Virus record (IMG/VR): IMGVR_UViG_3300047091_000002 | Coordinates: 1-64,000 of that record | Strand: one strand, 5' to 3' | Length of the DNA: 64,000 nt | From: a virus | In this document: piece by piece, positions 1 to 64,000 of the stretch | How positions within the stretch are numbered: position 1 is the stretch's first letter | Layout of the letters: every line of letters begins with the position of its first letter | Position numbers and translations under genes: made by a program | Notes under the pieces: model-generated | What the model was told of the DNA's origin: nothing | Databases searched by the model: none | Seen by the model: only the letters and a program-made list of their open reading frames with translations

Positions 1-231
1 AGCTCCTTCGATGATGAACGAGCGTATAAGAAACTTAAACCACAAGTAGTCGAATTCCTAAAAGAGATGTTCGAGAAAACTCCAAAAAGAAATCTTACAA
101 ATTTTATTGATAATGTATTTATTCCTAAGTGGATGGGATTAATAACGTCAGAACCAAAGAAAACTCCTTACACTGGCATTGCATATGCGGCAGTGGAATA
201 TATTCCGGTAGATGAGGATTTTCCATTCTAA
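1..231 (+). CDS. Partial ORF (5' end outside window) ending in acidic DEDFPF tail; possible single-stranded DNA-binding protein C-terminus
   Basis: Frame 1 is open from base 1 to TAA at 229-231; ...VDEDFPF resembles the SSB C-terminal tip (DDDIPF); TAATG coupling to next gene. Confidence 0.45.
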   Translation, partial: SSFDDERAYKKLKPQVVEFLKEMFEKTPKRNLTNFIDNVFIPKWMGLITSEPKKTPYTGIAYAAVEYIPVDEDFPF

Positions 232-614
232 TGATAGAACAAGAATCCAAAAAAATAGCCGAATATTTAATCTCTTTAGCTAAAGAGATAGGTTCTGAAC
301 CAGTTCGTTTAGCTTGTCGTCAAGTCCTAAAGCAAAGAAATTTAGGATCAGACCCTACTCCTAGAAAGCCAGTGAAAAAGGAATGGACTAAAAAAGCTTG
401 GAAAAAAGCAAGTGGTACTTGTCCTAGATGTAACCTTTATATTAAGGAATCAGAAGCAACGGCAGATCACTTGGTAGCTTTACACGATGGAGGAGAACAC
501 TCGGAAAAGAATTTGCGATTATTATGCAAACGCTGCAATAGTAGTAAAGGCAGTAATTCGTTAATTAAAGAAAGTAAACGATTAGGAAAAACAATTCTTG
601 AACAAATTAGTTAG
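231..614 (+). CDS. HNH endonuclease
   Basis: CPRC...ADHLVALHDGGEHSEKNLRLLCKRCNSSKG: HNH motif with CxxC pairs. Confidence 0.9.
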   Translation: MIEQESKKIAEYLISLAKEIGSEPVRLACRQVLKQRNLGSDPTPRKPVKKEWTKKAWKKASGTCPRCNLYIKESEATADHLVALHDGGEHSEKNLRLLCKRCNSSKGSNSLIKESKRLGKTILEQIS

Positions 615-623
615 GAGAACTAC

Positions 624-779
624 ATGAGAGATAGAGAACAGATCGAGCAAGATAAACTTAGTGCAATGCAGGACTATTCGTACAAACTCGAAAATACGAT
701 ACTTTCAAGATTACAAATTGAACTTCTACTAGATATTAGGCAATTTCTATTAGATATTAAATTTCGTGATGTAGAATGA
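624..779 (+). CDS. Small hypothetical protein (51 aa)
   Basis: AGGAG RBS upstream of ATG 624; open to TGA 779; not in ORF track. Confidence 0.5.
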   Translation: MRDREQIEQDKLSAMQDYSYKLENTILSRLQIELLLDIRQFLLDIKFRDVE

Positions 780-903
780 ATGGCATATGTCCTATATGTG
801 TTCCAGAAAATCTTGATAAATTGCCAGAGATACATATATGGAAATGTTCTGAATGTCGAGAAATCTATATAAAAAGTGATTGCTCGGATGAATGCGAATT
901 AGG

Positions 904-932
904 TTGGCAAAAACAATAATTTATGGTATAAT
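904..932 (+). promoter_or_regulatory. Sigma70-type promoter
   Basis: TTGGCA-N17-TATAAT with extended TG, just upstream of ORF 939. Confidence 0.7.
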
Positions 933-938
933 ATAAAT

Positions 939-1121
939 ATGATAAAAGATGATAAATTTATTAATCACACAGTTAGATTAGATTTTAACGTAGCGGAAGC
1001 AGATTTTAAGGAATTCTATACCACTGGTATAGATGATGTATGTATGCTAGATGCGGCAACAAAACTACTTGCTTGTTATGGAATAACTGGTATAAAAGGA
1101 CTAACGATAAATAAAATATGA
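939..1121 (+). CDS. Hypothetical protein
   Basis: ORF directly downstream of the promoter. Confidence 0.55.
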   Translation: MIKDDKFINHTVRLDFNVAEADFKEFYTTGIDDVCMLDAATKLLACYGITGIKGLTINKI

Positions 1122-1221
1122 TAGAAACAACATTAAAATTTGGAATAATTTTACTTGGTGCTGGAATAGGCATTAAGGGTATTAAAGATTATCTAACCTA
1201 CGAGATTCAGGAATTATTCTA

Positions 1222-1413
1222 ATGAATAGATCACTAGTAGAATTTAAGCAAGGTATGAAACAATTAATGTTGCTTCATAATGTTGAACTTCTTATGTCAA
1301 TGGAATACGTTAGTCCTAATGATAACGAGGCAACTCCTATATACAGATTTTCAATTCCAGGTTTCAAGGATACTTTTGAGATTGATGATCTTATAGAAGA
1401 TTTGGAAATTTAG
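1222..1413 (+). CDS. Hypothetical protein
   Basis: ORF in tightly packed co-oriented run. Confidence 0.55.
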   Translation: MNRSLVEFKQGMKQLMLLHNVELLMSMEYVSPNDNEATPIYRFSIPGFKDTFEIDDLIEDLEI

Positions 1414-1415
1414 AT

Positions 1416-1691
1416 ATGCATAAGTTAGATGGATTAGAACAAATTATTGGTGCTGGCGAGGTAGTTAGAATAGTAGGACTTCCTTTTAAAGAAAGGTTCG
1501 CTAGAAAAGAATCGATACAAGCTCAATACATTCTATTCTCAGATCAAGAAACTATTCTTGAGTTAGAAGAACAGGATTATCGCAGTTACCACGATTGCGC
1601 TAATTACGCTAGAATATTACAAACACATAGAGATAAAGATTTCTGGCAACAACTGAACAATCTTCCTTACAAAGATGCGGAGCATTTTTAG
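1416..1691 (+). CDS. Hypothetical protein
   Basis: ORF in tightly packed co-oriented run. Confidence 0.6.
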   Translation: MHKLDGLEQIIGAGEVVRIVGLPFKERFARKESIQAQYILFSDQETILELEEQDYRSYHDCANYARILQTHRDKDFWQQLNNLPYKDAEHF

Positions 1692-1728
1692 CAAGTTAAT
1701 ATCGAACAAAGGAATACGGTAAAGCAAC

Positions 1729-2346
1729 TTGGAAGAAAATCGAATACTTATATATACTGATGGCTCCTGTTTCCTAAAAAGAAAAGGATTGGGTGGACCA
1801 TCCGGTATAGGAGTAGTATTAATTCAAGGAGAAAATGTTACGGAAATATCTAAATATTTAGGAAACGACTTAACTTGTAATCAGGCAGAACTTTTAGCTA
1901 TAGAAAGGGCTATAGATGAATCTCGTGGTCAAAATATATTGATCTATACGGACTCTAATATCAGTAGAAATTGTATTACTGGAAAATGGAATCCTCGTAA
2001 GAATCTTAATATAATTGGTAGAATAAAAACCAAATTATTGATGAAAATCATGAGGAAAGAATCTGTAGAGATTCGTAGAGTTCCTGCCCATAAAGGTATA
2101 TGGGGTAATGAACGGGCAGACTATTTAGCAAAACAAGGGGCTAAGGGACAATCAATTAAATTTGAGTATAAAAAGGAAATGTTACATGGGAATAAAAGAA
2201 GTAATCGAAGAGTTATCAAAACCTCTTCCAGAAGAAGTAATAAAGCAACGTCCGCAAGGACAGGGCGAGGTAGATTTCTTGGAGTGGACAACTGTAGCCA
2301 GCATGCTGGATCGAATATGTCCAACATGGCAGTGGTTCATTCGTAA
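1729..2346 (+). CDS. rnhA: Ribonuclease HI
   Basis: YTDGSC, NQAELLAI, IYTDS, VPAHKG..GNERADYLAKQGA: the four acidic residues and His of RNase H. Confidence 0.93.
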   Translation: MEENRILIYTDGSCFLKRKGLGGPSGIGVVLIQGENVTEISKYLGNDLTCNQAELLAIERAIDESRGQNILIYTDSNISRNCITGKWNPRKNLNIIGRIKTKLLMKIMRKESVEIRRVPAHKGIWGNERADYLAKQGAKGQSIKFEYKKEMLHGNKRSNRRVIKTSSRRSNKATSARTGRGRFLGVDNCSQHAGSNMSNMAVVHS

Positions 2347-2872
2347 TATAGAGATAATAAAAGATGAAGTGATTGTCACCGGCTCACTGACAATAGATGG
2401 AATTACTCGTGACGGAGTAGGCTCCGAGAAATTAGACACTAAAAGTCAAGCCCCTCCAGTAAAAACTGCCGAACGCGATGCCCTAAAACGAGCAGCTACT
2501 TGGTTTGGAGTTGCAAGAGAACTTTATCATAAAACGGTAGACAAATCCGATATGATATTTCCTCCAAAATCTAAATCAAATCTTCCTACTAGAAATACCG
2601 ATGGTATTTGCGAAAAAGTCCCGGCAAGTGTTATTAGTAAAGAGGAGAAAAGTAATTATACTGCCCTTCTTTTTGCAGTAAATGGAATTAAATTTCCTAT
2701 CAAGGTATTTGTAGGAGGAAAGAATAATCCTACTACAGAAGAAGTAGCAGATGATCTTAATATTCCTGACGGACAGGGGTTTCCTTGGCAATGTCTGGTA
2801 GATGTTAAACCTAGAGATACTGATGTAGGACATAAATACGATACTATAGTTAAATTCTATCCTGCTGACTAA
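2186..2872 (+). CDS. Rad52/22-family (Sak-like) single-strand annealing protein
   Basis: LSKP...IKQRP...LDRI...GVG...KTAERDALKRAATWFGVARELY; start taken at ATG 2186 after AAGGAA. Confidence 0.85.
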   Translation: MGIKEVIEELSKPLPEEVIKQRPQGQGEVDFLEWTTVASMLDRICPTWQWFIRNIEIIKDEVIVTGSLTIDGITRDGVGSEKLDTKSQAPPVKTAERDALKRAATWFGVARELYHKTVDKSDMIFPPKSKSNLPTRNTDGICEKVPASVISKEEKSNYTALLFAVNGIKFPIKVFVGGKNNPTTEEVADDLNIPDGQGFPWQCLVDVKPRDTDVGHKYDTIVKFYPAD

Positions 2873-2877
2873 TTTAG

Positions 2878-2961
2878 TCAGCGAAAGGGAAGGCGGGACT
2901 GATTCAACATAGTTGCTTGCGACCCCCGCAGTAGTGATCTTGCTTAGATCAGTCTCGCTGA
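2878..2961. ncRNA. Candidate structured RNA element in an intergenic gap
   Basis: TCAGCGA/TCGCTGA and GACTGAT/ATCAGTC nested 7-bp stems plus internal hairpins; GC-rich against an AT-rich background. Confidence 0.4.
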
Positions 2962-2975
2962 TTTTAAACTACTAT

Positions 2976-3278
2976 ATGAAAGTTTTATTGAATCTAATCA
3001 CATTTATATATGACCAATTTATTATACTAGGCTTTATAATTGTAGTATCAACCTTTGGTGCCTTTGCTTACTGCCAAACAAACTGGCAAAGAGAACATCC
3101 AAAACCAACGCCGCTATATTATCATTATCAAATAATACAGGATAAACTTACAGGACAAAAAGGTAGAATAGTCAATATTCAATGTAACTTCGGGGACGAG
3201 TTTTGCAAATACTGTATTGATTCAGGCTTCCAATCTCCTAAATGGGTATGGGAAAATACTATTGAGGCGATACGATGA
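2976..3278 (+). CDS. Hypothetical membrane protein
   Basis: N-terminal hydrophobic helix; start at ATG 2976 preferred. Confidence 0.6.
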   Translation: MKVLLNLITFIYDQFIILGFIIVVSTFGAFAYCQTNWQREHPKPTPLYYHYQIIQDKLTGQKGRIVNIQCNFGDEFCKYCIDSGFQSPKWVWENTIEAIR

Positions 3279-3754
3279 AAAAACATTATTTTTTAGGCAT
3301 TGATCCCGGTAAAACCGGCGCTGTAGCGGTTATAAATTCTTCTAAAATTATATGGATATACGATATGCCAATAACTGATGGTGATTTAGATGGAAAAAGG
3401 TTGGCAGAGTTTATAAAAACCATACGATACGATCACTTCCCATATATAAATTATGGTATAGAATATGTTCATTCCATGCCTAAACAAGGTGTAGCAAGCA
3501 CCTTTAATTTTGGAAAGAATTACGGTATTTGTTTAGGTATATTAAACGCATTTAAATGCAACTATGATTTAGTTTCTCCGCAAAAATGGAAGAAGTATTT
3601 TAATATTCCTCCAAAATCTGATAAATCTATTACCTTAGACATAGCAAAAAAACTTTATCCGCAGTCTATTGATTATTTTCTAAGAAAGAAAGATCATAAT
3701 AGAGCAGATGCAATCTTAATTGCAACTTATTTACGAGATACCTATAGTAAATAG
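3275..3754 (+). CDS. RuvC-like Holliday junction resolvase (phage type)
   Basis: LGIDPGKTGAVA, IEYVHSMPKQGVASTFNFG, PQKWKK, DHNRADAILIA. Confidence 0.88.
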   Translation: MKKHYFLGIDPGKTGAVAVINSSKIIWIYDMPITDGDLDGKRLAEFIKTIRYDHFPYINYGIEYVHSMPKQGVASTFNFGKNYGICLGILNAFKCNYDLVSPQKWKKYFNIPPKSDKSITLDIAKKLYPQSIDYFLRKKDHNRADAILIATYLRDTYSK

Positions 3755-3961
3755 GTAAAAGAAAGTGGGAGTTCGATTCTCCATCGCTCATCGAGGACTG
3801 GCGTGAAGGGAGTTGGGTTCAATTTCCCAATGATATGTGTTTTGGACAATAATCCGAAACTAACTCTGGTATAGACAAATGATGCGGGCGATCCCACCCG
3901 TTAAAGTATAGGCGGAATCTTATACAGGGGATAATATCAATAGTATAAAGGAATTAATAAT

Positions 3962-4183
3962 ATGAAAAAACAATTCAAACGAATATTTATAGTTGGTCCT
4001 TCTCACGGTGATTGGGAAAATGCTATGGAATATTGGGACATTTGCGGTACTAATGATACTAAAACACCACTATTAGATATATATCTCAAAGATGATTATG
4101 TATTCATAGATGTAAAATTTACTAAAAAATCTGCAATAGAGAGGGCTAAGGAGCTTGGATGTTTACGTCCTACAATATTATGA
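3962..4183 (+). CDS. Hypothetical protein
   Basis: ORF with AAGGA RBS. Confidence 0.55.
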   Translation: MKKQFKRIFIVGPSHGDWENAMEYWDICGTNDTKTPLLDIYLKDDYVFIDVKFTKKSAIERAKELGCLRPTIL

Positions 4184-4530
4184 AAATATATAAATTGCCA
4201 AAAATATGGAATTACTATAACTATTCCTCTGAAAACTATGGCGTAAACGCTATGGCAATGTCCATAGGACCGCTGATTCTCTACTTTTCATATGAAACTG
4301 TAATAGGAATTTCCTATAAAGGAAAAGAATTCTACTCGGAAAATTGTTGGGGAATGACTACTGGAAAACATCTTAATCAACTTTGTCCTGATAAGAAATC
4401 CAGACTTCTTAGAATCGAATTCGAGCAGAAATTGAATCAAATAACATCTGAATTATTTAAGGAAGAGAAAGAACAACAAATTCTTGAATTTCCTATAGAA
4501 CAGGATATAATTGATTATTATGAAACTTAA
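4180..4530 (+). CDS. Conserved-looking phage hypothetical protein
   Basis: FSYETVIG...WGMTTGKHLN pattern recalled from small phage proteins; start at ATG 4180. Confidence 0.55.
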   Translation: MKIYKLPKIWNYYNYSSENYGVNAMAMSIGPLILYFSYETVIGISYKGKEFYSENCWGMTTGKHLNQLCPDKKSRLLRIEFEQKLNQITSELFKEEKEQQILEFPIEQDIIDYYET

Positions 4531-4673
4531 CATCTATATAGACAACAATGAATTAGATCCAATAGATGACAGGGAAGCCGATTTTGCAAATTATGTAAGG
4601 TTTATCGCCGACCTCATTTCAAGTGGATACACCTCTGGAGAAGGATGGAATCTAGAAGAGAATTAAGTTTAAT

Positions 4674-5018
4674 ATGAAGATAATACTCGCGGGAAGCAGG
4701 TCAATCATTGATCGTAAGCACGTAGTAAAAGTCATAATAAAGGCAGACTGGCATATTACAGAAGTTGTATCTGGAGGAGCAAAAGGAGTAGATACACTTG
4801 GGGAAGATTGGGCAAAGATTAATGAGATTCCGATAAAGTGCTTTCCAGCAGAATGGTCGAAGTATGGTAAAAGTGCTGGCTATAAACGAAATGAGCAGAT
4901 GGCAGATTATGCGGAGGCTCTTATAGCGATTTGGGACGGAAAAAGTAGAGGAACTTTTCACATGATAAACATTGCCCGAAAGAAGAAATTAAGAGTTTGT
5001 GTTTATATAGTTGATTAA
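4674..5018 (+). CDS. SLOG-family protein (YspA/DUF2493-like)
   Basis: IILAGSR, VVSGGAKGVDTLGEDWA, FPAEWSKYGKSAGYKRNEQMA, AIWDGKSRGTFHMI. Confidence 0.88.
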   Translation: MKIILAGSRSIIDRKHVVKVIIKADWHITEVVSGGAKGVDTLGEDWAKINEIPIKCFPAEWSKYGKSAGYKRNEQMADYAEALIAIWDGKSRGTFHMINIARKKKLRVCVYIVD

Positions 5019-5027
5019 AATAGTTAT

Positions 5028-5148
5028 GGAGTTGGGTACTGATCAGAGGTTAGATCACCGGAGGCATCCGGGCTGGGAACGATTCGATTCCGTCGCCCTT
5101 TCGGTAAAGGCTGGCAAAGTCGCAGGTTCAAATCCTGCCCCAACTCCA
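5028..5148 (+). ncRNA. Atypical tRNA-like RNA (121 nt)
   Basis: 9-bp terminal stem GGAGTTGGG/CCCAACTCC; D-like arm TGATC-AGAGGTTA-GATCA; perfect T-arm GCAGG-TTCAAAT-CCTGC; no 7-nt anticodon loop; ~50-nt extra region. Confidence 0.65.
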
Positions 5149-5158
5149 ATCAGCTTAT

Positions 5159-5274
5159 GGCTGTGGCGGTACGAAAAACGTAACGGGCGCTCGAACAATA
5201 TCGGGAATGTCGAAAGACTATACGTGATGTAATCCGACGTTGAATCCCTTTTAGGATATAAGCTACAGCCTCCA
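5159..5274 (+). ncRNA. Second structured RNA with acceptor-like stem and encoded CCA
   Basis: GGCTGTGGC/GCTACAGCC stem followed by T-CCA; internal hairpins including GTC-GAAA-GAC. Confidence 0.45.
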
Positions 5275-5444
5275 AGTAAATGCCTATAATTTTTGTAGAA
5301 CGTACTGAGAAAAGATTGCTGGTTCAAGGAATTCTTAAAAGAAATCCTGATCCTAATCTCCTCTTTTGTATACGATATACTACAAAGGCATACGTAAGAA
5401 TCTTAAAAGATGGTAGATATGAATTATTGGCAGAGGTAGATTAA

Positions 5445-5696
5445 ATGGAATCAAAATATTGTAAAAAATGTAACTCTAATACTAAAGATTTATATTATGT
5501 ATACGATCCAACGGATGGTGATATTTGCATAGGTGTATGCGAATCATGTAGAGATTTTGTTATATCGGAACGACACCGACGTAAAAACTGCTCTTGGTGT
5601 GGTAAGCCAAAAACTGAACATTACGGCTTTGGGCGTTGCAGATTTTATAGAAAAGCTGTAACAGGAGGTCCAGACTTTGAACGTGGTTGGCGATGA
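5445..5696 (+). CDS. Cys-rich (Zn-finger-like) hypothetical protein
   Basis: CKKC, CESC and CSWC pairs; GAGGT RBS. Confidence 0.6.
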   Translation: MESKYCKKCNSNTKDLYYVYDPTDGDICIGVCESCRDFVISERHRRKNCSWCGKPKTEHYGFGRCRFYRKAVTGGPDFERGWR

Positions 5697-5860
5697 TGTG
5701 ACAGGTAAGTGAAAGTTCTGTAGTAATATTTCTGAAAATCTTTCTAGATGTACAGAAGCATGCGTAGATTGTCTTAATAAATGGAAAGAAGATGCTAAGA
5801 TTAATAATTCTATCTTAGATAACTTAAATAATTTAATGGATAAAATATTGGAGAAATTAA

Positions 5861-6046
5861 ATGAAAGATAAACATGCCTTAACTATAGCGGCTGCAATAC
5901 TTATGCAACCTATTCTACAGCGAGCGGCAGAGGGCGATGAAACTTGTAGATATGATATAGTTACCGGAGTTGCAGAAAATAATTGTATCAAAATTGCTTG
6001 TGATATTATGCATGAAATTATAAATCATTGCGGAGAAACCGACTAA
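5861..6046 (+). CDS. Hypothetical protein
   Basis: GGAG RBS; coupled to next ORF. Confidence 0.55.
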   Translation: MKDKHALTIAAAILMQPILQRAAEGDETCRYDIVTGVAENNCIKIACDIMHEIINHCGETD

Positions 6047-6240
6047 TGATAAGAGATATTTGTTTTACAGATGAGGAAATACAAGTATTAGAGTTCTTCA
6101 TTAATTCTGGGATTGCTCCCAATAATCAAACTTGGCCGGAATATTTTGCAGAGAATAACTTGTCAATGGATGATTTAGCCACCGCCAGAGATAAAATTCT
6201 TGATGTAATTATAAAAGAGGATTATATATGGCGGGAATAA
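6046..6240 (+). CDS. Hypothetical protein abutting the TnpB insertion
   Basis: TAATG coupling at 6046; stop lies at the left junction. Confidence 0.55.
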   Translation: MIRDICFTDEEIQVLEFFINSGIAPNNQTWPEYFAENNLSMDDLATARDKILDVIIKEDYIWRE

Positions 6241-6243
6241 TGT

Positions 6244-6272
6244 TTGAAATCATGTCCCCCATGTGATAATAT
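6244..6272 (+). promoter_or_regulatory. Putative tnpB promoter
   Basis: TTGAAA-N17-TAATAT just upstream of ATG 6279. Confidence 0.4.
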
Positions 6273-6278
6273 ATTTTT

Positions 6279-7385
6279 ATGCGGGCATACAAATTCAAGA
6301 TTCGTAATCCATCTAGAAAAATAGTTCAAAAATTTGAATTCACCCTCGATATATGCCGCGAACTTTATAACGCCGCGCTTCAAGAAAGGCGCGATGCTTA
6401 CAGACAAGCGAGAAGTCATATCAATTACTATGACCAGTCTCGACAGTTGAAAGAGATTCGGTGTATACGAGAAGACTTCGCTTGTGTACACGCTCAGATT
6501 TCACAGGATGTTTTGCGAAGGGTAGATAAAACATTTAAAAGTTTCTTTTCGAGACTTAGAAAAAGTGGAAAATTTGGGTATCCACGATTTAAAAGCAGAC
6601 TTCGATTTAACTCCTTTACATATCCTCAACATGGATTTAGGCTTATAGATAATAAATTAACTCTCTCAAAAATAGGCTCCTGTCGCATTCATCTTAGTCG
6701 AGAAATGATGGGTAAAGTTAAGACCTGCACCATAAAGAAACAAGTGGATGGATGGTTTGTAATTTTTGTAGTAGAGGAAACCAGTTCTCCTTATTTCCCC
6801 AAGACTAGGAATTCAGCAGGTATTGATCTTGGAGTAGAAAATTTTGTAACACTTTCTACCGGCGAAGTGATAGAAAACCCGAAATTCTTTCATAGGGTTG
6901 AACGAGATTTAAAAATTCAGCAACGTAAGGTCAGTAAAAAGAAGTTGCATGGCTCTAATTGGAAGAAGGCAGTTATCCTACTTAGTAAAAAACACTTAAA
7001 AGTTCATAACCAACGTCGAGATTTCTTTCATAAGTTGAGCCTTCAATTAATCAAGGAATTTGATGAGATAGCAGTTGAGAATTTAAACATTGCCGGAATG
7101 GTTAGGAACCATCATCTAGCAAAAAGTATTAGTGATGTGAGTTGGGGTACATTCCTCCAAATACTTACCTTCAAGGCTGAAAGTGCCGGTAGGAAAGTCT
7201 GGAAAGTCCCCTCCCAATATACATCGCAAGATTGTAGCAAGTGTGGCAATAGAGTACGAAAATCTCTTTCCGAGCGAGAACATTCTTGTTTGAACTGCGG
7301 TTACGTTACTCATCGTGACCATAATGCTGCTCAAAACATACTGGCTCGGACAGCGCCAGTGGCGAGACTTAACGAGGTGATTTGA
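6279..7385 (+). CDS. tnpB: TnpB RNA-guided endonuclease
   Basis: HTH start (YKFKIR...CRELYNAAL), GYPRFKS, RuvC residues GIDLG / VENL / RDHNAA all intact, Zn finger CSKC..CLNC. Confidence 0.96.
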   Translation: MRAYKFKIRNPSRKIVQKFEFTLDICRELYNAALQERRDAYRQARSHINYYDQSRQLKEIRCIREDFACVHAQISQDVLRRVDKTFKSFFSRLRKSGKFGYPRFKSRLRFNSFTYPQHGFRLIDNKLTLSKIGSCRIHLSREMMGKVKTCTIKKQVDGWFVIFVVEETSSPYFPKTRNSAGIDLGVENFVTLSTGEVIENPKFFHRVERDLKIQQRKVSKKKLHGSNWKKAVILLSKKHLKVHNQRRDFFHKLSLQLIKEFDEIAVENLNIAGMVRNHHLAKSISDVSWGTFLQILTFKAESAGRKVWKVPSQYTSQDCSKCGNRVRKSLSEREHSCLNCGYVTHRDHNAAQNILARTAPVARLNEVI

Positions 7386-7630
7386 TGACCCAAGAATTTT
7401 CAAAAATGGAAAGTGTCAAGGCGGGAATAGATTGGAACGAATTAGCTAGACAGGCATATACTACCTATTCTATATCAACTGGTAACAAAAACTTTTTGGG
7501 TAAACAAATGCCCTATTTCGATGATTTATCTGCTGAACAGATAGATACTTGGGGAATAGCTGCAAGAAGGGCAATATTTGTATATAAAGAACAGTTAGAG
7601 ATAATAGATATTAAGTCTAGGATGCCTTGA
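7385..7630 (+). CDS. Hypothetical protein whose N-terminus is supplied by the TnpB element end
   Basis: TGATG coupling with tnpB stop; GAGGTG RBS; reads through the right junction into AGIDWNELARQ. Confidence 0.6.
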   Translation: MTQEFSKMESVKAGIDWNELARQAYTTYSISTGNKNFLGKQMPYFDDLSAEQIDTWGIAARRAIFVYKEQLEIIDIKSRMP

Positions 7631-7912
7631 ATTTAATGTTAGCCAAATTGTTCCAAACTCGATCTCTCATAGGTGTAATATGGATACAATTCAATGGACG
7701 ATTTTAATTATTTGTTTCGTTACCGTTGTTGCATGCTTCTTCCTATGCCGCTTGCACACTGATATAGCAGAATGACAGTCAAAACGCAATAAGAAAGCCT
7801 GAAAGCAAAAAAGCGACTTTAGGTGCAAAGCCAGTCTAGGATAACAAAATATGGAAAATATAAATAATTATCCCCAGGCAATTATTATAGTTGCTGTGGC
7901 ATTCTGTATAGC

Positions 7913-8116
7913 ATGGATACTAACAACTCTACTCAAACAACTTACCGAATAATTGCTCCTCATTTCTGTGCTGGTGTAATTATTAAAGGTGGAAGAGTTA
8001 TAAAAACGGCTCCGATTCTTAAATATATGTATAACTGGAGCTTATTTGATATTCAATCGTATTGCGATAAGAAGAATTGGAAAATGGAGATACTAAATGA
8101 CATGTACAAGTTGTAA
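7913..8116 (+). CDS. Hypothetical phage protein
   Basis: APHFCAG...APIL pattern recalled from small phage proteins; start uncertain. Confidence 0.55.
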   Translation: MDTNNSTQTTYRIIAPHFCAGVIIKGGRVIKTAPILKYMYNWSLFDIQSYCDKKNWKMEILNDMYKL

Positions 8117-8267
8117 GGTTGGAGAATCTTTTTTTCTCTAATAGAAACTAATGACGATTATCAAGATGGTTATGTAGAATGTAATAATTGTGGGGAACAG
8201 GTAGCATCATTCGATTTTAGAGTTTTTTTAGATTTTGAAGATCCGAGAATAGATTAGCATTTTTCTC

Positions 8268-8296
8268 TTGACAAAACTCGTACCATCTGTTAAAAT
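8268..8296 (+). promoter_or_regulatory. Sigma70-type promoter
   Basis: TTGACA-N17-TAAAAT upstream of ORF 8304. Confidence 0.75.
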
Positions 8297-8303
8297 ATAA
8301 AGA

Positions 8304-8924
8304 ATGGATGATTTAATTATAATATCTCGACAAGAAACAGCTACAGAATGCCATGAAAAAGCTATAGTAGCTGCCGATAATATAACATCTTCTGTTCATG
8401 CTATTAGAACTTATTGGCTTGAACTAGCAGAAGCCCTTGCTCCAATATATGAAAATGAATATTGGCACGAACTAGGTTTTAATTCTTGGGGAGCCTATAT
8501 AAAAGCGATAGGAATGCGAGTTACTACTGCTATGAATTCAGTTCGTCCTTATATAGAATTGATGAAGGCTAATATTAGTCCTCGCCTTTTAGAAGAAGTA
8601 CCTCAGAATCGCGCTGTAGAGCTTGCTGTGGTGGCAAAAGCCTCTGGAGGTAAGTTAGAGCCTTCTTTGATAGAAAAAGCCAAGGATACGGGTTCTAGGC
8701 TCAAGGCGCAGGCTTTTAGAGAAGCTATAGAAGTAGAAAAGGATAAATACGGAATAGAAAACTTCCGTACTATCAAATTAACCGTTCCTAAATCTCTTTA
8801 TGAAATGTGGTCGGCAATGGTAAATCATTTTGCTGGAAAGACAGAACCAACACCCGCAGATATGACCCATTTATTTGAAATTTGTTTAAGTGCAGCAACA
8901 CCGGAGGTTTACGGAGAGGGATAA
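8304..8924 (+). CDS. Hypothetical helical protein, possibly DNA-binding
   Basis: 206-aa ORF, first gene after a strong promoter. Confidence 0.65.
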   Translation: MDDLIIISRQETATECHEKAIVAADNITSSVHAIRTYWLELAEALAPIYENEYWHELGFNSWGAYIKAIGMRVTTAMNSVRPYIELMKANISPRLLEEVPQNRAVELAVVAKASGGKLEPSLIEKAKDTGSRLKAQAFREAIEVEKDKYGIENFRTIKLTVPKSLYEMWSAMVNHFAGKTEPTPADMTHLFEICLSAATPEVYGEG

Positions 8925-9164
8925 ATGAAAACAATTCGTACGATTGCAATCTTACTAATTTTTATTTTTGTAGGTATTATTATTATTTGGATAGGCAATT
9001 CTGCTAATGTTGCCCCAGGACAGCAAATTGTAACTCTTACTATCAAAGGAATTACTGCTAATCCTATTACAGCCAAACAATTTATTGGGGATTCAATAAA
9101 AATTATCGATCCAAATAATTTTGATCATATTATTTGTGAAATAAAAATTGATAAGGTAGAATAA
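8925..9164 (+). CDS. Hypothetical membrane-anchored protein
   Basis: N-terminal hydrophobic helix; GGAG RBS. Confidence 0.6.
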   Translation: MKTIRTIAILLIFIFVGIIIIWIGNSANVAPGQQIVTLTIKGITANPITAKQFIGDSIKIIDPNNFDHIICEIKIDKVE

Positions 9165-9203
9165 ATATATAATAAGTATAACACTAAAGGTTTATGGAAA
9201 ATA

Positions 9204-9506
9204 ATGATTGAATATTTTGTAAAATATAAAACTGATAATGGTGTGGGTTACTTTTCTGACACGGTTCGATCTGCTATCGACGTTCTTGATTTACTATCTC
9301 CGCAAAAATTAAAAAATTGCTCAAATGTTGTTCTTATGCAAAGAGAAGTTATAGAAAAACCTATAACAGGGGAACAACTAAGTGCTTTATTTTATGAACT
9401 TTATGCAAAACTAGCGATGTGTAAAGAAGAATTATTGAAACTTACGGCAGAATATCATATTCTAAAGGAATCATTGATGCCAGCAAAAGCTATGGAGAAT
9501 AAATAA
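9204..9506 (+). CDS. Hypothetical protein with C-terminal coiled coil
   Basis: ORF in operon-like run. Confidence 0.6.
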   Translation: MIEYFVKYKTDNGVGYFSDTVRSAIDVLDLLSPQKLKNCSNVVLMQREVIEKPITGEQLSALFYELYAKLAMCKEELLKLTAEYHILKESLMPAKAMENK

Positions 9507-9749
9507 ATGGTTGAATTAGGAAAGAAATATAAGGATAAGATTACTCAATTTGAAGGTATTTGTACTGGATATGTTAAATATATATCCGGCTGTAATCAAG
9601 CATTACTTGTACCAAAAGTACTAAAGGATGGTTCACTACCCGAACCTGTGTGGTTTGATGAACAGAGATTGAAAAAAATATCTGATGTTAAAATTAAATT
9701 AGATAATTCAAAAAGTCCCGGATTTGATAAACAAGCACCTATAAGGTAA
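9507..9749 (+). CDS. Conserved-looking phage hypothetical protein
   Basis: LGKKYKDKITQFEGICTG...WFDEQRL pattern. Confidence 0.65.
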   Translation: MVELGKKYKDKITQFEGICTGYVKYISGCNQALLVPKVLKDGSLPEPVWFDEQRLKKISDVKIKLDNSKSPGFDKQAPIR

Positions 9750-9751
9750 TT

Positions 9752-9988
9752 ATGGCAGAAGAAAAGATACTAGAACTACTTGATGCAGCAATTGTACAGT
9801 TAAATTCTTTAGGAAAACAGGTGGAAGTAGGCGATTATTTTGAGTATAAGGTCGGTATACGAGTATTTCGAGTTATTGTAGAAGGTGCTAAAGATCAAGC
9901 GCATCTACTAATTGCGGAACGAGATTCTTTAGTTGAACGAGAAGAATTTTTGGAAAAGCAAATTATTGATAGTAGACGATGTACCTGA
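9752..9988 (+). CDS. Hypothetical protein
   Basis: ORF in operon-like run. Confidence 0.55.
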   Translation: MAEEKILELLDAAIVQLNSLGKQVEVGDYFEYKVGIRVFRVIVEGAKDQAHLLIAERDSLVEREEFLEKQIIDSRRCT

Positions 9989-10016
9989 AATTATTTTAGT
10001 TATTGAATAAGGGTTT

Positions 10017-10295
10017 ATGGAACAACAGATAAAAACTTGTACTAATTGTGATCACTGTATGGTCACATTAAGAATAAATAAAACTCCAGAAGATCTTCTT
10101 AAGGAGGAACCTGGTCCTCTCTCTCTATTCGGAGAGTTAGATTCTAAGATAAAGAAAGTGTATTGCAGAGTCGGTTTATGGACAAATAATTACGGAGGTT
10201 CATTCGATTTTCCTTCTCTAAAGGTATTAAATGCAACCCGTGTAGCCGAAAAATACGCAAAAGATTGTCCTTTATATTCTCCAGAGGAGAAGTAA
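10017..10295 (+). CDS. Cys-containing hypothetical protein
   Basis: CTNCDHC...C...C pattern; abuts polymerase start. Confidence 0.6.
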   Translation: MEQQIKTCTNCDHCMVTLRINKTPEDLLKEEPGPLSLFGELDSKIKKVYCRVGLWTNNYGGSFDFPSLKVLNATRVAEKYAKDCPLYSPEEK

Positions 10296-12230
10296 ATGTC
10301 GTTTGAACGGTTTATTATCCAGCCATCTTGGGTTAATAGAGTTACAGAACGGATAAGTAATGCTGATATAGTTGGAATAGATTTAGAAACTTATCCGAAG
10401 CCCTCATTTAAGAATCATTCTAAGGGTGGATTAGATCCTTATCTAAGCGAGATTCGCAGTATTACTTTAGCTATTGCCGGATATTCTTTCTTTATAGATT
10501 TGCAAAAGATCAGAGATATTGAACCTCTATTAAAGGCTTTTCGAGACCGGAAGATAACGTATGTTAGTCACAATCAACGTTTTGAAGTTTCTCATCTACT
10601 AAATAAATACGATACTTTCTTTGAAAGAGGTTTTTGTACTTTTTTAGCTTCGCAAATGTTAACACCTGTATATACTTATGCAAAACATTCATTAGAAGCC
10701 TGCGTTGATAAATGGTTGGGTATAAAACTGGATAAAACATCCCAGAAATCTGACTGGTCTGGAGAATTAAGTCAGGAACAAATAGATTATGCCTTTACTG
10801 ATGCGGAGATTCTTCTACCACTATATGATAAATTTCACGGATTATTAGATCGGGCAGGAATGATGAAGGCTGCCCAAATCGAGTTCGATTGCATACTAGC
10901 TATTGCAGATATGGAACTTACGGGAGTTTGCAGAGATTTAGATATGATAAAAGAACTTGATGCTGTTTTAAATACGCGAATAAATATTCTTAAAGAATAC
11001 CTTCAATATGAATTCCCTAAATCTCTTTTAGGGAAACAACAGAGGAGTTTTCTCTTAGATGATCCTATCAATATTGATTCTCCGTTGCAGTTGAAAAAAG
11101 CGTTCAAAGAAAAAACTGGAATAAGTCTCGAAATTCCTGATGAATACGATAATTCAGGAAAGAAAAAAAAGAAGCCGGGGCTATCTTCTGTAATAGTAAA
11201 ACATAGACACCTATATCCTAAATTAATTGATGCTATTATAGACTATGGCTCATTATCTCATATGAAAGCAAGTTTTGCAGAACCACTTCTTTCGGATGAA
11301 CATATCCATCCTGTATCTGGTAGAATTCATCCCGATTATATGCAATTAGGACAACAGACAGGCAGATGCGCTATGAAGAATCCTAATTTTAACTTTCCTG
11401 CTCCCTATAAGTTCGGACCTGCCGTAAAAGCATCTGATCCTATTTTTGGTCCTAACTATTACTACCCAAAGAGTTTTCGTAATACTATAATTCCGCAAGA
11501 AGGGAATTTATATTCCATAGTAGATTTTGCTAATAGTCAACTGAGAATAATAGCAGATACGCCTTTTGCTAATGAAAAGGCGTTGCAGGAAGAATTCGCT
11601 CTTTCTACGGGTGCTGATCCTTATAGCAGAATCGGAGCAATTGGAATGACTCTACGAGACGGCAGAGAATGGACAAAGCAAGAAATTAAGGCAAGTGGTA
11701 TCAGGCAAAAATACAAAACTTTAACATTAGCCTTAGCTTTTATCTGTTCTGCAAAAAGATTTCAAAGTCAGCAATTGGATGATACTCGCATCGAACCACC
11801 CCTAGATCAATGCGAACAGGAAATCGCTAATTTTTATCAAGCACTTCCGGGGATGAAGAAGTGGCAAAGGGACTTTCCTCCAATTGTTAGGGAACAAGGC
11901 TATGTCCGTACTAAAGCAGGAAGAAAGATATTTATACCACCTGAATACTGCACTGCAAATAGAGCAGTAAATTTTGGAGTAGTCGGTACTGAATGTGACG
12001 GAGCAAAATTAGCTCTAGGAAGATTTTCAAGAGAATTAAGAAAAAAGAATTACGCATCACGACCTGTACTATTTCTATACGATGAAATTATAGCCGATAC
12101 TCCCTCTTCCGAGATAGATGATATAAGAATATTACAGGAAAAAATAATGCTTGATTCCATGCAAGAACAACTGGTAGATGTTCCAGCAGGTGTAGATGGA
12201 CATATGGGAGACTCTTGGGCAAGTAAATAA
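10296..12230 (+). CDS. polA: Family A DNA polymerase with 3'-5' exonuclease, divergent active site
   Basis: ExoI GIDLET, ExoIII YAFTDA, IHPDYMQLGQQTGR, motif A VDFANSQLR, motif B RQKYK, motif C LYDEII; no 5'-3' exonuclease domain. Confidence 0.92.
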   Translation: MSFERFIIQPSWVNRVTERISNADIVGIDLETYPKPSFKNHSKGGLDPYLSEIRSITLAIAGYSFFIDLQKIRDIEPLLKAFRDRKITYVSHNQRFEVSHLLNKYDTFFERGFCTFLASQMLTPVYTYAKHSLEACVDKWLGIKLDKTSQKSDWSGELSQEQIDYAFTDAEILLPLYDKFHGLLDRAGMMKAAQIEFDCILAIADMELTGVCRDLDMIKELDAVLNTRINILKEYLQYEFPKSLLGKQQRSFLLDDPINIDSPLQLKKAFKEKTGISLEIPDEYDNSGKKKKKPGLSSVIVKHRHLYPKLIDAIIDYGSLSHMKASFAEPLLSDEHIHPVSGRIHPDYMQLGQQTGRCAMKNPNFNFPAPYKFGPAVKASDPIFGPNYYYPKSFRNTIIPQEGNLYSIVDFANSQLRIIADTPFANEKALQEEFALSTGADPYSRIGAIGMTLRDGREWTKQEIKASGIRQKYKTLTLALAFICSAKRFQSQQLDDTRIEPPLDQCEQEIANFYQALPGMKKWQRDFPPIVREQGYVRTKAGRKIFIPPEYCTANRAVNFGVVGTECDGAKLALGRFSRELRKKNYASRPVLFLYDEIIADTPSSEIDDIRILQEKIMLDSMQEQLVDVPAGVDGHMGDSWASK

Positions 12231-12244
12231 ATTCAAATTCCTTT

Positions 12245-12460
12245 ATGAAATATACAATTAGAAATTGTAATCAAATATGGACTGTAGATGCAGAAGATAA
12301 AGATTCTGCAATTAAGCAGGCTTTTAAACAAGAACCACCTAAAAATGTAGGGCTATTAGTAGAAATTAAAGAGGGAGAAAATCCTACAGATAATGATATA
12401 TATTTAATATCGGGCCATGATGCGCTAGAGATAGCAGAAATTTCTGTATTGAGAGGTTAA
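12245..12460 (+). CDS. Hypothetical protein
   Basis: ORF in operon-like run. Confidence 0.55.
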   Translation: MKYTIRNCNQIWTVDAEDKDSAIKQAFKQEPPKNVGLLVEIKEGENPTDNDIYLISGHDALEIAEISVLRG

Positions 12461-12461
12461 T

Positions 12462-12962
12462 ATGATAATAGAAGAAAAAGATTTTGATGCTTCGGAAAAT
12501 ATTTTACCTGTCTATCTTGGAGATGACAAACCATCATACGTAAATAAAATTAGGACTAATTTTATTAATCCAGAGTCGGAAGAGATTATTCCAAGGGTTC
12601 CGCATAAAAACGATATAGAGTTAGTAAAATCTGACCTTTCATATAAAGGACTTAGTTATAAAAGTCAAGAACTTCTGCATACTTTAGCGGAATTGGGCGC
12701 AGGTCAAACAGAGTTCTCTTTAACATTTACCCATCTTTATGATAAGATAAAAACTTCTAGTAAGCACAAAAGCTTAAAGAAGCAATTTGAATACGTTTTA
12801 AACGCATTTACTAGATTGTTCTTAGAGCAATTAAGGTCGGGTACTACGTATTTAGTAGCAGAATTTGGTGAAGGTATGAATATTAAAATTAAATTACCAT
12901 TTCTATCCGTAACAACTAAAATAGTTGAAGAAACAAACTCTTTAAATGTGAATCCTGAATGA
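12462..12962 (+). CDS. Hypothetical protein
   Basis: 166-aa ORF with GAGG RBS. Confidence 0.6.
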   Translation: MIIEEKDFDASENILPVYLGDDKPSYVNKIRTNFINPESEEIIPRVPHKNDIELVKSDLSYKGLSYKSQELLHTLAELGAGQTEFSLTFTHLYDKIKTSSKHKSLKKQFEYVLNAFTRLFLEQLRSGTTYLVAEFGEGMNIKIKLPFLSVTTKIVEETNSLNVNPE

Positions 12963-13438
12963 TAATAACTTTATTCTCTCAACCACTTGTTCAAACTGAT
13001 GTTGCAGTTGTTACTCATCATTTAGTAAGTAAATACGGATTCATAAAAGAATCTTTTATGGCTCCCTATTATGCGTTTAAGGCTGCGTTAGATTCCGTTG
13101 ATCCTGTCGGATATAAACTAGAAGTATCTCCTACGTTCTGGGAACAAGCTTTAGAGATTAGACTTCAACCTCACATTCATTATGGAAATGATGTGGTAAT
13201 TGTTGATGGGCAGGAATCCCCTACCTTTTTCCAGACTACAGAATTTTGTGAATCTGCAATAAATTTTGATGTGGAAATTCGCCGGGAAATAAATACTAGA
13301 AATTTTGTAGTAGATTATCTTCTGGTAAACAATGGAACATTACCAGATTTTCTAGACAAAATAGATAAGATGGTAGTTGCATTAGCAGAATGCGCTGGAA
13401 CAGTTAGTACAAAACTCAGAAGCGGCATATCATCATGA
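12959..13438 (+). CDS. dNMP-kinase-like protein with degenerate P-loop
   Basis: MIITL..., YGFIKESFMAP and DYLLVNNGTLPDF resemble phage dNMP kinases; no GxxxxGK(T/S). Confidence 0.45.
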   Translation: MIITLFSQPLVQTDVAVVTHHLVSKYGFIKESFMAPYYAFKAALDSVDPVGYKLEVSPTFWEQALEIRLQPHIHYGNDVVIVDGQESPTFFQTTEFCESAINFDVEIRREINTRNFVVDYLLVNNGTLPDFLDKIDKMVVALAECAGTVSTKLRSGISS

Positions 13439-13644
13439 AGGGAAAACTTGATTCCTATAAACCCTGTGACTGTGGAGATGACTGCGATTATGCAAAAGAT
13501 AACGAACCTTGTTGGGGAGAGGTTCATGTTGTGCAAGAAATAACTTGGGAAGATGGTTGGGATTACGAACATGCTTGCGAAGGACATTCAAATTGTTGTT
13601 TTTTCGGTTCTTATATTTACTATGATTTTTTAAACATTTTATGA
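13435..13644 (+). CDS. Small Cys-rich hypothetical protein
   Basis: ATGA overlaps on both sides; multiple Cys/His. Confidence 0.55.
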   Translation: MKGKLDSYKPCDCGDDCDYAKDNEPCWGEVHVVQEITWEDGWDYEHACEGHSNCCFFGSYIYYDFLNIL

Positions 13645-14495
13645 ATTATGACCCAAATACTAATTTACCAGAAGCCCTTTATCATGCTCTCATAGATAAT
13701 GAATATTCCAGAGGAGAATCTAAATATTCTGCGACAGATCTAATTAGTCCTCCACAAATAGTACAATTAACTAGGAGACATTCAGATGAGATTACGATTA
13801 ATCCGACTTCTAATTTTCACTCTATGTTGGGTTCTGCTATCCATGACTTGTTGGATAGAAAAAGTAAGCAGTTAAATCTTCCCCATGAAATAGCGGAACA
13901 AAGGTTAATCCAAGAAGTATTGGGAATTCCTATATCAGGAGAACCTGATGTATTTTGCACCCTCGAAGATGGTCAAATAGATGATTATAAGCTGGTAAAA
14001 GTAGATGCTCTTTATTTCTTTCCTAAAGTAGAGCATGAACAACAATTAAATATCTACAGCTTTTTTCGCAGAATGAATGGTGATAAGGTATCTAGATTAA
14101 GAATTATAGCATTGCTTAAAGATTGGTCTGAGGTAAAAGTAGGGACTAAAAAAGAATACCCGTCAGAACCTATTAAGATATATAATATTCCTCTCTGGTC
14201 AGAAGAACAAGCAATTCAATTCATAGAAGAAAGAATTAAAATTCATGAAGCGGCAGAACTACTTCCTGACGATCAATTATTTGAATGCACTGATGAAGAA
14301 CGTTGGAGAAAGTGGCTGGTAAGAGAAAAAGGAACCTCCAAAATAAAGAAGTTCTCTTCTAGAAAATTAGCCGCCGAATTTATTGACGCAAATCCTGATA
14401 AAAAGTACATTATGAAACCGGATATAGCATTGCGTTGCAGTATATATTGCAGGGTTTCAAAATATTGCCAGCAACTTAAACGAGAGGTACAATAA
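13641..14495 (+). CDS. PD-(D/E)XK exonuclease (Cas4/RecB-like, phage type)
   Basis: SATDL, GSAIH, ISGEPD, IDDYK, QQLNIY, C-terminal C...RCSIYCRVSKYC cluster. Confidence 0.88.
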   Translation: MNYDPNTNLPEALYHALIDNEYSRGESKYSATDLISPPQIVQLTRRHSDEITINPTSNFHSMLGSAIHDLLDRKSKQLNLPHEIAEQRLIQEVLGIPISGEPDVFCTLEDGQIDDYKLVKVDALYFFPKVEHEQQLNIYSFFRRMNGDKVSRLRIIALLKDWSEVKVGTKKEYPSEPIKIYNIPLWSEEQAIQFIEERIKIHEAAELLPDDQLFECTDEERWRKWLVREKGTSKIKKFSSRKLAAEFIDANPDKKYIMKPDIALRCSIYCRVSKYCQQLKREVQ

Positions 14496-14499
14496 AGTA

Positions 14500-14751
14500 A
14501 TGGATGAACTAGAGATGTGGAAATATGCAATGGAACAGGGACGTATTGCTGGCGATGCGAGGATGCAATCTGAGAAACGAGATAAATGGAATCCATTAGA
14601 TTTTGCAGAAGCGATGAACATTACGGAAAAAACAATGGATCAGTTTATGAATCAGTTTGCAGGCCCATTTCTGTGTCAATATTCATCTGAATATAAAAAT
14701 GGACAAATTGTAATAATTGCTGGAGATAATGTGATGAATGGAGTAATCTAA
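14500..14751 (+). CDS. Hypothetical protein
   Basis: ORF after exonuclease. Confidence 0.55.
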   Translation: MDELEMWKYAMEQGRIAGDARMQSEKRDKWNPLDFAEAMNITEKTMDQFMNQFAGPFLCQYSSEYKNGQIVIIAGDNVMNGVI

Positions 14752-14898
14752 TGGGTATTCAAAACAAACATATACTAGAATGTGATGGTTATAATTGTCA
14801 AGGTAGTAGGTACGACCCTTACTTTTGCGGGACATCGGAGTACGAGAAGGATATTTTTTATTTACAGCAAGTAATTTATCAAGATAAAGAAAACAATA

Positions 14899-15081
14899 AT
14901 GGATGATTGCCCAAACTGTAGCTATCCAACATTTAACGGTTGGGAATGTAAGAAATGCGGATATGAAATACCACAAAAAGCTCGTAAAGCTTACGGTAAA
15001 CTTTTAACAGAGGAGGAGGCTAAAGAAGCTCGAAAGAAATTAGATATTCCAGAGAAGGGAAATGAAATGGAAACTGACTAA
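14899..15081 (+). CDS. Small Zn-ribbon protein
   Basis: CPNC...CKKC. Confidence 0.55.
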   Translation: MDDCPNCSYPTFNGWECKKCGYEIPQKARKAYGKLLTEEEAKEARKKLDIPEKGNEMETD

Positions 15082-15271
15082 AAAATCAAATTATTATCAA
15101 CCTTTTCTTACGAACATTGATAATTCAGTACAATGTATCGTATGTATTGATTCTAAAGAAGTTTTAACAGATAAAAATATTTGGATTTCGTGTCCAAAAT
15201 GTAATTCTATTGATTTAAATAAGAACAAAGAACTAGAATAGTCATTAGCGAGCAAGGGGTAACGGGTAAGT

Positions 15272-16753
15272 ATGGAATTACGACCATATCAAATAGAAGC
15301 TATCGAAAAATTAAGACAAAAATTTAGAGAAGGAAAAAGGAGAATTGTATTACAACTTCCGACAGGATCAGGAAAAACTATTCTCTCGGCAGAAATGATT
15401 AGAGCATGTTTGGCGAAGAAAAACAAATGCATATTTACGGCAGACCTTATAACATTAATCGAACAAACAAGCACGAGATTTGATGAATATGGTCTTTCTC
15501 ATGGTATTATTCAAGGAAAACATGAGAAATTTGATCCGAATCAACCCTTACAAATATGTTCTATACAGACTTTAAATAAAAGAGAGTTTCCTCCTGCCGA
15601 TTTTATAGTTATAGATGAAGTTCATACATTGCATAAAGCCCACATAAGATTGATGGAGGCTAATCCTGGTATTCCTGTTGTAGGACTTTCTGCGACACCT
15701 TGGACAAAAGGTTTAGGTAGATATTTTGATGATCTTGTAGTTGGTTGCACTACACAAGAACTTGTAGATATGGGATTTCTTGTAGATACAAGAGTATTTG
15801 CTCCAACTATTCCCGATCTTTCAAAGGTTGGAATTAGGGCAGGGGATTATATCGAAAAGCAATTAGCAGAAACAATGGATACTAAACTTTTAAATGGTGA
15901 TATTGTTGACCATTGGCTACGCTTAGGAGAAAATAGACAAACGATTAGTTTTGGAGTAAATGTAGCGCACTCAAAACATATAGCAAGACAATTTCAAGAA
16001 GCTGGAATTTCTGCTGCTCACATAGATGGTTACATGACTGCCCCAAAAGCTGCCGAAGAACGTAAACAAATTCTAGAAAATTTTAGAAATGGAAAAATTA
16101 AAATTCTTTCAAGTGTAGGTGTATTAACTAAGGGTTTTGATTACCCTGGTGCCAGTTGCATTGTAATGGCGAGACCTACTCGATCTTTAATGCTTTTTAT
16201 CCAATGTCTTGGAAGAGGAATACGTAGTTTTCCAGGGAAGTTAGATTGTCTTATATTGGATCATTCTGGTAATACTCTTAGACACGGATTTATTACTGAT
16301 CCCCTACCCTGTGAATTAGATGATGGAAAAAAGAAAGAAACGCCTTTAGTTAAACCAAAGACAGAAGAGAAACTGCCAAAAGTTTGTCCAGTATGTAAAT
16401 TTGTAAAACCGGCAGGCTTAAGAACTTGTCCGGTATGCAGCTTTACTCCCGAAAAACAAAGCGATATAGTACATACAGACGAACAACTAGTAGAAGTAAA
16501 AAAGAGTAAGATAAGCCGTGAGATGAAACAGAATTTTTATTCAGAATTACTAAAAATACAAATAGAAAATAACTATAAAGCCGGATGGGTAGCAAACTGT
16601 TTTAAGGATCGTTTCGATATTTGGCCTCGCAAACTATTAAAAATACCCGCAGTTGACGTAAGTATTGAAACATATAATTATGTACAGGCTAAGAAAATTA
16701 AATATTCAAAAGATATGAGAGGAAAAACTGTAGCGGCCAGTTGCGAACAATAA
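15272..16753 (+). CDS. Superfamily 2 (DEAH) helicase with Zn finger, RadD/YejH-like
   Basis: LRPYQ, PTGSGKT, DEVH, SATP, GFDYP, ARPTRS..Q.LGRG.R, CPVC..CPVC. Confidence 0.93.
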   Translation: MELRPYQIEAIEKLRQKFREGKRRIVLQLPTGSGKTILSAEMIRACLAKKNKCIFTADLITLIEQTSTRFDEYGLSHGIIQGKHEKFDPNQPLQICSIQTLNKREFPPADFIVIDEVHTLHKAHIRLMEANPGIPVVGLSATPWTKGLGRYFDDLVVGCTTQELVDMGFLVDTRVFAPTIPDLSKVGIRAGDYIEKQLAETMDTKLLNGDIVDHWLRLGENRQTISFGVNVAHSKHIARQFQEAGISAAHIDGYMTAPKAAEERKQILENFRNGKIKILSSVGVLTKGFDYPGASCIVMARPTRSLMLFIQCLGRGIRSFPGKLDCLILDHSGNTLRHGFITDPLPCELDDGKKKETPLVKPKTEEKLPKVCPVCKFVKPAGLRTCPVCSFTPEKQSDIVHTDEQLVEVKKSKISREMKQNFYSELLKIQIENNYKAGWVANCFKDRFDIWPRKLLKIPAVDVSIETYNYVQAKKIKYSKDMRGKTVAASCEQ

Positions 16754-17076
16754 TTATGGCAATTATCAATTTTGGTAATGTTAAATTCTGCGGAGAGTCG
16801 AATACCGCATGCAAGTTGATGCTGAATGTATACACAAATAAGATACTTGAAGTATTTGCAAATTATAATTCTAAACACAAATATGATGATTTGACAGAAT
16901 ATAAACATTACAATACTTATCTAGATCACAAAATATTTCCAAAATTAGAAAATGCAAACTTTGAACTAGGCTATAAAGGTAGTTGGGATACTAAAACTTG
17001 GGTACAAATTGATAAAACTCCATTGAAACAGGCAATGCTATTTCCAGATGATTTGGAGGAAAATCAGTGCTTGTAA
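16741..17076 (+). CDS. Hypothetical protein
   Basis: ORF in operon-like run; start uncertain. Confidence 0.5.
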   Translation: MRTIIMAIINFGNVKFCGESNTACKLMLNVYTNKILEVFANYNSKHKYDDLTEYKHYNTYLDHKIFPKLENANFELGYKGSWDTKTWVQIDKTPLKQAMLFPDDLEENQCL

Positions 17077-17417
17077 GAATAATAGTAAATAGACATAACG
17101 TTCTACGAAATAAGAAACACGGTACCAGATTACCAATATTTTCAATTCATAAAAGTGGACAAAAGGTAGAACGTTCTAACAGTATAAACCTACCTGAAGG
17201 TGCCAAACTTATTTATAGTCCAGGTAAACCACTTAACTGCGGTGCTACAGTTTGGATAGAATATGACGATAACTGTAAATCTACAGCCGAATCAGATTCC
17301 AATATATCAGAACTTTTCCATAAGTTATGGGGAAATGCAATTGTAACAAATCATTATATTAAATCTAATTGGACATCGCTGCAAAAACTGCTACAAAAAA
17401 GAGGTATCAAAGTTTAA
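17067..17417 (+). CDS. Hypothetical protein
   Basis: IVNRHNV...YSPGKPLNCGATVWIE pattern; coupled ORF. Confidence 0.6.
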   Translation: MLVRIIVNRHNVLRNKKHGTRLPIFSIHKSGQKVERSNSINLPEGAKLIYSPGKPLNCGATVWIEYDDNCKSTAESDSNISELFHKLWGNAIVTNHYIKSNWTSLQKLLQKRGIKV

Positions 17418-17825
17418 ATGCCAGCTATTTCATTTGGTTCAGACGAATATACTGCTCCAGCTTTCTCGTGTACTATAGTAACACATTTCGTAATGCTTTC
17501 TGAGGAAGAGATTATTCGAGATGGCATAAAACTTTTAAGTAATTTTAATGATATTAAAGCTCCTCTAGTATACGGGTCATTTGATGAACTCTGCCAACAG
17601 GTACAAGGCACGTTAAATCAATACTTAGCCAAATTCTTAGTTAAACAACAAATTCCAGCAGGGGACGTATTCTTATTTCAATATGAAAATCATTATGGAT
17701 TTTACTTAGAGTTAAATGATTTAGCTTCTATAATCTACGATGGTATACAAGAAGCTTATCAAATGATATTTGAACGAATGCAGGAGAAATCAGATGCAGG
17801 AGTTACTAATAAAGATTCCGAATAG
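17418..17825 (+). CDS. Hypothetical protein
   Basis: 135-aa ORF abutting upstream stop. Confidence 0.6.
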   Translation: MPAISFGSDEYTAPAFSCTIVTHFVMLSEEEIIRDGIKLLSNFNDIKAPLVYGSFDELCQQVQGTLNQYLAKFLVKQQIPAGDVFLFQYENHYGFYLELNDLASIIYDGIQEAYQMIFERMQEKSDAGVTNKDSE

Positions 17826-17953
17826 ATGTGTAACTATATATTCTGATAAATATAATAGACTTATTGAAGAGGTTCTAAAATATCAAAAGAAACAGCAAGA
17901 CGATGATATAAATCAGTGGGCAAATACATTAGCAAACCAAGTATGTGATTTAG

Positions 17954-18151
17954 TTGATTAAAGCTATTATGAAATGGATTAAAGATTTTGTAAAAACGTA
18001 TCTTCAATATATGAAACTATCTATAATTTCAATGTTAATAGTTATTCTTGTACTCACTGCCATACTTGGCTCTCCGATGCAGAGTTTCATTGCAATTTTA
18101 TTACTTATCAGTTGGCTGTATTGGATGATTTACAACGGAAAGGCTTATTAG
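17954..18151 (+). CDS. Small two-TM membrane protein
   Basis: Two hydrophobic stretches. Confidence 0.55.
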   Translation: MIKAIMKWIKDFVKTYLQYMKLSIISMLIVILVLTAILGSPMQSFIAILLLISWLYWMIYNGKAY

Positions 18152-19125
18152 TGTCTTGGACATTTGTAAATAACTACGGTGGCTGCAAAATATGTGGGAA
18201 ACCGGATTGGTGTAGAGTTGGCAGAAATTCAAAAGGTGAATTGATGTATGCCTGTAAACGTAGGACCGAAGGAGCAATCAAGATAAATCCAAATGGCTCA
18301 GGACTTTATAAAATGGAAGAACTAACTAACTTAGTCATTCCTTCTAGAGAAAAAGATACTAAGGCTTCTATTAAAATTAGGGATAAAGTATATTCGGAGA
18401 TGTTAAACAGACTTACATTATTTGATATAGATAAAGAAAGTCTTTTATCTAGAGGATTTACAAAAAAAGAAATAGAATTTTTAACCTACAAAAGTGTTGG
18501 AAAAATAGCCAATTCGCTTTATATATCCGGTTTTGATCTAACGCAAGTTCCGGGGTTTTATAAATTAGCTGGTGAATGGTGTATGAATTCCTCCGAAGGA
18601 TTTTTTATTCCTGCTAGAGATAGAAAAGGATATATTCAAGGTCTGCAAATAAGAACTAGAACCGGAAAATCTAAATATAAATGGTTTTCAAGTCGAGGAT
18701 ATTATTCTAAGAGTAGACAAACTTACATAAAGTATGATTGCGGAGCCTCCAGTGGGTCGCCAGCGCATTTTCGAGATGGCAATGGAGAAAACCTCTGGAT
18801 AACAGAAAGTCTTCTTAAAACGGACGTAACGTGGCTTAGAATGGATTTCCCGCATTTGGTGGGCATGGGGGGTACGAAAGCTGCTCACGAAGATGCTATA
18901 GAAAGGGCAAAATGTATCGATATAAGACAAATCGTAATAGCTTTTGATGTAGAGGACAATAAGTTCGTTAACAAAGATATAGATAATCTTTATCATAAAC
19001 TTATTAAAGAAACTGGAAAACCAACTAAAATAGCTGTTTGGGATGAAGTAAAAGGCATAGATGATGCTTTATTTGCTGGAAAAAAAATAGAGATAATTAG
19101 TTATGAAGACTGGATCAAACAATAA
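18112..19125 (+). CDS. Primase: N-terminal Zn-binding domain plus TOPRIM (DUF3854-like)
   Basis: CKICGKPDWC..C; FFIPARD..G.IQGLQIR; LWITESLLK; IVIAFD; KGIDDAL; true start probably GTG near 18151. Confidence 0.82.
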   Translation: MAVLDDLQRKGLLVSWTFVNNYGGCKICGKPDWCRVGRNSKGELMYACKRRTEGAIKINPNGSGLYKMEELTNLVIPSREKDTKASIKIRDKVYSEMLNRLTLFDIDKESLLSRGFTKKEIEFLTYKSVGKIANSLYISGFDLTQVPGFYKLAGEWCMNSSEGFFIPARDRKGYIQGLQIRTRTGKSKYKWFSSRGYYSKSRQTYIKYDCGASSGSPAHFRDGNGENLWITESLLKTDVTWLRMDFPHLVGMGGTKAAHEDAIERAKCIDIRQIVIAFDVEDNKFVNKDIDNLYHKLIKETGKPTKIAVWDEVKGIDDALFAGKKIEIISYEDWIKQ

Positions 19126-19384
19126 ATATCATTGCCCTTATTGTAATTCCGATTTTATAAAAGCAGTAGTATGGGACGGAGAAATATGGGCACCGTCTCT
19201 TTTATGTTCATATCTACATAGCGGAATTCTTTTCTCAACCACCTTGGATAGAGTTACGTATCTCGACGACTATGATAATATAGAGAAAATTTCAGAATAT
19301 AAAGGAATGAAAATTCGATATAGAATTCTCGATGCTGGTGGAAAAGAAATGCAGATACCGGAAGAGTTTATATTATGGGGATAA
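19103..19384 (+). CDS. Hypothetical Zn-ribbon protein
   Basis: CPYC; coupled ORF. Confidence 0.5.
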   Translation: MKTGSNNKYHCPYCNSDFIKAVVWDGEIWAPSLLCSYLHSGILFSTTLDRVTYLDDYDNIEKISEYKGMKIRYRILDAGGKEMQIPEEFILWG

Positions 19385-19393
19385 CTATTTACT

Positions 19394-19651
19394 ATGACTA
19401 ATAAAGAACTTTTGAATGTTGTTCAAATTTTATCTAAAGAGTTGGATAACTTTCTATCCAGTCATCCAACACATCCTACTAGAGATTATCCAAATCTACC
19501 GCATCTTAGTTGGATGTTGGATCAAATTCCTGACTTTTTGTTAGAAGGAAAACGCGAAAAGGCAATGCGGTGGTTAGGATTTGTTCAAGGAGCATTGTGG
19601 TGGTTAGGTATGATGACAATTGATGAACTGAAAAATATGAACAAACCTTAA
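19394..19651 (+). CDS. Conserved-looking phage hypothetical protein
   Basis: HLSWML...KAMRWLGFVQGALW pattern. Confidence 0.65.
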   Translation: MTNKELLNVVQILSKELDNFLSSHPTHPTRDYPNLPHLSWMLDQIPDFLLEGKREKAMRWLGFVQGALWWLGMMTIDELKNMNKP

Positions 19652-19659
19652 AATAACAC

Positions 19660-19688
19660 TTGCTTTTTTGAAAGAAACGGTGTATAAT
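19660..19688 (+). promoter_or_regulatory. Sigma70-type promoter
   Basis: TTGCTT-N17-TATAAT with extended TG, upstream of the HNH/glycosyltransferase block. Confidence 0.75.
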
Positions 19689-19761
19689 ATAAAAATGGGT
19701 GTTAGAATATCCGATAAAAATTCATTAATTATAAGAAGATTAAAACTTTTATATTTAGTTT

Positions 19762-20505
19762 ATGAAGAAAAATAATAACAAACCGCATATAATCAAGCAG
19801 TTTAAGAACGGCTCAACAAAGCGGTTCTACTTACATTCTTGTTATACTTGTACTGCGCCACTTAAAATCCCGACCGGAAAAACTAAAATAGGAATTTTTT
19901 ATTGTACTTCTTGTAAATATATTAATGGTTATATAGATAATGCTCCAAACCTAATTGGAATGCGAACGGGAAAACTTGTGGTAAAAGAATTATTACCGCG
20001 AGGAACTCTTAAAAGGGGTAGGGCTTGGCGGTGTGAATGTGATTGTGGGGCAGAAAAAATTCTCATTATCGCCCATTTGTCCGGTAAACGAGCCTTTAAG
20101 AGTTGCGGATGTTCTCAATATATTGGTGGTAAACAAAACGCAAAGCCACCGGGGGTCGCCGCGTTTAATCAGCGTATCAGCCAATATAGATTTGGCGCTA
20201 TTAAGCGAAATTTAGAATTTCAGTTAACCGTTGATCAATGTTATAAGTTATTTACTGATAATTGTTTTTATTGTGGCATTGAACCAAGACAAATAACGAC
20301 AATTACTAACAAATCATCTGAATTCGTATACAATGGTATTGACAGATTGGATAACTTAAAAGGCTATGAATTAGATAATGTTGTTACTTGTTGTAAGTGG
20401 TGCAATAGATGGAAAAATAGCTTGACTAAACTCGCATTCTTAGCTAAGGTTAAAGCTATATACGAACATTTAAACCTTAATCAACTTGGAATAGGGGAAC
20501 TATAG
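19762..20505 (+). CDS. HNH homing endonuclease
   Basis: WRCECDCG; CFYCG; NGIDRLDNLKGYELDNVVTCCKWCN. Confidence 0.9.
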   Translation: MKKNNNKPHIIKQFKNGSTKRFYLHSCYTCTAPLKIPTGKTKIGIFYCTSCKYINGYIDNAPNLIGMRTGKLVVKELLPRGTLKRGRAWRCECDCGAEKILIIAHLSGKRAFKSCGCSQYIGGKQNAKPPGVAAFNQRISQYRFGAIKRNLEFQLTVDQCYKLFTDNCFYCGIEPRQITTITNKSSEFVYNGIDRLDNLKGYELDNVVTCCKWCNRWKNSLTKLAFLAKVKAIYEHLNLNQLGIGEL

Positions 20506-21261
20506 ATGCTTTCAGCAGTAATTGGTCTAATTACTTATAACAGACGAGGTTTACTACAAGATTGCTTGGAAAGTATTAATGCTTCAATAAAAAGCAATCG
20601 GAATGCGTTCACTATTATAGTATCCGATGACGGTTCCGTAGATGGAACTATAGAATACCTTGAAACCGAGGCTAAACCATCGCATTTGGTGGATGCGCTT
20701 ATATTAAATATGGGTAGGGGCGGCGTAGCAAGAAATAGTAATAGGATACTAGATTATTATATTGGACTTAAGGTAGATGTGCCATTATTTCTTAGTAACG
20801 ATGATCTCCTTTTTCGTTCATCGGAGCCAAATGTTTTTCAAAGGTATATAGAAGCCGCAGAAAAAACTGGATTTGGGCATTTCGTTTATACTGATCCTAA
20901 ATCTAAATATCCTTATTCATCTGAAATTGTAAATGGAATATCTATTAGAGCTAGAGAACAAGGAGATGGTGTATTTCTAATGTTTTCACGCGAGGCAATT
21001 GAAACATTAGGGGGATTTGATACTGATTTCGGCTTGATGGGAATGGAACACGTATTTTATGCGCGTAGAGCAATTGTAGCAGGCTTGATTCCTTATGTCC
21101 CAGATATTGCTGATTGTGAGTCTTTAGTCTATACTAGACAATACTACGAAAAAGTACCCAACTCTATTCCAAATAAATACGGGCATATGGCAGTTGCTAA
21201 TAAAGTATTTATAGACAAAATGAGTAATCCAGTACGAATATTTGTGCCAATAGAGGTTTAA
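20506..21261 (+). CDS. Glycosyltransferase, GT2 (GT-A fold)
   Basis: LITYNR..L..CLESI, IIVSDDGSVDGT, LSNDD, GGFDTDFG..G.EH. Confidence 0.88.
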   Translation: MLSAVIGLITYNRRGLLQDCLESINASIKSNRNAFTIIVSDDGSVDGTIEYLETEAKPSHLVDALILNMGRGGVARNSNRILDYYIGLKVDVPLFLSNDDLLFRSSEPNVFQRYIEAAEKTGFGHFVYTDPKSKYPYSSEIVNGISIRAREQGDGVFLMFSREAIETLGGFDTDFGLMGMEHVFYARRAIVAGLIPYVPDIADCESLVYTRQYYEKVPNSIPNKYGHMAVANKVFIDKMSNPVRIFVPIEV

Positions 21262-21264
21262 AGA

Positions 21265-21430
21265 TGGCAGAGTTATTTCCAATTCAGCGTAGAGAGTATT
21301 TTGTACTCGTAGATGACGAAGATATTCCTAGAATGACTACCGTATATGGGCAAAATTAGGCGAGTATGTCGTGACGAATATGGACGGAAAGTTAGTTGGA
21401 ATGCATAGATTCACTTGGGGTGGGTAATTA
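21265..21430 (+). pseudogene. Decayed HNH/AP2-type endonuclease remnant
   Basis: Broken frames encode VLVDDED and MDGKLVGMHRF, typical N-terminal segments of HNH-AP2 proteins. Confidence 0.35.
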
Positions 21431-22550
21431 TTTGATAAAGTTTCTTCCTTCATATATTGGCTCAAAATCTTATTGGGTAAAAAAGTTGGCGAGGTTTGAA
21501 GGTCGCAACTTCGTGGAATTATTCTGCGGTTCAGCCGTTTTATCTGCTAATTTAGCATCTAGCTGTGTTCTAAACGACTTGGACCCGTTTGTTTATAAAA
21601 TTCTATCAAGATTCAACCAACAAATTGTACCTGTTCCGTTTACTGCCGATGATTATTTTCAGGTAAGAAAGTTACCAGATTGGTGGAAATATGCCTATTG
21701 TTTGCAGCGCCTAAGTTTTTCAGGTGTTTTTCGGTATTCAAAAAACGGATTTAACGTTCCTATAAAAAATAAAAATGCCAACATTGACCTATCCGAAGAT
21801 TATACAGAGGCGGTGTATCGTTGGAATCAATTGGCTCCAACTATACTCAATAGGCAATATTTTGCTTTAAATGATTTTATAAATAGTGACGTGGTACTTA
21901 TTTTAGACCCTCCTTATGAGGGGGCTCAAGCTGCCTATAATGAGACTTTCGATTTTCACTATTACTGGGAGTATGTTCGTATGAACGAAGATATTGCAAA
22001 AACTATGGTCTTATTCGACTACGAATCGAATTTACCATTTCCGGCAATGGATAAGAGAACGACACGACCTAATGGGGCAAGGACAAAAAATTCTGAAGGT
22101 ATTTTCATATTTGAAGAGTCATTGAAGTCCGGTGATTATGGAGAGCGATTATTTTTAAGTCTTAATGCTGGCAAGATTAGAAAGTCAGATACACTTTCAG
22201 TAGATTTTATACACGAATCGGGGAAGAGTATAGAGTTAAAAAGTGATTACTATGATATGACTCGTACCGATAATTTTTTTATTGAGCGCTGGTCGGACCT
22301 TAATAGAAAAACTTTAGGTGGTCCTTGGCAGGCACTAAAAAATGATGCGTATTACTATATATACTTCTTTGTAAAAAATAAGCAAGCTTTTATATTCAGG
22401 ACCGACAAATTGGTTGCATTCCTAGATAGAGTGCTTGTCGGAGATATTTATACCTTAATCAACATTCCGAACAAAAAGTGGATCACCGCCGGATATAAGA
22501 TTCCGAGAAGTCAACTTGAATCCATAACGATGGCTGTGATTAAATATTGA
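21396..22550 (+). CDS. D12/Dam-class DNA adenine methyltransferase fused to a PD-(D/E)XK nuclease-like domain
   Basis: YIGSK, VELFCGSA, FRYSKNGFNVP, LDPPY; C-terminal GERLF...VDF...IELKSD...NFFIE; true start probably TTG 21432. Confidence 0.82.
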   Translation: MECIDSLGVGNYLIKFLPSYIGSKSYWVKKLARFEGRNFVELFCGSAVLSANLASSCVLNDLDPFVYKILSRFNQQIVPVPFTADDYFQVRKLPDWWKYAYCLQRLSFSGVFRYSKNGFNVPIKNKNANIDLSEDYTEAVYRWNQLAPTILNRQYFALNDFINSDVVLILDPPYEGAQAAYNETFDFHYYWEYVRMNEDIAKTMVLFDYESNLPFPAMDKRTTRPNGARTKNSEGIFIFEESLKSGDYGERLFLSLNAGKIRKSDTLSVDFIHESGKSIELKSDYYDMTRTDNFFIERWSDLNRKTLGGPWQALKNDAYYYIYFFVKNKQAFIFRTDKLVAFLDRVLVGDIYTLINIPNKKWITAGYKIPRSQLESITMAVIKY

Positions 22551-22598
22551 TGGTTCGCGCAATGTAATATAACTATGAGTTATGACGGAGGTGTTTGA

Positions 22599-22946
22599 GT
22601 GTTACTTAGCGACAGAGAACAAGTAATAGAGAACGTAATAGAAAAATGCAAAAAAGTTCTTTTTGCAAAGGGAAAAGACTATAGCGGAGAAGAAGACTCT
22701 TTATCTAATTTCAAACGCAACGGGGATAGAATAGGACTTACAAAATATCAGGTGTGGAGTTGTTATGCAAATAAACATATAGATTCTATAAATAATTCAA
22801 TTAAGCTTAATCCAATTTTTCCGCAAGTAGAAAGCGAACCTTTGGAAAGTCGGATTATTGATGTGGTAAATTACATGTTGATTTTAGCAGCACTTCTCGA
22901 AGAAGATAAGCAAGCACAACTTGTAAAGGATCAAATAAAAGTATGA
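22599..22946 (+). CDS. All-alpha MazG-like nucleotide-modification-associated protein (DUF1599-like)
   Basis: KGKDYS...NF...KH...E..E.RIIDVVNYMLIL. Confidence 0.6.
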   Translation: MLLSDREQVIENVIEKCKKVLFAKGKDYSGEEDSLSNFKRNGDRIGLTKYQVWSCYANKHIDSINNSIKLNPIFPQVESEPLESRIIDVVNYMLILAALLEEDKQAQLVKDQIKV

Positions 22947-23470
22947 AAAGAAACGGCGATTGGCTCCAGACTTATACTGGAGGAGCATTTTATCCGTTAG
23001 ATCCTCATATTGATGATATTTGTATTGAGGATATAGCGCACAGCTTGAGCCAACAATGCAGATTTGGTGGACATTGCAAATTACCCTACTTCGTTGGACA
23101 TCACTCAATACTCGTATCCCAATATTGCAAGCCAGAAGATGCTTTATGGGGACTACTTCACGATGCAAGCGAAGCATATGTTGTTGACGTTCCTCGACCT
23201 TTAAAGAATCACTTGGCAAACTACGAAGAGATAGAACAAAGAGTGCAAGAAGTTATTGCCCAGAAATTCGATTTATCTATGCCTATCCCTGATTCTGTTC
23301 ACCACGCAGATCAAGTTGTTCTAGCAACCGAGGCTCGTGACTTGATGTGTGTTCCTCCAAAAATGTGGAAAATTCGGGAAATACCTATACAAAATATTAT
23401 TATTAAACCGCTAACTTCTTTAGAAACAGAGCAGGTTTTTTTAAAAAGATTTTACGAGTTGATAAAATGA
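22943..23470 (+). CDS. HD-domain 5'-deoxynucleotidase (YfbR-like)
   Basis: IEDIAHSLSQQCRFGGH, V.HHS, LLHDASEAY..DVPRPLK, AD..VLATE.RDL. Confidence 0.92.
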   Translation: MKRNGDWLQTYTGGAFYPLDPHIDDICIEDIAHSLSQQCRFGGHCKLPYFVGHHSILVSQYCKPEDALWGLLHDASEAYVVDVPRPLKNHLANYEEIEQRVQEVIAQKFDLSMPIPDSVHHADQVVLATEARDLMCVPPKMWKIREIPIQNIIIKPLTSLETEQVFLKRFYELIK

Positions 23471-23691
23471 TACACATAACTAAAATGCCACACGAATATA
23501 TCCCTATGCTTAGAACCACAGAAAGAAGGGGTTGGTTAACCCGTAAGCATGGGTTTTATAAACACAATAAAGACTGCAAAAGATGCTATGCTGAAAGATT
23601 TGTAGCAGGATTAAAAAGAGGAGACCAAATAGTAAGAATGCCTTCTACTGGGATGGCAGAACAAGTAAGAAAGGCTTTAGGAATAAAATGA
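23467..23691 (+). CDS. Hypothetical protein
   Basis: ATGA-coupled ORF. Confidence 0.55.
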   Translation: MIHITKMPHEYIPMLRTTERRGWLTRKHGFYKHNKDCKRCYAERFVAGLKRGDQIVRMPSTGMAEQVRKALGIK

Positions 23692-24239
23692 AACTACTAA
23701 CATCTGGAATGCTCTCTGGTCCAACTTATTCGGGTATTAGAGATTTACAATTTATAGCCGAATCATCAGACGATGAACGAGTTTTGAAAATCTTGTTTGA
23801 ATACTATACAAATTTAATTAACAAGTCAAATTCTATCGAGGAAAAATCTTGGTTATCCTTACATACCTTTCTTTACGGTAGACATAATCTGTACGATTTC
23901 CAAGAAATCTTATTAGTTATTGATGGAATTCTTACCTATGATGAGGTGAGTAGAGCAAGCGGATGTCTCGGGTATGCTCTTAGAGAGGTTTTATCGGGAG
24001 AAGATTTGAGTGGGCCGTCTCTACATGCAGAAAATAATTATAGTAAACTTTCCTACTACTATGATTCGACCAAATCTCGCAGAGATGATATTGATTATAT
24101 TGAGGTTTTTACTAAATCTCTCACTTATATTGAACATGGATCTCCTATACGAAAAACTAATCGTGCTGGAATAGATACAAAAGGAACTCGACTTGTTGAC
24201 GGCATAGGTAAGAGAAATATTAAAATATTCTTGAGATAG
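23688..24239 (+). CDS. Hypothetical protein
   Basis: 183-aa ATGA-coupled ORF. Confidence 0.6.
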   Translation: MKLLTSGMLSGPTYSGIRDLQFIAESSDDERVLKILFEYYTNLINKSNSIEEKSWLSLHTFLYGRHNLYDFQEILLVIDGILTYDEVSRASGCLGYALREVLSGEDLSGPSLHAENNYSKLSYYYDSTKSRRDDIDYIEVFTKSLTYIEHGSPIRKTNRAGIDTKGTRLVDGIGKRNIKIFLR

Positions 24240-24256
24240 AACATGGATAAAACGAT

Positions 24257-24577
24257 ATGTCAAGAGGAGAAGGAAATCCGTATATAGCTGAGTCTAAATG
24301 CCCGACGGGTAAGTTACCATACCTAACTTATCGAAGCGCATTACGAGCAATTAAAGCATTTAAACGACCTAGAAGACATGGCTTTCAACTTAAAGATTAT
24401 CATTTGAGTATATATAAATGTAGTGAATGTCCCTATAATCACGTAGGTAATGCCGAGATAATGAAAGAAGTTGAAATTAATACTCGCCATAAAAAGCAAT
24501 ACAAATCTAACAAACCGATTAGTATAGAAGAATTTATTAAATTAAAAACAAGGGGAACAGCGATCAAACTAAGTTAG
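24257..24577 (+). CDS. Zn-finger-like phage protein
   Basis: CPTGK..Y...YKCSECPYNH. Confidence 0.6.
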   Translation: MSRGEGNPYIAESKCPTGKLPYLTYRSALRAIKAFKRPRRHGFQLKDYHLSIYKCSECPYNHVGNAEIMKEVEINTRHKKQYKSNKPISIEEFIKLKTRGTAIKLS

Positions 24578-24716
24578 TTATGACAAAAATCCAAGAAGAT
24601 GAAATTTTACGAGAATACACAGAAGATTTAATTCGTGATGTTGACGATTTTAATGATGAACTTTCTATAGAACCATACAGGCAGCGTTGGGAGATACTTA
24701 AACAAGAAGAAGAATA

Positions 24717-25037
24717 ATGTTAATAAGATCCACACCAAAAAGAATATTTTGTATTCCTTGTAAACAATCAACATTAAGAAAAGGATCTAAGCAAATAGGA
24801 AACATATGGTTTTGTAAGGATTGCTTTTCACTTGTTCCAAAATCACCTAAAAAACAAAGACCTGAATTACGACAGGACAACACTACAGGCACTACTGGAG
24901 TAACACACGGTAAAACCAGAACAAGTTTTAGATCATACATAGATATAAATAAAAAAAGAACAGGTCTAGGACATTTTAAAACTTTAGAAGAAGCTGTAAT
25001 AGCCAGAAAAGAGGCGGAGAAATTATATAAATGTTGA
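24717..25037 (+). CDS. Zn-finger plus AP2 DNA-binding domain protein
   Basis: CIPC..CKDC; TGTTGV...F.SYI...LGHFKTLEEAVIARKEAE. Confidence 0.8.
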   Translation: MLIRSTPKRIFCIPCKQSTLRKGSKQIGNIWFCKDCFSLVPKSPKKQRPELRQDNTTGTTGVTHGKTRTSFRSYIDINKKRTGLGHFKTLEEAVIARKEAEKLYKC

Positions 25038-26011
25038 CAATACTGTACTTGGGAAATTTTTCTCTAGATTATTGTACCGAGTTCCAGATTGCCGCAACGC
25101 TGGAATCAATGGGACACTCTGTAATTAGGTTACAAGAAGATATTTATAACAATACAGATGTCTTATATCAAGAAACACTAGCTAATCCTGATGTATTTTT
25201 ATATACTCGTACCCCCGGATTTTATAAAGATAATGCATTTCTTCTTCTAGAAGAATTAACTAGGAGGAATATACCAACAGTATCGTTGCATTTAGATCTT
25301 TACAATGGTTTAAAACGAGGCGAATTACTAAGCTCAGATCCTTTTTGGGCTACTGCTTTTTGCTTTTCGGCGGATGGCGGTAGCGAAGAATTTTTTAAAT
25401 CTTGGGGAGTAAATCATTTTTGGTTAAAGCCGGGGGTATACGATAAAGAATGTTACATAGCAGCCGCCGATAGAGATAGATTTCCCCATGATATAATCTT
25501 TGTAGGCAATGATGGTTCTGGGTATCACCCCGAATGGGAATACCGGAGGACTCTAACTAATTGGTTAAAAAATACGTATGGAGAAAGATTTGCGGTATAT
25601 CCCGGTACGGGGAATTCGGCTATTAGAAGTCACGATCTCAATGTTTTATACGCAAGTGCAAAAATTGCAGTGGGCGATAGTTTATGTTTAGGATTCACGC
25701 ACGAAAAATATGTATCAGACCGATTACCGGAGGGAAACTCTAGGGGCGCTTTTCAGATTTTCCCAAGAATTAAGGGAATCACAGATGAATTTGAAGATGG
25801 GAAAAATATAGTTCTTTATACATTTGGAGATTTCGACGATTTAAAATCTAAAATAGATTACTATCTTCTACACGATGAAGAAAGAGAATCAATACGAAAA
25901 GCGAGTCAACTTTATACAAGCGAAAATTGGAATTACCAGATAAGGATGACGGAGATGTTTAAAGTTTTATCAGAACAACTTCCGCAGATACGTTTAAAAT
26001 TAAGGAATTAG
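25031..26011 (+). CDS. Glycosyltransferase, CgeB/DUF3880-like (GT-B)
   Basis: DIIFVG, LYASAKIAVG, SDRLPE, FEDGKNIVLY..DLKSKIDYYL.HDEERESI. Confidence 0.82.
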   Translation: MLTILYLGNFSLDYCTEFQIAATLESMGHSVIRLQEDIYNNTDVLYQETLANPDVFLYTRTPGFYKDNAFLLLEELTRRNIPTVSLHLDLYNGLKRGELLSSDPFWATAFCFSADGGSEEFFKSWGVNHFWLKPGVYDKECYIAAADRDRFPHDIIFVGNDGSGYHPEWEYRRTLTNWLKNTYGERFAVYPGTGNSAIRSHDLNVLYASAKIAVGDSLCLGFTHEKYVSDRLPEGNSRGAFQIFPRIKGITDEFEDGKNIVLYTFGDFDDLKSKIDYYLLHDEERESIRKASQLYTSENWNYQIRMTEMFKVLSEQLPQIRLKLRN

Positions 26012-26012
26012 T

Positions 26013-27143
26013 GTGCCTTATAAAGATAAAAGAAAGCAGCAAGAACACAGTAAGGCGTATTATTCCGCGAATCGAGAAGAAATTCGTAGAAAATATAGGC
26101 TTTATGACGACCGGATTCGGGCAATCCGAGGTACTCCTCGAAGAGAACCAAGAATTAAATCGGATGATACAATAAAGTGTTATTGTTGTAAATTGTACCT
26201 GCCAAGAGATTTCTTTAGTTCTTTAAATAATTCAAAATGCCCCGATTATTGCAAATCATGCATAAGAATTAGAAATAAAATCTTTAGAAAAAATAGAAAA
26301 ATAAGGTTGGGATTGCCGGATACATATGAGGGTAGAGATAATGGAAGATTTACATCTGCTGGAGTAAAGAGGCAATGGGAAGATTCAGATTATAGAGAAA
26401 AGATGCGATTAGCAACATCAGGTGCAAAAAATAAAAATTTTAAAGATGCAAAAAAGCAGTCACAATGTATAATATGTGGGACTTCATTTTTCTATTATCC
26501 ATCTACTAAAAATTCTACGGGCGAGTATTGCTCAAGAAATTGTATGCATAAATCCCCAAAACGTCGTGCAGCAGTTGCAAGAGCTTTAACTGGTAAGAAA
26601 TTATCCCCATCCCATATCAAATCATTACATGATTCACACGTTGGTAAATTTTTAGGTCCGAATAGCCCCACTTGGAAGGGCGGTGTCGCAAAGATGAACT
26701 GCCATATCAGAGGCTCATTCGAGTATGATAGGTGGAGAACGAGAATATTTGAACGAGATTTATATACATGCCGAGACTGCGGGGTAGTTGGTAAGAACAT
26801 TATCGTCCATCACATTATGAGGTATGCTACTATTATCGCTAAGTATAAAATTACAAATTATGCGGAGGCGGTAAAATGTAATCAGTTATGGGACATAGAT
26901 AATGGATTAACTCTTTGTAAACCTTGTCATAAGAAACTTCACACAAAAGAAACAGAAGAAAAAAGAATGTTGAAATGCATAAATGCCAGAAAATATAAGG
27001 GTATCAGGAAACCAAATTGTAACAAAGGTAATCCATGTAAATGGTGTTTGGGCATTTGGCACGAAAAACATTCTGAAATGTTATCTATTCTTTCTATATA
27101 TGAATCCAATATTGCGGAGAAATTAAATGCAGTATCAACCTGA
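26013..27143 (+). CDS. HNH homing endonuclease with NUMOD3-like segments
   Basis: IFERDLYTCRDCG..VHHI...NGLTLCKPCH; GPNSPTWKGG. Confidence 0.85.
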   Translation: MPYKDKRKQQEHSKAYYSANREEIRRKYRLYDDRIRAIRGTPRREPRIKSDDTIKCYCCKLYLPRDFFSSLNNSKCPDYCKSCIRIRNKIFRKNRKIRLGLPDTYEGRDNGRFTSAGVKRQWEDSDYREKMRLATSGAKNKNFKDAKKQSQCIICGTSFFYYPSTKNSTGEYCSRNCMHKSPKRRAAVARALTGKKLSPSHIKSLHDSHVGKFLGPNSPTWKGGVAKMNCHIRGSFEYDRWRTRIFERDLYTCRDCGVVGKNIIVHHIMRYATIIAKYKITNYAEAVKCNQLWDIDNGLTLCKPCHKKLHTKETEEKRMLKCINARKYKGIRKPNCNKGNPCKWCLGIWHEKHSEMLSILSIYESNIAEKLNAVST

Positions 27144-27585
27144 TTGGGAAGAAAGAATGGCATTAGCCGCCAAGTGGATTCCAGAATACTCGATAGTGGT
27201 AGATTTTGGCGCTGGTAGTGGTAAATTACTTAATTATTTACCAAAAAGATGCTCGTATACTCCTTTGGATAAACTAGATTTGAATTTTAATATTGATAGT
27301 CTACCTAATATTTGTAACGATGCAACAATCGGAGTTTGTCTAGGACTACTTGAATGGTTAGATAATCCTAAAGAATTTCTTTCTAAAATGATTGCCGATA
27401 CCTTGATAGTATCTTATGCAATATTCGGACTAGATCATAATCTAGAACCTAGAGTAGAAAATGGTTGGAAAAATCATTTTAGATTAGCAGAATTAATGGA
27501 AATATTTAGAGATATAGGATATAATATAGAAGAATTTACGTGGTGGAAAGACCAGATATTGTTTAAATTAGAGAGAAAGAAATGA
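27127..27585 (+). CDS. Class I SAM-dependent methyltransferase-like protein
   Basis: VVDFGAGSG motif I; LGLLEWL. Confidence 0.75.
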   Translation: MQYQPDWEERMALAAKWIPEYSIVVDFGAGSGKLLNYLPKRCSYTPLDKLDLNFNIDSLPNICNDATIGVCLGLLEWLDNPKEFLSKMIADTLIVSYAIFGLDHNLEPRVENGWKNHFRLAELMEIFRDIGYNIEEFTWWKDQILFKLERKK

Positions 27586-28217
27586 AAACACCAAATGTAG
27601 AAATATGGAAAGATGTTATTACCTACGAAGGTATATACAGCGTTAGTTCCTTTGGAAATATTAGACGAGATTTATATTCTGGAAAAAATACAAAGGCGGG
27701 GAGAATACTTAAGCCAAGACTCAACAAATATGGGTATCCCTATTTAAACCTGTATAAAGATAAAATTCGTACCTCTATTTGTATACATAAACTTGTTACA
27801 CGAGCATTTCTTGGGGAACCCCCACAAAATTATGTGGTAAATCACAAAGATGGCAGTAAAATAAATAACACTATAGAAAACTTGGAATATTGTACGCAAA
27901 AACAAAATGTTAAACATTCTTATGACACTGGATTAAAATTTGGAAATTTTGGAGAGCGCCACGGCTCAAAAACTCATCCTGAGCGGGTGGCTAGAGGCGA
28001 AAAAAGTAGATTGAGTAAGATTAAAGAATGCGATATTCCCGTAATCTTTTCTCTTAGACGCAATGGAATGAAATTACATCAAATCGGCAATTTATTCGGA
28101 GTAAAATATCAACAAATTAGTCGGATATTGTCGGGAAAGAGCAGAAATACTTTAAACATTTACACTCCGATGTCACCACATAAAAGAAGTTATATCTCCA
28201 TACTGGAAAAGAGATGA
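27582..28217 (+). CDS. NUMOD4-HNH homing endonuclease
   Basis: EIWKDVITYEGIYSVSSFGNIR; IHKLV..AF...VNHKDGSKINNTIENLEYCT..QN. Confidence 0.92.
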   Translation: MKTPNVEIWKDVITYEGIYSVSSFGNIRRDLYSGKNTKAGRILKPRLNKYGYPYLNLYKDKIRTSICIHKLVTRAFLGEPPQNYVVNHKDGSKINNTIENLEYCTQKQNVKHSYDTGLKFGNFGERHGSKTHPERVARGEKSRLSKIKECDIPVIFSLRRNGMKLHQIGNLFGVKYQQISRILSGKSRNTLNIYTPMSPHKRSYISILEKR

Positions 28218-28359
28218 GGATATAAATGTACGAGTATACAACTGTTACACTCACAATTTCTAAACCTCTTTTAGAAGCTAAGATAAAACAGAATATAAAT
28301 CCCGCTCCGACTGTCCCGCGTCCAAATATAAAACCCGTGGCAATAAGGAACACTATAAA

Positions 28360-28509
28360 ATGAATACTGTAGAATACCTTCTTTCTTGTTTAGCAGAAGA
28401 ATGCGTAGAAGTAGCGCAAAGATGTGAAAAGCTAAGAGGAGTGCCTCCGCTTGATGCACTAACCAACCCATCAAGATATAGACATCAAAAACATGATCAG
28501 CTTATATAG
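28360..28509 (+). pseudogene. Truncated MazG-like NTP pyrophosphatase
   Basis: LLSCLAEECVEVAQRCEK first acidic helix, then sequence diverges and stops at 49 aa. Confidence 0.45.
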
Positions 28510-29314
28510 AACTTTTTGCGGATATTTGTGCGGAAATTCAGGAGATCTTTCGACAGAAATACTTATTGAAAAACTGTTTGGGTTGCGTGTTCACGCGCAC
28601 GAAGATCCTCTACAATTTTCCTCTACACACATAATTGGGGCAGGTTCAGTTGCCGAAAAAATTCCGTATGGATACACTGGCTTTATTTGGGGTTCCGGTG
28701 TAATGTTCGAGAATTCTCGACCCGATACTCCAGAGGCTACTGTAATTGCCGTTAGAGGACATTTAACCAAAAGAAGGTGGTTGGGGCATCAGGCAGATAA
28801 TGCAATGGTTGGAGATATAGGGTTACTCGTAGATCGTATATTTGATAAATCTAATATTACTAAGAGATACGTAGTAGGGCTATTACCTCATTACATTGAT
28901 AGAGAAAATATGGAGGTCAGGGAATTCTTAAGAAAAAATCCAGAAACTACCAGTATTGATATATGCGGACGGTTAGATGACGTATTAAGGGCTATATGTG
29001 AATGTGAATTTATAATGTCTAGTTCCTTGCACGGATTGATATTCGCAGATGCTTTAAATACCCCTAATCATTGGATGTATCTTTCAGATCGAATCAGCGG
29101 TGGCTCATTTAAATATAAAGATTATTATTCAATTTTTAATGACTATGATCCTCTACCTTGTCTATTTAATTCTGGAATGTCAATTACAGATTTACAATGG
29201 TATGTAAGAAACTATCAGCAAGAAAGACCAAGGATAGATAAAATTAAATATGATTTGGAAAAATCCTTTCCCAGAGAACAATTATTAGAGATGATAAATG
29301 AAGACAATGATTGA
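28493..29314 (+). CDS. Polysaccharide pyruvyltransferase family protein
   Basis: NSGD, GAGSV, WGSG, AVRGHLT, GDIGLL, SSSLHGLIFADAL. Confidence 0.88.
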   Translation: MISLYRTFCGYLCGNSGDLSTEILIEKLFGLRVHAHEDPLQFSSTHIIGAGSVAEKIPYGYTGFIWGSGVMFENSRPDTPEATVIAVRGHLTKRRWLGHQADNAMVGDIGLLVDRIFDKSNITKRYVVGLLPHYIDRENMEVREFLRKNPETTSIDICGRLDDVLRAICECEFIMSSSLHGLIFADALNTPNHWMYLSDRISGGSFKYKDYYSIFNDYDPLPCLFNSGMSITDLQWYVRNYQQERPRIDKIKYDLEKSFPREQLLEMINEDND

Positions 29315-30038
29315 TATTAGTAATTCAACAATCGAGCAACTAGGGCGGTATTTATCTAGAAAGATACGAAGAACAAAAAACAAGAAGTTAGGTCCGGGTG
29401 TATTGGCTTTTAGCCTCCCGCACGGCAGAAAAGCATCTTGTCCTTTTGCTACTGATATATGCGAATCAATTTGTTATGTAGATAATTATTCTTTTCGCTC
29501 TCCTTTAATACCAGCAAGTTATGACGAGAATTTTCAAATAGCAAAACGTAAAGACTTTGGAGAAATACTAAAACTTGCACTTTCTTATTTACCACCCTGT
29601 ATATTAAGAATACATGTATCAGGAGATTTCTTTTCCGTTGAATACATAGTAGCTTGGGCAGAAGCATTAGAGGCAAATCAACATATCAAACCTTTTGGCT
29701 TTACTCGTTCTTGGAGAGATCCGGGAATGAGAAAAACTTTTGAACGATATAATATGAATCGTTATATACTTGCCTCAACTGACTCTGAAACAGGTCCGGC
29801 TCCTAGCAACTGGAGGGCTGCTGTAATGAATCTTGATGTAAAATTAAATCAGTTGAGTAAAGGAATTCAAACTATGCCCAAATTTCTTTGTAATGAGCAA
29901 AATTTCAAGTTACAAAATACTTGTGCTGACTGCGGCAGATGTGGCTTGGTTAAGCAATCAATTAAAAATGGTAATAAACAATTTATACAACTTAGACCAA
30001 ACGCAATAAAATATGGAGTTGTATTTGCCGCACATTGA
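29298..30038 (+). CDS. Gp88-like protein (Cys cluster, radical-SAM-related)
   Basis: FSLP...CPFATDICESICY, RIHVSGDFF, FTRSW, CADCGRC. Confidence 0.8.
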   Translation: MKTMIDISNSTIEQLGRYLSRKIRRTKNKKLGPGVLAFSLPHGRKASCPFATDICESICYVDNYSFRSPLIPASYDENFQIAKRKDFGEILKLALSYLPPCILRIHVSGDFFSVEYIVAWAEALEANQHIKPFGFTRSWRDPGMRKTFERYNMNRYILASTDSETGPAPSNWRAAVMNLDVKLNQLSKGIQTMPKFLCNEQNFKLQNTCADCGRCGLVKQSIKNGNKQFIQLRPNAIKYGVVFAAH

Positions 30039-30270
30039 GCTATTTAAGGTTAATCTATGAAATCTAATAACTTACAGCGAGTAACTAGGGCTGACGCTCC
30101 TATAAAAATAGGAGAAGTTGCAGTTGTTTACTATAAATTTAATGGACTAGAAATAGATTGGGACTGTAAAATTCCGTGTGTTTGCGATGGATTCACATAC
30201 CATCATATTCACCGCGACGGGTCTACTAAATTACTACCCGAATTTATTAAATTCGGTGGACTTTATTAGC

Positions 30271-30825
30271 ATGTTGGAATTGATCAAAACTAAAAGAACT
30301 GATGAACGATTACTTTTGAGGATGAAAAATCACTATTCCCATCCTAAAGGATTTGTGGGGCGAAATATTTGTTACGCAATAACCTATAATTCACTGTACT
30401 ACGGGCATATTGTTGGCGGATCAGCTACAAAGTTTTTAAAAGGCAGGCATGAGTTTTTAGGTACATCAAAAAATCAGTTAAACAACATTGTTAATAATAT
30501 ATTCTATAATGTAACAAAGGTGGATGGAAGTTATCCTCTTTATAACTTCACTACGCATGTGCTAAAATACTTTATAGAGAGAATATCATATGATTGGGAA
30601 GAAAAATACGGAGATGACGTACTGGGTTTTGAAACATTAATTGAAAAACCTCGTACTGGAGAGTTATATATTAAAGCTGGCTGGACAAAAGTGGGAGAAA
30701 CAATAGGCTATACTTGCAAACGAGTAGGCGGTCACGGAACTGATTCTTGGACTGGTAAAAGAATTTGGGAGACAAGATTAGAATATCTACGACCAAAGAA
30801 TATCTTATGTTTTAGAAGGATTTAA
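30271..30825 (+). CDS. DUF4338/DruA-like (Mom-related GNAT fold) protein
   Basis: NNIFY...DWEEKYGDDVLGFETLIE..RTGELYIKAGWTKVGETIG; start at ATG 30271. Confidence 0.68.
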   Translation: MLELIKTKRTDERLLLRMKNHYSHPKGFVGRNICYAITYNSLYYGHIVGGSATKFLKGRHEFLGTSKNQLNNIVNNIFYNVTKVDGSYPLYNFTTHVLKYFIERISYDWEEKYGDDVLGFETLIEKPRTGELYIKAGWTKVGETIGYTCKRVGGHGTDSWTGKRIWETRLEYLRPKNILCFRRI

Positions 30826-30827
30826 TT

Positions 30828-31103
30828 ATGAAAGATATATGGGAGTATAAACGTAAATTTAATTCTGATGGGACTGAAAAGCATGTAGTTAAAGAGGGTG
30901 CAAGATACCATGTTATAGCTTATGATACATTAGGACGTATATGCTCTGAATCTAATTGCGAAATAAATAAAGAACGAAAGAAAGTCGAAAATAAAATCAT
31001 ACCAAGAATGGTTGGCGGCGGGGAAATTTCGTGGGATTGTAGTAGACCTAACTGCAAAATAGACCACATAACTAAAAATAATGCCGTAAAGTGTAGAAAT
31101 TAG
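30828..31103 (+). CDS. Hypothetical protein
   Basis: ORF in operon-like run. Confidence 0.5.
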   Translation: MKDIWEYKRKFNSDGTEKHVVKEGARYHVIAYDTLGRICSESNCEINKERKKVENKIIPRMVGGGEISWDCSRPNCKIDHITKNNAVKCRN

Positions 31104-31284
31104 ATGAATTGGATAGAAGCATATAATAGAGGACCTATTCCTTGTACTGGAAGGCATTGTGACATTTGCGGTAAGGGTGCAAGTGATATTTTTGACCACG
31201 TTTTCTGTTTAAATTACCTGGAGCGATTGGCAATATACTGGGAAAAATTTGAAAAAGATCCAACACAAAGGACTGCCATTATAA

Positions 31285-32211
31285 ATGAATAAAATACCTG
31301 TACTATGGCTTTATTCAAGAGGATTTGGTGATCAAGGACTGCTGATGCATCTTTTTCGAGGAGATCTTTGGAATACCCCTATAGAATTTGACGAATATAT
31401 AGTTACTCCAGATTCTCAATTGGGGGATTATATTAAATCTGAAGGTGCAATTTTAATTATTCCGGGTGGTTATGCTGCAAGTAAGGGTCAGGAATCTACA
31501 GATTTTGTGAAATCCTTACTACAACGGTATTTCTGGACGATTATTATCCATACTTCAGATGAAGAGATGGCTTTTAATAGCGAACAATTTCGTTCTGGAA
31601 ACGTAAAAACCTGGATGCAAATGTATAATCCTACTAAACATCAAGACTGTGATAGAAAAATTCTCTATTCTTGGTGGGATAATACACTAGAAACTCTAAA
31701 GAATATTCCTAGAAAACCTCTTAATGAAAGAAAACTCTGGGGGTTTGCTGGTCAAGTTACCCATAAAACTCGCAGAGAATTAGTTCAAGAATTAAGTATA
31801 AGACCAAAGGGAGAGGGAATTCTTTATTCCACAGAAGGCTTTGCTCAAGGATTACCGCAAGAAGAGTATCTTAAATTATTAACAGACGTGGCAATAGCAC
31901 CCTGCCCTTCGGGGCCATTGCACCCAGAGAGTTTCAGATGTTTTGAGGCACTGGAAACGGGTTGCCTACCCGTAGTTCAGAAAAGAGCAGAGCAATGGAA
32001 TTCGGAGTATAATTATTGGCGTTACCTAAATATTGATTCTATTATAATTCCTCAAGTAGATTCGTGGGATGAAGTTCACGATATATTGGATTTTTATAAA
32101 AATAATCCCGTAAAATTGCAACAAGCTGCAAATTTAGCAGGTTCTTGGTGGCTCAACTATAAAAGAAATCTCGTAAATAATTTGATATGCGACATAAATC
32201 AACTAAAGTAA
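31285..32211 (+). CDS. Exostosin-like (GT47) glycosyltransferase
   Basis: WGFAGQ..R.EL, Y..LL....APCPSG..ESFRCFEALETGCLPVV. Confidence 0.78.
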   Translation: MNKIPVLWLYSRGFGDQGLLMHLFRGDLWNTPIEFDEYIVTPDSQLGDYIKSEGAILIIPGGYAASKGQESTDFVKSLLQRYFWTIIIHTSDEEMAFNSEQFRSGNVKTWMQMYNPTKHQDCDRKILYSWWDNTLETLKNIPRKPLNERKLWGFAGQVTHKTRRELVQELSIRPKGEGILYSTEGFAQGLPQEEYLKLLTDVAIAPCPSGPLHPESFRCFEALETGCLPVVQKRAEQWNSEYNYWRYLNIDSIIIPQVDSWDEVHDILDFYKNNPVKLQQAANLAGSWWLNYKRNLVNNLICDINQLK

Positions 32212-32954
32212 ATAAAAACATTATATACTTACTCAGAAATAATCTAAATGGCAAATTATACATTGGGCAAACTGTTCAAGGATTTTCTGAAAGATGGTCA
32301 AAACATAAAAACGCTGCTTTTGGTTCTAGGGGTAGGTCTCTAATACACAAAGCAATTAGGAAGTATGGAAGTGAAAATTTCTCCTCAAGAGAACTTGCTA
32401 CCGTAGTATCTACTAATCCTTGTGAGTGGTTGAATATTTTAGAGGTATTTTTTATAAAATATTTTAACAGCGTCCATCCTAATGGATATAACCTACCCTA
32501 TGGTGGTAAAAATGAACAGAGAAGTCAAAAAACTAAACAAGCTCTCAGTAAGTCTTTACGTGGAAATACTAATCGAGTAGGAAAGCATCATTCTGAAGAA
32601 TCAAAAGAGAAGATAAGAATCTCCAATACTGGGAAAAGGCGGTCTTTACAGGCTCGATTAAATATAAGCAAGGCTCATATCGGATTACCGAGTAACTGGA
32701 AGGGCAGAAAACACTCGGAAGAAACTCGTTTAAAAATGAGTAGAGACAGAAAAGGTAAACGGATTGGAGAAAAACGAAAACCGCATACAGCAGAAACAAA
32801 AGCCCTGTTAAGAAGCTTAAATCTTGGTAGAGTCCCACCTAATAAAGGTGTTCCCATGTCACCGGAACAGAGATTAAAGGTAAGCATTGCAAAGAAGAAA
32901 TATTTTGCTGAGAAACGACTGCGGGAGCAACTAGATGCAAATTCAAAATCCTAA
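32187..32954 (+). CDS. GIY-YIG homing endonuclease with NUMOD3 repeats
   Basis: IIYLLRN..NGKLYIGQT, ER...H, E..FIK, GYN; repeated HSEE(S/T)K..(I/M)S motifs. Confidence 0.92.
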   Translation: MRHKSTKVNKNIIYLLRNNLNGKLYIGQTVQGFSERWSKHKNAAFGSRGRSLIHKAIRKYGSENFSSRELATVVSTNPCEWLNILEVFFIKYFNSVHPNGYNLPYGGKNEQRSQKTKQALSKSLRGNTNRVGKHHSEESKEKIRISNTGKRRSLQARLNISKAHIGLPSNWKGRKHSEETRLKMSRDRKGKRIGEKRKPHTAETKALLRSLNLGRVPPNKGVPMSPEQRLKVSIAKKKYFAEKRLREQLDANSKS

Positions 32955-33717
32955 GTTATCAATCATTATGCCCTGTTCGCCAATCATCAGCCACCCTAGT
33001 ACAGAGATAATAGAAGAATCTATACGACGTATTAGAGCCTATCCTGAATTAAAAGATGTAGAGATTTTAATATGTTGTGATGGAATCCGAGCAGAGCAGG
33101 AACATTATAGAGAAAATTACGAAGAATATAAACGCCGATTAATTGATCTATGTAAATTCGATTCTGATTTTAAGGGCTGTTTACCTATTATCTTTCAAGA
33201 ACATTATCACCAGGTAAAGATGCTTACAGAGGCTTTAAAGATGGTAAAAACTCCTCTTATATTCTTTGTAGAGGCAGATACTTTCCCTATAAGAGAGATA
33301 GATTTCTCAAGTATTATTAACTCATTTGAAGACCCTAGAGTTAATTATATTAGATTAAGTATCTTCGACCATATTCTAGGTGAACACTCACATTTATATT
33401 TTGGAGAATTGGAAAGTATCCAGGGATGTCCTTTACTAAAGACCTCTCAATTTTCGGCTCGTCCTAATATAGCAAGAAAAGAATGGTACGAGAAACTTAT
33501 AGAAGAATACTTTGATGGTGATTGTATCTGTTTTGTAGAAGATATAATAGACCCCCAAGCTCAAATCTCTATTAGAGACAGTACAAAACCATTTGATTAT
33601 TGGGGAATGTATCTATATCATCCAGATACAAAAGATATTACCCGTTCTGCGACTAATAACGGAAGAGGATCAGAGTCGAAGTATTTCCAAAGATTTCCAA
33701 ATAAGGTTGACAAATAA
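32935..33717 (+). CDS. GT-A-fold glycosyltransferase-like protein
   Basis: IIMPCSP, ILICCDG, FFVEAD (DxD-like). Confidence 0.65.
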   Translation: MQIQNPKLSIIMPCSPIISHPSTEIIEESIRRIRAYPELKDVEILICCDGIRAEQEHYRENYEEYKRRLIDLCKFDSDFKGCLPIIFQEHYHQVKMLTEALKMVKTPLIFFVEADTFPIREIDFSSIINSFEDPRVNYIRLSIFDHILGEHSHLYFGELESIQGCPLLKTSQFSARPNIARKEWYEKLIEEYFDGDCICFVEDIIDPQAQISIRDSTKPFDYWGMYLYHPDTKDITRSATNNGRGSESKYFQRFPNKVDK

Positions 33718-33735
33718 AGAAAATTCTGATACAGT
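33707..33735 (+). promoter_or_regulatory. Sigma70-type promoter
   Basis: TTGACA-N17-TACAGT upstream of ORF 33745. Confidence 0.55.
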
Positions 33736-33744
33736 GATAGTACC

Positions 33745-35184
33745 ATGCAAAATATAGATACAGTTTATATAATATTTCGAGAAAGTTATATGGGGTATCC
33801 TGCTGCTATCCATTCAATATGGCTTTCTAGAGAAGACGCTGATAAAGAATTTGAAAAAATAAAGACATCTGCATATTCTGATGCAGATTATAACTGTTAT
33901 TACAGAGATATAATCCCTATAGGAGAACCTAAAGAGTGGTGGAATGTATAAGATTAATGCAACGCAAGCACCTATACTTTAGAATTTAAAAGCCTTTATG
34001 AAAATAGAAACACAAAAAGATTTAGCTGATTTAATAGAATCTGGAACAATGGGTAGATTTGGAAAAATATGCCAAGTTGATCCACGGATAATGGAAAAAC
34101 TCTTTAAATCTGAACAAGAAATTCAAGATTTCTGTAAGCAATACGGATATAGAGCTAATAATGGTAGGTTAGGTCTTCCACTATCACGGGAGTTCTTTTT
34201 TAGAGATTTCTGTAGAGATTGGTATAAAGATGGTAATATTGAGAGATCCTGGCAAATAAGAGAAGAATGGGAGCAAAATAAACATATGTCCAATACGTGG
34301 AAAAATGAGTAGGCATGATTAAAAATATAAAATCATTATGGAAACAACTACGCTGTCCGCACACTAGAACAATTAAATATTATCCCGTAAATGATAGCGT
34401 AGATTGGCGTTCTTTTGGAAAATCAATGGGTAAAATTCGCGGCGTACTGTTTGAAGGATGTTTAAATTGCTATAAAGTATCTGTAAGAAATTATATGGAG
34501 TAACATGAATAACAGATTTTTAACAATGGCTAAACAATTAGCAAAATCAGAAATGCCTTTATGCGGATGCGATCATCAATTAGGTTGTCTTCTATGTGAT
34601 TTTGATTTTAATTATGGTGAAATTAGTGGTTACTACAAAAATGATATATTGTACAATAGCATAGATTCAATGGCAGGGGTAGTAGAAAATCATAACGAAG
34701 ATTGTCCTTGGAGATTAGCTAAAGAACTGCAAAAAGAAGAATTAATTTAATTATGAAACCAACAAAAAATACAATAGCATATAATGGATTAGGGTTTCTC
34801 GGATTAATTACCAAAGATGAACAACAAGAAGTAGAATTTCCAGATGGTACTAAGGCTCTAGCTTGGGTAGGTATACATCTTACTGATACTAAAGACCATT
34901 TTCCAGGAGATTTTTGGTACAGTAGAGGTCCAGAAATTGTAGGATTTTTACCTGAACCGGAAAGGTATAAGTTTGAGAGCGACGGTGATGGGCATCGATA
35001 TTTAATTCCGATTGAAAAATCCGAAGAATTTGATAGATGGACAGATCATGAATCACGCCTCTGGTATCCTGGAATATCCGATGAAGACTTTGAAAAAGAA
35101 AAAGAATCGTATAACGGAGAAGATTTTAATAATTTTGTTATAGATAGCGTAAATGATTATACATTTGAAAATCCAAAGAAATAG
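33745..35184 (+). other. Run of five small hypothetical ORFs (33745, 33998, 34315, 34505, 34753)
   Basis: Co-oriented, tightly packed ORFs of 62-143 aa downstream of a promoter; no recognisable family. Confidence 0.55.
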
Positions 35185-35373
35185 AAATGATAGAAGATAA
35201 AGATAATTTATTTTATAAATGTCCTTCTTGCGACGACGTATATGGCAGTTGGCTCGAAGGTAGAAACTGCTGTGATGTCATTTTAGTATATCAATGTAGA
35301 AACTGCGAAATGCTGTACGAAGATTCAGATAAAGCAGAAGAATGTTGTCAAGATAAATAATAAAAGGAAAATA

Positions 35374-35571
35374 ATGCCACACGATAAAAATGGAAATAGT
35401 TTAGAAGTTGGAGATCACATAATAATAGAGGGAATAATTTCTCAAGTTTTTACCGGGGAGGAATATTGCAATATTAATGTAGAAACACTTGAGCCGATGT
35501 TTCCCGGAACTAATAAATCATTGTTAACACTCAATGCAAAACAAGTTAAACGGGTTGTCAACGGCGCTTAG
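35374..35571 (+). CDS. Hypothetical protein
   Basis: AAGGA RBS; DKNG..LEVGD pattern. Confidence 0.6.
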   Translation: MPHDKNGNSLEVGDHIIIEGIISQVFTGEEYCNINVETLEPMFPGTNKSLLTLNAKQVKRVVNGA

Positions 35572-35584
35572 ATAAAATTAATAA

Positions 35585-36499
35585 ATGCTCATTACTATAA
35601 TAAGTAATTTACAATCGAATAAAGGCTTGTCAGTTGATTGTAGACTTGTCAGAGGGCTTCTAGAAGAATGGGGACATACTATAACAGAATGGGATTTTAG
35701 ATCTACTCAATTACCACTTACAGCAGATCTTAACATATTTCTGGAAGTAGTGGTTCCCTTCTTCTTTTCTTCTGCTCAAAGAAACTGGCTATTTGTAAAT
35801 CCTGAATGGGTAGTAGAAGATTATATTCCTCATTTGCCTAGACTAGATAAAATACTTTGTAAAACCAGATACGCGGAACGACTTCTATCTCCTAAATATC
35901 CAGAACAAGTATTTTACACTGGCTTTATAGCGGAAGACCACTTAGATTCGGAGATATATAAGTCACGGATATTCTTTCATAATGCCGGAGATTCTATTAT
36001 TCGTGGAACCGATGAATTAATACAGGCGTGGGAAAAATATAAATTTTCTTACCCTTTAATTATTGCCTCGCAGAATCATCACGGACCCAGTACAAATCCA
36101 AATATTAAATTTGTAGGAAGATTAGAAAGACAAGAATTGCTGGATAAACAAAATAGCTGTTTATTCCACGTTTTAATGTCAGAAAGTGAGGGATTTGGAC
36201 ACTCGCTGCACGAGGGTCTAGGATGTTCTGCAATTGTAATTACTACGAATGCCGCTCCAATGGCCGAATTCTGGGGATGCCCTAAAGAATTAATGGCTGA
36301 ACCAGTTTCCTCTTATAAACTTAGGATGGCAGATGCTTATAAAGTTTCTGCTGATAACATAGCAATTGCAGTAGAAAGAACTTGGTATCTAAATTCTGAT
36401 TTTATCAAACTGTATCAGCAGCAGGCTAGAGAATACTTTCTTCAAACTAACGGCACATTTAAGGAAAACTTCAAGAGATTAATTGACGAGATATGCTAG
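35585..36499 (+). CDS. Glycosyltransferase, GT4-like (GT-B)
   Basis: SESEGFGHSLHEGLGCSAIVITTN is the GT4 E-x7-E motif region. Confidence 0.85.
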   Translation: MLITIISNLQSNKGLSVDCRLVRGLLEEWGHTITEWDFRSTQLPLTADLNIFLEVVVPFFFSSAQRNWLFVNPEWVVEDYIPHLPRLDKILCKTRYAERLLSPKYPEQVFYTGFIAEDHLDSEIYKSRIFFHNAGDSIIRGTDELIQAWEKYKFSYPLIIASQNHHGPSTNPNIKFVGRLERQELLDKQNSCLFHVLMSESEGFGHSLHEGLGCSAIVITTNAAPMAEFWGCPKELMAEPVSSYKLRMADAYKVSADNIAIAVERTWYLNSDFIKLYQQQAREYFLQTNGTFKENFKRLIDEIC

Positions 36500-36673
36500 A
36501 AGATAAAGAAACAGTTTCTACAATAGCGAAACGATATTTTTATCCTTGGGATCACAAGAAGAATGGAAATTTTCCTAAACAAGAAATACGAGATATTCAT
36601 GCATTAATAGATACTATTTTCATACAAGAAGAAATAATTAAGAGATTGCAGGAATTACTAGGAGATACAAATT

Positions 36674-37039
36674 ATGGGAGATAGGGCAAACGTAAAATTT
36701 ATAGAACAAGATGGAACTAGTTTATTTTTATATACGCATTGGCGCGGTAGTGATTTACCTGAAATAATACAATCGGCATTAAGTCACAAACAACGTTGGG
36801 ATGATGAACAATACTTAGCGCGTATAATATTTTGCGAAATGATAAAAGGCGATGAGTCTGGGCATTCCGGCTTTGGTATTTCCACATATTGTGGCGATGG
36901 AGATGATAAAATACTTGAAATAAACGTTTCTAACCAACAGGTTGGTATTAATGAAAATCTATATAGTTTCAATGATTATGTTAAATTAAAATTATCTGGA
37001 AATAGGGGATGGAGTGTTCTACGAGGTTGCAGAAAATGA
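36674..37039 (+). CDS. Conserved-looking phage hypothetical protein
   Basis: MGDRA...LYTHW.G...RWDDEQYLARIIF pattern. Confidence 0.65.
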   Translation: MGDRANVKFIEQDGTSLFLYTHWRGSDLPEIIQSALSHKQRWDDEQYLARIIFCEMIKGDESGHSGFGISTYCGDGDDKILEINVSNQQVGINENLYSFNDYVKLKLSGNRGWSVLRGCRK

Positions 37040-37800
37040 ACTTGATTGTAATTCCTTGTTTTCGTAGACCGGAATTCTTGGCAATATGTCTCGAAGAAAT
37101 AGCTAAAGCTGAGAACTCTAATCAATACTACTATTTATTTTGTGCTGATGAAGGCTATGATCCGACTATAAGAGATGTGCTTAAAAATTTTCCTCTCAAA
37201 TGGAAATTTAGCGAATTACGAGATAAAATTGATATTGGTAATAATCAAAACGTCTTGGAAGGACTTCGTTGGGGATTTCTATGCGCTTTAAATAGTGGGG
37301 CTTCTACAGTACATTTAATAGAAGAGGATGTGATTATCTCTAAAGACTATTTTACATTTCATGAAGAGGCTCAAAAAAGATTTGAGAATAATCTAGCTAT
37401 TTTTGCTATAATAGGCTCTACTTCGCAACAAGCAACAGATCTATACTTTGATCCTAAATATTCTGATAGTTCAAGGTATCAAGGAATAGGAGTATCCTTT
37501 AATCTAAAAAATCTTAATAAAGTTATTCGACATTGTAATAATTTCTATTATGAAGATCCTCAAAACTATTTAAGAGCTACATTTCCCAGCAGTAAATATC
37601 CTCTTAATCTATATACTCAAGATAGACTTATAGATAGAATAATTGAAAGAAATAATATGCATTGTATTTATCCTGGTTTATACCCCGCAGTAGCAAAGCA
37701 TTGCGGTTATTACGGAATGAACCATTCCGGTTGTGAATTACAGGGAACTTTAGAGCAGAAAATAAATCAATTTAGAAATTATGTTAACGGTAAATTATAA
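37036..37800 (+). CDS. GT-A-fold glycosyltransferase (GT13/MGAT1-like)
   Basis: VIPCFRRPEFL..CL, FCAD, LIEEDVIISKDYF; start at ATG 37036. Confidence 0.7.
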   Translation: MNLIVIPCFRRPEFLAICLEEIAKAENSNQYYYLFCADEGYDPTIRDVLKNFPLKWKFSELRDKIDIGNNQNVLEGLRWGFLCALNSGASTVHLIEEDVIISKDYFTFHEEAQKRFENNLAIFAIIGSTSQQATDLYFDPKYSDSSRYQGIGVSFNLKNLNKVIRHCNNFYYEDPQNYLRATFPSSKYPLNLYTQDRLIDRIIERNNMHCIYPGLYPAVAKHCGYYGMNHSGCELQGTLEQKINQFRNYVNGKL

Positions 37801-37964
37801 ATGGAATATCAAGGTATAAAAGAATCTCTAGACGCAATAAGAGTATTTCAACTTATCGGCTACTTGGCGCAAATGTTTGTAACGCTTATACTTTTCTGCG
37901 CAGTATTTTATGGTATTCGATGCGGTAGAGAAGCCATTATAAAGAAACTTGAGGATAGTAAATA

Positions 37965-38556
37965 ATGGAAGACATCTTATTTAAACTATTTATAGGACTA
38001 CAAAAATATATATTTGTATTTTTTATTATTGGATATATAACTATGGGAATAGGATTCTTTGTTTCCTTTAAACTAATGGCATCATATAGAGACGATATTA
38101 TGGAAAAGTTGGAACTACTTAAATCTTATGAACGATATTCTAGAAACTCAAATAATTAAACTTTGTGCTTTAAATAAGAAACATTTTGCTGCTCAAGATT
38201 TTCTTATATCTGAACCCATGATTTCAATTGCAAGTATTGATTCTGCAAAAATCATAGGAAATATAAACCGGAAATTCGTGAATTTATGCAGTCTGCAAGA
38301 TTGGGGAGCAATTTCTGATTTGCCAGAAATAACCTTAGACATGGCTACTAGAGCAGCAAATGTTAAAATAAATTTTTCCAGAATAGAGCCATTGAGTATA
38401 CCTTTATCTCCATTTGATTCTGCTGGCTCTTATATTAATGCTATATCTTATAACTGCTTATTATACAAAACCGATTCAAGTAATATAACACTTAGAAAAA
38501 TATTAAATCTATACCGTTCCTTTATTAATTACGTCTACGTATATTACAAATTATAA
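37965..38556 (+). other. Two terminal hypothetical ORFs of the plus block (37965 membrane protein; 38128)
   Basis: ORF track; last stop abuts the convergent block. Confidence 0.5.
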
Positions 38557-39381
38557 TTACGGAACTCTTTTAAGTATAAAGTACAATTTGCCAAATTGGT
38601 ATGCTGGCTCTAAAATATATTTAACTGCTCTCCAAGTTTTATTCCAGAAACCATGCACCGGGACTGGATAAAAACTGTCATGTATAAATTTTCTTGTATC
38701 TGTACTTATTCCATGTAAATCTTCTGTAACTCCCGATAGATTAGTTCCTATAGGAGTATAGGCTTTAATTAATCCGTCTGAGTCAATAACGACTGCATTG
38801 AGATTTGAGAGAAGTTCTGCGACTTGGGGTGTCGTAGCCTCGACTAGAGTAGAAAATCCCTTAGAACCCCGTTCTAGCGCCATTACAGCCCCTTGTAGAT
38901 GCGGAGTAGTTTCTTCTATAGCCCGATCTACGTGAAGTATTACTCCAGTCAGGGCTGTACCGTTATTATTTAGTTGTTTAGTTCCCTCTTCTATAAGATT
39001 ACGACTGGCAACTAAATTAGTATCTAAAGTCAACATTCTTTGCTGAACACTGAATGAAATTGATCTGAGTTCAATTCTAGCATCACCTACAAAACCAACT
39101 AATTCGTTTTCTACACGGGTAAGACCTTCTACAGTATCACGACTTCCTTTAGCAACGGCACGAACCTCCTGAATAGTTCCCGTAAGTTCATCTAGGGCAA
39201 TATTTAATTTGGCTGAACTTGCTCCTGCAATATTATTGGCATTACGCCAAGACCATAATGCCCATATCAGCATCAAGCCAATCAAAACAGTTATAGCAAA
39301 ATATCCAGCTTCTCTATAAGTCCGAAATCTCTGTTTGCTTGTCTCAAGATGTTCTCTAACTAAATCTGTATTCTCGCTCAT
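38557..39381 (-). CDS. Single-TM coiled-coil membrane protein (MCE- or i-spanin-like architecture)
   Basis: N-terminal TM (YFAITVLIGLMLIWALW) followed by long amphipathic helices. Confidence 0.55.
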   Translation of the reverse strand: MSENTDLVREHLETSKQRFRTYREAGYFAITVLIGLMLIWALWSWRNANNIAGASSAKLNIALDELTGTIQEVRAVAKGSRDTVEGLTRVENELVGFVGDARIELRSISFSVQQRMLTLDTNLVASRNLIEEGTKQLNNNGTALTGVILHVDRAIEETTPHLQGAVMALERGSKGFSTLVEATTPQVAELLSNLNAVVIDSDGLIKAYTPIGTNLSGVTEDLHGISTDTRKFIHDSFYPVPVHGFWNKTWRAVKYILEPAYQFGKLYFILKRVP

Positions 39382-40661
39382 TATAACTCCAATTTGTACT
39401 GAAATGCCGGAATAACCCTATTATACGTAGGATCATTATCTGCCTCTTTAAGACTGGATAATCTCATATCTCCTACTGGATATTGACGAGTGGATTCAAC
39501 AATCCACTGCGCTATCGGAGTTTGCAATTGCCCAATCGATTGGGCAAAAGTATCAGCTCCATTCATAGGAGGATTGATAAATAAATGTACTCCATTAGAT
39601 AGCAAGGCATAAAGTCCAAAATGTACGTGCCCTACATAAACAATTTGAGCCTTTTCCGCATCGTTTCTACAAGCATTGAATTTATCTATTTGCGTAGAGA
39701 TTGCCTCAATAGGAACTACCTTAGCAGGATTCCCAGTATTAAACACTGTATCCCCGTGCAGAATTAATACATTATGATCAAAGACTTTATAAGTAGTATA
39801 AGGAGTTAAGGGTTGATGAAAATAAAGTCTTTCTTCTTTACGAAATGCTTCTCTAACTATTTCCATTATAATAGTTAAAAAAGAATCGTACTTTTGGCTT
39901 CTGGCTCTTTCCCTACCTTTAACAGTGGTAATCATTCTATCGTGATTACCCGGAGATACAAATACATTGATCTGCGGATAATAATCTAATTCATAATCTA
40001 ATAGAGCAATAAGGTATCTAGCAGTACCTAGAACTTGCCAAGTAATAGGATCAATATTATGATCTTCTGCATGAATTAGACCTTGTATTTGATCTCCGTC
40101 AATATTTAGATTGAGTCCACCGCATTCTTTTCTATGATCTAACTTATAATTCGCAAGTTCAACTGCAAATTTTCCTAGTCTTCGAGCAGCAATTTCCCAA
40201 TTAAAAGCATTTCCTTCTACTTCTCTAGGATCTATAGTGCAACCAAAATGATTATCCGATAAATGTCCCGTAACAAATCTTTCCACTTTTTCCGGTTTAG
40301 GAATATAGACTTTTTTTCTAGTAGATACTTGTATGGGCTGCTCTTTAAGAGCATCAATAACGGATTGTTTAAATTTATCTAATCTATGAAGCTCAGTTCC
40401 AAGTTCCTTTTCAAGTCTGCTTACGTACTTATTTCTTTCCTGAGTACCTCTAATAGCTCCAAGATCCTTAAGACATTCACTACCAAACACGTCTTTTACA
40501 AATGAACTAAAGCTACCGAACCTCTTCCTAAATTCCCATTCTCCATATTGCCCTCCACCTTTTTCATATCTGGAAAAAGTCATATCATAAGATTCAAATT
40601 CAATTGCTTTTGCAGATTTACGTACATCCTCGATAAGATTTTCGTATGTAACTTTACTCAT
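39381..40661 (-). CDS. Metallophosphoesterase (calcineurin-like)
   Basis: SDNHFG, GD, GNHDR, HGD, GHVH motifs. Confidence 0.85.
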   Translation of the reverse strand: MSKVTYENLIEDVRKSAKAIEFESYDMTFSRYEKGGGQYGEWEFRKRFGSFSSFVKDVFGSECLKDLGAIRGTQERNKYVSRLEKELGTELHRLDKFKQSVIDALKEQPIQVSTRKKVYIPKPEKVERFVTGHLSDNHFGCTIDPREVEGNAFNWEIAARRLGKFAVELANYKLDHRKECGGLNLNIDGDQIQGLIHAEDHNIDPITWQVLGTARYLIALLDYELDYYPQINVFVSPGNHDRMITTVKGRERARSQKYDSFLTIIMEIVREAFRKEERLYFHQPLTPYTTYKVFDHNVLILHGDTVFNTGNPAKVVPIEAISTQIDKFNACRNDAEKAQIVYVGHVHFGLYALLSNGVHLFINPPMNGADTFAQSIGQLQTPIAQWIVESTRQYPVGDMRLSSLKEADNDPTYNRVIPAFQYKLEL

Positions 40662-40682
40662 TTTTCTCCTGAGTAGCTGAAA

Positions 40683-41237
40683 TTAATACTTGATTCTATC
40701 GGCAAGTCCTAATTTAACAGCCGATTCGGAATCCATATATGTATCAACATCAAATCTCTTAAGGAATTGTTTTATGGTAACGGGAGGAGTCATTCTACGA
40801 CAAAGAATTTCCCAAGCCCTATTACGAATCCTTTCAGATTCACGGGCATAAGCCGAAACCTCTCGTATTCGAGATTCTGTTATTTTACTATAACCTTCAT
40901 GAAGCATTATAGTAGCATTCGGAGAAAGCTCTCTAATATCGCCTGCTTGTAGAATGACCGTGCCCATAGACATTATATCCCCATAACCAACGATTCTGAC
41001 TCGGTTATTCTTACAATGTCTAATAGCATCATAAATTGCCAAACCATTAGACATGCATCCACCGGGACTATTTAATATTAATGTAATATCGCCAGCGGTA
41101 GAACTTAAAACATGCAAAGCGGATATAATTTTGCTGAATGCTTTTTGTGTTACTTCTCCAGTATAAATAACTGTCCTCGTAGGTATATATAAACCATTAA
41201 TAAACAAATGATCTATATAATCATGCTTTGTTGCCAT
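40683..41237 (-). CDS. clpP: ClpP-like protease
   Basis: LNSPGG....GLAIYDAI, MSMGTVILQAG..R...NATIMLHE, D.YM...AVKLGLAD. Confidence 0.88.
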   Translation of the reverse strand: MATKHDYIDHLFINGLYIPTRTVIYTGEVTQKAFSKIISALHVLSSTAGDITLILNSPGGCMSNGLAIYDAIRHCKNNRVRIVGYGDIMSMGTVILQAGDIRELSPNATIMLHEGYSKITESRIREVSAYARESERIRNRAWEILCRRMTPPVTIKQFLKRFDVDTYMDSESAVKLGLADRIKY

Positions 41238-41242
41238 AAAAT

Positions 41243-41749
41243 CTAACTATTGAATAATAATGATTCCGCCGCCCGTCTTCGCACTAATCCCTTCAACGTT
41301 TTTCCACCAGCTTTTGACCACTTGCCAAATTCTTGACTTGCTCCAGAATAATCACCTTTGTTAATCTTCTTAAGCAACGTAGAATTTCTAAGAGAATTTA
41401 CACCAAGATTAAACGCGAAAGATACAAGTGCGGCAAATTGATTATCTGTTACTGGAACTTTAACTAGATTCTCAACAGGTATTGAATGTATTTTAATATC
41501 CACCCTAAGTAACTCGTTTGCTTCATCTAAAGTAATTCCATTGGGATACAAATCATGCGCTATCATTCCGGCATTAGGAATTTTAGTAGTTAGAAACCCA
41601 TTTCCATACTTGATTGCGTGCCCAAATCCTATCGTATAAATCCCAACCGCGTCAATATATGGATCTAGATTAACCGTTTTAGGATTACCATCTGCAATAC
41701 CTTCAAAACTTTTAATAAGATCGATACCAGCTTGATTTACTTCTCTCAT
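41243..41749 (-). CDS. Endolysin, GH24 lysozyme
   Basis: IKSFEG...YIDAVGIYTIGFGH; NQFAALVSFAFNLG; GLVRRRAAE. Confidence 0.95.
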   Translation of the reverse strand: MREVNQAGIDLIKSFEGIADGNPKTVNLDPYIDAVGIYTIGFGHAIKYGNGFLTTKIPNAGMIAHDLYPNGITLDEANELLRVDIKIHSIPVENLVKVPVTDNQFAALVSFAFNLGVNSLRNSTLLKKINKGDYSGASQEFGKWSKAGGKTLKGLVRRRAAESLLFNS

Positions 41750-42060
41750 TACGGTTCCTTAATAGCTTCTTTATTCATAATATCATTGTGTAATCGGATA
41801 TTTATTCCCTTTTTATCGGGAGTAGGAAAACACTCCAATTCAGTTAATTTATGATTACTTAATATTCTAAAGTAAGTAGCTGCAAAAGCGTTGCGATCAG
41901 ATATTACTTGAGTTTGTATAGTTTGAATTTGAGCTATTAAAAGTTCATTATTCTTGATTGCCTGTTCCGCAATTTCCAAGGATCTTGCAGCAGATTCTAA
42001 TTGAACTTGCTCATCTTCAGTTAGTTCGAGGGAAATTATTTCGTTTAATCCATTATCCAT
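41749..42060 (-). CDS. Hypothetical coiled-coil protein
   Basis: TAATG coupled to endolysin. Confidence 0.6.
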   Translation of the reverse strand: MDNGLNEIISLELTEDEQVQLESAARSLEIAEQAIKNNELLIAQIQTIQTQVISDRNAFAATYFRILSNHKLTELECFPTPDKKGINIRLHNDIMNKEAIKEP

Positions 42061-42088
42061 TAACTATTATACACTCCAATCTCAAAAT

Positions 42089-42190
42089 TTAATTTTCCAG
42101 CAATACAGGAAGACATAATACACAAAATAATATCAGCAAAGCCAATATCTGTATACCTACTTCACGCAGAGTAAATGTTTTATACCTCAT
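42089..42190 (-). CDS. Small TM peptide (33 aa)
   Basis: MRYKTFTLREVGIQILALLILFCVLCLPVLLEN; not in ORF track. Confidence 0.45.
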   Translation of the reverse strand: MRYKTFTLREVGIQILALLILFCVLCLPVLLEN

Positions 42191-42196
42191 TTTTCT

Positions 42197-42637
42197 CTAT
42201 TTAATCCTTTGAATAAGTCTCTTCAACCTATCAAACCAATAGTATACACTAAATCTATGCACTTTGTCAAGTCTTTTCTTTCCTACTGGGTGATATATTT
42301 TTTGCAAGTCGCGATGCAGTAAGTGTCTACTGATTATAAAACAGATAAGTGTTGCTATAGGCGGTCCCAATGCAGTAACATAATGGATAAGATTTACTGG
42401 AATAGTAATATACATACCTAAGATTGGTATAGTGATATAGGCATGGTTTGCCATAGGAGGTAATATTAAAGCCACCATTAATCTTAGTACCAAGCCCAAC
42501 AAAGATACGCTAAAAGCTGCTATTTCCCATTTCCAAGTAGGTGAAGAAAGTTGCTTCTTAAGAGACCATTCTTGGTAGATAAGAAACCCGAATAATAGAA
42601 AATAACCAATTAACCATATTACTACAACAATATCCAT
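42197..42637 (-). CDS. Three-TM membrane protein (holin-like)
   Basis: Three hydrophobic helices and basic C-terminal tail. Confidence 0.55.
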   Translation of the reverse strand: MDIVVVIWLIGYFLLFGFLIYQEWSLKKQLSSPTWKWEIAAFSVSLLGLVLRLMVALILPPMANHAYITIPILGMYITIPVNLIHYVTALGPPIATLICFIISRHLLHRDLQKIYHPVGKKRLDKVHRFSVYYWFDRLKRLIQRIK

Positions 42638-43020
42638 TATATCGCCTGTATATCTAATTTATATTTATGAATAACCGCAGTTAGCATAAATGATGCCGCC
42701 AGTCGCTCTCCAGACGCTTGAGATGGATCGGAAATAAGCGAGTTAAGATCTTTTGCAAATAATTTAGCATCGTCTGTACTTAAAGTTCCCGCTAAATAAC
42801 CGTCAATAAGTTTATCTCTGTCAGGGGTTATTGGATGATGGAGTATAGCAGCGGCATGTTGTTCCATCATGGACCAAAACAAACCTACCTTAGTCTCTAC
42901 CTCTTTAAGTCTATCTAAAACATTACGGGAATCCTGCGACTTATTAAAAAAAGCCTGATACAGGATTCCCAAGACGGTTACTACAATCGCTGCTGTGGCG
43001 AGTATATCAGTTATAGACAT
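42637..43020 (-). CDS. Single-TM membrane protein
   Basis: N-terminal TM then soluble domain. Confidence 0.6.
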   Translation of the reverse strand: MSITDILATAAIVVTVLGILYQAFFNKSQDSRNVLDRLKEVETKVGLFWSMMEQHAAAILHHPITPDRDKLIDGYLAGTLSTDDAKLFAKDLNSLISDPSQASGERLAASFMLTAVIHKYKLDIQAI

Positions 43021-43035
43021 AAACTAAATTAGTTG

Positions 43036-43314
43036 TTATTCGATTTCTACACCATTAAGAATATCTTCATTAATGGAATCGTAACAGTGTAGAAGTAGAT
43101 TAAGACAATCAATACCAGCTTCTTGCTGTTGAGAAGTAAGAACCCCATCAATACGGGTTTGTAGATCAGTTTCACCCATCGAATTATTGATAGATGCTGA
43201 TACTGCACTAGCAGCTAATTTATTGGAGCAGATTAAAAGTTTGCAAGATGCGTTCGCCACTTGACATTTTCCTTTCTTTATGTTAAAATAATTATATGAA
43301 TAACATAAAACCAA
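43036..43314 (-). CDS. Hypothetical protein
   Basis: ORF; true start probably the GTG near 43260 after AAGGA. Confidence 0.45.
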   Translation of the reverse strand: MVLCYSYNYFNIKKGKCQVANASCKLLICSNKLAASAVSASINNSMGETDLQTRIDGVLTSQQQEAGIDCLNLLLHCYDSINEDILNGVEIE

Positions 43315-43946
43315 ATTATGGCCGTTTGAAAATTATAAAAGAAGCGCCAATTCGTAAGAATCATAGATATATGCTATGTCAATGCGAATGTGGAACAATA
43401 AAAGAAGTTGCGTTAACTTCTCTGAAACAAGGATTCACTCTGTCTTGCGGTTGTTTTGGTAAAGAACAACGTCGAAAAGCACTTACAACTCACGGTCTTA
43501 CGAAAACTCCTGAATACTGGGTATTTCAACACATGCATCAAAGATGCGAAAATCCCAAAGATGCGGAATACCACAATTATGGCAAACGCGGAATATGTGT
43601 ATCCCCTAGGTGGAAAACTGTTGATGTTTTCTATAAAGATATGGGACCACGCCCATCTCCGCAACATTCTTTAGACCGCATTGATAACAATAAAGGATAT
43701 TATCCTGAGAACTGTAGGTGGACAACATCGCAGACCCAGAACAATAATAAACGGGTTAATAAAATTATCTCCTTTCAAGGAGAATCATTAACTGTTACTC
43801 AATGGGCTACTAAACTCGGATGGAATCCAAGTATTATATACTCTCGCTTACGAGATAATTGGAATATTGACGATACATTATCCTATCCAATTATTAGAGG
43901 TGGTTGGGCTGCTCGTCGTGCAAGGGGTTGGAACCCAAACATTTAA
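43296..43946 (+). CDS. HNH homing endonuclease inserted antisense in the lysis region
   Basis: LCQCECG, SCGC, HGLTKTPEY, RCENP..YHNYG.RGI.V, SLDRIDNNKGYYPENCRW. Confidence 0.92.
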   Translation: MNNIKPNYGRLKIIKEAPIRKNHRYMLCQCECGTIKEVALTSLKQGFTLSCGCFGKEQRRKALTTHGLTKTPEYWVFQHMHQRCENPKDAEYHNYGKRGICVSPRWKTVDVFYKDMGPRPSPQHSLDRIDNNKGYYPENCRWTTSQTQNNNKRVNKIISFQGESLTVTQWATKLGWNPSIIYSRLRDNWNIDDTLSYPIIRGGWAARRARGWNPNI

Positions 43947-43956
43947 AATAAAATAA

Positions 43957-44256
43957 TTATTTTCTAGTACGTTTTTCAGCATTTTGTAATCCTTGCATTT
44001 CAGCTACAGTTGTAGCTAGAATTTGATATTGCGCGCTAAGATATTCAAGTTTTTGTTGTAGTTGTTGTATGGATTCTTTTTGGCTCTCTTGTCCACGAGA
44101 TATTCCACCGGACCAGTACCCTCCAGCGAGGGTCTGTGCAAAAATAAATATTAAAATAGTTACGCAGATTGCGTATATTCCAACTAAATCCTTCTTATCG
44201 TTATTCCTGATCTCGCTATGAACCGTTGGATGAGTAGAAGAAAGGTGTTGATCCAC
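43957..44256 (-). CDS. Single-TM plus coiled-coil membrane protein (holin-like)
   Basis: TM followed by heptad region. Confidence 0.55.
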   Translation of the reverse strand: MDQHLSSTHPTVHSEIRNNDKKDLVGIYAICVTILIFIFAQTLAGGYWSGGISRGQESQKESIQQLQQKLEYLSAQYQILATTVAEMQGLQNAEKRTRK

Positions 44257-44270
44257 TAACGAGTCTCCTC

Positions 44271-44699
44271 TTACTTTTTAGTTCGCAGAATAGTTGCGAC
44301 AGCGCATCTTTCTCCATTAAACATCCGAGGATGTAAGCCTATGGCTACCGGAAATTCAGAACCATCTTTATGTTGTGCTACCAAGTTCATATCGGTAGTT
44401 CCCATAGGGCGGGACGATGGGAGATGAGAATAGCTGCCAAAATGTTTATCATGATTAGTGTGAAATCTTTCTGGTATAAGAAAATTTAAAGATTTTCCAA
44501 AGAGTTCACCCTCTATATAGCCGAACATTGTATCTGCTAAAGGTGTTGAGTAAACTATCACCCCCTCATCTAACAATACAATGATAGCTGGGACGCATTG
44601 AGAAATAGCATCACTAGCTGCGCTTTTATCAAGCGTGGCTCTTAATGCACTTGCTCTATTTTTAAGATCTTCTAATGAGCTTGTCTCTGAATTAACCAT
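44271..44699 (-). CDS. Stand-alone PAS-domain protein
   Basis: AIIVL..GVIVY...A..MFGY...EL.GKSLNFLIPERF..NH...MG...L.AQHKDGSEFPV.IGL; start at ATG 44699. Confidence 0.9.
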   Translation of the reverse strand: MVNSETSSLEDLKNRASALRATLDKSAASDAISQCVPAIIVLLDEGVIVYSTPLADTMFGYIEGELFGKSLNFLIPERFHTNHDKHFGSYSHLPSSRPMGTTDMNLVAQHKDGSEFPVAIGLHPRMFNGERCAVATILRTKK

Positions 44700-44929
44700 A
44701 TAATAATTCCCGTTATTAACGCAAGTCCTTCCAGTCCTATAGCCCCCATACAACCGTAAACTATAGTCTGTAGTCGCCCGACTTTCTCTTTCTCAACTGC
44801 TGAGTCAACTTCGAGTTTAGATACTCGTAATTCTTGCAATGTATCTAACTTTTTAGAAACTACCTGTAGTTCCTTAACGATATTTTCCATAATGACCGCG
44901 AGTTCGGTCATCTGATCACGTTCTGGCAT
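44672..44929 (-). CDS. Coiled coil plus C-terminal TM protein (XhlA/holin-like)
   Basis: RVSKLE heptads then hydrophobic C-terminal helix. Confidence 0.55.
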   Translation of the reverse strand: MPERDQMTELAVIMENIVKELQVVSKKLDTLQELRVSKLEVDSAVEKEKVGRLQTIVYGCMGAIGLEGLALITGIIIWLIQRQAH

Positions 44930-45214
44930 TTATGATCTTCTTCCACTAAAATAGTAAGCTAAATAGAATAGTATTATAGCAGTTCCCGCAGTTAAAAAGG
45001 CTCTGAGAATCCAAAAATTATCTCCTTCTGGAAATATAGAAATATAAAATCCTAATATTCCAGATGTAATAAAGGTGAAAAGAGGAAGAAGTCTAAGTCT
45101 GCTGGCGATTGGATTAGTTTTATATTTTTGCAGACTAAGAAGTAAAGCTATCGACCCTCCAGCTACACAAAACGACACAATTCCATTAATTACTCCTACC
45201 AGATCATTTTTCAT
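44930..45214 (-). CDS. Three-TM small membrane protein
   Basis: Three hydrophobic segments in 94 aa. Confidence 0.6.
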   Translation of the reverse strand: MKNDLVGVINGIVSFCVAGGSIALLLSLQKYKTNPIASRLRLLPLFTFITSGILGFYISIFPEGDNFWILRAFLTAGTAIILFYLAYYFSGRRS

Positions 45215-45528
45215 TTTCTTCTTACCTCTTGTGCCAAATTCTCGAAAACACTCTTCATATTATCGGTCCCTTTTTCAACCGCGCTCGCTGTCTGTTGAAG
45301 CGCGGTTTCAAGTTTCATTAAATCCTCACGTCGAGCATTCATCGAAGATAATAACTGCTCATCTTTTTTATCAATTCGTTGCATTAGCCATCGAACAATC
45401 AATCCAAATGCTGTAATGAGAAATAAAAGGACTATTAAGATTAATGTAGCACTTAATCCTACTTCCTTTACTGCTTGTGTAGCATCTGAGATAGATTGAA
45501 AAAAATTAAATATATAATAAATATTCAT
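45211..45528 (-). CDS. Single-TM plus coiled-coil protein (BhlA-like holin architecture)
   Basis: TM then helical tail; first gene after tail fibre. Confidence 0.55.
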   Translation of the reverse strand: MNIYYIFNFFQSISDATQAVKEVGLSATLILIVLLFLITAFGLIVRWLMQRIDKKDEQLLSSMNARREDLMKLETALQQTASAVEKGTDNMKSVFENLAQEVRRK

Positions 45529-48500
45529 TATATCAAATATCCGAATAAATCTACTTTTAGTGTTGCTGCACTACCAAATGCACTATTTACTTTTAATTGA
45601 ACCTTAAATCCAGAATTAATTAATTCTCCAGTTGCTATATTAGCAGAAGTATCCGTGTATATAATTTGTTTATATACTGCGCTGCTTGTAAAATATGCTG
45701 CTATATCAGCATTCGTTAAATTACTCGATGTTTCTTCATTTACGGTTCTGAATGATGCGGAAAGAGTCGTGAGATCTGTACTGGGACTTCGTAGAATTAT
45801 TCTAGTTAATACAAGTGTTTTTCCAATCGGCACTGTATAGGCATCCTGCAAGGATGTGGTATTAACATCCAAAATAAATCCGTTTACTAAAATTTGCTCT
45901 GTTGGCGTATCAGACCAGGATAAAATTACATCCCCACTAGATGGTGCAGCAGCCTTGAGAAATTGTCCTGCGGACGGATCATTTGTAGGTAATGTAAAAA
46001 TTAATGCGTTGGTAGCATTTCCGGCTCGGATTGATGTTAAATTAGTTGTTGACGAATTAGCTAACTTAAGTAAACCTGTCTGGGTTGATACTACTCCAAC
46101 CTGGATTGAGGTATTGATTGTCGGAGTCTGAGAAAAACTAGGCGCTCCTGCGTTAGCTGTTAATATACTATTAGCAGCACCTTGAGAAGTAACTTGAATT
46201 GCCGAGGTAGAATTACCATATAAAACACCATTAGATGTAAATGTGGTAGTTCCAGTACCACCTTGTCCTACTACGATACCAGCAGTAGCAGACAACTCAG
46301 TTGTAGTAATTGCCGATAATCTCGCCAGTGGAACAGTGCCCGATCCTAGATCAGATGCAGAAAGAATCGCCCATAAAGCATCTGTTCCATCACTTCTTAA
46401 ATACCTTGCGCTAGAACCTAATGCAAGTCTAACATCATTAGTGCCATCATTAACTATTAAATCACCACGAGTAGTAGTAGGACTTAATGCATCGAATGCA
46501 GCAGTTTGAGTAGATTGACCAGTTCCACCACGAGAAATTGCTAATTGCCCTGACCAACCTAACGTATGCGTAGAGCTAACACTTGTTATAGTAACATTTG
46601 TATCATCTACAAATGTTTGAGTAGATGCAGTTAAACCGTTGAAACTTGTAACTATTGAACTTGCGCCTACAATTATTTCCGAAGAATCGGAAAATAACAT
46701 AACAGCTTCTGTAGCACCTCCCCCATCATCTCTAATAAAAAATCTAGCTTTATTAGCTGCTGGAGCAGATGGAGTAGACATTTCAGTAAACTCTAATGCT
46801 GCACCTGCTACGGCTGGATTCGTAAGAGCAAGAATGCCGGCAGCACTTCGGATAAGTCGCAAGTCAGAACTTCCACCCGAAGCAGATGTAGAACTCCATT
46901 GGAAGTAGGCTGCCGCTTTCTGGGCTATTCCACTTGCATCAATTCTTACATCATCTCCACCAGCAGTTCCTATATTAAAAAAATTAGTTATTACTGACGA
47001 AACGCCCACAAAAGAATATGCATAAGCAGAACAATAATCGCTATCATCAGCAAGTCTAAACCATATAGTAGCAGATTCTCTTTTTATTGCAGGAAACGCA
47101 CTTGATGTACCACCAAATAGTAGCATATCAAAATTGTTACCCGCGTTATTTAACAGGGTTAATTTACTATCAGCAGAGGATTTAATCTGGGATCTGGATG
47201 AAAATATAGATGCTCCGGTAGAAGCCAATGTAAGACTAGAAAATGTAGGAGAGCTAGAAGTTCCAATATCTTGCGAGGTGCCGATAACTACCGACCCTCC
47301 TAAAGATACTGGACTTCCAGAAATCGAAATTTGATTTGTTACTCCCGTTATTGTAATACTAGAGTTTGCAAGTTTAGAGTTGGCTATTGCAGCACTGGAA
47401 TTAATATCCGCATTAAGTATAGAATTTCCTAAACTTAATTTTGAGTAAGCTATCGCAGCGGAAGCACTTACATCAACATTTACTACTGATTTATTCAATA
47501 TAGATGTATAATCTATAGTACCAGTAACAATTACTCCATCGGCATCCACTATAAACTTATCTACTGGGCTGCCAGCCATATCAGTAATATGTATAAGATT
47601 TCCTGTAAATCCTCCTATAGGCACTCTACCACTGAAAAGTGGTCCCGTAGTAAGACTATTACCTATTAAATCGAAGACTGGTTCATCTGTTGCGCTGCCA
47701 TGAATAATCAAAACATCTGCTAATCCGCCCTTAACTATTTTAAAGTATTCTCCATAGTATATCAAATCCATTCCAATAGGGCTATATGACCATAACAAGT
47801 CCTTGAAGGTTGATCCTAAACTATTATAGATAATTAGTTGAGAACCTCCTCCAATACTAATAGAGAAGTCTGTATTAGCAACAGCACTTAATAGATTGGC
47901 TGTGATGCCAGTCTTATCGTTAAGTTTGATTAAATCCAGATATGTAGAGTCATCGAAACTATATTGAAATTTCCACGTTACGTGCTGCTCTCCACCCTCT
48001 ACAACCGGAACAAGATACGTTCTAACATATGAAGTTGTATCGGCGGCTGGACTACCTTCTACATTCCAAGCATGCCCTGTAAATTTAATTGCTGGAGAAT
48101 ATTGCTGATCTACTAACGCCGTAGAAGGAGTATTATTTTCAAGAGATAGTGCATACGTGGGAGTTTCAGCAATTGCATTTTTTATAATAGTTTGAACTAG
48201 ATTAAATACATTAGCAGTGTTCTCAAAAGCTACATTTGAACTAAGTCTTGCATCTGCGAGAGTTCCAGTAGTTAAATCAGTGGCACTACGAGTTGCTAAA
48301 TCGGCTAAACTAGATCCAGATTTAGATATTTTAGTCCAGGCTATTGCGGCTGCGTTATCTATTTGACTATTAGTAATTCCAGCTAAACGATTTACACTTA
48401 AAGTTCCAGATTGAATATCCGCTGCATCTATAGCAGTCCAAGCAGATGTACCTGTTCCAGTTCCCTTTAAGAATATTCCAGAGGTAGGAGTAGAACTTCC

Positions 48501-48854
48501 TGTGCCTAATTTAGTTTCTGCTGCGATAATCGCAAGAGAATGAATCATATGATGAACAGATACTATAAATAACTCTACCGAAACACCGGATGCGTGACTT
48601 ACTACTGTCGTACTATCTCTACCCCTAACAACATCTAAAAAGTGCGTAGAATCTTTTGATCCATAATAACAGATTTCAGTATTATTTATAGTAATTGCAC
48701 CAGTAGCAGGAAATGAAGACGTGCTGGATACTGTAATAATGGTATCAGTATCGCTATGAGAACCATTAAGCGTAGTAGTAGCATTATTACGAGTCTCTTG
48801 CAGCGATGAATTAGTATCAAGAGAGGTCGGGAAATTAGGAGTATCTGTTGGCAT
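45528..48854 (-). CDS. Tail fibre / receptor-binding protein (1108 aa)
   Basis: S/T/G/A-rich; repeated IxNxxIxxxAAIAxxK segments; position downstream of tail genes. Confidence 0.75.
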   Translation of the reverse strand: MPTDTPNFPTSLDTNSSLQETRNNATTTLNGSHSDTDTIITVSSTSSFPATGAITINNTEICYYGSKDSTHFLDVVRGRDSTTVVSHASGVSVELFIVSVHHMIHSLAIIAAETKLGTGSSTPTSGIFLKGTGTGTSAWTAIDAADIQSGTLSVNRLAGITNSQIDNAAAIAWTKISKSGSSLADLATRSATDLTTGTLADARLSSNVAFENTANVFNLVQTIIKNAIAETPTYALSLENNTPSTALVDQQYSPAIKFTGHAWNVEGSPAADTTSYVRTYLVPVVEGGEQHVTWKFQYSFDDSTYLDLIKLNDKTGITANLLSAVANTDFSISIGGGSQLIIYNSLGSTFKDLLWSYSPIGMDLIYYGEYFKIVKGGLADVLIIHGSATDEPVFDLIGNSLTTGPLFSGRVPIGGFTGNLIHITDMAGSPVDKFIVDADGVIVTGTIDYTSILNKSVVNVDVSASAAIAYSKLSLGNSILNADINSSAAIANSKLANSSITITGVTNQISISGSPVSLGGSVVIGTSQDIGTSSSPTFSSLTLASTGASIFSSRSQIKSSADSKLTLLNNAGNNFDMLLFGGTSSAFPAIKRESATIWFRLADDSDYCSAYAYSFVGVSSVITNFFNIGTAGGDDVRIDASGIAQKAAAYFQWSSTSASGGSSDLRLIRSAAGILALTNPAVAGAALEFTEMSTPSAPAANKARFFIRDDGGGATEAVMLFSDSSEIIVGASSIVTSFNGLTASTQTFVDDTNVTITSVSSTHTLGWSGQLAISRGGTGQSTQTAAFDALSPTTTRGDLIVNDGTNDVRLALGSSARYLRSDGTDALWAILSASDLGSGTVPLARLSAITTTELSATAGIVVGQGGTGTTTFTSNGVLYGNSTSAIQVTSQGAANSILTANAGAPSFSQTPTINTSIQVGVVSTQTGLLKLANSSTTNLTSIRAGNATNALIFTLPTNDPSAGQFLKAAAPSSGDVILSWSDTPTEQILVNGFILDVNTTSLQDAYTVPIGKTLVLTRIILRSPSTDLTTLSASFRTVNEETSSNLTNADIAAYFTSSAVYKQIIYTDTSANIATGELINSGFKVQLKVNSAFGSAATLKVDLFGYLI

Positions 48855-49327
48855 TAATGTTCTCCAGTGCGTCTAAAAGGTTTAGCTAAAAGCGCTTTAG
48901 CTCTGGAAATTTCCGAAGGCGTAAATTTATTAATCAATTTTTTCCTATTAGTTGATTGTGGTATAAGTGCTAAAACTAGAAATAAGAATTCATCTCCAGA
49001 GTCTCCTACGTTTAATCCATTTAAAAAAGAGCAATCTAAAATCATTGCTACTCCAGTCCAATTACATCTCTTTGCTGAACACGGCGCAGCGCCAGAAGTA
49101 AGAGAAAATCTAACATCGGCAGATGAAAAATCCGCATCGTCAAAAATCGTATCGAAAATTTTACAATCAATCAAGGATCGAATTTTACAATTAGATAAAT
49201 TACAAGAATACAATTCACATGAATAAAAATCAGGCAACGGATCGGAGAATCTGCAATTTACGAAAATCGTATCTCTATATACTCTCGCAATATGTTTAGA
49301 AATTGTCTCGCCCTCTATTCGTTCCAT
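48854..49327 (-). CDS. Pentapeptide-repeat-like protein
   Basis: FYSCE-LYSCN-LSNCK...IFDDA-DFSSA periodicity; start at ATG 49327 (TAATG coupling). Confidence 0.5.
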   Translation of the reverse strand: MERIEGETISKHIARVYRDTIFVNCRFSDPLPDFYSCELYSCNLSNCKIRSLIDCKIFDTIFDDADFSSADVRFSLTSGAAPCSAKRCNWTGVAMILDCSFLNGLNVGDSGDEFLFLVLALIPQSTNRKKLINKFTPSEISRAKALLAKPFRRTGEH

Positions 49328-49809
49328 TAGATTTCGCCGCGTTCTCGCTGATATTTTCTTTGTATAATAATGGGGTTCGCTAGTTCCCGACATTGCGTTA
49401 AAACATTCTTTTTTGTTAATCCGGTTAATTCTATCCAATCTCCAGTAGCATTATCCACTTTTCCGAACATTGAAGTGGTAAGAACAATTCTTACGAAAGT
49501 CCTGAATTCACAAGCTGTCGGAGTTTTACTTTCTATTTCAATATTCAAAATATTACCGAACTCTAGTTGTCCTTCCTTCGGGTTTAACTTATTACATTCT
49601 TCCTGCAATCTCAATAACCTCTCGTGAAAGATTCGCAATCTACCTAAAACTTCAATATACTTTTTGGAATCTATAGAAGACTCGTGTGTAAAATACGATA
49701 CCATTCGCATTCCACCTGGATAGTGAATGGCTAACTCTCTCATTATAGATTGTTTATTGCAGGTATCACATTTTACTTCTCGCTCTTTATCTTGTTTTAA
49801 TTCTATCAT
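49327..49809 (-). CDS. Hypothetical protein
   Basis: 160-aa ORF between tail genes. Confidence 0.6.
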   Translation of the reverse strand: MIELKQDKEREVKCDTCNKQSIMRELAIHYPGGMRMVSYFTHESSIDSKKYIEVLGRLRIFHERLLRLQEECNKLNPKEGQLEFGNILNIEIESKTPTACEFRTFVRIVLTTSMFGKVDNATGDWIELTGLTKKNVLTQCRELANPIIIQRKYQRERGEI

Positions 49810-49811
49810 AA

Positions 49812-52800
49812 TTAATAAACTGGATAATTATTAGGATAATTATTAGTTGCTTCCAAATCTCCATTAATAGGATTACCGGGATTATACGGAGGTGGAAATT
49901 GGCTGCTTGGTGGTAGAGGAACGTAATTACTAAAACTACTCCAACCATCACTTCCGGCACCTCTATACATATTTCTATATCTAATTCGTAAAGATCTAGT
50001 TAATGTTCCAGCAGGAGAAATCTTATAAAGAACTCCCGGTCTAAAGGGAATTATTTCACTTGTTTGTAGCGATCCGGGGCTAGTAAACTTCTGAAATTGA
50101 ATATCGGTTACAGAAAATGCATTTACTCCACTTGGAACCTGGACTTCTATAACATTTACAGGAGAACCGGATTCATCTACCCCCCGTGTAACTCGCATCG
50201 GACCTGTACCAGCGGGAACGGTTAAGGCGGTATCGGAAAAAACATTATCAAACCCGTTAAGAATCGTTATATCAATAACACTATTTCCTATAACGTCTTC
50301 TAATGGTCTCGAATAAGTTGAAAGTGGTCCAACCGTAGTCCATACACTAAAAGTTCCACGGTTCTGCATATTTTGAACTCTAGCATGAAACCATAGATTT
50401 TCTAGCACATCTGTCTTTCTTTTAAACGTAATTGGACCAGATCCGGTTTTCTCTTTACGAACATTCACTCCGGGAGTGGCAGAATTCGCCATTTGCACTT
50501 GCCATTCAAGTTGAGAATTAACATTCGATAGCGGAATAACTGGAGTAACAATAAATACTCCAAAATATTCTTGTACGTCTATTGATTGCGGTGCCGAAGG
50601 TGCTGCAATATCACCGGGAATATTGTCTGCCTCATTCGGTAATATTGTAGATGTAACGGCGGCAGTACCGTTGGTCTCCACCCCAGAAACTATGTTAACC
50701 GCCAATACTGTAGCGAACACCCCGTTAGTAATAAATGTAGATGCTATTTCGGATCGCTTTAAATGTGTAGTATGATGCGTATCGGTAACTAAAATAGTTG
50801 CAGCAGCTTGGGAAGCTGCAATTTGTCCGGTGTGAGGATCCATGAAAGTCCCCCCTAACCCAGATGTATAAAATATCTTATATCCTATTAAAGATTTAAC
50901 ATTGGAACTAGATCTAATCCATGTAGTTTTCCAACCCCTCTTATTGGTAAAGGTTAAATTTAAATTAGTTACAGCATTCGCGGCAGCAGTATCCTCTGTT
51001 TGAGCGTCATCTCTTATTGGAATTACTAACGGGGATGTAGTAGATGTTCCATCGGTTTCTACTCCGTTTACTACATTTACCGGAATTACTTTAATTCTTA
51101 CACCTGCTTGAAATTGCAATGCTATCTCAGAAAATTTCAAATGCGTTGTATGGTGGGTATCAGTAACTAAAATAGTTGCACCAATTTCAGTATTAGGAGA
51201 TGCTAGTTGTCCTGTATTAGCATTCATAAAATTCGTACCTAAAATATCTACATAGGAAATTTTATATCCTTTTATTGAACTTATATTAGATGCTGGTCTA
51301 ATCCACGTACCCTTCCACCCCTTACGATTTGTCCAAGTAAGTGCTATATTACCTACTACAGATGCAGCCGCCGTATCTTCTGAAATAGCATCTCCGGGTA
51401 AAGTTTGAGTAGTCGAATACTCAGTAAATGGTCCAGCACTTAATGTTCCGGTTGTTTGATTAAAATTATAGGATCGCACTGCTATTTTTAATCCATTAAT
51501 CTGAAATATACTGGCTAATTCCAATCTTAAAATATTTAAATTAATTTCATTTGGTTCAGTAAAAAATTCAGAATTAGCATCTGTAGTTATTGGTGTTCCC
51601 GGATTATTAATATCAACCCAATTATTTGAATCATTTCCGGCACGAATTTTAAAGCCGTACTTGGCTATTGCTTTAGGAGATTCGTCTGGACTAGACTGTA
51701 TGTGAGTCGGAGTATCCCACCGAGCTTTTGTTAACTTTTTATTTACTTTAAACGTAAGTCCAGCTTGCACTGCGGTTGCTTGGGAAGTTGAATTCACCCA
51801 ATTTGCCGCATCTCTATCGAATACGAAATCCGAATTTCCAGTAAGTGCTGCAATAGATGTAGTTGTTCCTGACGAGCCGAATCCTATATTAGAAGAAGGA
51901 TTCGTAGTTTCTATCGGACCTGTCGAGCCATTAGTAAAATTATATATGCGAGCTATTATCCCTATTCCCCCAGTAATAGCTCCGGCAGGAAGCGTTGCCT
52001 TGGTAACATGTCCGTGAAATCTAGATGGGCCAAAAAATCCCGAATTTCCGCCCCTTCCGAATGTTGCCGTAGTTGATGCAGTCGAAACGATACCAATATC
52101 CGCACCAGTATCAGGATTAAAGAGATTTCTTGCTACAGTAGTTCCGTTAGCAGTTGCGGGATAGAAGAAGCCGAATTCGTGGTCATGCACAGTATTATTG
52201 TTATTTGCAGATTGATTTAATTTAACAATAATTCCTTTGGAATTTTTCCAAGTCGCCGTTCCTGTAGCAACATCTGGGGCACCAACATCTACCGCGCCAC
52301 CACTAGAATCCGAACCCGGCGTTATTAACGAACTTGTTGATGTATTAGTCGATTCAGTCAATACTCCACCAACAATATTAGTTCCCCAAATCCGAAGCCT
52401 TACTCCAGAAGCTAAAAATATAGGATCAACTTGAGAACGTTTCAATTTAAGATGAAGGTGGCTACCTTCTACCTTGAATTTTGCTTGATTCTCCGTAGTT
52501 CCAGATGCAAAGGCTACTCCGGTATCAGGATCCATAAATCTAGCAGGTACGGAATCATTGAAAATTGATGCGTAATAAAATTGATGCGATGTTGCGTTAG
52601 TTGCAGGTCTATCCCACGTACCTTTAAATCCGAATCCATCTTTCCATCTTAATAAAATATTTTGCGGTGCGGATTCCATCGCAAGATCTCCGGTTGTAAC
52701 AGGAAGCCCCGAAGTAGTATTTAAAACAGTGGAAAAGTTAGTAGACCAACGCCCGTTTTTCTTTTGAGCTAGTACGGATACGAAATATGTTTGACCGGAT

Positions 52801-55800
52801 GTAATTGTTATTCCGCCGAATACCTCATCATTATAAAATCTTCTATGCGATACCGATTGAACATCTATAGCCTGAACATCTACATTTTTCGCAGTATTTC
52901 CAACATTATAAACCGTAACAATACCATTTCCTCGAATGGCATTAAGAGTTTTCGATACCCCCGGTGTATCGGTTCCATCAGTTGCTATAGTTATATCTTG
53001 TCCCGGTCCTTTTGTTCCGAATGGAACAGTAGATATAAGAACTAAGTATCTACGAACGGAGACTTCTTCTATAGCATCCCAATCGAATAAATATCCATCA
53101 TTTTTCTGTCTTATACTTCCACCAATTACAGTTTGTAATGTGTTTGTGAGTCCTGCTATACCGGGATGAAATTGAAAAGGTGCGGCATCGAATATAGCAT
53201 CTGTTTTGAAACTTTCTATTGGAGGCGGAGTACCAATATATCCTATTAAATATACTTTTTCAACAGTTTGTTGTTGCCCTACTTCTCGAATTTTAGGTCC
53301 ATAAAATACTATATCAGATGGAAAATAAGTACGATGTTTCTTTTTAGCCCACCTGAAATCTCGATTCATTATGATGTCTACATAACCATTTGCTAAATCC
53401 TCATCACTTACGTCTTGCAGATGGGAGTGAACTATTCGATTATCATCATAATTTCCTATAGAGTAATCTTCTACAGGATCAGATTCTTTCATCCGCATCT
53501 TTATAGCAGAATTACTTTGCCCAAGATGGATTCTATATTTACCTGAAAACTCTACTCCAGCAGTTTGATCATCATCATCCTCTATTGCTCCTCCTAAAAC
53601 TTGCGGAGCGGATTGGAAGAAATCAACAAGTGATATAGATCCTACAGTAACAGTTGGATTTGTTGCATCAAAGGGGGTTACAATAGTTCCCTCATCACCA
53701 AATCTATCTACCCAAGCAGCGGATGCCCATATAATATCATCTTTATCGGTATCTTTAAAATCCAAATGATACCGAGATATTCCAGTATCGGAAACTATTT
53801 TATGTGTTACAATAACTCCATCATCACTATCCTGATTGAATTCACTTCTTAATGTAACATCAGAAGTTCCAACATCCTTTCTTAATACGAAAAATCTAAT
53901 AAACTCTGCTCTACCAGTTATTTCCTTACCTGTAGGTGGTGGTCCCACACGAACTACTAATCTGCCACCGGGTTTAATTTTTACTACTTCAAATGGTGTA
54001 GGTGCTGGAAGTGTAGGAAGAGTACAAGCAAGTTCAAGAAAATCGCCACTATATTTATCTCCCATTCCTTGAACTCTAACTTTAATTGATTTAGACAATG
54101 GTTCATAAGGAAGAGGATACGATTCGTTGAATATCTCATCCACTTGCCTCCATATAGGAGGTGTTATAGGATCATTATCTTCATCAAGCAATCGTTGTAT
54201 TTGATAGATTTGGGCACCAGAAGGTCTACCCCAAGTATAAGTGATTAAATTAGTTTTTGCAGAATAGTGACAATGTACTGTAGATGTATCAATAGATAGG
54301 GGCGGATAAATCACCTCAACAAATAATTTATGCACCTTACTACCATCAGAAACAGTACCTCCAATAAATACTGGGGCTTCATGCAAATCTCCAGTAGCAT
54401 AATCAGCAGGATCAAATGATGAAGATGCCGGTTTTCCTGCTAAAGTAATCGAACCTCCAGAAATTCCCAAGGTAACATTATCAATATCATTCCAAGTACC
54501 GGAAGATATTCTAGGTCCGGTAGCCATTAAAGGTCTAAATCCAGGTCCGAAATCTTCTTGTTTTGCTAAGAGTTCTCGGTTAATTAACTCTACAGAATCC
54601 GGTTCTCCCAAAGTAATATGATAGTTGAGTACGCATACAATACTATTTGTCGAAGGATCATAATCACCGCCTAAAAATTCAACACTTACCTCACTTATGG
54701 GGACTGTAGCCGGTTCAATTAAATATTCGCTAGGTACATCTACAGCGAAAGTCTTAGGAGGAATAGGAAAATGACTTGTAAATATCGATTCTCTAAGTAT
54801 AGTTCCTTTAGGAAGAGGGAAAGCAAAATCATTTATAATTGCTTGACCTATAGAAGTACATTCCGCCTCGGTAATGGCAGTTTCGGATTGTATTAAATCT
54901 CCTTGACGAACTCCGAATACTGCCTGACTCGCCGCATCCTCTACAACAACATCGGCTTGTTTAGCCTCGTCATAATTAAGAAGAAGTCTAATAACTCCTC
55001 TAAGAGGTAATCTATCCCCAACGAAAGTGGCTATAGCACCATTCCCCGATTTGGATATTGAAATATCGGCAGTAGTACCCTGCCCAGTATCTACTCTAAG
55101 TCTTCTTCCCGGTTCTCCAGTATAAGGATTGGCTAAAAGTACAACATCAATTGCAGGACCGTAACTTGCGCTCCAACCCCTTGCGCTTATTCCCGATCCC
55201 CCGGAAATAATTAATTTAGGTTTCCCAAATCTATTACTTGGAGCCGCACCAGAATAAACTATCTTTTCTGTAACTATTACAGTTGTTCCATCGCCAGAAG
55301 CAATTTGATCCGTTACCAAGAGCCCGTCCGGTATAGGATCTATTTCTATCGTATTTCCACTTCGAGATTTTATAGTTACAAATCCTCGAATATCTTCTGG
55401 ATCTCCATTAGAAAATATTCTTATAGAATCGGGTAAATCATTTACAGTGTGTCCAGAAGGAAAAGAAAGAGTTAGTATATTACTCGATATTCCAGTAATA
55501 GTAGCTAAGACAGTAGATCCAGCATCCGCATTTAATAGACTTTCTGCTATTGTTACTTGCAATCCACCGGGGGTAAATTGAGCTAACCAATTGTACGAAT
55601 ATTGAATTGTGCCAGAAGGTGCGGGACCTCCTTGCATAAATGGTGTTGCCTGAGAAAAAGTTGCTCCTCCTACTACTGCACCCATCGAGCCTGGGTTTAC
55701 TGAAACTCCTAATACAGTGATATTATTTCTACCAATAAATCCGCATACTACGCCTGATCCAGTATTATGAATATCCGATACTTCAACAGTAGTGGGATAG

Positions 55801-56708
55801 TGAATAGGAGTTATTTTCGGTAAGGTAGTTTCATCAGTAGCACCTATATCCCCACCATCCATTGAGACATTAAGTAACTCGGCAGCATCAAGTCCGTAAG
55901 GCGTAGCTCCTAATTTAAATGATGAATCTAAAGCATCTATCTCTCTAAATTCCATTACAGTAGAGTTAGGACCACCGGCAACATTTCCCTTAATTCTTTG
56001 GTAATTGATTATTTGCTCAGAAGGAACAATAGGTTCTTTAAACGGTGAAAAATCGTGATCATCTTTATCTACTGAAAGTCCCGATATGCCAAAACTCGAT
56101 TCATAATTAGCAGTAATTCCCAATCCACCGGGACTAGATGGATCTAATATAGCGATATAATTACCGGCAGCTACATTTTGTTGTCTTAATATATCCGATA
56201 ATTTGCCAAAATCCTCTGTATTAAGATATGGTACGCTATTACCATCAACTATATTGGTTACAACTAACGTAGAATCAAGAAGTGGAATAAGAGTTCTTAA
56301 AATCTCCCCAGATGTAGATTCAATAAATTCCATCTTCGGAAGAGGAATTCTATCGCAAGCCGTCAATCTATCAATTAAATCATACGTATAAACAACGATA
56401 GGTGCGGAAGCCGCTCCAGCATAAAAAGTAGTCTGGGTAGTTACGGGAATCATTTGAAACACCTCTCCCGTAGGAACTACTATACTGAATGCACTTTGAA
56501 CTCCCGGAGCGGCTTCTGGATTATCGGTAGCATCAATCATTACAGAAGCTACAGCACCTAATCCTTTTCTTACGGTTAATTGAAATTTCTCCCACACGAC
56601 GGAATGAGAAAAATCCGAGTTTCCACCAATTAACCGAAGATCGGTCTTTGTACTAGCCGTTGCTCCATACAGAGCAACTCCATATTTTTTCGTGTTATAT
56701 TTCGCCAT
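49812..56708 (-). CDS. Large tail tip / host-specificity protein with FN3-like repeats (2298 aa)
   Basis: Follows tape measure; N-terminal hub-like region; repeated beta-sandwich modules with D..AP linkers. Confidence 0.75.
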   Translation of the reverse strand: MAKYNTKKYGVALYGATASTKTDLRLIGGNSDFSHSVVWEKFQLTVRKGLGAVASVMIDATDNPEAAPGVQSAFSIVVPTGEVFQMIPVTTQTTFYAGAASAPIVVYTYDLIDRLTACDRIPLPKMEFIESTSGEILRTLIPLLDSTLVVTNIVDGNSVPYLNTEDFGKLSDILRQQNVAAGNYIAILDPSSPGGLGITANYESSFGISGLSVDKDDHDFSPFKEPIVPSEQIINYQRIKGNVAGGPNSTVMEFREIDALDSSFKLGATPYGLDAAELLNVSMDGGDIGATDETTLPKITPIHYPTTVEVSDIHNTGSGVVCGFIGRNNITVLGVSVNPGSMGAVVGGATFSQATPFMQGGPAPSGTIQYSYNWLAQFTPGGLQVTIAESLLNADAGSTVLATITGISSNILTLSFPSGHTVNDLPDSIRIFSNGDPEDIRGFVTIKSRSGNTIEIDPIPDGLLVTDQIASGDGTTVIVTEKIVYSGAAPSNRFGKPKLIISGGSGISARGWSASYGPAIDVVLLANPYTGEPGRRLRVDTGQGTTADISISKSGNGAIATFVGDRLPLRGVIRLLLNYDEAKQADVVVEDAASQAVFGVRQGDLIQSETAITEAECTSIGQAIINDFAFPLPKGTILRESIFTSHFPIPPKTFAVDVPSEYLIEPATVPISEVSVEFLGGDYDPSTNSIVCVLNYHITLGEPDSVELINRELLAKQEDFGPGFRPLMATGPRISSGTWNDIDNVTLGISGGSITLAGKPASSSFDPADYATGDLHEAPVFIGGTVSDGSKVHKLFVEVIYPPLSIDTSTVHCHYSAKTNLITYTWGRPSGAQIYQIQRLLDEDNDPITPPIWRQVDEIFNESYPLPYEPLSKSIKVRVQGMGDKYSGDFLELACTLPTLPAPTPFEVVKIKPGGRLVVRVGPPPTGKEITGRAEFIRFFVLRKDVGTSDVTLRSEFNQDSDDGVIVTHKIVSDTGISRYHLDFKDTDKDDIIWASAAWVDRFGDEGTIVTPFDATNPTVTVGSISLVDFFQSAPQVLGGAIEDDDDQTAGVEFSGKYRIHLGQSNSAIKMRMKESDPVEDYSIGNYDDNRIVHSHLQDVSDEDLANGYVDIIMNRDFRWAKKKHRTYFPSDIVFYGPKIREVGQQQTVEKVYLIGYIGTPPPIESFKTDAIFDAAPFQFHPGIAGLTNTLQTVIGGSIRQKNDGYLFDWDAIEEVSVRRYLVLISTVPFGTKGPGQDITIATDGTDTPGVSKTLNAIRGNGIVTVYNVGNTAKNVDVQAIDVQSVSHRRFYNDEVFGGITITSGQTYFVSVLAQKKNGRWSTNFSTVLNTTSGLPVTTGDLAMESAPQNILLRWKDGFGFKGTWDRPATNATSHQFYYASIFNDSVPARFMDPDTGVAFASGTTENQAKFKVEGSHLHLKLKRSQVDPIFLASGVRLRIWGTNIVGGVLTESTNTSTSSLITPGSDSSGGAVDVGAPDVATGTATWKNSKGIIVKLNQSANNNNTVHDHEFGFFYPATANGTTVARNLFNPDTGADIGIVSTASTTATFGRGGNSGFFGPSRFHGHVTKATLPAGAITGGIGIIARIYNFTNGSTGPIETTNPSSNIGFGSSGTTTSIAALTGNSDFVFDRDAANWVNSTSQATAVQAGLTFKVNKKLTKARWDTPTHIQSSPDESPKAIAKYGFKIRAGNDSNNWVDINNPGTPITTDANSEFFTEPNEINLNILRLELASIFQINGLKIAVRSYNFNQTTGTLSAGPFTEYSTTQTLPGDAISEDTAAASVVGNIALTWTNRKGWKGTWIRPASNISSIKGYKISYVDILGTNFMNANTGQLASPNTEIGATILVTDTHHTTHLKFSEIALQFQAGVRIKVIPVNVVNGVETDGTSTTSPLVIPIRDDAQTEDTAAANAVTNLNLTFTNKRGWKTTWIRSSSNVKSLIGYKIFYTSGLGGTFMDPHTGQIAASQAAATILVTDTHHTTHLKRSEIASTFITNGVFATVLAVNIVSGVETNGTAAVTSTILPNEADNIPGDIAAPSAPQSIDVQEYFGVFIVTPVIPLSNVNSQLEWQVQMANSATPGVNVRKEKTGSGPITFKRKTDVLENLWFHARVQNMQNRGTFSVWTTVGPLSTYSRPLEDVIGNSVIDITILNGFDNVFSDTALTVPAGTGPMRVTRGVDESGSPVNVIEVQVPSGVNAFSVTDIQFQKFTSPGSLQTSEIIPFRPGVLYKISPAGTLTRSLRIRYRNMYRGAGSDGWSSFSNYVPLPPSSQFPPPYNPGNPINGDLEATNNYPNNYPVY

Positions 56709-56722
56709 ACAAGATTAATTAT

Positions 56723-57340
56723 TTAAAATTTCACAAACAATCCAACTTTACCACCATACGATTCTCCAATGTAGTGCTTACTAGGATCGAATGTAGCGAC
56801 AAATCTAGCTATAGAAACTCTGCCCGAACTATAAAATCCTATATTACCTATTATAGGTTTAAAATATTCTACAACTACTGTCATACCCTTCAATGAATTC
56901 GGATCAGCTAGGGTCCCGCGTATAGGTCCAAGAAAGCTAAGAGTTCCTACAAAATCACTTGCTTTAATTCCTATTCCTACTGAATCACGAGATACGGTTT
57001 TGGTGTACTTGGAATTTCTATGGCTTGTAATTGATCCACTTCCTAATATAAATATATTATCGGTTAGATAGAACCTAGCACCTATTCCACATACTAAAGT
57101 ATGCCCATCAGATAAGAAAGTTTTTTCTGATGCCAACCACTCAGTATTAAGGATGCCTTCCCAACGAGGTGAGAATTTATAATATCCTGTTAAACTAGCC
57201 CCGCTGGTAGGTGCTTTATAGGAAAATTGAGAATTATCTGCAATATCATATGCAACAACTATTTTAGCTTTCTCCTGCGCTCCGCAAGAAAGACTAACTA
57301 AACATAATAGAATGAAAGAATAAAGAATCTTTCTAAACAT
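56723..57340 (-). CDS. Outer-membrane beta-barrel-like protein (Lom/Ail-like position)
   Basis: Sec signal peptide, alternating amphipathic strands, C-terminal ...GGKVGLFVKF. Confidence 0.7.
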   Translation of the reverse strand: MFRKILYSFILLCLVSLSCGAQEKAKIVVAYDIADNSQFSYKAPTSGASLTGYYKFSPRWEGILNTEWLASEKTFLSDGHTLVCGIGARFYLTDNIFILGSGSITSHRNSKYTKTVSRDSVGIGIKASDFVGTLSFLGPIRGTLADPNSLKGMTVVVEYFKPIIGNIGFYSSGRVSIARFVATFDPSKHYIGESYGGKVGLFVKF

Positions 57341-57348
57341 TTTTCTCC

Positions 57349-60300
57349 TTATTGATTTACAGTTCTATACCTTGATAGAAGACTTGGATTAATACGTCCC
57401 GAAAGTTGTAATTGCTTACTCGCGTCGATCCCAACTTTTTGAGTCTCAACGGGTTGCCCATTTACTCTTAAATTAAGATTAATATCCTGCGTAGCTCCGA
57501 TAGAACGAGTTAAACTGGGTAACTTATCAACCACTCCTTGCCAAGCAAGAGCGGCTTGAGTTAGTTTATCCGCTGCAAGTCCTAAATCAGCGGCGGAATC
57601 TCGACTTAATTTGCGGATGAATTTTTCTATATCGAGCCTTTGGTTAACAAAATCGAGTTTTTGTTTTTCTCCGGCTAACTGATCTTCTATTTCTTTTTGC
57701 TGTTTGCGAAAATCTCTTTCGAGTTCTACAAGACGTTTTCGTTTGCTTTCCGCTTCGGAAACTTTAGGATCGATTCTACCCTCTAATAGTATATCTCTCT
57801 GACTTTTAGCAAAATCATCGGCACTCTTTTTTAATTGATCAAGCAAATCGGCTTGAGTCTTTTTAATCTCATCCGTAATTTCACCAATGGATAGTTTTAA
57901 GAAATCTCGAATATCTCCTATAGCATTTAAGGCATCTTGAGGATTTTCAAAAGAATCGAAAAATTCCTTAACTTGTTTTTTAAGATCCGTTATTTGTTTA
58001 GCAAAATCTCTAACATTTGCCGGAAGTTTTAGAAGTTCTAACGCAGTTCTAAAATTATCCTGAACTTCCTTCGCTTTATCTCTAAGATTAGCTATCTCAT
58101 CATTTATATCCTTTGTTATTTGTTTTAACTGATCTGCACCACCTTTACGACCACTTAATTGTCTACGAGCATCTTCAAGTTTTGTCTGTAATTGTCGTAT
58201 CCCATCACCTAAACCAATAGCTCCATTAGAGATAGCTTTTTTAAGATCATCTATTCCAGCAGTAATCGCTTCCGCCATCTCTTTGGTTTTTTGTTTAGCT
58301 CTAGCTCCAAAGAAGGAAACGATTCCTCCGACAGTTTCTACTATAGCGCCTATAGTCTTAGCTACTGGATGTGGTATTTGCGATATGCCACGACCAATAG
58401 TAGAAATTATTTGTCCCTTATCTCCGCTTCCTATAGCCCCTATTATATCCGCCGCAACATTTAAAGCTGTAAGAGCAAAAGCACCAACTTTTTGTACGAC
58501 ATTTGCTTTTCCGGGCGTGGCAAAACGACCAAGTATATCATCTACACTAGATCCAAATTCACTAGTATCCGCACCATTGAGTAAATCTCCCCCGATACTA
58601 GGCGTAACTCTTCTAGGTCTTGTTTCTTCTCCAGATACAACTTGCTTAAATCCTAAAGCTGCTTTAATTATTATATCTAGAAATTGATTTCCAGTAACTA
58701 AAAGCCTATCATCGAAGTTTTTTCCAGCATTTTCTATTGTTCCAGCAGCTTTCTCTAATGCCTCCGCCGGAGATTTAGGTCTTCCACGCTTGGAAAGAGT
58801 TTCTAATAAGTTCGCAAGTCCTTCAAATACACCGGATAATTTATTAAAAGGAAGTCCCTTAAATTTCTTAGTAAACTCGTCAAATTCTGGGTCCGGTAAA
58901 GACTTGATAGCATCAGCAACTTTTCTAAGTCCTTGAGATGTAAGAAATAAGGGGTTAGAAAGTTCAAAAGCACGATTCTTTAATTCAAATAATTTCTCAT
59001 TCAAATCATCTATTTGAGATTTAAGATCTAGTTGTTTACGAGCTACTTCTGGATTTTGATTCGCGGTCCCAACATTAGGAAATTCAGTATTTAATCTCTG
59101 TTGTAATCCTGCTTTTTGTTGTTCAAGTAATTGAAGTCTTTCCTGAGTTATTCTAAGTAACGCATTACGAGATTCATTCTCATTTAAAATCCCGATCTCT
59201 TTTTGCTTTTCAACAATACGTTCTATAATGTCAAGTCGCTTAAGATCGAATTCGTTTAATTCATTTTGGAGTTTTAACTGATCTAGCTGGATGTCTCTTT
59301 GCTCTACAAGATGCTTTAATAGCGCTACAGCGCTCTCTCTGCGATTTTTATCAAGTTCTAATAGTAACTCAGCCTTCTTACTTTGATCAACATTTAAATC
59401 GATTAGAACCTGCGTAGCTTCTGCAACCTGTTTGACTTTTTCAGGATCGAGTTTTAGCTGACCACCAACAGTTATTATTGAAGCTTGGAGATCTACAATC
59501 TGCCGCTGTATTTCTCGTCCTTGGTTGGCTAGATCATCAAGAATAGCCTTACTTGCTTTCGGAGAAGTAGCACGTTTCTTATCTAAATCAACTAATTTAG
59601 TTTTTAATTCTGCAATTTTATCTGCAATTTGAAAGAATAAATCAAAGCCTCCAGCAGAATTAAAGAATTGAGTAAATTCATCTTCGGAAGTAAGTTTCTG
59701 AACTCCAATTGCTTCCTTAAAGGAGCCTACAAGATTTTTGATTCGTTCTCTGGCAGTTAGAATTTCTTGTTCAAAATCAGCGTTTAGAAAAGGAAATAAT
59801 TGTTCCTTTAACTGCTGTTCTCTTATTTCTCTTTGTTTTTTACTCGCCTCGAATTGCGCTTGCTCGTTTTGTCCACCACTGAATATACCTAATCCAAATA
59901 AAATATCGGTGATTTGAGCGCGAGATTGTTCTGCTCTATTAAGTAATTCAAAATTGGCATCAACCTCTTTTTTCTTTAGATCAAGTCTTTCCTTTGTAGC
60001 TTTACGAACTGTATCCGTAATTTGATCTTCGGCTTTTCCTAAATCTTCTACTCTTTTAATAAAAACATCTATCTTTTCGCCAGTTAACTTCTCGAAAGAT
60101 TCTAAGTCTCTATCTCGAAGATCGGTTTTCTTTTTGTCTTTCTTTTTATCTCTTGGACCTTGTTTTTGATCTGCGATTAATTTAGCAAAACCAATGTTTG
60201 CATCAATTAACTCTTGTCTAGCTCTCGAAACTTGATCATTAAGATTAAAGGCATTCTCTATCAGTTGAGATTCAAACTCCGATGCTGCTTGAAAAGGAAT

Positions 60301-63060
60301 CTCTCCTGCCTGCGCTAATTCCTGAATAATTTTACGACGGCGATTTACGTATCTCTCGGATTCTTTCTCGACTAAATCTCCAACTTTTTTAAGTAAAGAA
60401 AGTTGTCTCTCTACTTCCTTTAAGAAATCGGAAAGTTGATCTCGCTCTCCACCTTTTTTCTTTTTCCCTTCTGTAGATGGAAGTTTGGTAGGAGTTTTTA
60501 ACAAAGAGGCTATAACAGTTTTCTTGCGCTCTAAATCAGCAATCTCTTCTTCTGTTTTAGCTTGCGCTATTTGGGCTGCAAGCGCAGCGTCGGCATTAAG
60601 AAAAAATGCCCCACTTGTTGCTGCAAGTGCTACTGCTAATTGCTGTTCAGCAAAGATTTTTTGTTTTGTTGCAATCGTACTATCAATAGTAGCAATTGAT
60701 TGTTTAACTATCTGGGCAGTAGTATATCCCGTAGCTTGGGATAATAAATTAAGTCGATTGATTGCCTCTGTTCTTTCTAATCCAGAAATTTGAAGTATTT
60801 TATTATATTCTCGTAATTTAATGGTGGCATCATCACCAAGGGCATTTGCCCCACGAAGTTCTACTCTATATTCCTCTAGTATTTTTTGATTTTTAGCTAA
60901 TTCACCAGCCTGATTCTCAAAAGATTTATTACTAAAATTTATAAGCTCAGCAAGTTTTTGGATTTCAGGATTAAAATCCTTAACTTTTTCTAGAAATGCT
61001 TCTGGATTTTTTAATATTTCATCAAATGTAACACCGAGCGCCTGCCCCGCTATTTTAAGATCTTCAATAGTCTTTTGAAATTTTTCTATATCGGCTTGAT
61101 CAAGTGCAGATCCTAGTGTTTCTTTTGGATCTATGATAGGTTTTCTGGAAAGAAAATTTTCAAGTTCATCTTTTAAATTTTTAGTTTTCTTTGCAAAATC
61201 CGAATTAATTAATCTTCCAAATGCATCTGCTTGTTTTTGTGTCCTAGCACTTAATTTTTCAAGAGCTTGGTCAATATCTTCAAGTCCCTTTTTAGTTAAT
61301 TTACCCGTTTCAAGCGCTTTAACAGTAGAATCATCAAGTAATTGAAGAAGCGTATCTCGAAGTTTAATTAATTCCTGCTCTTGTTCTTTAGTTCTATTTT
61401 TTATATCCGAGAGAGCTTTTAATTCAAGCGCCTCATTTAAGATATTATAAGATTTAGCTAAATCACTTATATGTTGCTCGCTTTTTTGAAGTTGTTTATC
61501 TAATTCTTCTTCGCCTTTTCTTCGTTCATCGGCACTGCCTGACCATTCATCAATAAGACTTTTAATAAATATTATTGCCGCTATAATTAATGCTGCTCTA
61601 CTTAAAAACCCCACTATAGCAGTTGTGACTACCCTTGTTCCTGCTGCAACACCAATTAAAGCAGCCTGAGAACCTTTCATAGCAGCAGCATAAGCTAATT
61701 GTCCGGCAGTAGCCGCCTCTGTAGCAGTGGCACCGGCTGCGAGCGCAGCAGTTTCAGCTTCCGTTAGCGCAGTTAAAGCCCCTGTTTGAATCACAACTTG
61801 CTTAATGGCCTCTGCATAAGCAAGTTTTGCAGATGTTATAATACCTAAAGGTGCCCGAAGTCTTATTAAAGATGCAAATACTCCATTAATTAAGCCAGTA
61901 AAAATTTTTATAATTAGAATAAACGATACAAAATTTGCAAGTGGACCACTTACTAAAGTTGAAAGTGTTCTAAGAAATGCGTTAAGAACCTTTAACAGGG
62001 TCCCAAGACTTATTACTCCAGTATCGAGTCTTTCTCCAAATGCGGTAAACAGATTAACTAATTCTCTAATTACCCCTCTAACATCCGGCAATAATTTGGT
62101 TAAAGCATCTTGGATCTTATTTACATCTTTATTAAATACGGCACTGAAAGGACTGAAGGAATTATCATCATTAATAAATTTATCTCGAATGTTAATTAAT
62201 TCTCTTCGTAATGTTTCAAATATAGGTTGAACTGCTCTAGCCCCACCTATTTGAAAAATATCCGCAATAGATGCCTTAACATTGATAAAATTATCCGAAA
62301 CTTCTTTAGCTAATGCTCCGAAAGATCGAGTTTTAGCTTCGATGAATTCAAATACTGTTCCAGTGCGTATCGCTTCTTTTAATAATTTTCTTTGCTCTGC
62401 GGTAACTAAACCAAGATTTCTTCCTAGTTGATTGGTTGCTCGAACTGTGCCCGTAAGAATCTGAGCAATGGATGTTCCTACCTTACTCTGCTCTATGCCA
62501 AAAGCACCTGCCGCTAGAACAAGTCTTTTGGTGATTATCTCTATTTGTTCTTGGGAAAGTCCTATTTGCTGTCCCACTGCTAACGCAGTTTGTAGAGTTT
62601 GAACATATTCTTTAGTGGTAGTTACAGTTTGAACTGCCGAAATTTGTGCAGCTTGAAAAAGTCGTTCGGATTCTATTCTTAAGGCGGCTAAAAGATCAGG
62701 AGTTAATTGTCCTTTTCTTTCTGCTATTGGTGCAGCTAAAATAGCTACGAAGGATGTTGAAAGTCTTTGGAATTCAGCGGCATTTCCTATACTCTCCTTT
62801 AAAAGAGTGTTGAATAATCTTAAAGCGCCGAATACGCCTGCCGCACCTAATCCAATTCCTAAAGCAGCTAAAAATCTACCTCCAAATCTAGTTACAGAAT
62901 TTCCAAGTGTGTTAAAACCTTGAGAAGCTGCAATAGCACCTTGCTTCACAGAGACTAATCGTATGTTACCCTGCTGAAGACTTCCCAACATTTGATTCAT
63001 AGCGCCAATGAATTGTTGGGCATTGCCTACAAAATTGAAAGTAACTGTGAAATTAGCCAA
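57349..63060 (-). CDS. Tail tape measure protein (1903 aa)
   Basis: Long helical A/L/K/E-rich ORF with N-terminal tape-measure-like domain and hydrophobic Ala-rich region. Confidence 0.9.
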   Translation of the reverse strand: MANFTVTFNFVGNAQQFIGAMNQMLGSLQQGNIRLVSVKQGAIAASQGFNTLGNSVTRFGGRFLAALGIGLGAAGVFGALRLFNTLLKESIGNAAEFQRLSTSFVAILAAPIAERKGQLTPDLLAALRIESERLFQAAQISAVQTVTTTKEYVQTLQTALAVGQQIGLSQEQIEIITKRLVLAAGAFGIEQSKVGTSIAQILTGTVRATNQLGRNLGLVTAEQRKLLKEAIRTGTVFEFIEAKTRSFGALAKEVSDNFINVKASIADIFQIGGARAVQPIFETLRRELINIRDKFINDDNSFSPFSAVFNKDVNKIQDALTKLLPDVRGVIRELVNLFTAFGERLDTGVISLGTLLKVLNAFLRTLSTLVSGPLANFVSFILIIKIFTGLINGVFASLIRLRAPLGIITSAKLAYAEAIKQVVIQTGALTALTEAETAALAAGATATEAATAGQLAYAAAMKGSQAALIGVAAGTRVVTTAIVGFLSRAALIIAAIIFIKSLIDEWSGSADERRKGEEELDKQLQKSEQHISDLAKSYNILNEALELKALSDIKNRTKEQEQELIKLRDTLLQLLDDSTVKALETGKLTKKGLEDIDQALEKLSARTQKQADAFGRLINSDFAKKTKNLKDELENFLSRKPIIDPKETLGSALDQADIEKFQKTIEDLKIAGQALGVTFDEILKNPEAFLEKVKDFNPEIQKLAELINFSNKSFENQAGELAKNQKILEEYRVELRGANALGDDATIKLREYNKILQISGLERTEAINRLNLLSQATGYTTAQIVKQSIATIDSTIATKQKIFAEQQLAVALAATSGAFFLNADAALAAQIAQAKTEEEIADLERKKTVIASLLKTPTKLPSTEGKKKKGGERDQLSDFLKEVERQLSLLKKVGDLVEKESERYVNRRRKIIQELAQAGEIPFQAASEFESQLIENAFNLNDQVSRARQELIDANIGFAKLIADQKQGPRDKKKDKKKTDLRDRDLESFEKLTGEKIDVFIKRVEDLGKAEDQITDTVRKATKERLDLKKKEVDANFELLNRAEQSRAQITDILFGLGIFSGGQNEQAQFEASKKQREIREQQLKEQLFPFLNADFEQEILTARERIKNLVGSFKEAIGVQKLTSEDEFTQFFNSAGGFDLFFQIADKIAELKTKLVDLDKKRATSPKASKAILDDLANQGREIQRQIVDLQASIITVGGQLKLDPEKVKQVAEATQVLIDLNVDQSKKAELLLELDKNRRESAVALLKHLVEQRDIQLDQLKLQNELNEFDLKRLDIIERIVEKQKEIGILNENESRNALLRITQERLQLLEQQKAGLQQRLNTEFPNVGTANQNPEVARKQLDLKSQIDDLNEKLFELKNRAFELSNPLFLTSQGLRKVADAIKSLPDPEFDEFTKKFKGLPFNKLSGVFEGLANLLETLSKRGRPKSPAEALEKAAGTIENAGKNFDDRLLVTGNQFLDIIIKAALGFKQVVSGEETRPRRVTPSIGGDLLNGADTSEFGSSVDDILGRFATPGKANVVQKVGAFALTALNVAADIIGAIGSGDKGQIISTIGRGISQIPHPVAKTIGAIVETVGGIVSFFGARAKQKTKEMAEAITAGIDDLKKAISNGAIGLGDGIRQLQTKLEDARRQLSGRKGGADQLKQITKDINDEIANLRDKAKEVQDNFRTALELLKLPANVRDFAKQITDLKKQVKEFFDSFENPQDALNAIGDIRDFLKLSIGEITDEIKKTQADLLDQLKKSADDFAKSQRDILLEGRIDPKVSEAESKRKRLVELERDFRKQQKEIEDQLAGEKQKLDFVNQRLDIEKFIRKLSRDSAADLGLAADKLTQAALAWQGVVDKLPSLTRSIGATQDINLNLRVNGQPVETQKVGIDASKQLQLSGRINPSLLSRYRTVNQ

Positions 63061-63999
63061 TTATATAATGACTCCGATATTCGCTAAAAAGGTTTGAAAG
63101 TTAGGATCCGCTAGAAGAACGAATCCGCCTCTAACAGTTCCACCTGATGCTGGCGGTAGGGCAGCCAAAGCACCTCCAGAATAAATTGCTTTGAATCTTA
63201 ATGTAGATTTCCTAGAAGGAGATGCTTGAATATAAGGAACAACTTGGTCTTTTCCTACTCCTAAAAATATTCCTGAAATAATAGACCAATTAGGAAGTCT
63301 AATTAATTTATTCCAAAATGGATCATTCGGTTGAATACTTGACGGGCCTTGAGCATTTAAATTACCAAGAGCTAAACCCTGACTCAAATTAGGAATTAAG
63401 CCCTTTATCTGTCTCAAAGTACCGCCTATAACAGTTTTTAATTGCGCTTGGGTCCCTGCAACTTGAGCAACTTTCAGCAATTGGGCATGATTAATTCTTC
63501 CTTTTTGAGTTATACTCGTAATAACTCGTCTTGCTCCAAAACTATTTTCTAGATCTTGTTGATTGGTATTGATCGGAGAAATAGGAATTGGAGAAGTTCC
63601 AGATCTAAGAACTGGAATATCTTTTGGATTAGGAGAACTTCCTCCAACTATAGATAATTGAATTCCTATTCCGCGATCAACACCGCCGGATTTCTTAAAT
63701 TTCGTACTGGCCCGTGTAGTTCTAAAATTCTTTTTTATTCTCCCAGCAGTAAATGATCTTGTAATTATTGGATTAGCCCGTGAAATAGGATTATTTCTAG
63801 GTAAAACATCTTTATCGTCCGTAGAAGTATTTGCCCAAGCTCCAAATAAAGATTGAACTTCTTGATCTAGTTGGGCCTGAACGGCGGCGTTACCTCGTGT
63901 GATTATATCATATCCTTTAGCTGCCCTAACTCCAAAAGAAAGATTAAGATCAGGACTTGTAGTGATAAATGCTAATGCTTTTCCTTTCGGAGCAGCAAA
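63061..63999 (-). CDS. Partial tail-region ORF (5' end outside window)
   Basis: Frame is open from 63999 through the tracked 63480 TTG to the stop at 63061, so the 139-aa call is truncated. Confidence 0.7.
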   Translation of the reverse strand, partial: FAAPKGKALAFITTSPDLNLSFGVRAAKGYDIITRGNAAVQAQLDQEVQSLFGAWANTSTDDKDVLPRNNPISRANPIITRSFTAGRIKKNFRTTRASTKFKKSGGVDRGIGIQLSIVGGSSPNPKDIPVLRSGTSPIPISPINTNQQDLENSFGARRVITSITQKGRINHAQLLKVAQVAGTQAQLKTVIGGTLRQIKGLIPNLSQGLALGNLNAQGPSSIQPNDPFWNKLIRLPNWSIISGIFLGVGKDQVVPYIQASPSRKSTLRFKAIYSGGALAALPPASGGTVRGGFVLLADPNFQTFLANIGVII

Positions 64000-64000
64000 A

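Follow-up and report, generated by a model that had tools for sequence, protein, structure and literature searches.

A phage family A DNA polymerase with a probably compensated rewiring of its nucleotide and primer-terminus pocket

The residues E710, Q849 and H881 of Escherichia coli Pol I, together with the hydrogen bond that links E710 to Y766, are treated as invariant in family A DNA polymerases, in textbooks as well as in recent structural work. A family A polymerase (P0001) encoded in the first 64,000 nucleotides of the IMG/VR virus record IMGVR_UViG_3300047091_000002 (the window) carries other residues at all of these positions, namely Q415 (E710), F482 (Y766), V563 (Q849) and Y595 (H881). 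This raises the question of what such an enzyme does for its phage. The original prediction, made from the sequence of the window, connected the substitutions with a modification island and proposed a polymerase adapted to non-canonical nucleotides or templates. The reading favoured here, and held to be probable, is that P0001 is the phage's own replicative, proofreading family A polymerase, and that its odd residues reflect a rewired nucleotide and primer-terminus pocket, conserved and compensated, and not decay.

The polymerase and its active-site motifs

Two Pfam domains were found in P0001, an exonuclease domain (DNA_pol_A_exo1, PF01612; residues 14-182) and a polymerase domain (DNA_pol_A, PF00476; residues 253-642), the latter scoring 124 bits against a cut-off of 34.3 (125.4 bits in the genome-wide search). 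A UDG domain was not detected with Pfam. The AlphaFold2 model (pLDDT 95.2, pTM 0.93) superposes on apPOL, Aquifex Pol I and the Klenow fragment with TM scores of 0.74-0.83 (Klenow 0.75-0.80), and apPOL was matched by Foldseek with an E-value of 5e-35. Profile match, catalytic residues and Klenow-like fold of the model all place P0001 in family A; E710, Y766, Q849 and H881 define the canonical active-site network of these enzymes, not membership of the family.

Residues were mapped through HMMER alignments to solved structures and a MAFFT alignment with E. coli Pol I and T7 gp5, and nucleotide coordinates were checked codon by codon; all motifs aligned without gaps at the key residues (Table 1). 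The catalytic and triphosphate-binding residues D410 (D705), D596 (D882), E597, R470 (R754) and K474 (K758) are invariant in these alignments, including that of the 20-member clade described below, and R357 (R668), N559 and the exonuclease residues are likewise conserved. The latter comprise D29 and E31 (Exo I), N93 and E97 (Exo II, with Glu replacing D424), and Y165 and D169 (Exo III), giving the census string DEEYD, so that the proofreading domain is intact at its predicted active-site residues.

Table 1. Features of the polymerase gene and its neighbourhood in the window
Feature	Position	Strand	Basis or remark
206-aa protein, no Pfam or PHROG match	8304..8924	+	Polymerase neighbour in relatives; orthologues in G001 and L019
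Family A DNA polymerase gene (P0001)	10296..12230	+	Uninterrupted ORF, 644 aa
3'-5' exonuclease domain, residues 14-182	10335..10841	+	Pfam and invariant alignment columns
TGR motif, T355-G356-R357; R357 = E. coli R668, kept	11358..11366	+	
Altered motif 2, PNFNFP (residues 363-368) replacing PNLQNIP; Q677 lost	11382..11399	+	
Clade-specific insert, residues 369-394, 17 residues net	11400..11477	+	Alignments
Motif A, DFANSQLR: catalytic D410 (D705) and steric-gate Q415 (E710->Q, codon 11538-11540)	11523..11546	+	
Motif B (O-helix), RQKYKTLTLALAFI	11703..11744	+	R470 (R754) and K474 (K758) kept
Motif 6, NFGVVGTECDG	11970..12002	+	N559 (N845) kept; V563 (Q849->V, codon 11982-11984)
Motif C, LYDEI: Y595 (H881->Y), catalytic D596 (D882) and E597 (E883)	12075..12089	+	
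PD-(D/E)XK-type exonuclease, replication module	13641..14495	+	PHROG 2139 'exonuclease', E 7e-33; orthologues in G001 and L019
SF2 helicase (ResIII and Helicase_C)	15272..16753	+	Pfam
DUF3854/Toprim-like putative primase	18112..19125	+	Weak Pfam match; orthologues in G001 and L019
GT2 glycosyltransferase	20506..21261	+	PF00535, PHROG 2456; 37-39% identical orthologues in L019 and G001

The original prediction had listed, for positions 11380-12090 (residues 362-599, from PNFNFP through YDE), the substitutions E710Q, F762L, G763A, Y766F, G767I, Q849V and H881Y as well as PNLQNIP to PNFNFP, with D705, D882, R668, R754 and K758 retained. All of these were borne out by the alignments and the codon check. 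In motif B, the changes correspond to L478 (F762), A479 (G763), F482 (Y766) and I483 (G767). The description of the positions as normally invariant was upheld too, as Q849, H881 and G763 are conserved at 93-98% among the 239 relatives that keep E710, which is beyond chance. Furthermore, the substitutions are coordinated, and the residues affected have been linked in published work with sugar selection and with minor-groove or primer-terminus checking (PMC10520511, PMC3715850).

Several features had escaped the original prediction: A852 is replaced by Glu, an insert is present, R631 and Q677 are lost, and a clade shares the whole set. The new Glu (E566, codon 11991-11993) lies in motif 6, as does G569, and both are invariant in the clade. 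The insert stands in for E. coli residues 681-689, R682 among them, and its last residue directly precedes R395 (E. coli R690); it carries a conserved [YF]GP, with G374 and F394 nearly invariant in the clade, and is modelled with a pLDDT of about 88-97. Altogether, eleven near-invariant positions are changed in the clade of P0001, in addition to the insert.

Gate position 710 and position 852

The gate substitution does not stand alone. In a combined tree, Q or H at position 710 was always paired with E852 (46 of 46 sequences, from 10 separate lineages), and among 260 relatives E852 occurred in all 26 with Q or H at 710 versus none of the 234 with E710. An independent pairs test gave the same direction in 5/5 pairs, and E852 was present in 15/15 sequences retrieved from IMG/VR by motif A alone. 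Seven of the ten lineages were found without reference to position 852 (two-sided sign test, p = 0.016). The pairing is usually accompanied by F766. It occurs in uncultured phage groups (Q710/E852 in the L164 group, L171, L042, L043, P0143, P0175 and P0222; H710/E852 in P0107 and P0113) and, as Q710/E852, in the chromosomal Pol I of rumen Alphaproteobacteria and of a Rickettsiales metagenome-assembled genome. A two-way rule, with E852 present if and only if position 710 is not Glu, was refuted by a scan of GTDB for E852, in which E710 and E852 were found together in Prevotella/Segatella and many CPR Pol I sequences (66 of about 80). As these enzymes carry both residues, E852 is to be seen as a permissive background, not as a marker of the swap.

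The pairing bears on how the pocket may function. In the Klenow fragment, E710Q raises the overall Kd for the correct dNTP from 0.83 to 230 uM, lowers the incorporation rate and produces a mutator, whereas Y766F behaves like wild type (PMC3715850). Since E710Q alone cripples dNTP binding in Klenow, the pocket of P0001 looks compensated and not opened. In Bst Pol I, E658, R615, Q797 and D830 (Klenow E710, R668, Q849 and D882) form an electrostatic cluster (PMC10520511). Based on this cluster, E566 is proposed as a putative relocated carboxylate that would contact R357. A first step of the rewiring, shown by the comparison of lineages, is the replacement of the gate E710 by Gln only where the motif-6 helix has E852 (E566 in P0001), usually together with Y766F. 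In a second step, the relocated carboxylate would take over the electrostatic partnership of E710 with R668, Q849 and D882, and the dNTP binding that a lone E710Q destroys in Klenow would be rescued. The comparison yields a simple epistatic rule, seen in at least ten lineages, whereby the gate Glu is lost only where position 852 is Glu, and this rule accounts for the crippled Klenow E710Q mutant.

A phage clade, its genomes and the non-canonical DNA question

The further changes of P0001 set it apart from the other lineages with the pairing. At least 20 metagenomic proteins, 26-50% identical, form one clade with the changes of P0001; its members were drawn from the best 150 matches in a library of 50%-identity representatives, so that this size is a lower bound. 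In a tree computed with the trait columns removed, the clade was monophyletic (SH-aLRT 100), was divided into two subclades (support of 99 each), and was separated by a fully supported branch from its sister group, which consists of canonical stand-alone exonuclease-polymerase enzymes from cellular or mobile-element loci. E710Q was found in all 20 members, Q849 was lost in all 20 (replaced by V, C, A, T or S), H881 was Y or F in 19/20, and Q415 and E566 were invariant throughout. The insert measures 17-24 residues across the clade, in place of the R682 loop, and TGR has become Q-H-R in 16 of the 20, P0001 itself retaining TGR. The changes at Q849, H881, R631 and Q677 arose only once, in this one clade. 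The full motif set is confined to one rare uncultured clade, instead of being common among phage PolA, a possibility that the original prediction had named as one that would count against it.

A profile search with the 20-member alignment returned no further members, which its word index apparently misses, and the only close relative of the locus found in IMG/VR was L007/G001. In the GenBank phage collection, tblastn with five Q710-type queries (P0001, P0170, P0222, P0175 and the L164 protein) yielded no cultured phage more than 33% identical, and the matches inspected were canonical. A subfamily carrying Gln at the gate position is absent from the searched text of the 2023 reclassification, which distinguishes 19 subfamilies of these polymerases. 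The clade probably represents an undescribed, monophyletic polymerase lineage of uncultured tailed phages of 60-130 kb that branches beside the Aquificae-like/apicoplast ('Hot Spring') polymerases, and its motif set provides a sequence marker for this uncultured phage group.

The genome encoding P0001 belongs to an uncultured phage and is complete (119,487 bp, with terminal repeats). P0001 is the only DNA polymerase detected in it, with one match to PF00476 and none to PF00136, and its gene is part of a replication module that also encodes a helicase, a primase-like protein and an exonuclease. The place of the SF2 helicase is taken by DnaB in relatives; G001 and L019 encode both DnaB and a clamp homologue, neither of which was found in the genome of P0001. 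The putative primase family also adjoins the polymerase in L020, L022 and L024. The changes at several 'invariant' residues might suggest that P0001 is a decaying or non-catalytic relic. However, every catalytic and triphosphate-binding residue is kept, the reading frame is uninterrupted, prediction of the fold is highly confident, the clade conserves the new residues, and a complete genome offers no second polymerase. An inactive relic was therefore rejected as extremely improbable.

In the compensated rewiring preferred here, a third step, which the comparison shows to be specific to this clade, exchanged the contacts at the primer terminus and in the minor groove, with Q849 becoming V, C, A, T or S, H881 becoming Y or F, and TGR mostly becoming QHR; R631 and Q677 were lost, and a 17-24-residue insert took the place of the R682 loop. 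In a fourth step, ordinary DNA would most likely be copied with ordinary dNTPs, although the minor-groove check and sugar discrimination may differ, with the intact exonuclease as a back-up. Because Klenow data suggest that the loss of Q849 or H881 is costly, a change of function (in fidelity, or in sugar or minor-groove tolerance) is likely, and this functional change in the clade enzymes could be adaptive for something as yet unrecognised.

One form of such a change would be a relaxed or shifted fidelity or substrate range, with greater tolerance of mismatches and lesions, of RNA as primer or template, or of chain-terminating analogues, the harm being contained by proofreading; a supply of mutations, tolerance of damage or resistance to nucleotide-based host defences would be possible uses. 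Indeed, Q849A, H881A and R754A alter the misinsertion spectra of Klenow, mutants of E710 and Y766 are mutators (PMC10520511, PMC3715850), F762 is a known position of ddNTP discrimination at which Leu marks distinct phage polymerase groups (PMC10201439), and the exonuclease residues needed for back-up are intact in P0001. These arguments extrapolate from single mutants of another enzyme, however, whereas P0001 is the only replicase for 119 kb and its new residues are strictly conserved among proteins of 26-50% identity. This invariance suggests that the pocket has been tuned and not loosened, and relaxed fidelity is considered quite unlikely.

The original prediction's own explanation, a polymerase adapted to non-canonical DNA (sugar-, minor-groove- or otherwise modified) or to unusual dNTPs, possibly with the GT2 glycosyltransferase in the pathway, would have the loss of Q849, H881, R631 and Q677, along with a reshaped pocket for the sugar (Q415, L478 and F482), permit incorporation or copying. 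It is consistent with the location of the altered residues, which are in contact with the sugar of the incoming nucleotide and with the terminal base pair on its minor-groove side, and with parts of the gene neighbourhood. The island at 20.5-37.8 kb contains glycosyltransferases, a pyruvyl transferase, methyltransferases and homing endonucleases; its sole well-conserved gene is that for GT2, located where the replication module ends in each of the three subclade-a genomes examined. In six of eight clade contexts, a glycosyltransferase or a sugar-1-phosphate nucleotidyltransferase lies within 10 kb of the polymerase, N6-adenine methyltransferases recur, and one subclade-b phage encodes, directly upstream of its polymerase, a MazZ-type dATP/dGTP pyrophosphatase, and has a dTMP kinase as well. 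The sister group was set aside as a control for glycosyltransferases near the polymerase, because its contexts are cellular or mobile-element ones and the comparison would be unfair. Y766F, moreover, has been described as unique to DpoZ clusters (PMC10201439).

Other observations speak against this explanation. Neither PurZ, a ThyA-type hydroxymethylase nor TGT/DpdA was found in the complete genome, about half of whose genes are without family assignment and could include an unrecognised modification pathway; PurZ (PF00709) was absent from G001 as well, and a MazZ-type gene was found in neither genome by a PF04447 search whose control likewise matched nothing anywhere. The island is largely missing from the complete relative G001, where its glycosyltransferases are represented only by GT2 (38% identity) and a weak match to 25031-26011. 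No accessory gene is common to all eight contexts, and one member encodes ThyX and a dCMP deaminase, which fits a normal dTTP supply. The glycosylations known from phages are major-groove modifications for which such changes are not needed (PMC13697223); in cryo-EM structures of polymerases from glycosylated-thymidine phages, the major-groove groups face the solvent and the normal gate is kept (PMC13697223). E710, Q849 and H881 are retained in DpoZ, the gate swap with E852 occurs in the chromosomal Pol I of bacteria too, and Y766F is frequent among canonical relatives (30/264). The step from substitutions to non-canonical substrates, which the original prediction had taken with the help of the island, finds no support in these results, which include the absence of a second polymerase, and adaptation to non-canonical DNA is regarded as unlikely. 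A narrower version, in which the read-out of the minor groove and primer terminus (Q849, H881, R631, Q677 and TGR) was abandoned because the DNA bears a sugar-face or minor-groove modification made by an unrecognised pathway including GT2, appears very unlikely; if true, it would mean an undescribed phage DNA chemistry and a ready-made polymerase for such DNA. More generally, the clade would illustrate how an active site can evolve through compensation if ordinary dNTPs are used, and would point to unknown DNA chemistry if they are not.

Comparison with known polymerases

The best sequence and fold matches of P0001 (E-values of 1e-27 to 1e-29, TM scores of 0.74-0.83) are the Aquificae-like or 'Hot Spring' enzymes (cluster 8/10; Czernecki et al. 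2023), such as apPOL of the Plasmodium apicoplast (5DKU, 9QSC) and Aquifex pyrophilus Pol I (8JRB), which share its two-domain exonuclease-polymerase architecture without a 5' nuclease. They keep E710, Y766, Q849, H881 and TGR, whereas the clade of P0001 differs at the eleven altered positions and by the insert, occurs in phage-like contexts, and is only 21-23% identical to solved structures over structural alignments; P0001 lacks the canonical motifs A, B, 6 and C of this (cd08639-type) subfamily.

DpoZ, the Z-genome polymerase of Vibrio phage phiVC8 (7PBK), resembles P0001 in being a family A replicase of a phage and in having L762 and F766 (PMC10201439), but these are the only two of the changes that it shares. 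It keeps E710, Q849 and H881 and is accompanied by PurZ, DatZ and MazZ, PurZ being absent from the genome of P0001. The Phe of DpoZ at motif B position B4 is present in P0001 as F482, a nonspecific feature given its frequency among canonical relatives, and DpoZ was absent among the 60 PDB sequence matches listed for P0001. Membership of P0001 in DpoZ was rejected on the absence of PurZ, the different motifs at 710, 849 and 881, and the apPOL/Aquifex-type best relatives. The SP15-like polymerases of phiLo and YerA41 (PMC13697223) are likewise family A replicases from phages encoding sugar-handling enzymes; they are fused to a UDG domain, in contrast to P0001, and keep the Phe/Glu sugar gate.

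The Klenow mutants E710Q and Y766F (Hohlbein et al. 2013, PMC3715850) carry the same substitutions as Q415 and F482. E710Q alone binds the correct dNTP about 280-fold more weakly, whereas P0001, a replicase, has this substitution fixed alongside E566, which is absent from Klenow. The other Q710/E852 polymerases share this relocation of a carboxylate from the gate to motif 6, but they belong to separate lineages, keep Q849, H881 and a normal motif 2, and lack the insert. One phage lineage has gone much further than the 710/852 swap and replaced its minor-groove readers too. For enzymology and polymerase engineering it offers a naturally evolved scaffold, presumably an efficient one, whose pocket for the sugar and the minor groove is different.

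Active site of the phage polymerase

The polymerase gene was an intact open reading frame of 644 codons. In its product (P0001), Pfam placed a 3'-5' exonuclease domain at residues 14-182 and the domain of a family A polymerase at residues 253-642; PHROGs assigned it to the class 'DNA polymerase'. Motifs were placed through HMMER alignments to solved structures and a MAFFT alignment with E. coli Pol I, T7 gp5 and phiVC8 DpoZ, and placement was unambiguous for all of them. Retained residues, given in E. coli Pol I numbering followed by that of P0001, were D705 (D410), D882 (D596), E883 (E597), R754 (R470), K758 (K474), N845 (N559) and R668 (R357, the arginine of the TGR motif). The steric gate E710 was replaced by Gln (Q415), motif B was changed at F762 (L478), G763 (A479), Y766 (F482) and G767 (I483), Q849 was V563, H881 was Y595, and PNLQNIP read PNFNFP. 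The kept and substituted residues named in the original prediction were thus all correct, the alignments with PolA, DpoZ and T7 gp5 and a verification of the codon positions being in agreement. Furthermore, the alignments showed intact exonuclease residues, D424 being represented by Glu. A confident AlphaFold2 model based on 68 relatives (pLDDT 95.2, pTM 0.93) had as best structural matches the Plasmodium apicoplast polymerase, the Aquifex pyrophilus Pol I and the Klenow fragment.

The window covers the opening 64 kb of a complete virus record (119,487 bp, with a 127-bp terminal repeat), in which genes for terminase, portal, major head and tape-measure-like proteins indicate a tailed phage. 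As the complete genome contained a single PF00476 match, namely the polymerase gene, and no match to a family B polymerase, this gene is its only recognisable replicase. It is fairly probable that P0001 is the normal proofreading replicase of the phage, its pocket rewired in a compensated way; for practical purposes, a dead enzyme can be ruled out.

Distribution of the motif set among relatives

The 50,697 GenBank phage records contained no protein more than 26% identical to P0001 and no DNA match, and large protein libraries provided few relatives at 33-50% identity, the next ones dropping to about 30%. In a census of key positions among the best 264 relatives, aligned with E. coli and T7, the canonical E/Y/Q/H at positions 710/766/849/881 occurred in 201 and Y766F as the sole change in 30. 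Q849 was lost in 20 of these 264, all with Q710 and 19 with Tyr or Phe at position 881. These 20 sequences formed one clade (SH-aLRT 100, in a tree built without the trait columns), split into a 14-member subclade including the window and a 6-member subclade (support 99 each); the sister group comprised canonical stand-alone exo-pol enzymes from cellular or mobile-element contexts. Q415 and E566 were invariant across the clade. Eleven positions were altered (R631, G667, Q677, S707, Q708, E710, G763, Q849, G850, A853 and H881), each at least 85% conserved among 239 canonical relatives. The TGR motif, with G667 as its middle residue, was QHR in 16 of the 20 members and is retained in the window, and the R682 loop was replaced by a 17-24-residue insert with a conserved [YF]GP. 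Rather than being common in phage PolA, the motif set is rare and limited to one lineage; it is a lineage trait and not a peculiarity of the window's gene. All clade members came from metagenomic contigs, several of 60-131 kb, and one complete related genome (G001, 131 kb) had 39 genes in common with the window's phage. The clade polymerase, with its very unusual replicase pocket, is a marker of an uncultured phage lineage.

Coupling between positions 710 and 852

Position 852, Ala in E. coli and E566 in P0001, covaried with the gate. Both positions could be read in 260 relatives; among these, E852 was found in 24/24 Q710, 2/2 H710 and 0/234 E710 sequences, and Q/H710 with E852 had five separate origins on the tree, all in the same direction. 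A scan of IMG/VR with a pattern specifying motif A with the gate Gln, and nothing else, returned further lineages with E852 and F766 in 15/15 readable matches; a viral scan for motif 6 with E852 only gave three matches, all Q710. The same E852 scan of GTDB genomes revealed Q710/E852 in Pol I encoded on the chromosomes of rumen Alphaproteobacteria, Candidatus Enterousia among them, and of a Rickettsiales MAG (L049, L053, L059, L074, L077, L080, L082, L090 and L102), with motif A DYSQIQLR and S763, and with Y766, Q849 and H881 retained. A combined tree of 346 sequences contained ten separate Q/H710 clades, with E852 in 46/46 sequences; seven of these clades were found independently of position 852 (two-sided sign test, p = 0.016, own arithmetic). 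The only exception to the pairing was P0167, with Ser at 710 and without E852, which is degenerate in motifs A and 6 (DFTRISMR) and, as a polymerase, may be either inactive or highly divergent.

The converse, that E852 implies a non-Glu residue at 710, was rejected. Indeed, Pol I enzymes with E852 and a normal E710, thus two carboxylates, occurred in Prevotella/Segatella and in many CPR bacteria, namely Saccharibacteria, Parcubacteria and Dojkabacteria (GTDB; L045-L124). This state may be a permissive background from which the gate Gln arises. Two further polymerase types were encountered in IMG/VR. A 94-kb contig (L043) encoded a Q710/E852 polymerase with Met766, HDS as motif C and a Cys-rich insert (CxxC...CxxC) in its N-terminal half. 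A fairly abundant group of phage polymerases of about 660 aa (L164-L179), without any cultured relative above 27% identity, had ADYSQLQLRIFA as motif A, NYIVQGAEGVI as motif 6 and T-T-R instead of TGR.

The E710Q variant of Klenow fragment incorporates slowly and acts as a mutator, its overall Kd for the correct dNTP going from 0.83 to 230 uM, whereas Y766F behaves as wild type (PMC3715850). Since E710Q alone cripples dNTP binding, a gate Gln needs compensation. A polymerase of shifted fidelity or substrate range, with the phage DNA unmodified, is quite improbable. Bst Pol I has an electrostatic cluster made up of the residues corresponding to E710, R668, Q849 and D882 (PMC10520511). In the compensated replicase, the carboxylate may have left motif A for the motif-6 helix (E566), where it would still serve this cluster. 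No published natural family A polymerase with a gate Gln, nor the 710/852 coupling, was found in the part of the literature covered, and the portion searched of the text of a 2023 family A classification does not mention gate-Gln enzymes (PMC10201439). The E710-Y766 hydrogen bond has been called invariant in the family (PMC3715850); gate-Gln polymerases contradict this, and the 710/852 pairing is a directly testable epistatic rule.

Gene contexts and comparison with polymerases of modified-DNA phages

The polymerase is located in a replication/recombination module, ordered as Rad52-like protein, TnpB insertion, conserved 206-aa protein, polymerase, PD-(D/E)XK exonuclease, SF2 helicase, DUF3854/Toprim-like primase, homing endonuclease, GT2 and D12-class adenine methyltransferase. 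In G001 and the related locus L019, the place of the SF2 helicase is taken by DnaB and a beta-clamp-like protein, homologues of which were absent from the entire window genome (tblastn), indicating that replisome partners were exchanged within one polymerase clade. RNA-ligase-family genes recur in clade phages; together with RtcB in L019 and a PNKP-like HAD phosphatase and kinase in L020, this suggests RNA-repair functions.

Features of the window, of its complete phage genome (G000) and of individual loci (L numbers)
Feature	Location	Remark
Homing-endonuclease-type genes	window 231-614, 19762-20505, 26013-27143, 27582-28217, 32187-32954	many; HNH, EndoVII-like, NUMOD4-HNH, GIY-YIG-NUMOD3; scattered over replication module and glycosyltransferase island
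TnpB gene	window 6279-7385	OrfB_IS605 and Cas12f-like TNB domain; within early region
Polymerase gene	window 10296-12230 (+)	P0001
SF2 helicase gene	window 15272-16753	ResIII/Helicase_C
Loci compared with SF2 helicase gene	L019:16151-17575, L019:18999-20057	
Modification island	window 20.5-37.8 kb	
GT2 gene	window 20506-21261	251 aa; end of replication module in G000, G001 and L019
Island glycosyltransferase gene with weak match in G001	window 25031-26011	
tRNA-Glu (UUC) gene	G000 91322-91395 (L005:7322-7395)	single tRNA gene of the genome
RNA-ligase-family genes	G000 116494-117828 (L006:12494-13828), L020:2676-4034	
PF04447 MazZ-type dATP/dGTP pyrophosphatase gene	L021:9426-9998	directly upstream of polymerase

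The 'modification island' encodes glycosyltransferases (GT2, GT1-type and exostosin/RXYLT1-like), methyltransferases and several homing endonucleases of the HNH and GIY-YIG types; a GP88-family protein and a polysaccharide pyruvyl transferase are encoded there too. An adaptation of the polymerase to some unrecognised DNA chemistry, on the sugar face or in the minor groove, is unlikely. The conserved GT2 (37-39% identity among the three genomic contexts) is its sole positive evidence; the other island glycosyltransferases are mostly not conserved, G001 having only GT2 (38% identity) and one weak match. Furthermore, the complete window genome contained no PurZ, ThyA-type hydroxymethylase or TGT/DpdA, and G001 no PurZ. 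The eight clade contexts read had helicase, primase and polymerase in common, but no nucleotide-modifying gene: ThyX and dCMP deaminase occurred in one, sugar-phosphate nucleotidyltransferases in two and adenine methyltransferases in three. L021, a 112-kb Logan contig of the smaller subclade, encoded the MazZ-type enzyme next to a polymerase with Q710, A849 and F881; genes for a D12 methyltransferase and a dTMP kinase lay nearby, and there was no PurZ within 10 kb of the polymerase.

Cryo-EM of polymerases of glycosylated-thymidine phages places the sugar groups in the major groove, exposed to solvent, and these enzymes retain the normal Phe/Glu gate, unlike P0001 (PMC13697223); base glycosylation would therefore not select for the P0001 changes. 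With this, the gate swap in bacterial Pol I and the absence of PurZ, ThyA-type hydroxymethylase and TGT/DpdA, the proposed adaptation to non-canonical nucleotides or templates may apply only to the clade-specific changes at Q849, H881, R631 and Q677 and to the insert. Finally, the likeness of P0001 to phiVC8 DpoZ is limited to L762 and F766. Y766F is called unique to DpoZ in the 2023 reclassification (PMC10201439), whereas it was frequent among the relatives sampled here.

Follow-up and report, generated by a model that had tools for sequence, protein, structure and literature searches.

The open reading frame at positions 44271-44699 encodes a stand-alone PAS protein. Together with the gene just upstream it forms a phage-specific two-gene module, located on the late-gene strand and inherited as a pair in otherwise unrelated phages. 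What is new here is that the PAS gene is one half of a conserved two-gene module, the other half of which encodes a membrane-anchored partner. By sequence and predicted fold, the PAS protein is a member of the FixL/DosP/FG214 heme-PAS lineage. The finding combines known kinds of component, a heme-PAS sensor and a membrane protein of the holin-accessory type. As the best overall explanation we tentatively favor, at somewhat less than even confidence, a phage-specific module of heme-PAS protein and membrane anchor that alters a late membrane event. The window, that is the whole stretch of DNA analysed here, covers the opening 64 kb of a metagenomic phage genome that is complete, has direct terminal repeats and measures 119,487 bp.

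The PAS protein is 142 aa long and encoded on the minus strand. The start codon is an ATG at 44699; a longer version from a TTG at 44753 is possible, and is unsupported by the relatives. In brief, Pfam, PDB sequence matches, an AF2 model and Foldseek describe a stand-alone heme-type PAS protein with an N-terminal helix, a PAS core and no C-terminal output. Pfam PF00989 matched residues 37-136 with 25.9 bits, against a cut-off of 22.6. A six-frame Pfam search gave the same match, and the PAS ORF was the only PAS match in the whole 119,487-bp genome. Pfam detected no kinase or other output domain in the ORF, and the HisKA/HATPase domains of FixL kinases are absent. The AF2 model, built with 19 family members (pLDDT 91.8, pTM 0.79), has a helix at residues 3-22, a short second helix and the PAS core, with nothing beyond the last strand; the C-terminus lies 3-6 residues past it. 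The first-pass annotation had described a PAS domain without output, preceded by a short N-terminal coiled coil, and both the domain content and the helix at residues 3-22 bear this out. The protein has no signal peptide and is therefore cytoplasmic.

The best phmmer matches among PDB sequences are heme-PAS proteins only. They are RmFixL of Sinorhizobium meliloti (1d06, E 9.7e-11), the FG214 heme-PAS domain (10jx, E 1.1e-10), BjFixL of Bradyrhizobium japonicum (E 3e-8 to 2.5e-7) and EcDos/DosP (E 1e-3 to 2e-2). A Foldseek search of the PDB with the model gave 369 matches at E<=1e-3, and every one listed is a PAS domain. The top 31 matches listed are all heme-PAS, ahead of LOV and other PAS types, at identities of only 18-26% to the solved heme-PAS structures. 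Giant multi-PAS sensor proteins carry the nearest cellular relatives, as PAS repeats with 35-40% identity. Solo proteins of uncultured phages named 'PAS domain' are also present in BFVD, at 11-16% identity to the PAS ORF.

It had been proposed from the window sequence that the protein carries a FixL-like motif in which the position of the heme-ligating His is kept. The phmmer alignments place His on His exactly in this way, with H83 of the PAS ORF aligned to H194 of RmFixL, H200 of BjFixL and H156 of FG214. In the model, H83 and H86 are found on the helix spanning residues 77-92. For FG214, a 1.47-Å structure together with EPR, NMR and mutagenesis has established the binding of heme b, with H156 as the proximal ligand, H175 as the distal ligand and M172 as an alternative distal ligand (10.64898/2026.03.15.711900). 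Its residues H156, H159 and M172 align to H83, H86 and M99 of the PAS ORF, respectively.

We counted the pocket residues in 26 phage PAS sequences and in cellular relatives, for which the 150 best matches supplied 754 PAS domains, with all sequences aligned to one profile. H83, the equivalent of the proximal His, is present in 26/26 phage sequences and in 737/754 cellular domains. It is invariant in the phage family nonetheless, at a mean pairwise distance between the 26 sequences of 61%. H86 is found in 24/26 phage sequences and in 140/754 cellular domains, where Tyr occupies the position in 394. M99, a candidate distal residue equivalent to M172 of FG214, is found in 25/26 phage sequences; the cellular domains have Met in 260/754 and Ile in 304. 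A second candidate distal residue, M104, falls in the column of R214 of S. meliloti FixL. This column holds Met in 20 phage sequences, Leu in 4, Ala in 2 and Arg in none, and Arg in 341/754 of the cellular domains. The distal O2-binding Arg (R220 in BjFixL, R214 in RmFixL, R97 in EcDos) is thus found in 0/26 phage sequences, and the remark that this Arg is not evident in the window protein extends to the whole phage family. The equivalent of the distal H175 of FG214 is absent from the PAS ORF and unconserved in the phage family. Since neither the distal Arg nor the distal His of FG214 is conserved, the ligand chemistry is unreadable from homology.

From this pattern of residues we consider it probable that the PAS protein binds heme. 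We infer a b-type heme on H83 with a distal side that would be lined or ligated by Met. Such a pocket would be nearer in logic to EcDos and FG214, that is to ligand displacement or redox sensing, than to FixL. A different reading is that the protein does not bind heme and instead binds another ligand, or acts as a cofactor-less interaction domain that stabilises or chaperones its partner, with no sensing of the environment. Many PAS domains have no known cofactor, and both the loss of the distal ligands known from FixL (R220), EcDos (R97) and FG214 (H175) and the low identity to heme-PAS structures are in keeping with it. We nevertheless hold this reading to be improbable, as it has to contend with an invariant H83 in a divergent family, with two further residues, M99 and H86, that match the heme pocket of FG214, and with top sequence and fold matches that are all heme-PAS rather than LOV, FAD or PYP types. 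In addition, direct reading of the phage PAS family alignment revealed neither the flavin-adduct Cys motif of LOV domains nor a four-Cys cluster.

The partner gene, located at 44672-44929 on the minus strand, encodes a protein of 85 aa with an N-terminal coiled coil, a transmembrane segment at residues 62-80 and a short basic C-terminal tail. The partner-PAS module as a whole comprises about 230 codons. The last 28 nt of the partner gene overlap the start of the PAS gene. In the window, the PAS ATG is built from the ATA-TGG (Ile-Trp) codons at the end of the partner's transmembrane segment, 28 nt before the partner stop codon, and most of the other loci have a start-stop overlap of 4-28 nt. 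The overlap of the reading frames argues for translational coupling and long co-inheritance.

A single-sequence search with the PAS ORF gave one relative of similar length, and a profile built from these two members recovered the family. Scanning IMG/VR with the single sequence gave no match, and scanning it with the family alignment gave six additional loci. The INPHARED phages gave no match to the region by megablast or to the PAS protein by tblastn. The stand-alone PAS proteins of this family measure 124-169 aa; their ORFs are intact and come from at least 17 contigs, all of them metagenomic. The partner-PAS pair is present in 16 metagenomic phage contigs besides the window, at least 13 of them distinct, and thus in 17/17 loci. 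In every locus fetched the partner lies immediately upstream of the PAS gene and encodes a protein of 72-143 aa with a coiled coil, a single C-terminal transmembrane segment and one or two terminal basic residues.

The pair was recovered starting from either gene. BLASTP connects 13 of the partners, with E values down to 1e-19. A partner HMM made from 8 sequences found exactly one ORF in each of 6 loci outside the training set, always ending at the PAS start. In the reverse search, the partner profile matched 16 proteins in the protein database, and both of the new long contigs that were examined have a PAS gene directly downstream. We also compared all same-strand ORFs within 4 kb of the pair in 15 loci by all-against-all BLAST. 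The only widely shared families were the PAS protein (15/15) and the partner (13/15). The two partners missed by BLAST were recovered by the HMM, in L008, and by pairwise alignment, in L002, which has a truncated copy. The remaining sharing of genes within 4 kb was limited to three pairs of loci. Pairwise distances between PAS proteins and between partners are correlated (Mantel r 0.66), with 0/5000 permutations giving a value as high.

The backgrounds in which the pair occurs differ. L003 has a crAss-type capsid, L009 a PolA-UDG replication block, and L006 and L015 encode giant proteins bearing Peptidase_M15. In a quick, unrooted ML tree that also contained the 45 top-scoring PAS domains from multi-domain proteins of cells, plus 3 short PAS proteins, a branch with 99% SH-aLRT support set 25 phage PAS sequences apart from these. 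A pattern scan of species-representative bacterial genomes revealed no prophage copy and no host, only multidomain cellular kinases without the partner; coming from a pattern scan, this is a weak negative.

These results bear on the idea that the PAS ORF derives from a host sensor kinase and is now a decaying remnant, a functionless moron that lies near lysis genes by chance. Its closest cellular relatives are indeed the PAS repeats of giant sensors, as such an origin would have it. We find the idea hardly credible, however, in the face of intact ORFs with invariant residues in at least 17 contigs, a grouping apart from the cellular domains in the tree, and a partner that is always attached, with overlapping reading frames. 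Nor are the relatives assembly duplicates of one phage, as their flanking genes differ. The conservation across the family effectively excludes a decaying fragment. We are fairly confident that the PAS protein and the partner would form a physical complex. It should be noted that a complex prediction for the PAS protein with partner residues 1-60 gave a score of 0.00, which we counted neither way.

Searches of Pfam and PHROG with the window partner and the partners of other loci gave no significant family, and most of the genes neighbouring the pair likewise had no significant match; one of eight partners had a weak match to the holin PHROG phrog_689 (E 2.6e-4). A language-model feature search, which we treat as a lead only, placed the partner beside clusters named XhlA, with scores of 0.93-0.94. 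XhlA, known from PBSX and from Bacillus and Enterococcus phages, resembles the partner in having an N-terminal coiled coil of ~60 residues, a C-terminal transmembrane segment, a very short tail and the same size. It is encoded in lysis cassettes, and PBSX lysis depends on it, probably in concert with the holin XhlB (PMC6834076, PMC10630273). At the sequence level the likeness ends. The PF10779 HMM matched no partner at E<=10, either in the genome of the window or in 5 records of related phages, while the same HMM does detect the true XhlA of SPP1, Aramis and phage 9181, and profile-profile comparison with hhalign gave a probability of 7%.

The partner therefore looks like XhlA in architecture, and membership of the family is not supported at the sequence level. 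Of the features that make up this architecture, the length of 70-140 aa, the coil and the single C-terminal transmembrane segment are all found in the partner, and a location in a lysis cassette is found only in part. XhlA also differs from the partner in that no pairing with a PAS protein is known for it. The partner's architecture is likewise that of C-tail-anchored inner-membrane proteins, of which ElaB and YqjD of E. coli are examples and in which the coil faces the cytoplasm. The short basic C-terminal tail of the partner leaves its topology ambiguous.

In the window, the pair belongs to a stretch of seven small genes for membrane or coiled-coil proteins and lies 2.5 kb upstream of a GH24 endolysin gene. 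Upstream of the small genes, the minus strand encodes three very large proteins of 1903, 2298 and 1108 aa without a family match. The last of these (45528-48854) is a late protein rich in Ser, Thr and Gly that is tail-fibre-like by size and composition only and has no Pfam or PHROG match. The first small gene after it, at 45211-45528 on the minus strand, encodes a 105-aa protein with an N-terminal transmembrane segment, judged from hydropathy, and a coiled coil, and has weak PHROG matches only. Between this gene and the partner, which it abuts, is a gene at 44930-45214 on the same strand. Its product of 94 aa has three hydrophobic segments by hydropathy and no PHROG match, and is a holin-sized candidate; a match to Bax1-I remained below threshold (21.8 bits against a cut-off of 34.1).

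On the other side of the pair, the minus-strand gene at 43957-44256 encodes a 99-aa protein with an N-terminal transmembrane segment and a coiled coil. It is an i-spanin-like candidate with a weak match to the Rz-like spanin phrog_214 (E 0.0015), and we did not identify an o-spanin partner for it. The gene that follows, at 43296-43946, is on the plus strand and encodes an HNH homing-type endonuclease (phrog_374, E 1.8e-59) that splits the run of small late genes. An HNH protein 33% identical to it adjoins the module in L030. Beyond the HNH gene, the minus strand encodes a 127-aa protein with an N-terminal transmembrane segment (42637-43020; hydropathy, no Pfam or PHROG match) and a 146-aa multi-transmembrane protein with 3 segments (42197-42637; hydropathy, no family). 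The latter is the membrane gene nearest the endolysin, and a holin candidate by position only. A 103-aa soluble protein is encoded between this gene and the endolysin in the listed order, also on the minus strand.

The endolysin, a phage lysozyme encoded at 41243-41749 on the minus strand (PF00959, E 1.8e-37; phrog_7, 4e-48), has no signal or SAR segment. It is followed in the gene run by a ClpP-like head-maturation protease on the same strand. The endolysin is 44-46% identical to lysozymes of Hafnia, Acinetobacter, Ralstonia and Brucella phages, and an exonuclease of the same phage has a 29% match to Myxococcus phage Mx1; neither the likeness to endolysins of proteobacterial phages nor the Mx1 match is decisive for the host. 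The GC content of the window is about 35%, and the phage has no near relative among deposited phages. A scan for promoters and terminators was uninformative, with 34 promoter-like sites against 34.1 expected, so operon boundaries could not be drawn from it and late co-transcription is read from gene order only. One of the promoter-like sites (11/12, with an extended TG) is located at 43261-43289, by the HNH gene.

The first-pass annotation had placed the PAS gene among holin-like genes upstream of the endolysin, in a lysis cassette. The small membrane ORFs and the GH24 endolysin downstream are there, with five genes, including the opposite-strand HNH gene, between the PAS gene and the endolysin; but none of the small membrane ORFs of the window has a significant match to a known holin family in Pfam or PHROG. 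The annotation also looked to relatives for conserved linkage to lysis genes. Linkage is complete for the partner at 44672-44929 (17/17 loci), whereas recognised or candidate lysis enzymes are near 4 loci only. As for the other two neighbours it had singled out, the ORF at 43957 has a homologue in L009 only (at 7017-7448, E 4e-11), and neither the ORF at 45211-45528 nor that at 44930-45214 gave a homologue by BLAST within 4 kb of the pair in 15 loci.

The 4 loci with a recognisable or candidate lysin at a distance of up to 3 kb from the pair include the window. DUF5675 genes are located 0.3-0.8 kb after the pair in L008 and L010, and a LysM endolysin-like gene is found 1.9 kb from the pair in L005. 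DUF5675 has been described as a C82-like peptidase and proposed to be a lysin (10.64898/2026.04.11.717860). A search against PDB sequences gave no match for it, and that one preprint is the source of its lysin status. Within 3 kb of the pair, about two thirds of the loci have no recognisable lysin. Weak matches to Rz-like spanins were found in the window, L005 and L012, and a holin-sized protein with 1-4 transmembrane segments directly adjoins the pair in most loci. In many loci the pair directly follows tail-fibre-like genes. A site like that of the pair, with small membrane genes around it and the 3' end of the tail genes before it, is usual for lysis cassettes. The lysis setting of the pair is partly supported and its link to lysis circumstantial. 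We rate a role of the pair in lysis timing at a little below an even chance.

The same gene maps could be read to mean that the pair is a real membrane-tethered sensor that controls something other than lysis timing. This could be superinfection exclusion or a block of DNA entry, the tuning of the host's respiration or energy state at a late stage of infection, or an envelope-linked step of virion assembly or release. The sole invariant linkage is that of PAS to partner, with lysins near the module in so few loci. The pair of L013 has capsid-like genes on one side and tail-like genes on the other, without a small transmembrane gene alongside, and that of L003 is bordered by the crAss-type capsid gene and by structural genes. 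The frequent position right after tail-fibre-like genes fits as well, as exclusion genes also occur there. Against such a role stand the holin- or spanin-sized membrane ORFs that flank the pair in most loci and the DUF5675, LysM or GH24 genes near it in four. Exclusion in particular is at odds with a pair that is co-directional with late genes, since early expression, or expression from a prophage, is the usual case for exclusion genes, and the pattern scan of species-representative genomes gave no prophage copy. We consider a role outside lysis rather unlikely, though not far-fetched.

Based on these observations, we speculate on how a heme-PAS and membrane-anchor module might alter a late membrane event. 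The PAS protein would bind heme b through H83, and M104 or M99 might supply a sixth ligand that can be displaced, on the model of EcDos or FG214. Translational coupling would ensure that PAS protein and partner are made in a fixed ratio. The N-terminal helix of the PAS protein would then dock on the cytoplasmic coiled coil of the partner, on the inner side of the membrane. If the heme changes its redox state or ligand, this could alter the association of PAS protein and partner, or the oligomerisation of the partner, and the altered complex would advance or delay a late membrane event, most likely holin triggering. The pair would in this way act as a signal-sensing antiholin or as a holin cofactor, analogous to the action of the cytoplasmic antiholin RIII on the T4 holin T. 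In its most far-reaching form, the proposal is that a mobile heme redox or gas sensor, tethered to the inner membrane by its own anchor, gates holin triggering in many uncultured lytic phages, so that the host's oxygen, redox or respiratory state decides when lysis occurs. We regard this form as doubtful.

When to lyse the host is a trait at the heart of phage fitness. Should the module indeed gate lysis, it would be a new type of lysis control, and would provide sensory input to phage lysis timing without a characterised precedent. To our knowledge, the known regulators of lysis timing are antiholins and superinfection lysis inhibition, none of which has a cofactor-based sensor. Full-text literature searches gave nothing relevant on PAS proteins with holins, endolysins or antiholins, or on a phage-encoded heme sensor. 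Phages with such a module would read an intracellular chemical signal late in infection, for which O2, NO, CO, redox state and heme are candidates. The module is small and defined and makes clear predictions for point mutants (H83, M99 and M104), so it is directly testable in E. coli. If the proposal is true, devices for ligand-gated lysis could also be built on the module as a compact natural scaffold.

Among known lysis systems, T4 RIII and RI with the holin T, lambda S107 and P1 LydB are small proteins that set the time of lysis by binding a membrane lysis protein, and RIII acts from the cytoplasmic side. We know of no sensor domain or cofactor in any of them. The partner-PAS pair is not homologous to these holin regulators and is likened to them by position only. 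A PAS receptor that is encoded by a phage and controls the decision to lyse has a precedent in VqmA of phage VP882 (VqmA-phage), a PAS-HTH protein. Unlike the phage PAS protein described here, VqmA has a DNA-binding output and controls the choice between lysis and lysogeny by transcription, not at the membrane.

Among PAS proteins, the short LOV proteins DsLOV and W619_1-LOV, both found as fold matches, are like the phage PAS in being solo domains with an N-cap helix that must signal via partners. They bind flavin via a Cys motif, which is absent in the phage PAS. FixL of B. japonicum and S. meliloti and EcDos/DosP share with it the PAS fold and the proximal His on the F helix, and account for at least 20 of the top fold matches. 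They differ from it in having kinase or phosphodiesterase outputs and the O2-binding Arg. Counted along the sequence from the His, M99 (+16) and M104 (+21) both miss the position of Met95 of EcDos (+18).

FG214 of Fimbriimonas ginsengisoli (10jx/10jy) has the same LIPERF..H..H motif as the phage PAS and is its best fold match (E 1.7e-8) and joint-best sequence match (1.1e-10). It is a cellular protein fused to an HTH DNA-binding domain, whereas the phage PAS is without an output domain and pairs with a membrane protein. In FG214, heme ligation drives a switch between monomer and dimer via the release of a sequestered surface (10.64898/2026.03.15.711900). Protein-protein association is thus switched by the state of the heme, which is the logic that we propose for the phage PAS and its partner.

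Homing-type endonuclease genes of the HNH kind are located approximately 0.2-1.5 kb from the PAS-partner pair in three loci, namely the window (43296-43946, forward strand) and the metagenomic phage loci L030 (5918-6586) and L018 (6263-6808). The HNH proteins of the window and L030 share 33% identity (E 6e-23). In the window, the HNH gene is encoded on the strand opposite to the pair and is preceded by a near-consensus promoter-like site at 43261-43289. Homing endonucleases might aid transfer of the PAS-partner module between phages.

The window HNH gene lies between the gene encoding the transmembrane, coiled-coil protein and a small ORF with a Cys motif, CKLLICS (43036-43314, reverse strand). 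By eye, similar small ORFs recur near the coiled-coil gene and the pair in the phage loci L009 (CKLLLCS, 7451-7729) and L018 (CVPCKVV, 7374-7601). Searches with BLAST and against PHROG gave no match.

Other genes are found near the pair in two further loci. In L012, a 75.5-kb IMG/VR phage, a 230-aa protein with a Tad4 domain (type I Thoeris inhibitor; Pfam E 1.4e-28) is encoded 1.3 kb downstream of the pair (9722-10414, reverse strand). In L008, the pair is followed by a DUF5675 candidate lysin and, directly after this, a 135-aa ORF (9508-9915). By eye, this ORF looks like a unimolecular spanin: its N-terminus resembles a lipobox (LLVSCS), and a transmembrane segment is present at its C-terminus.

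The window also encodes three giant Ser-, Thr- and Gly-rich proteins of 1108, 2298 and 1903 aa (45528-48854, 49812-56708 and 57349-63060, all on the reverse strand). They have no matches in Pfam or PHROG; the phage is presumably very divergent, and these would be its virion or tail proteins. Upstream of the module in loci L006/L007 (1-5129), a 2612-aa protein has precomputed matches to Peptidase_M15_3, weakly to GGDEF and faintly to ART-PolyVal; a 1599-aa protein of L015 looks like a relative, with an M15-type N-terminus by eye.

The window endolysin gene is directly followed by a ClpP-like head-maturation protease (40683-41237, reverse strand; phrog_94, E 5.6e-28) and then an SbcD-like exonuclease or phosphoesterase (39381-40661, reverse strand), whose best phage match is from Myxococcus phage Mx1 (29% identity). 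This gene order, in which lysis, head and DNA-metabolism genes are intermixed, is unusual.
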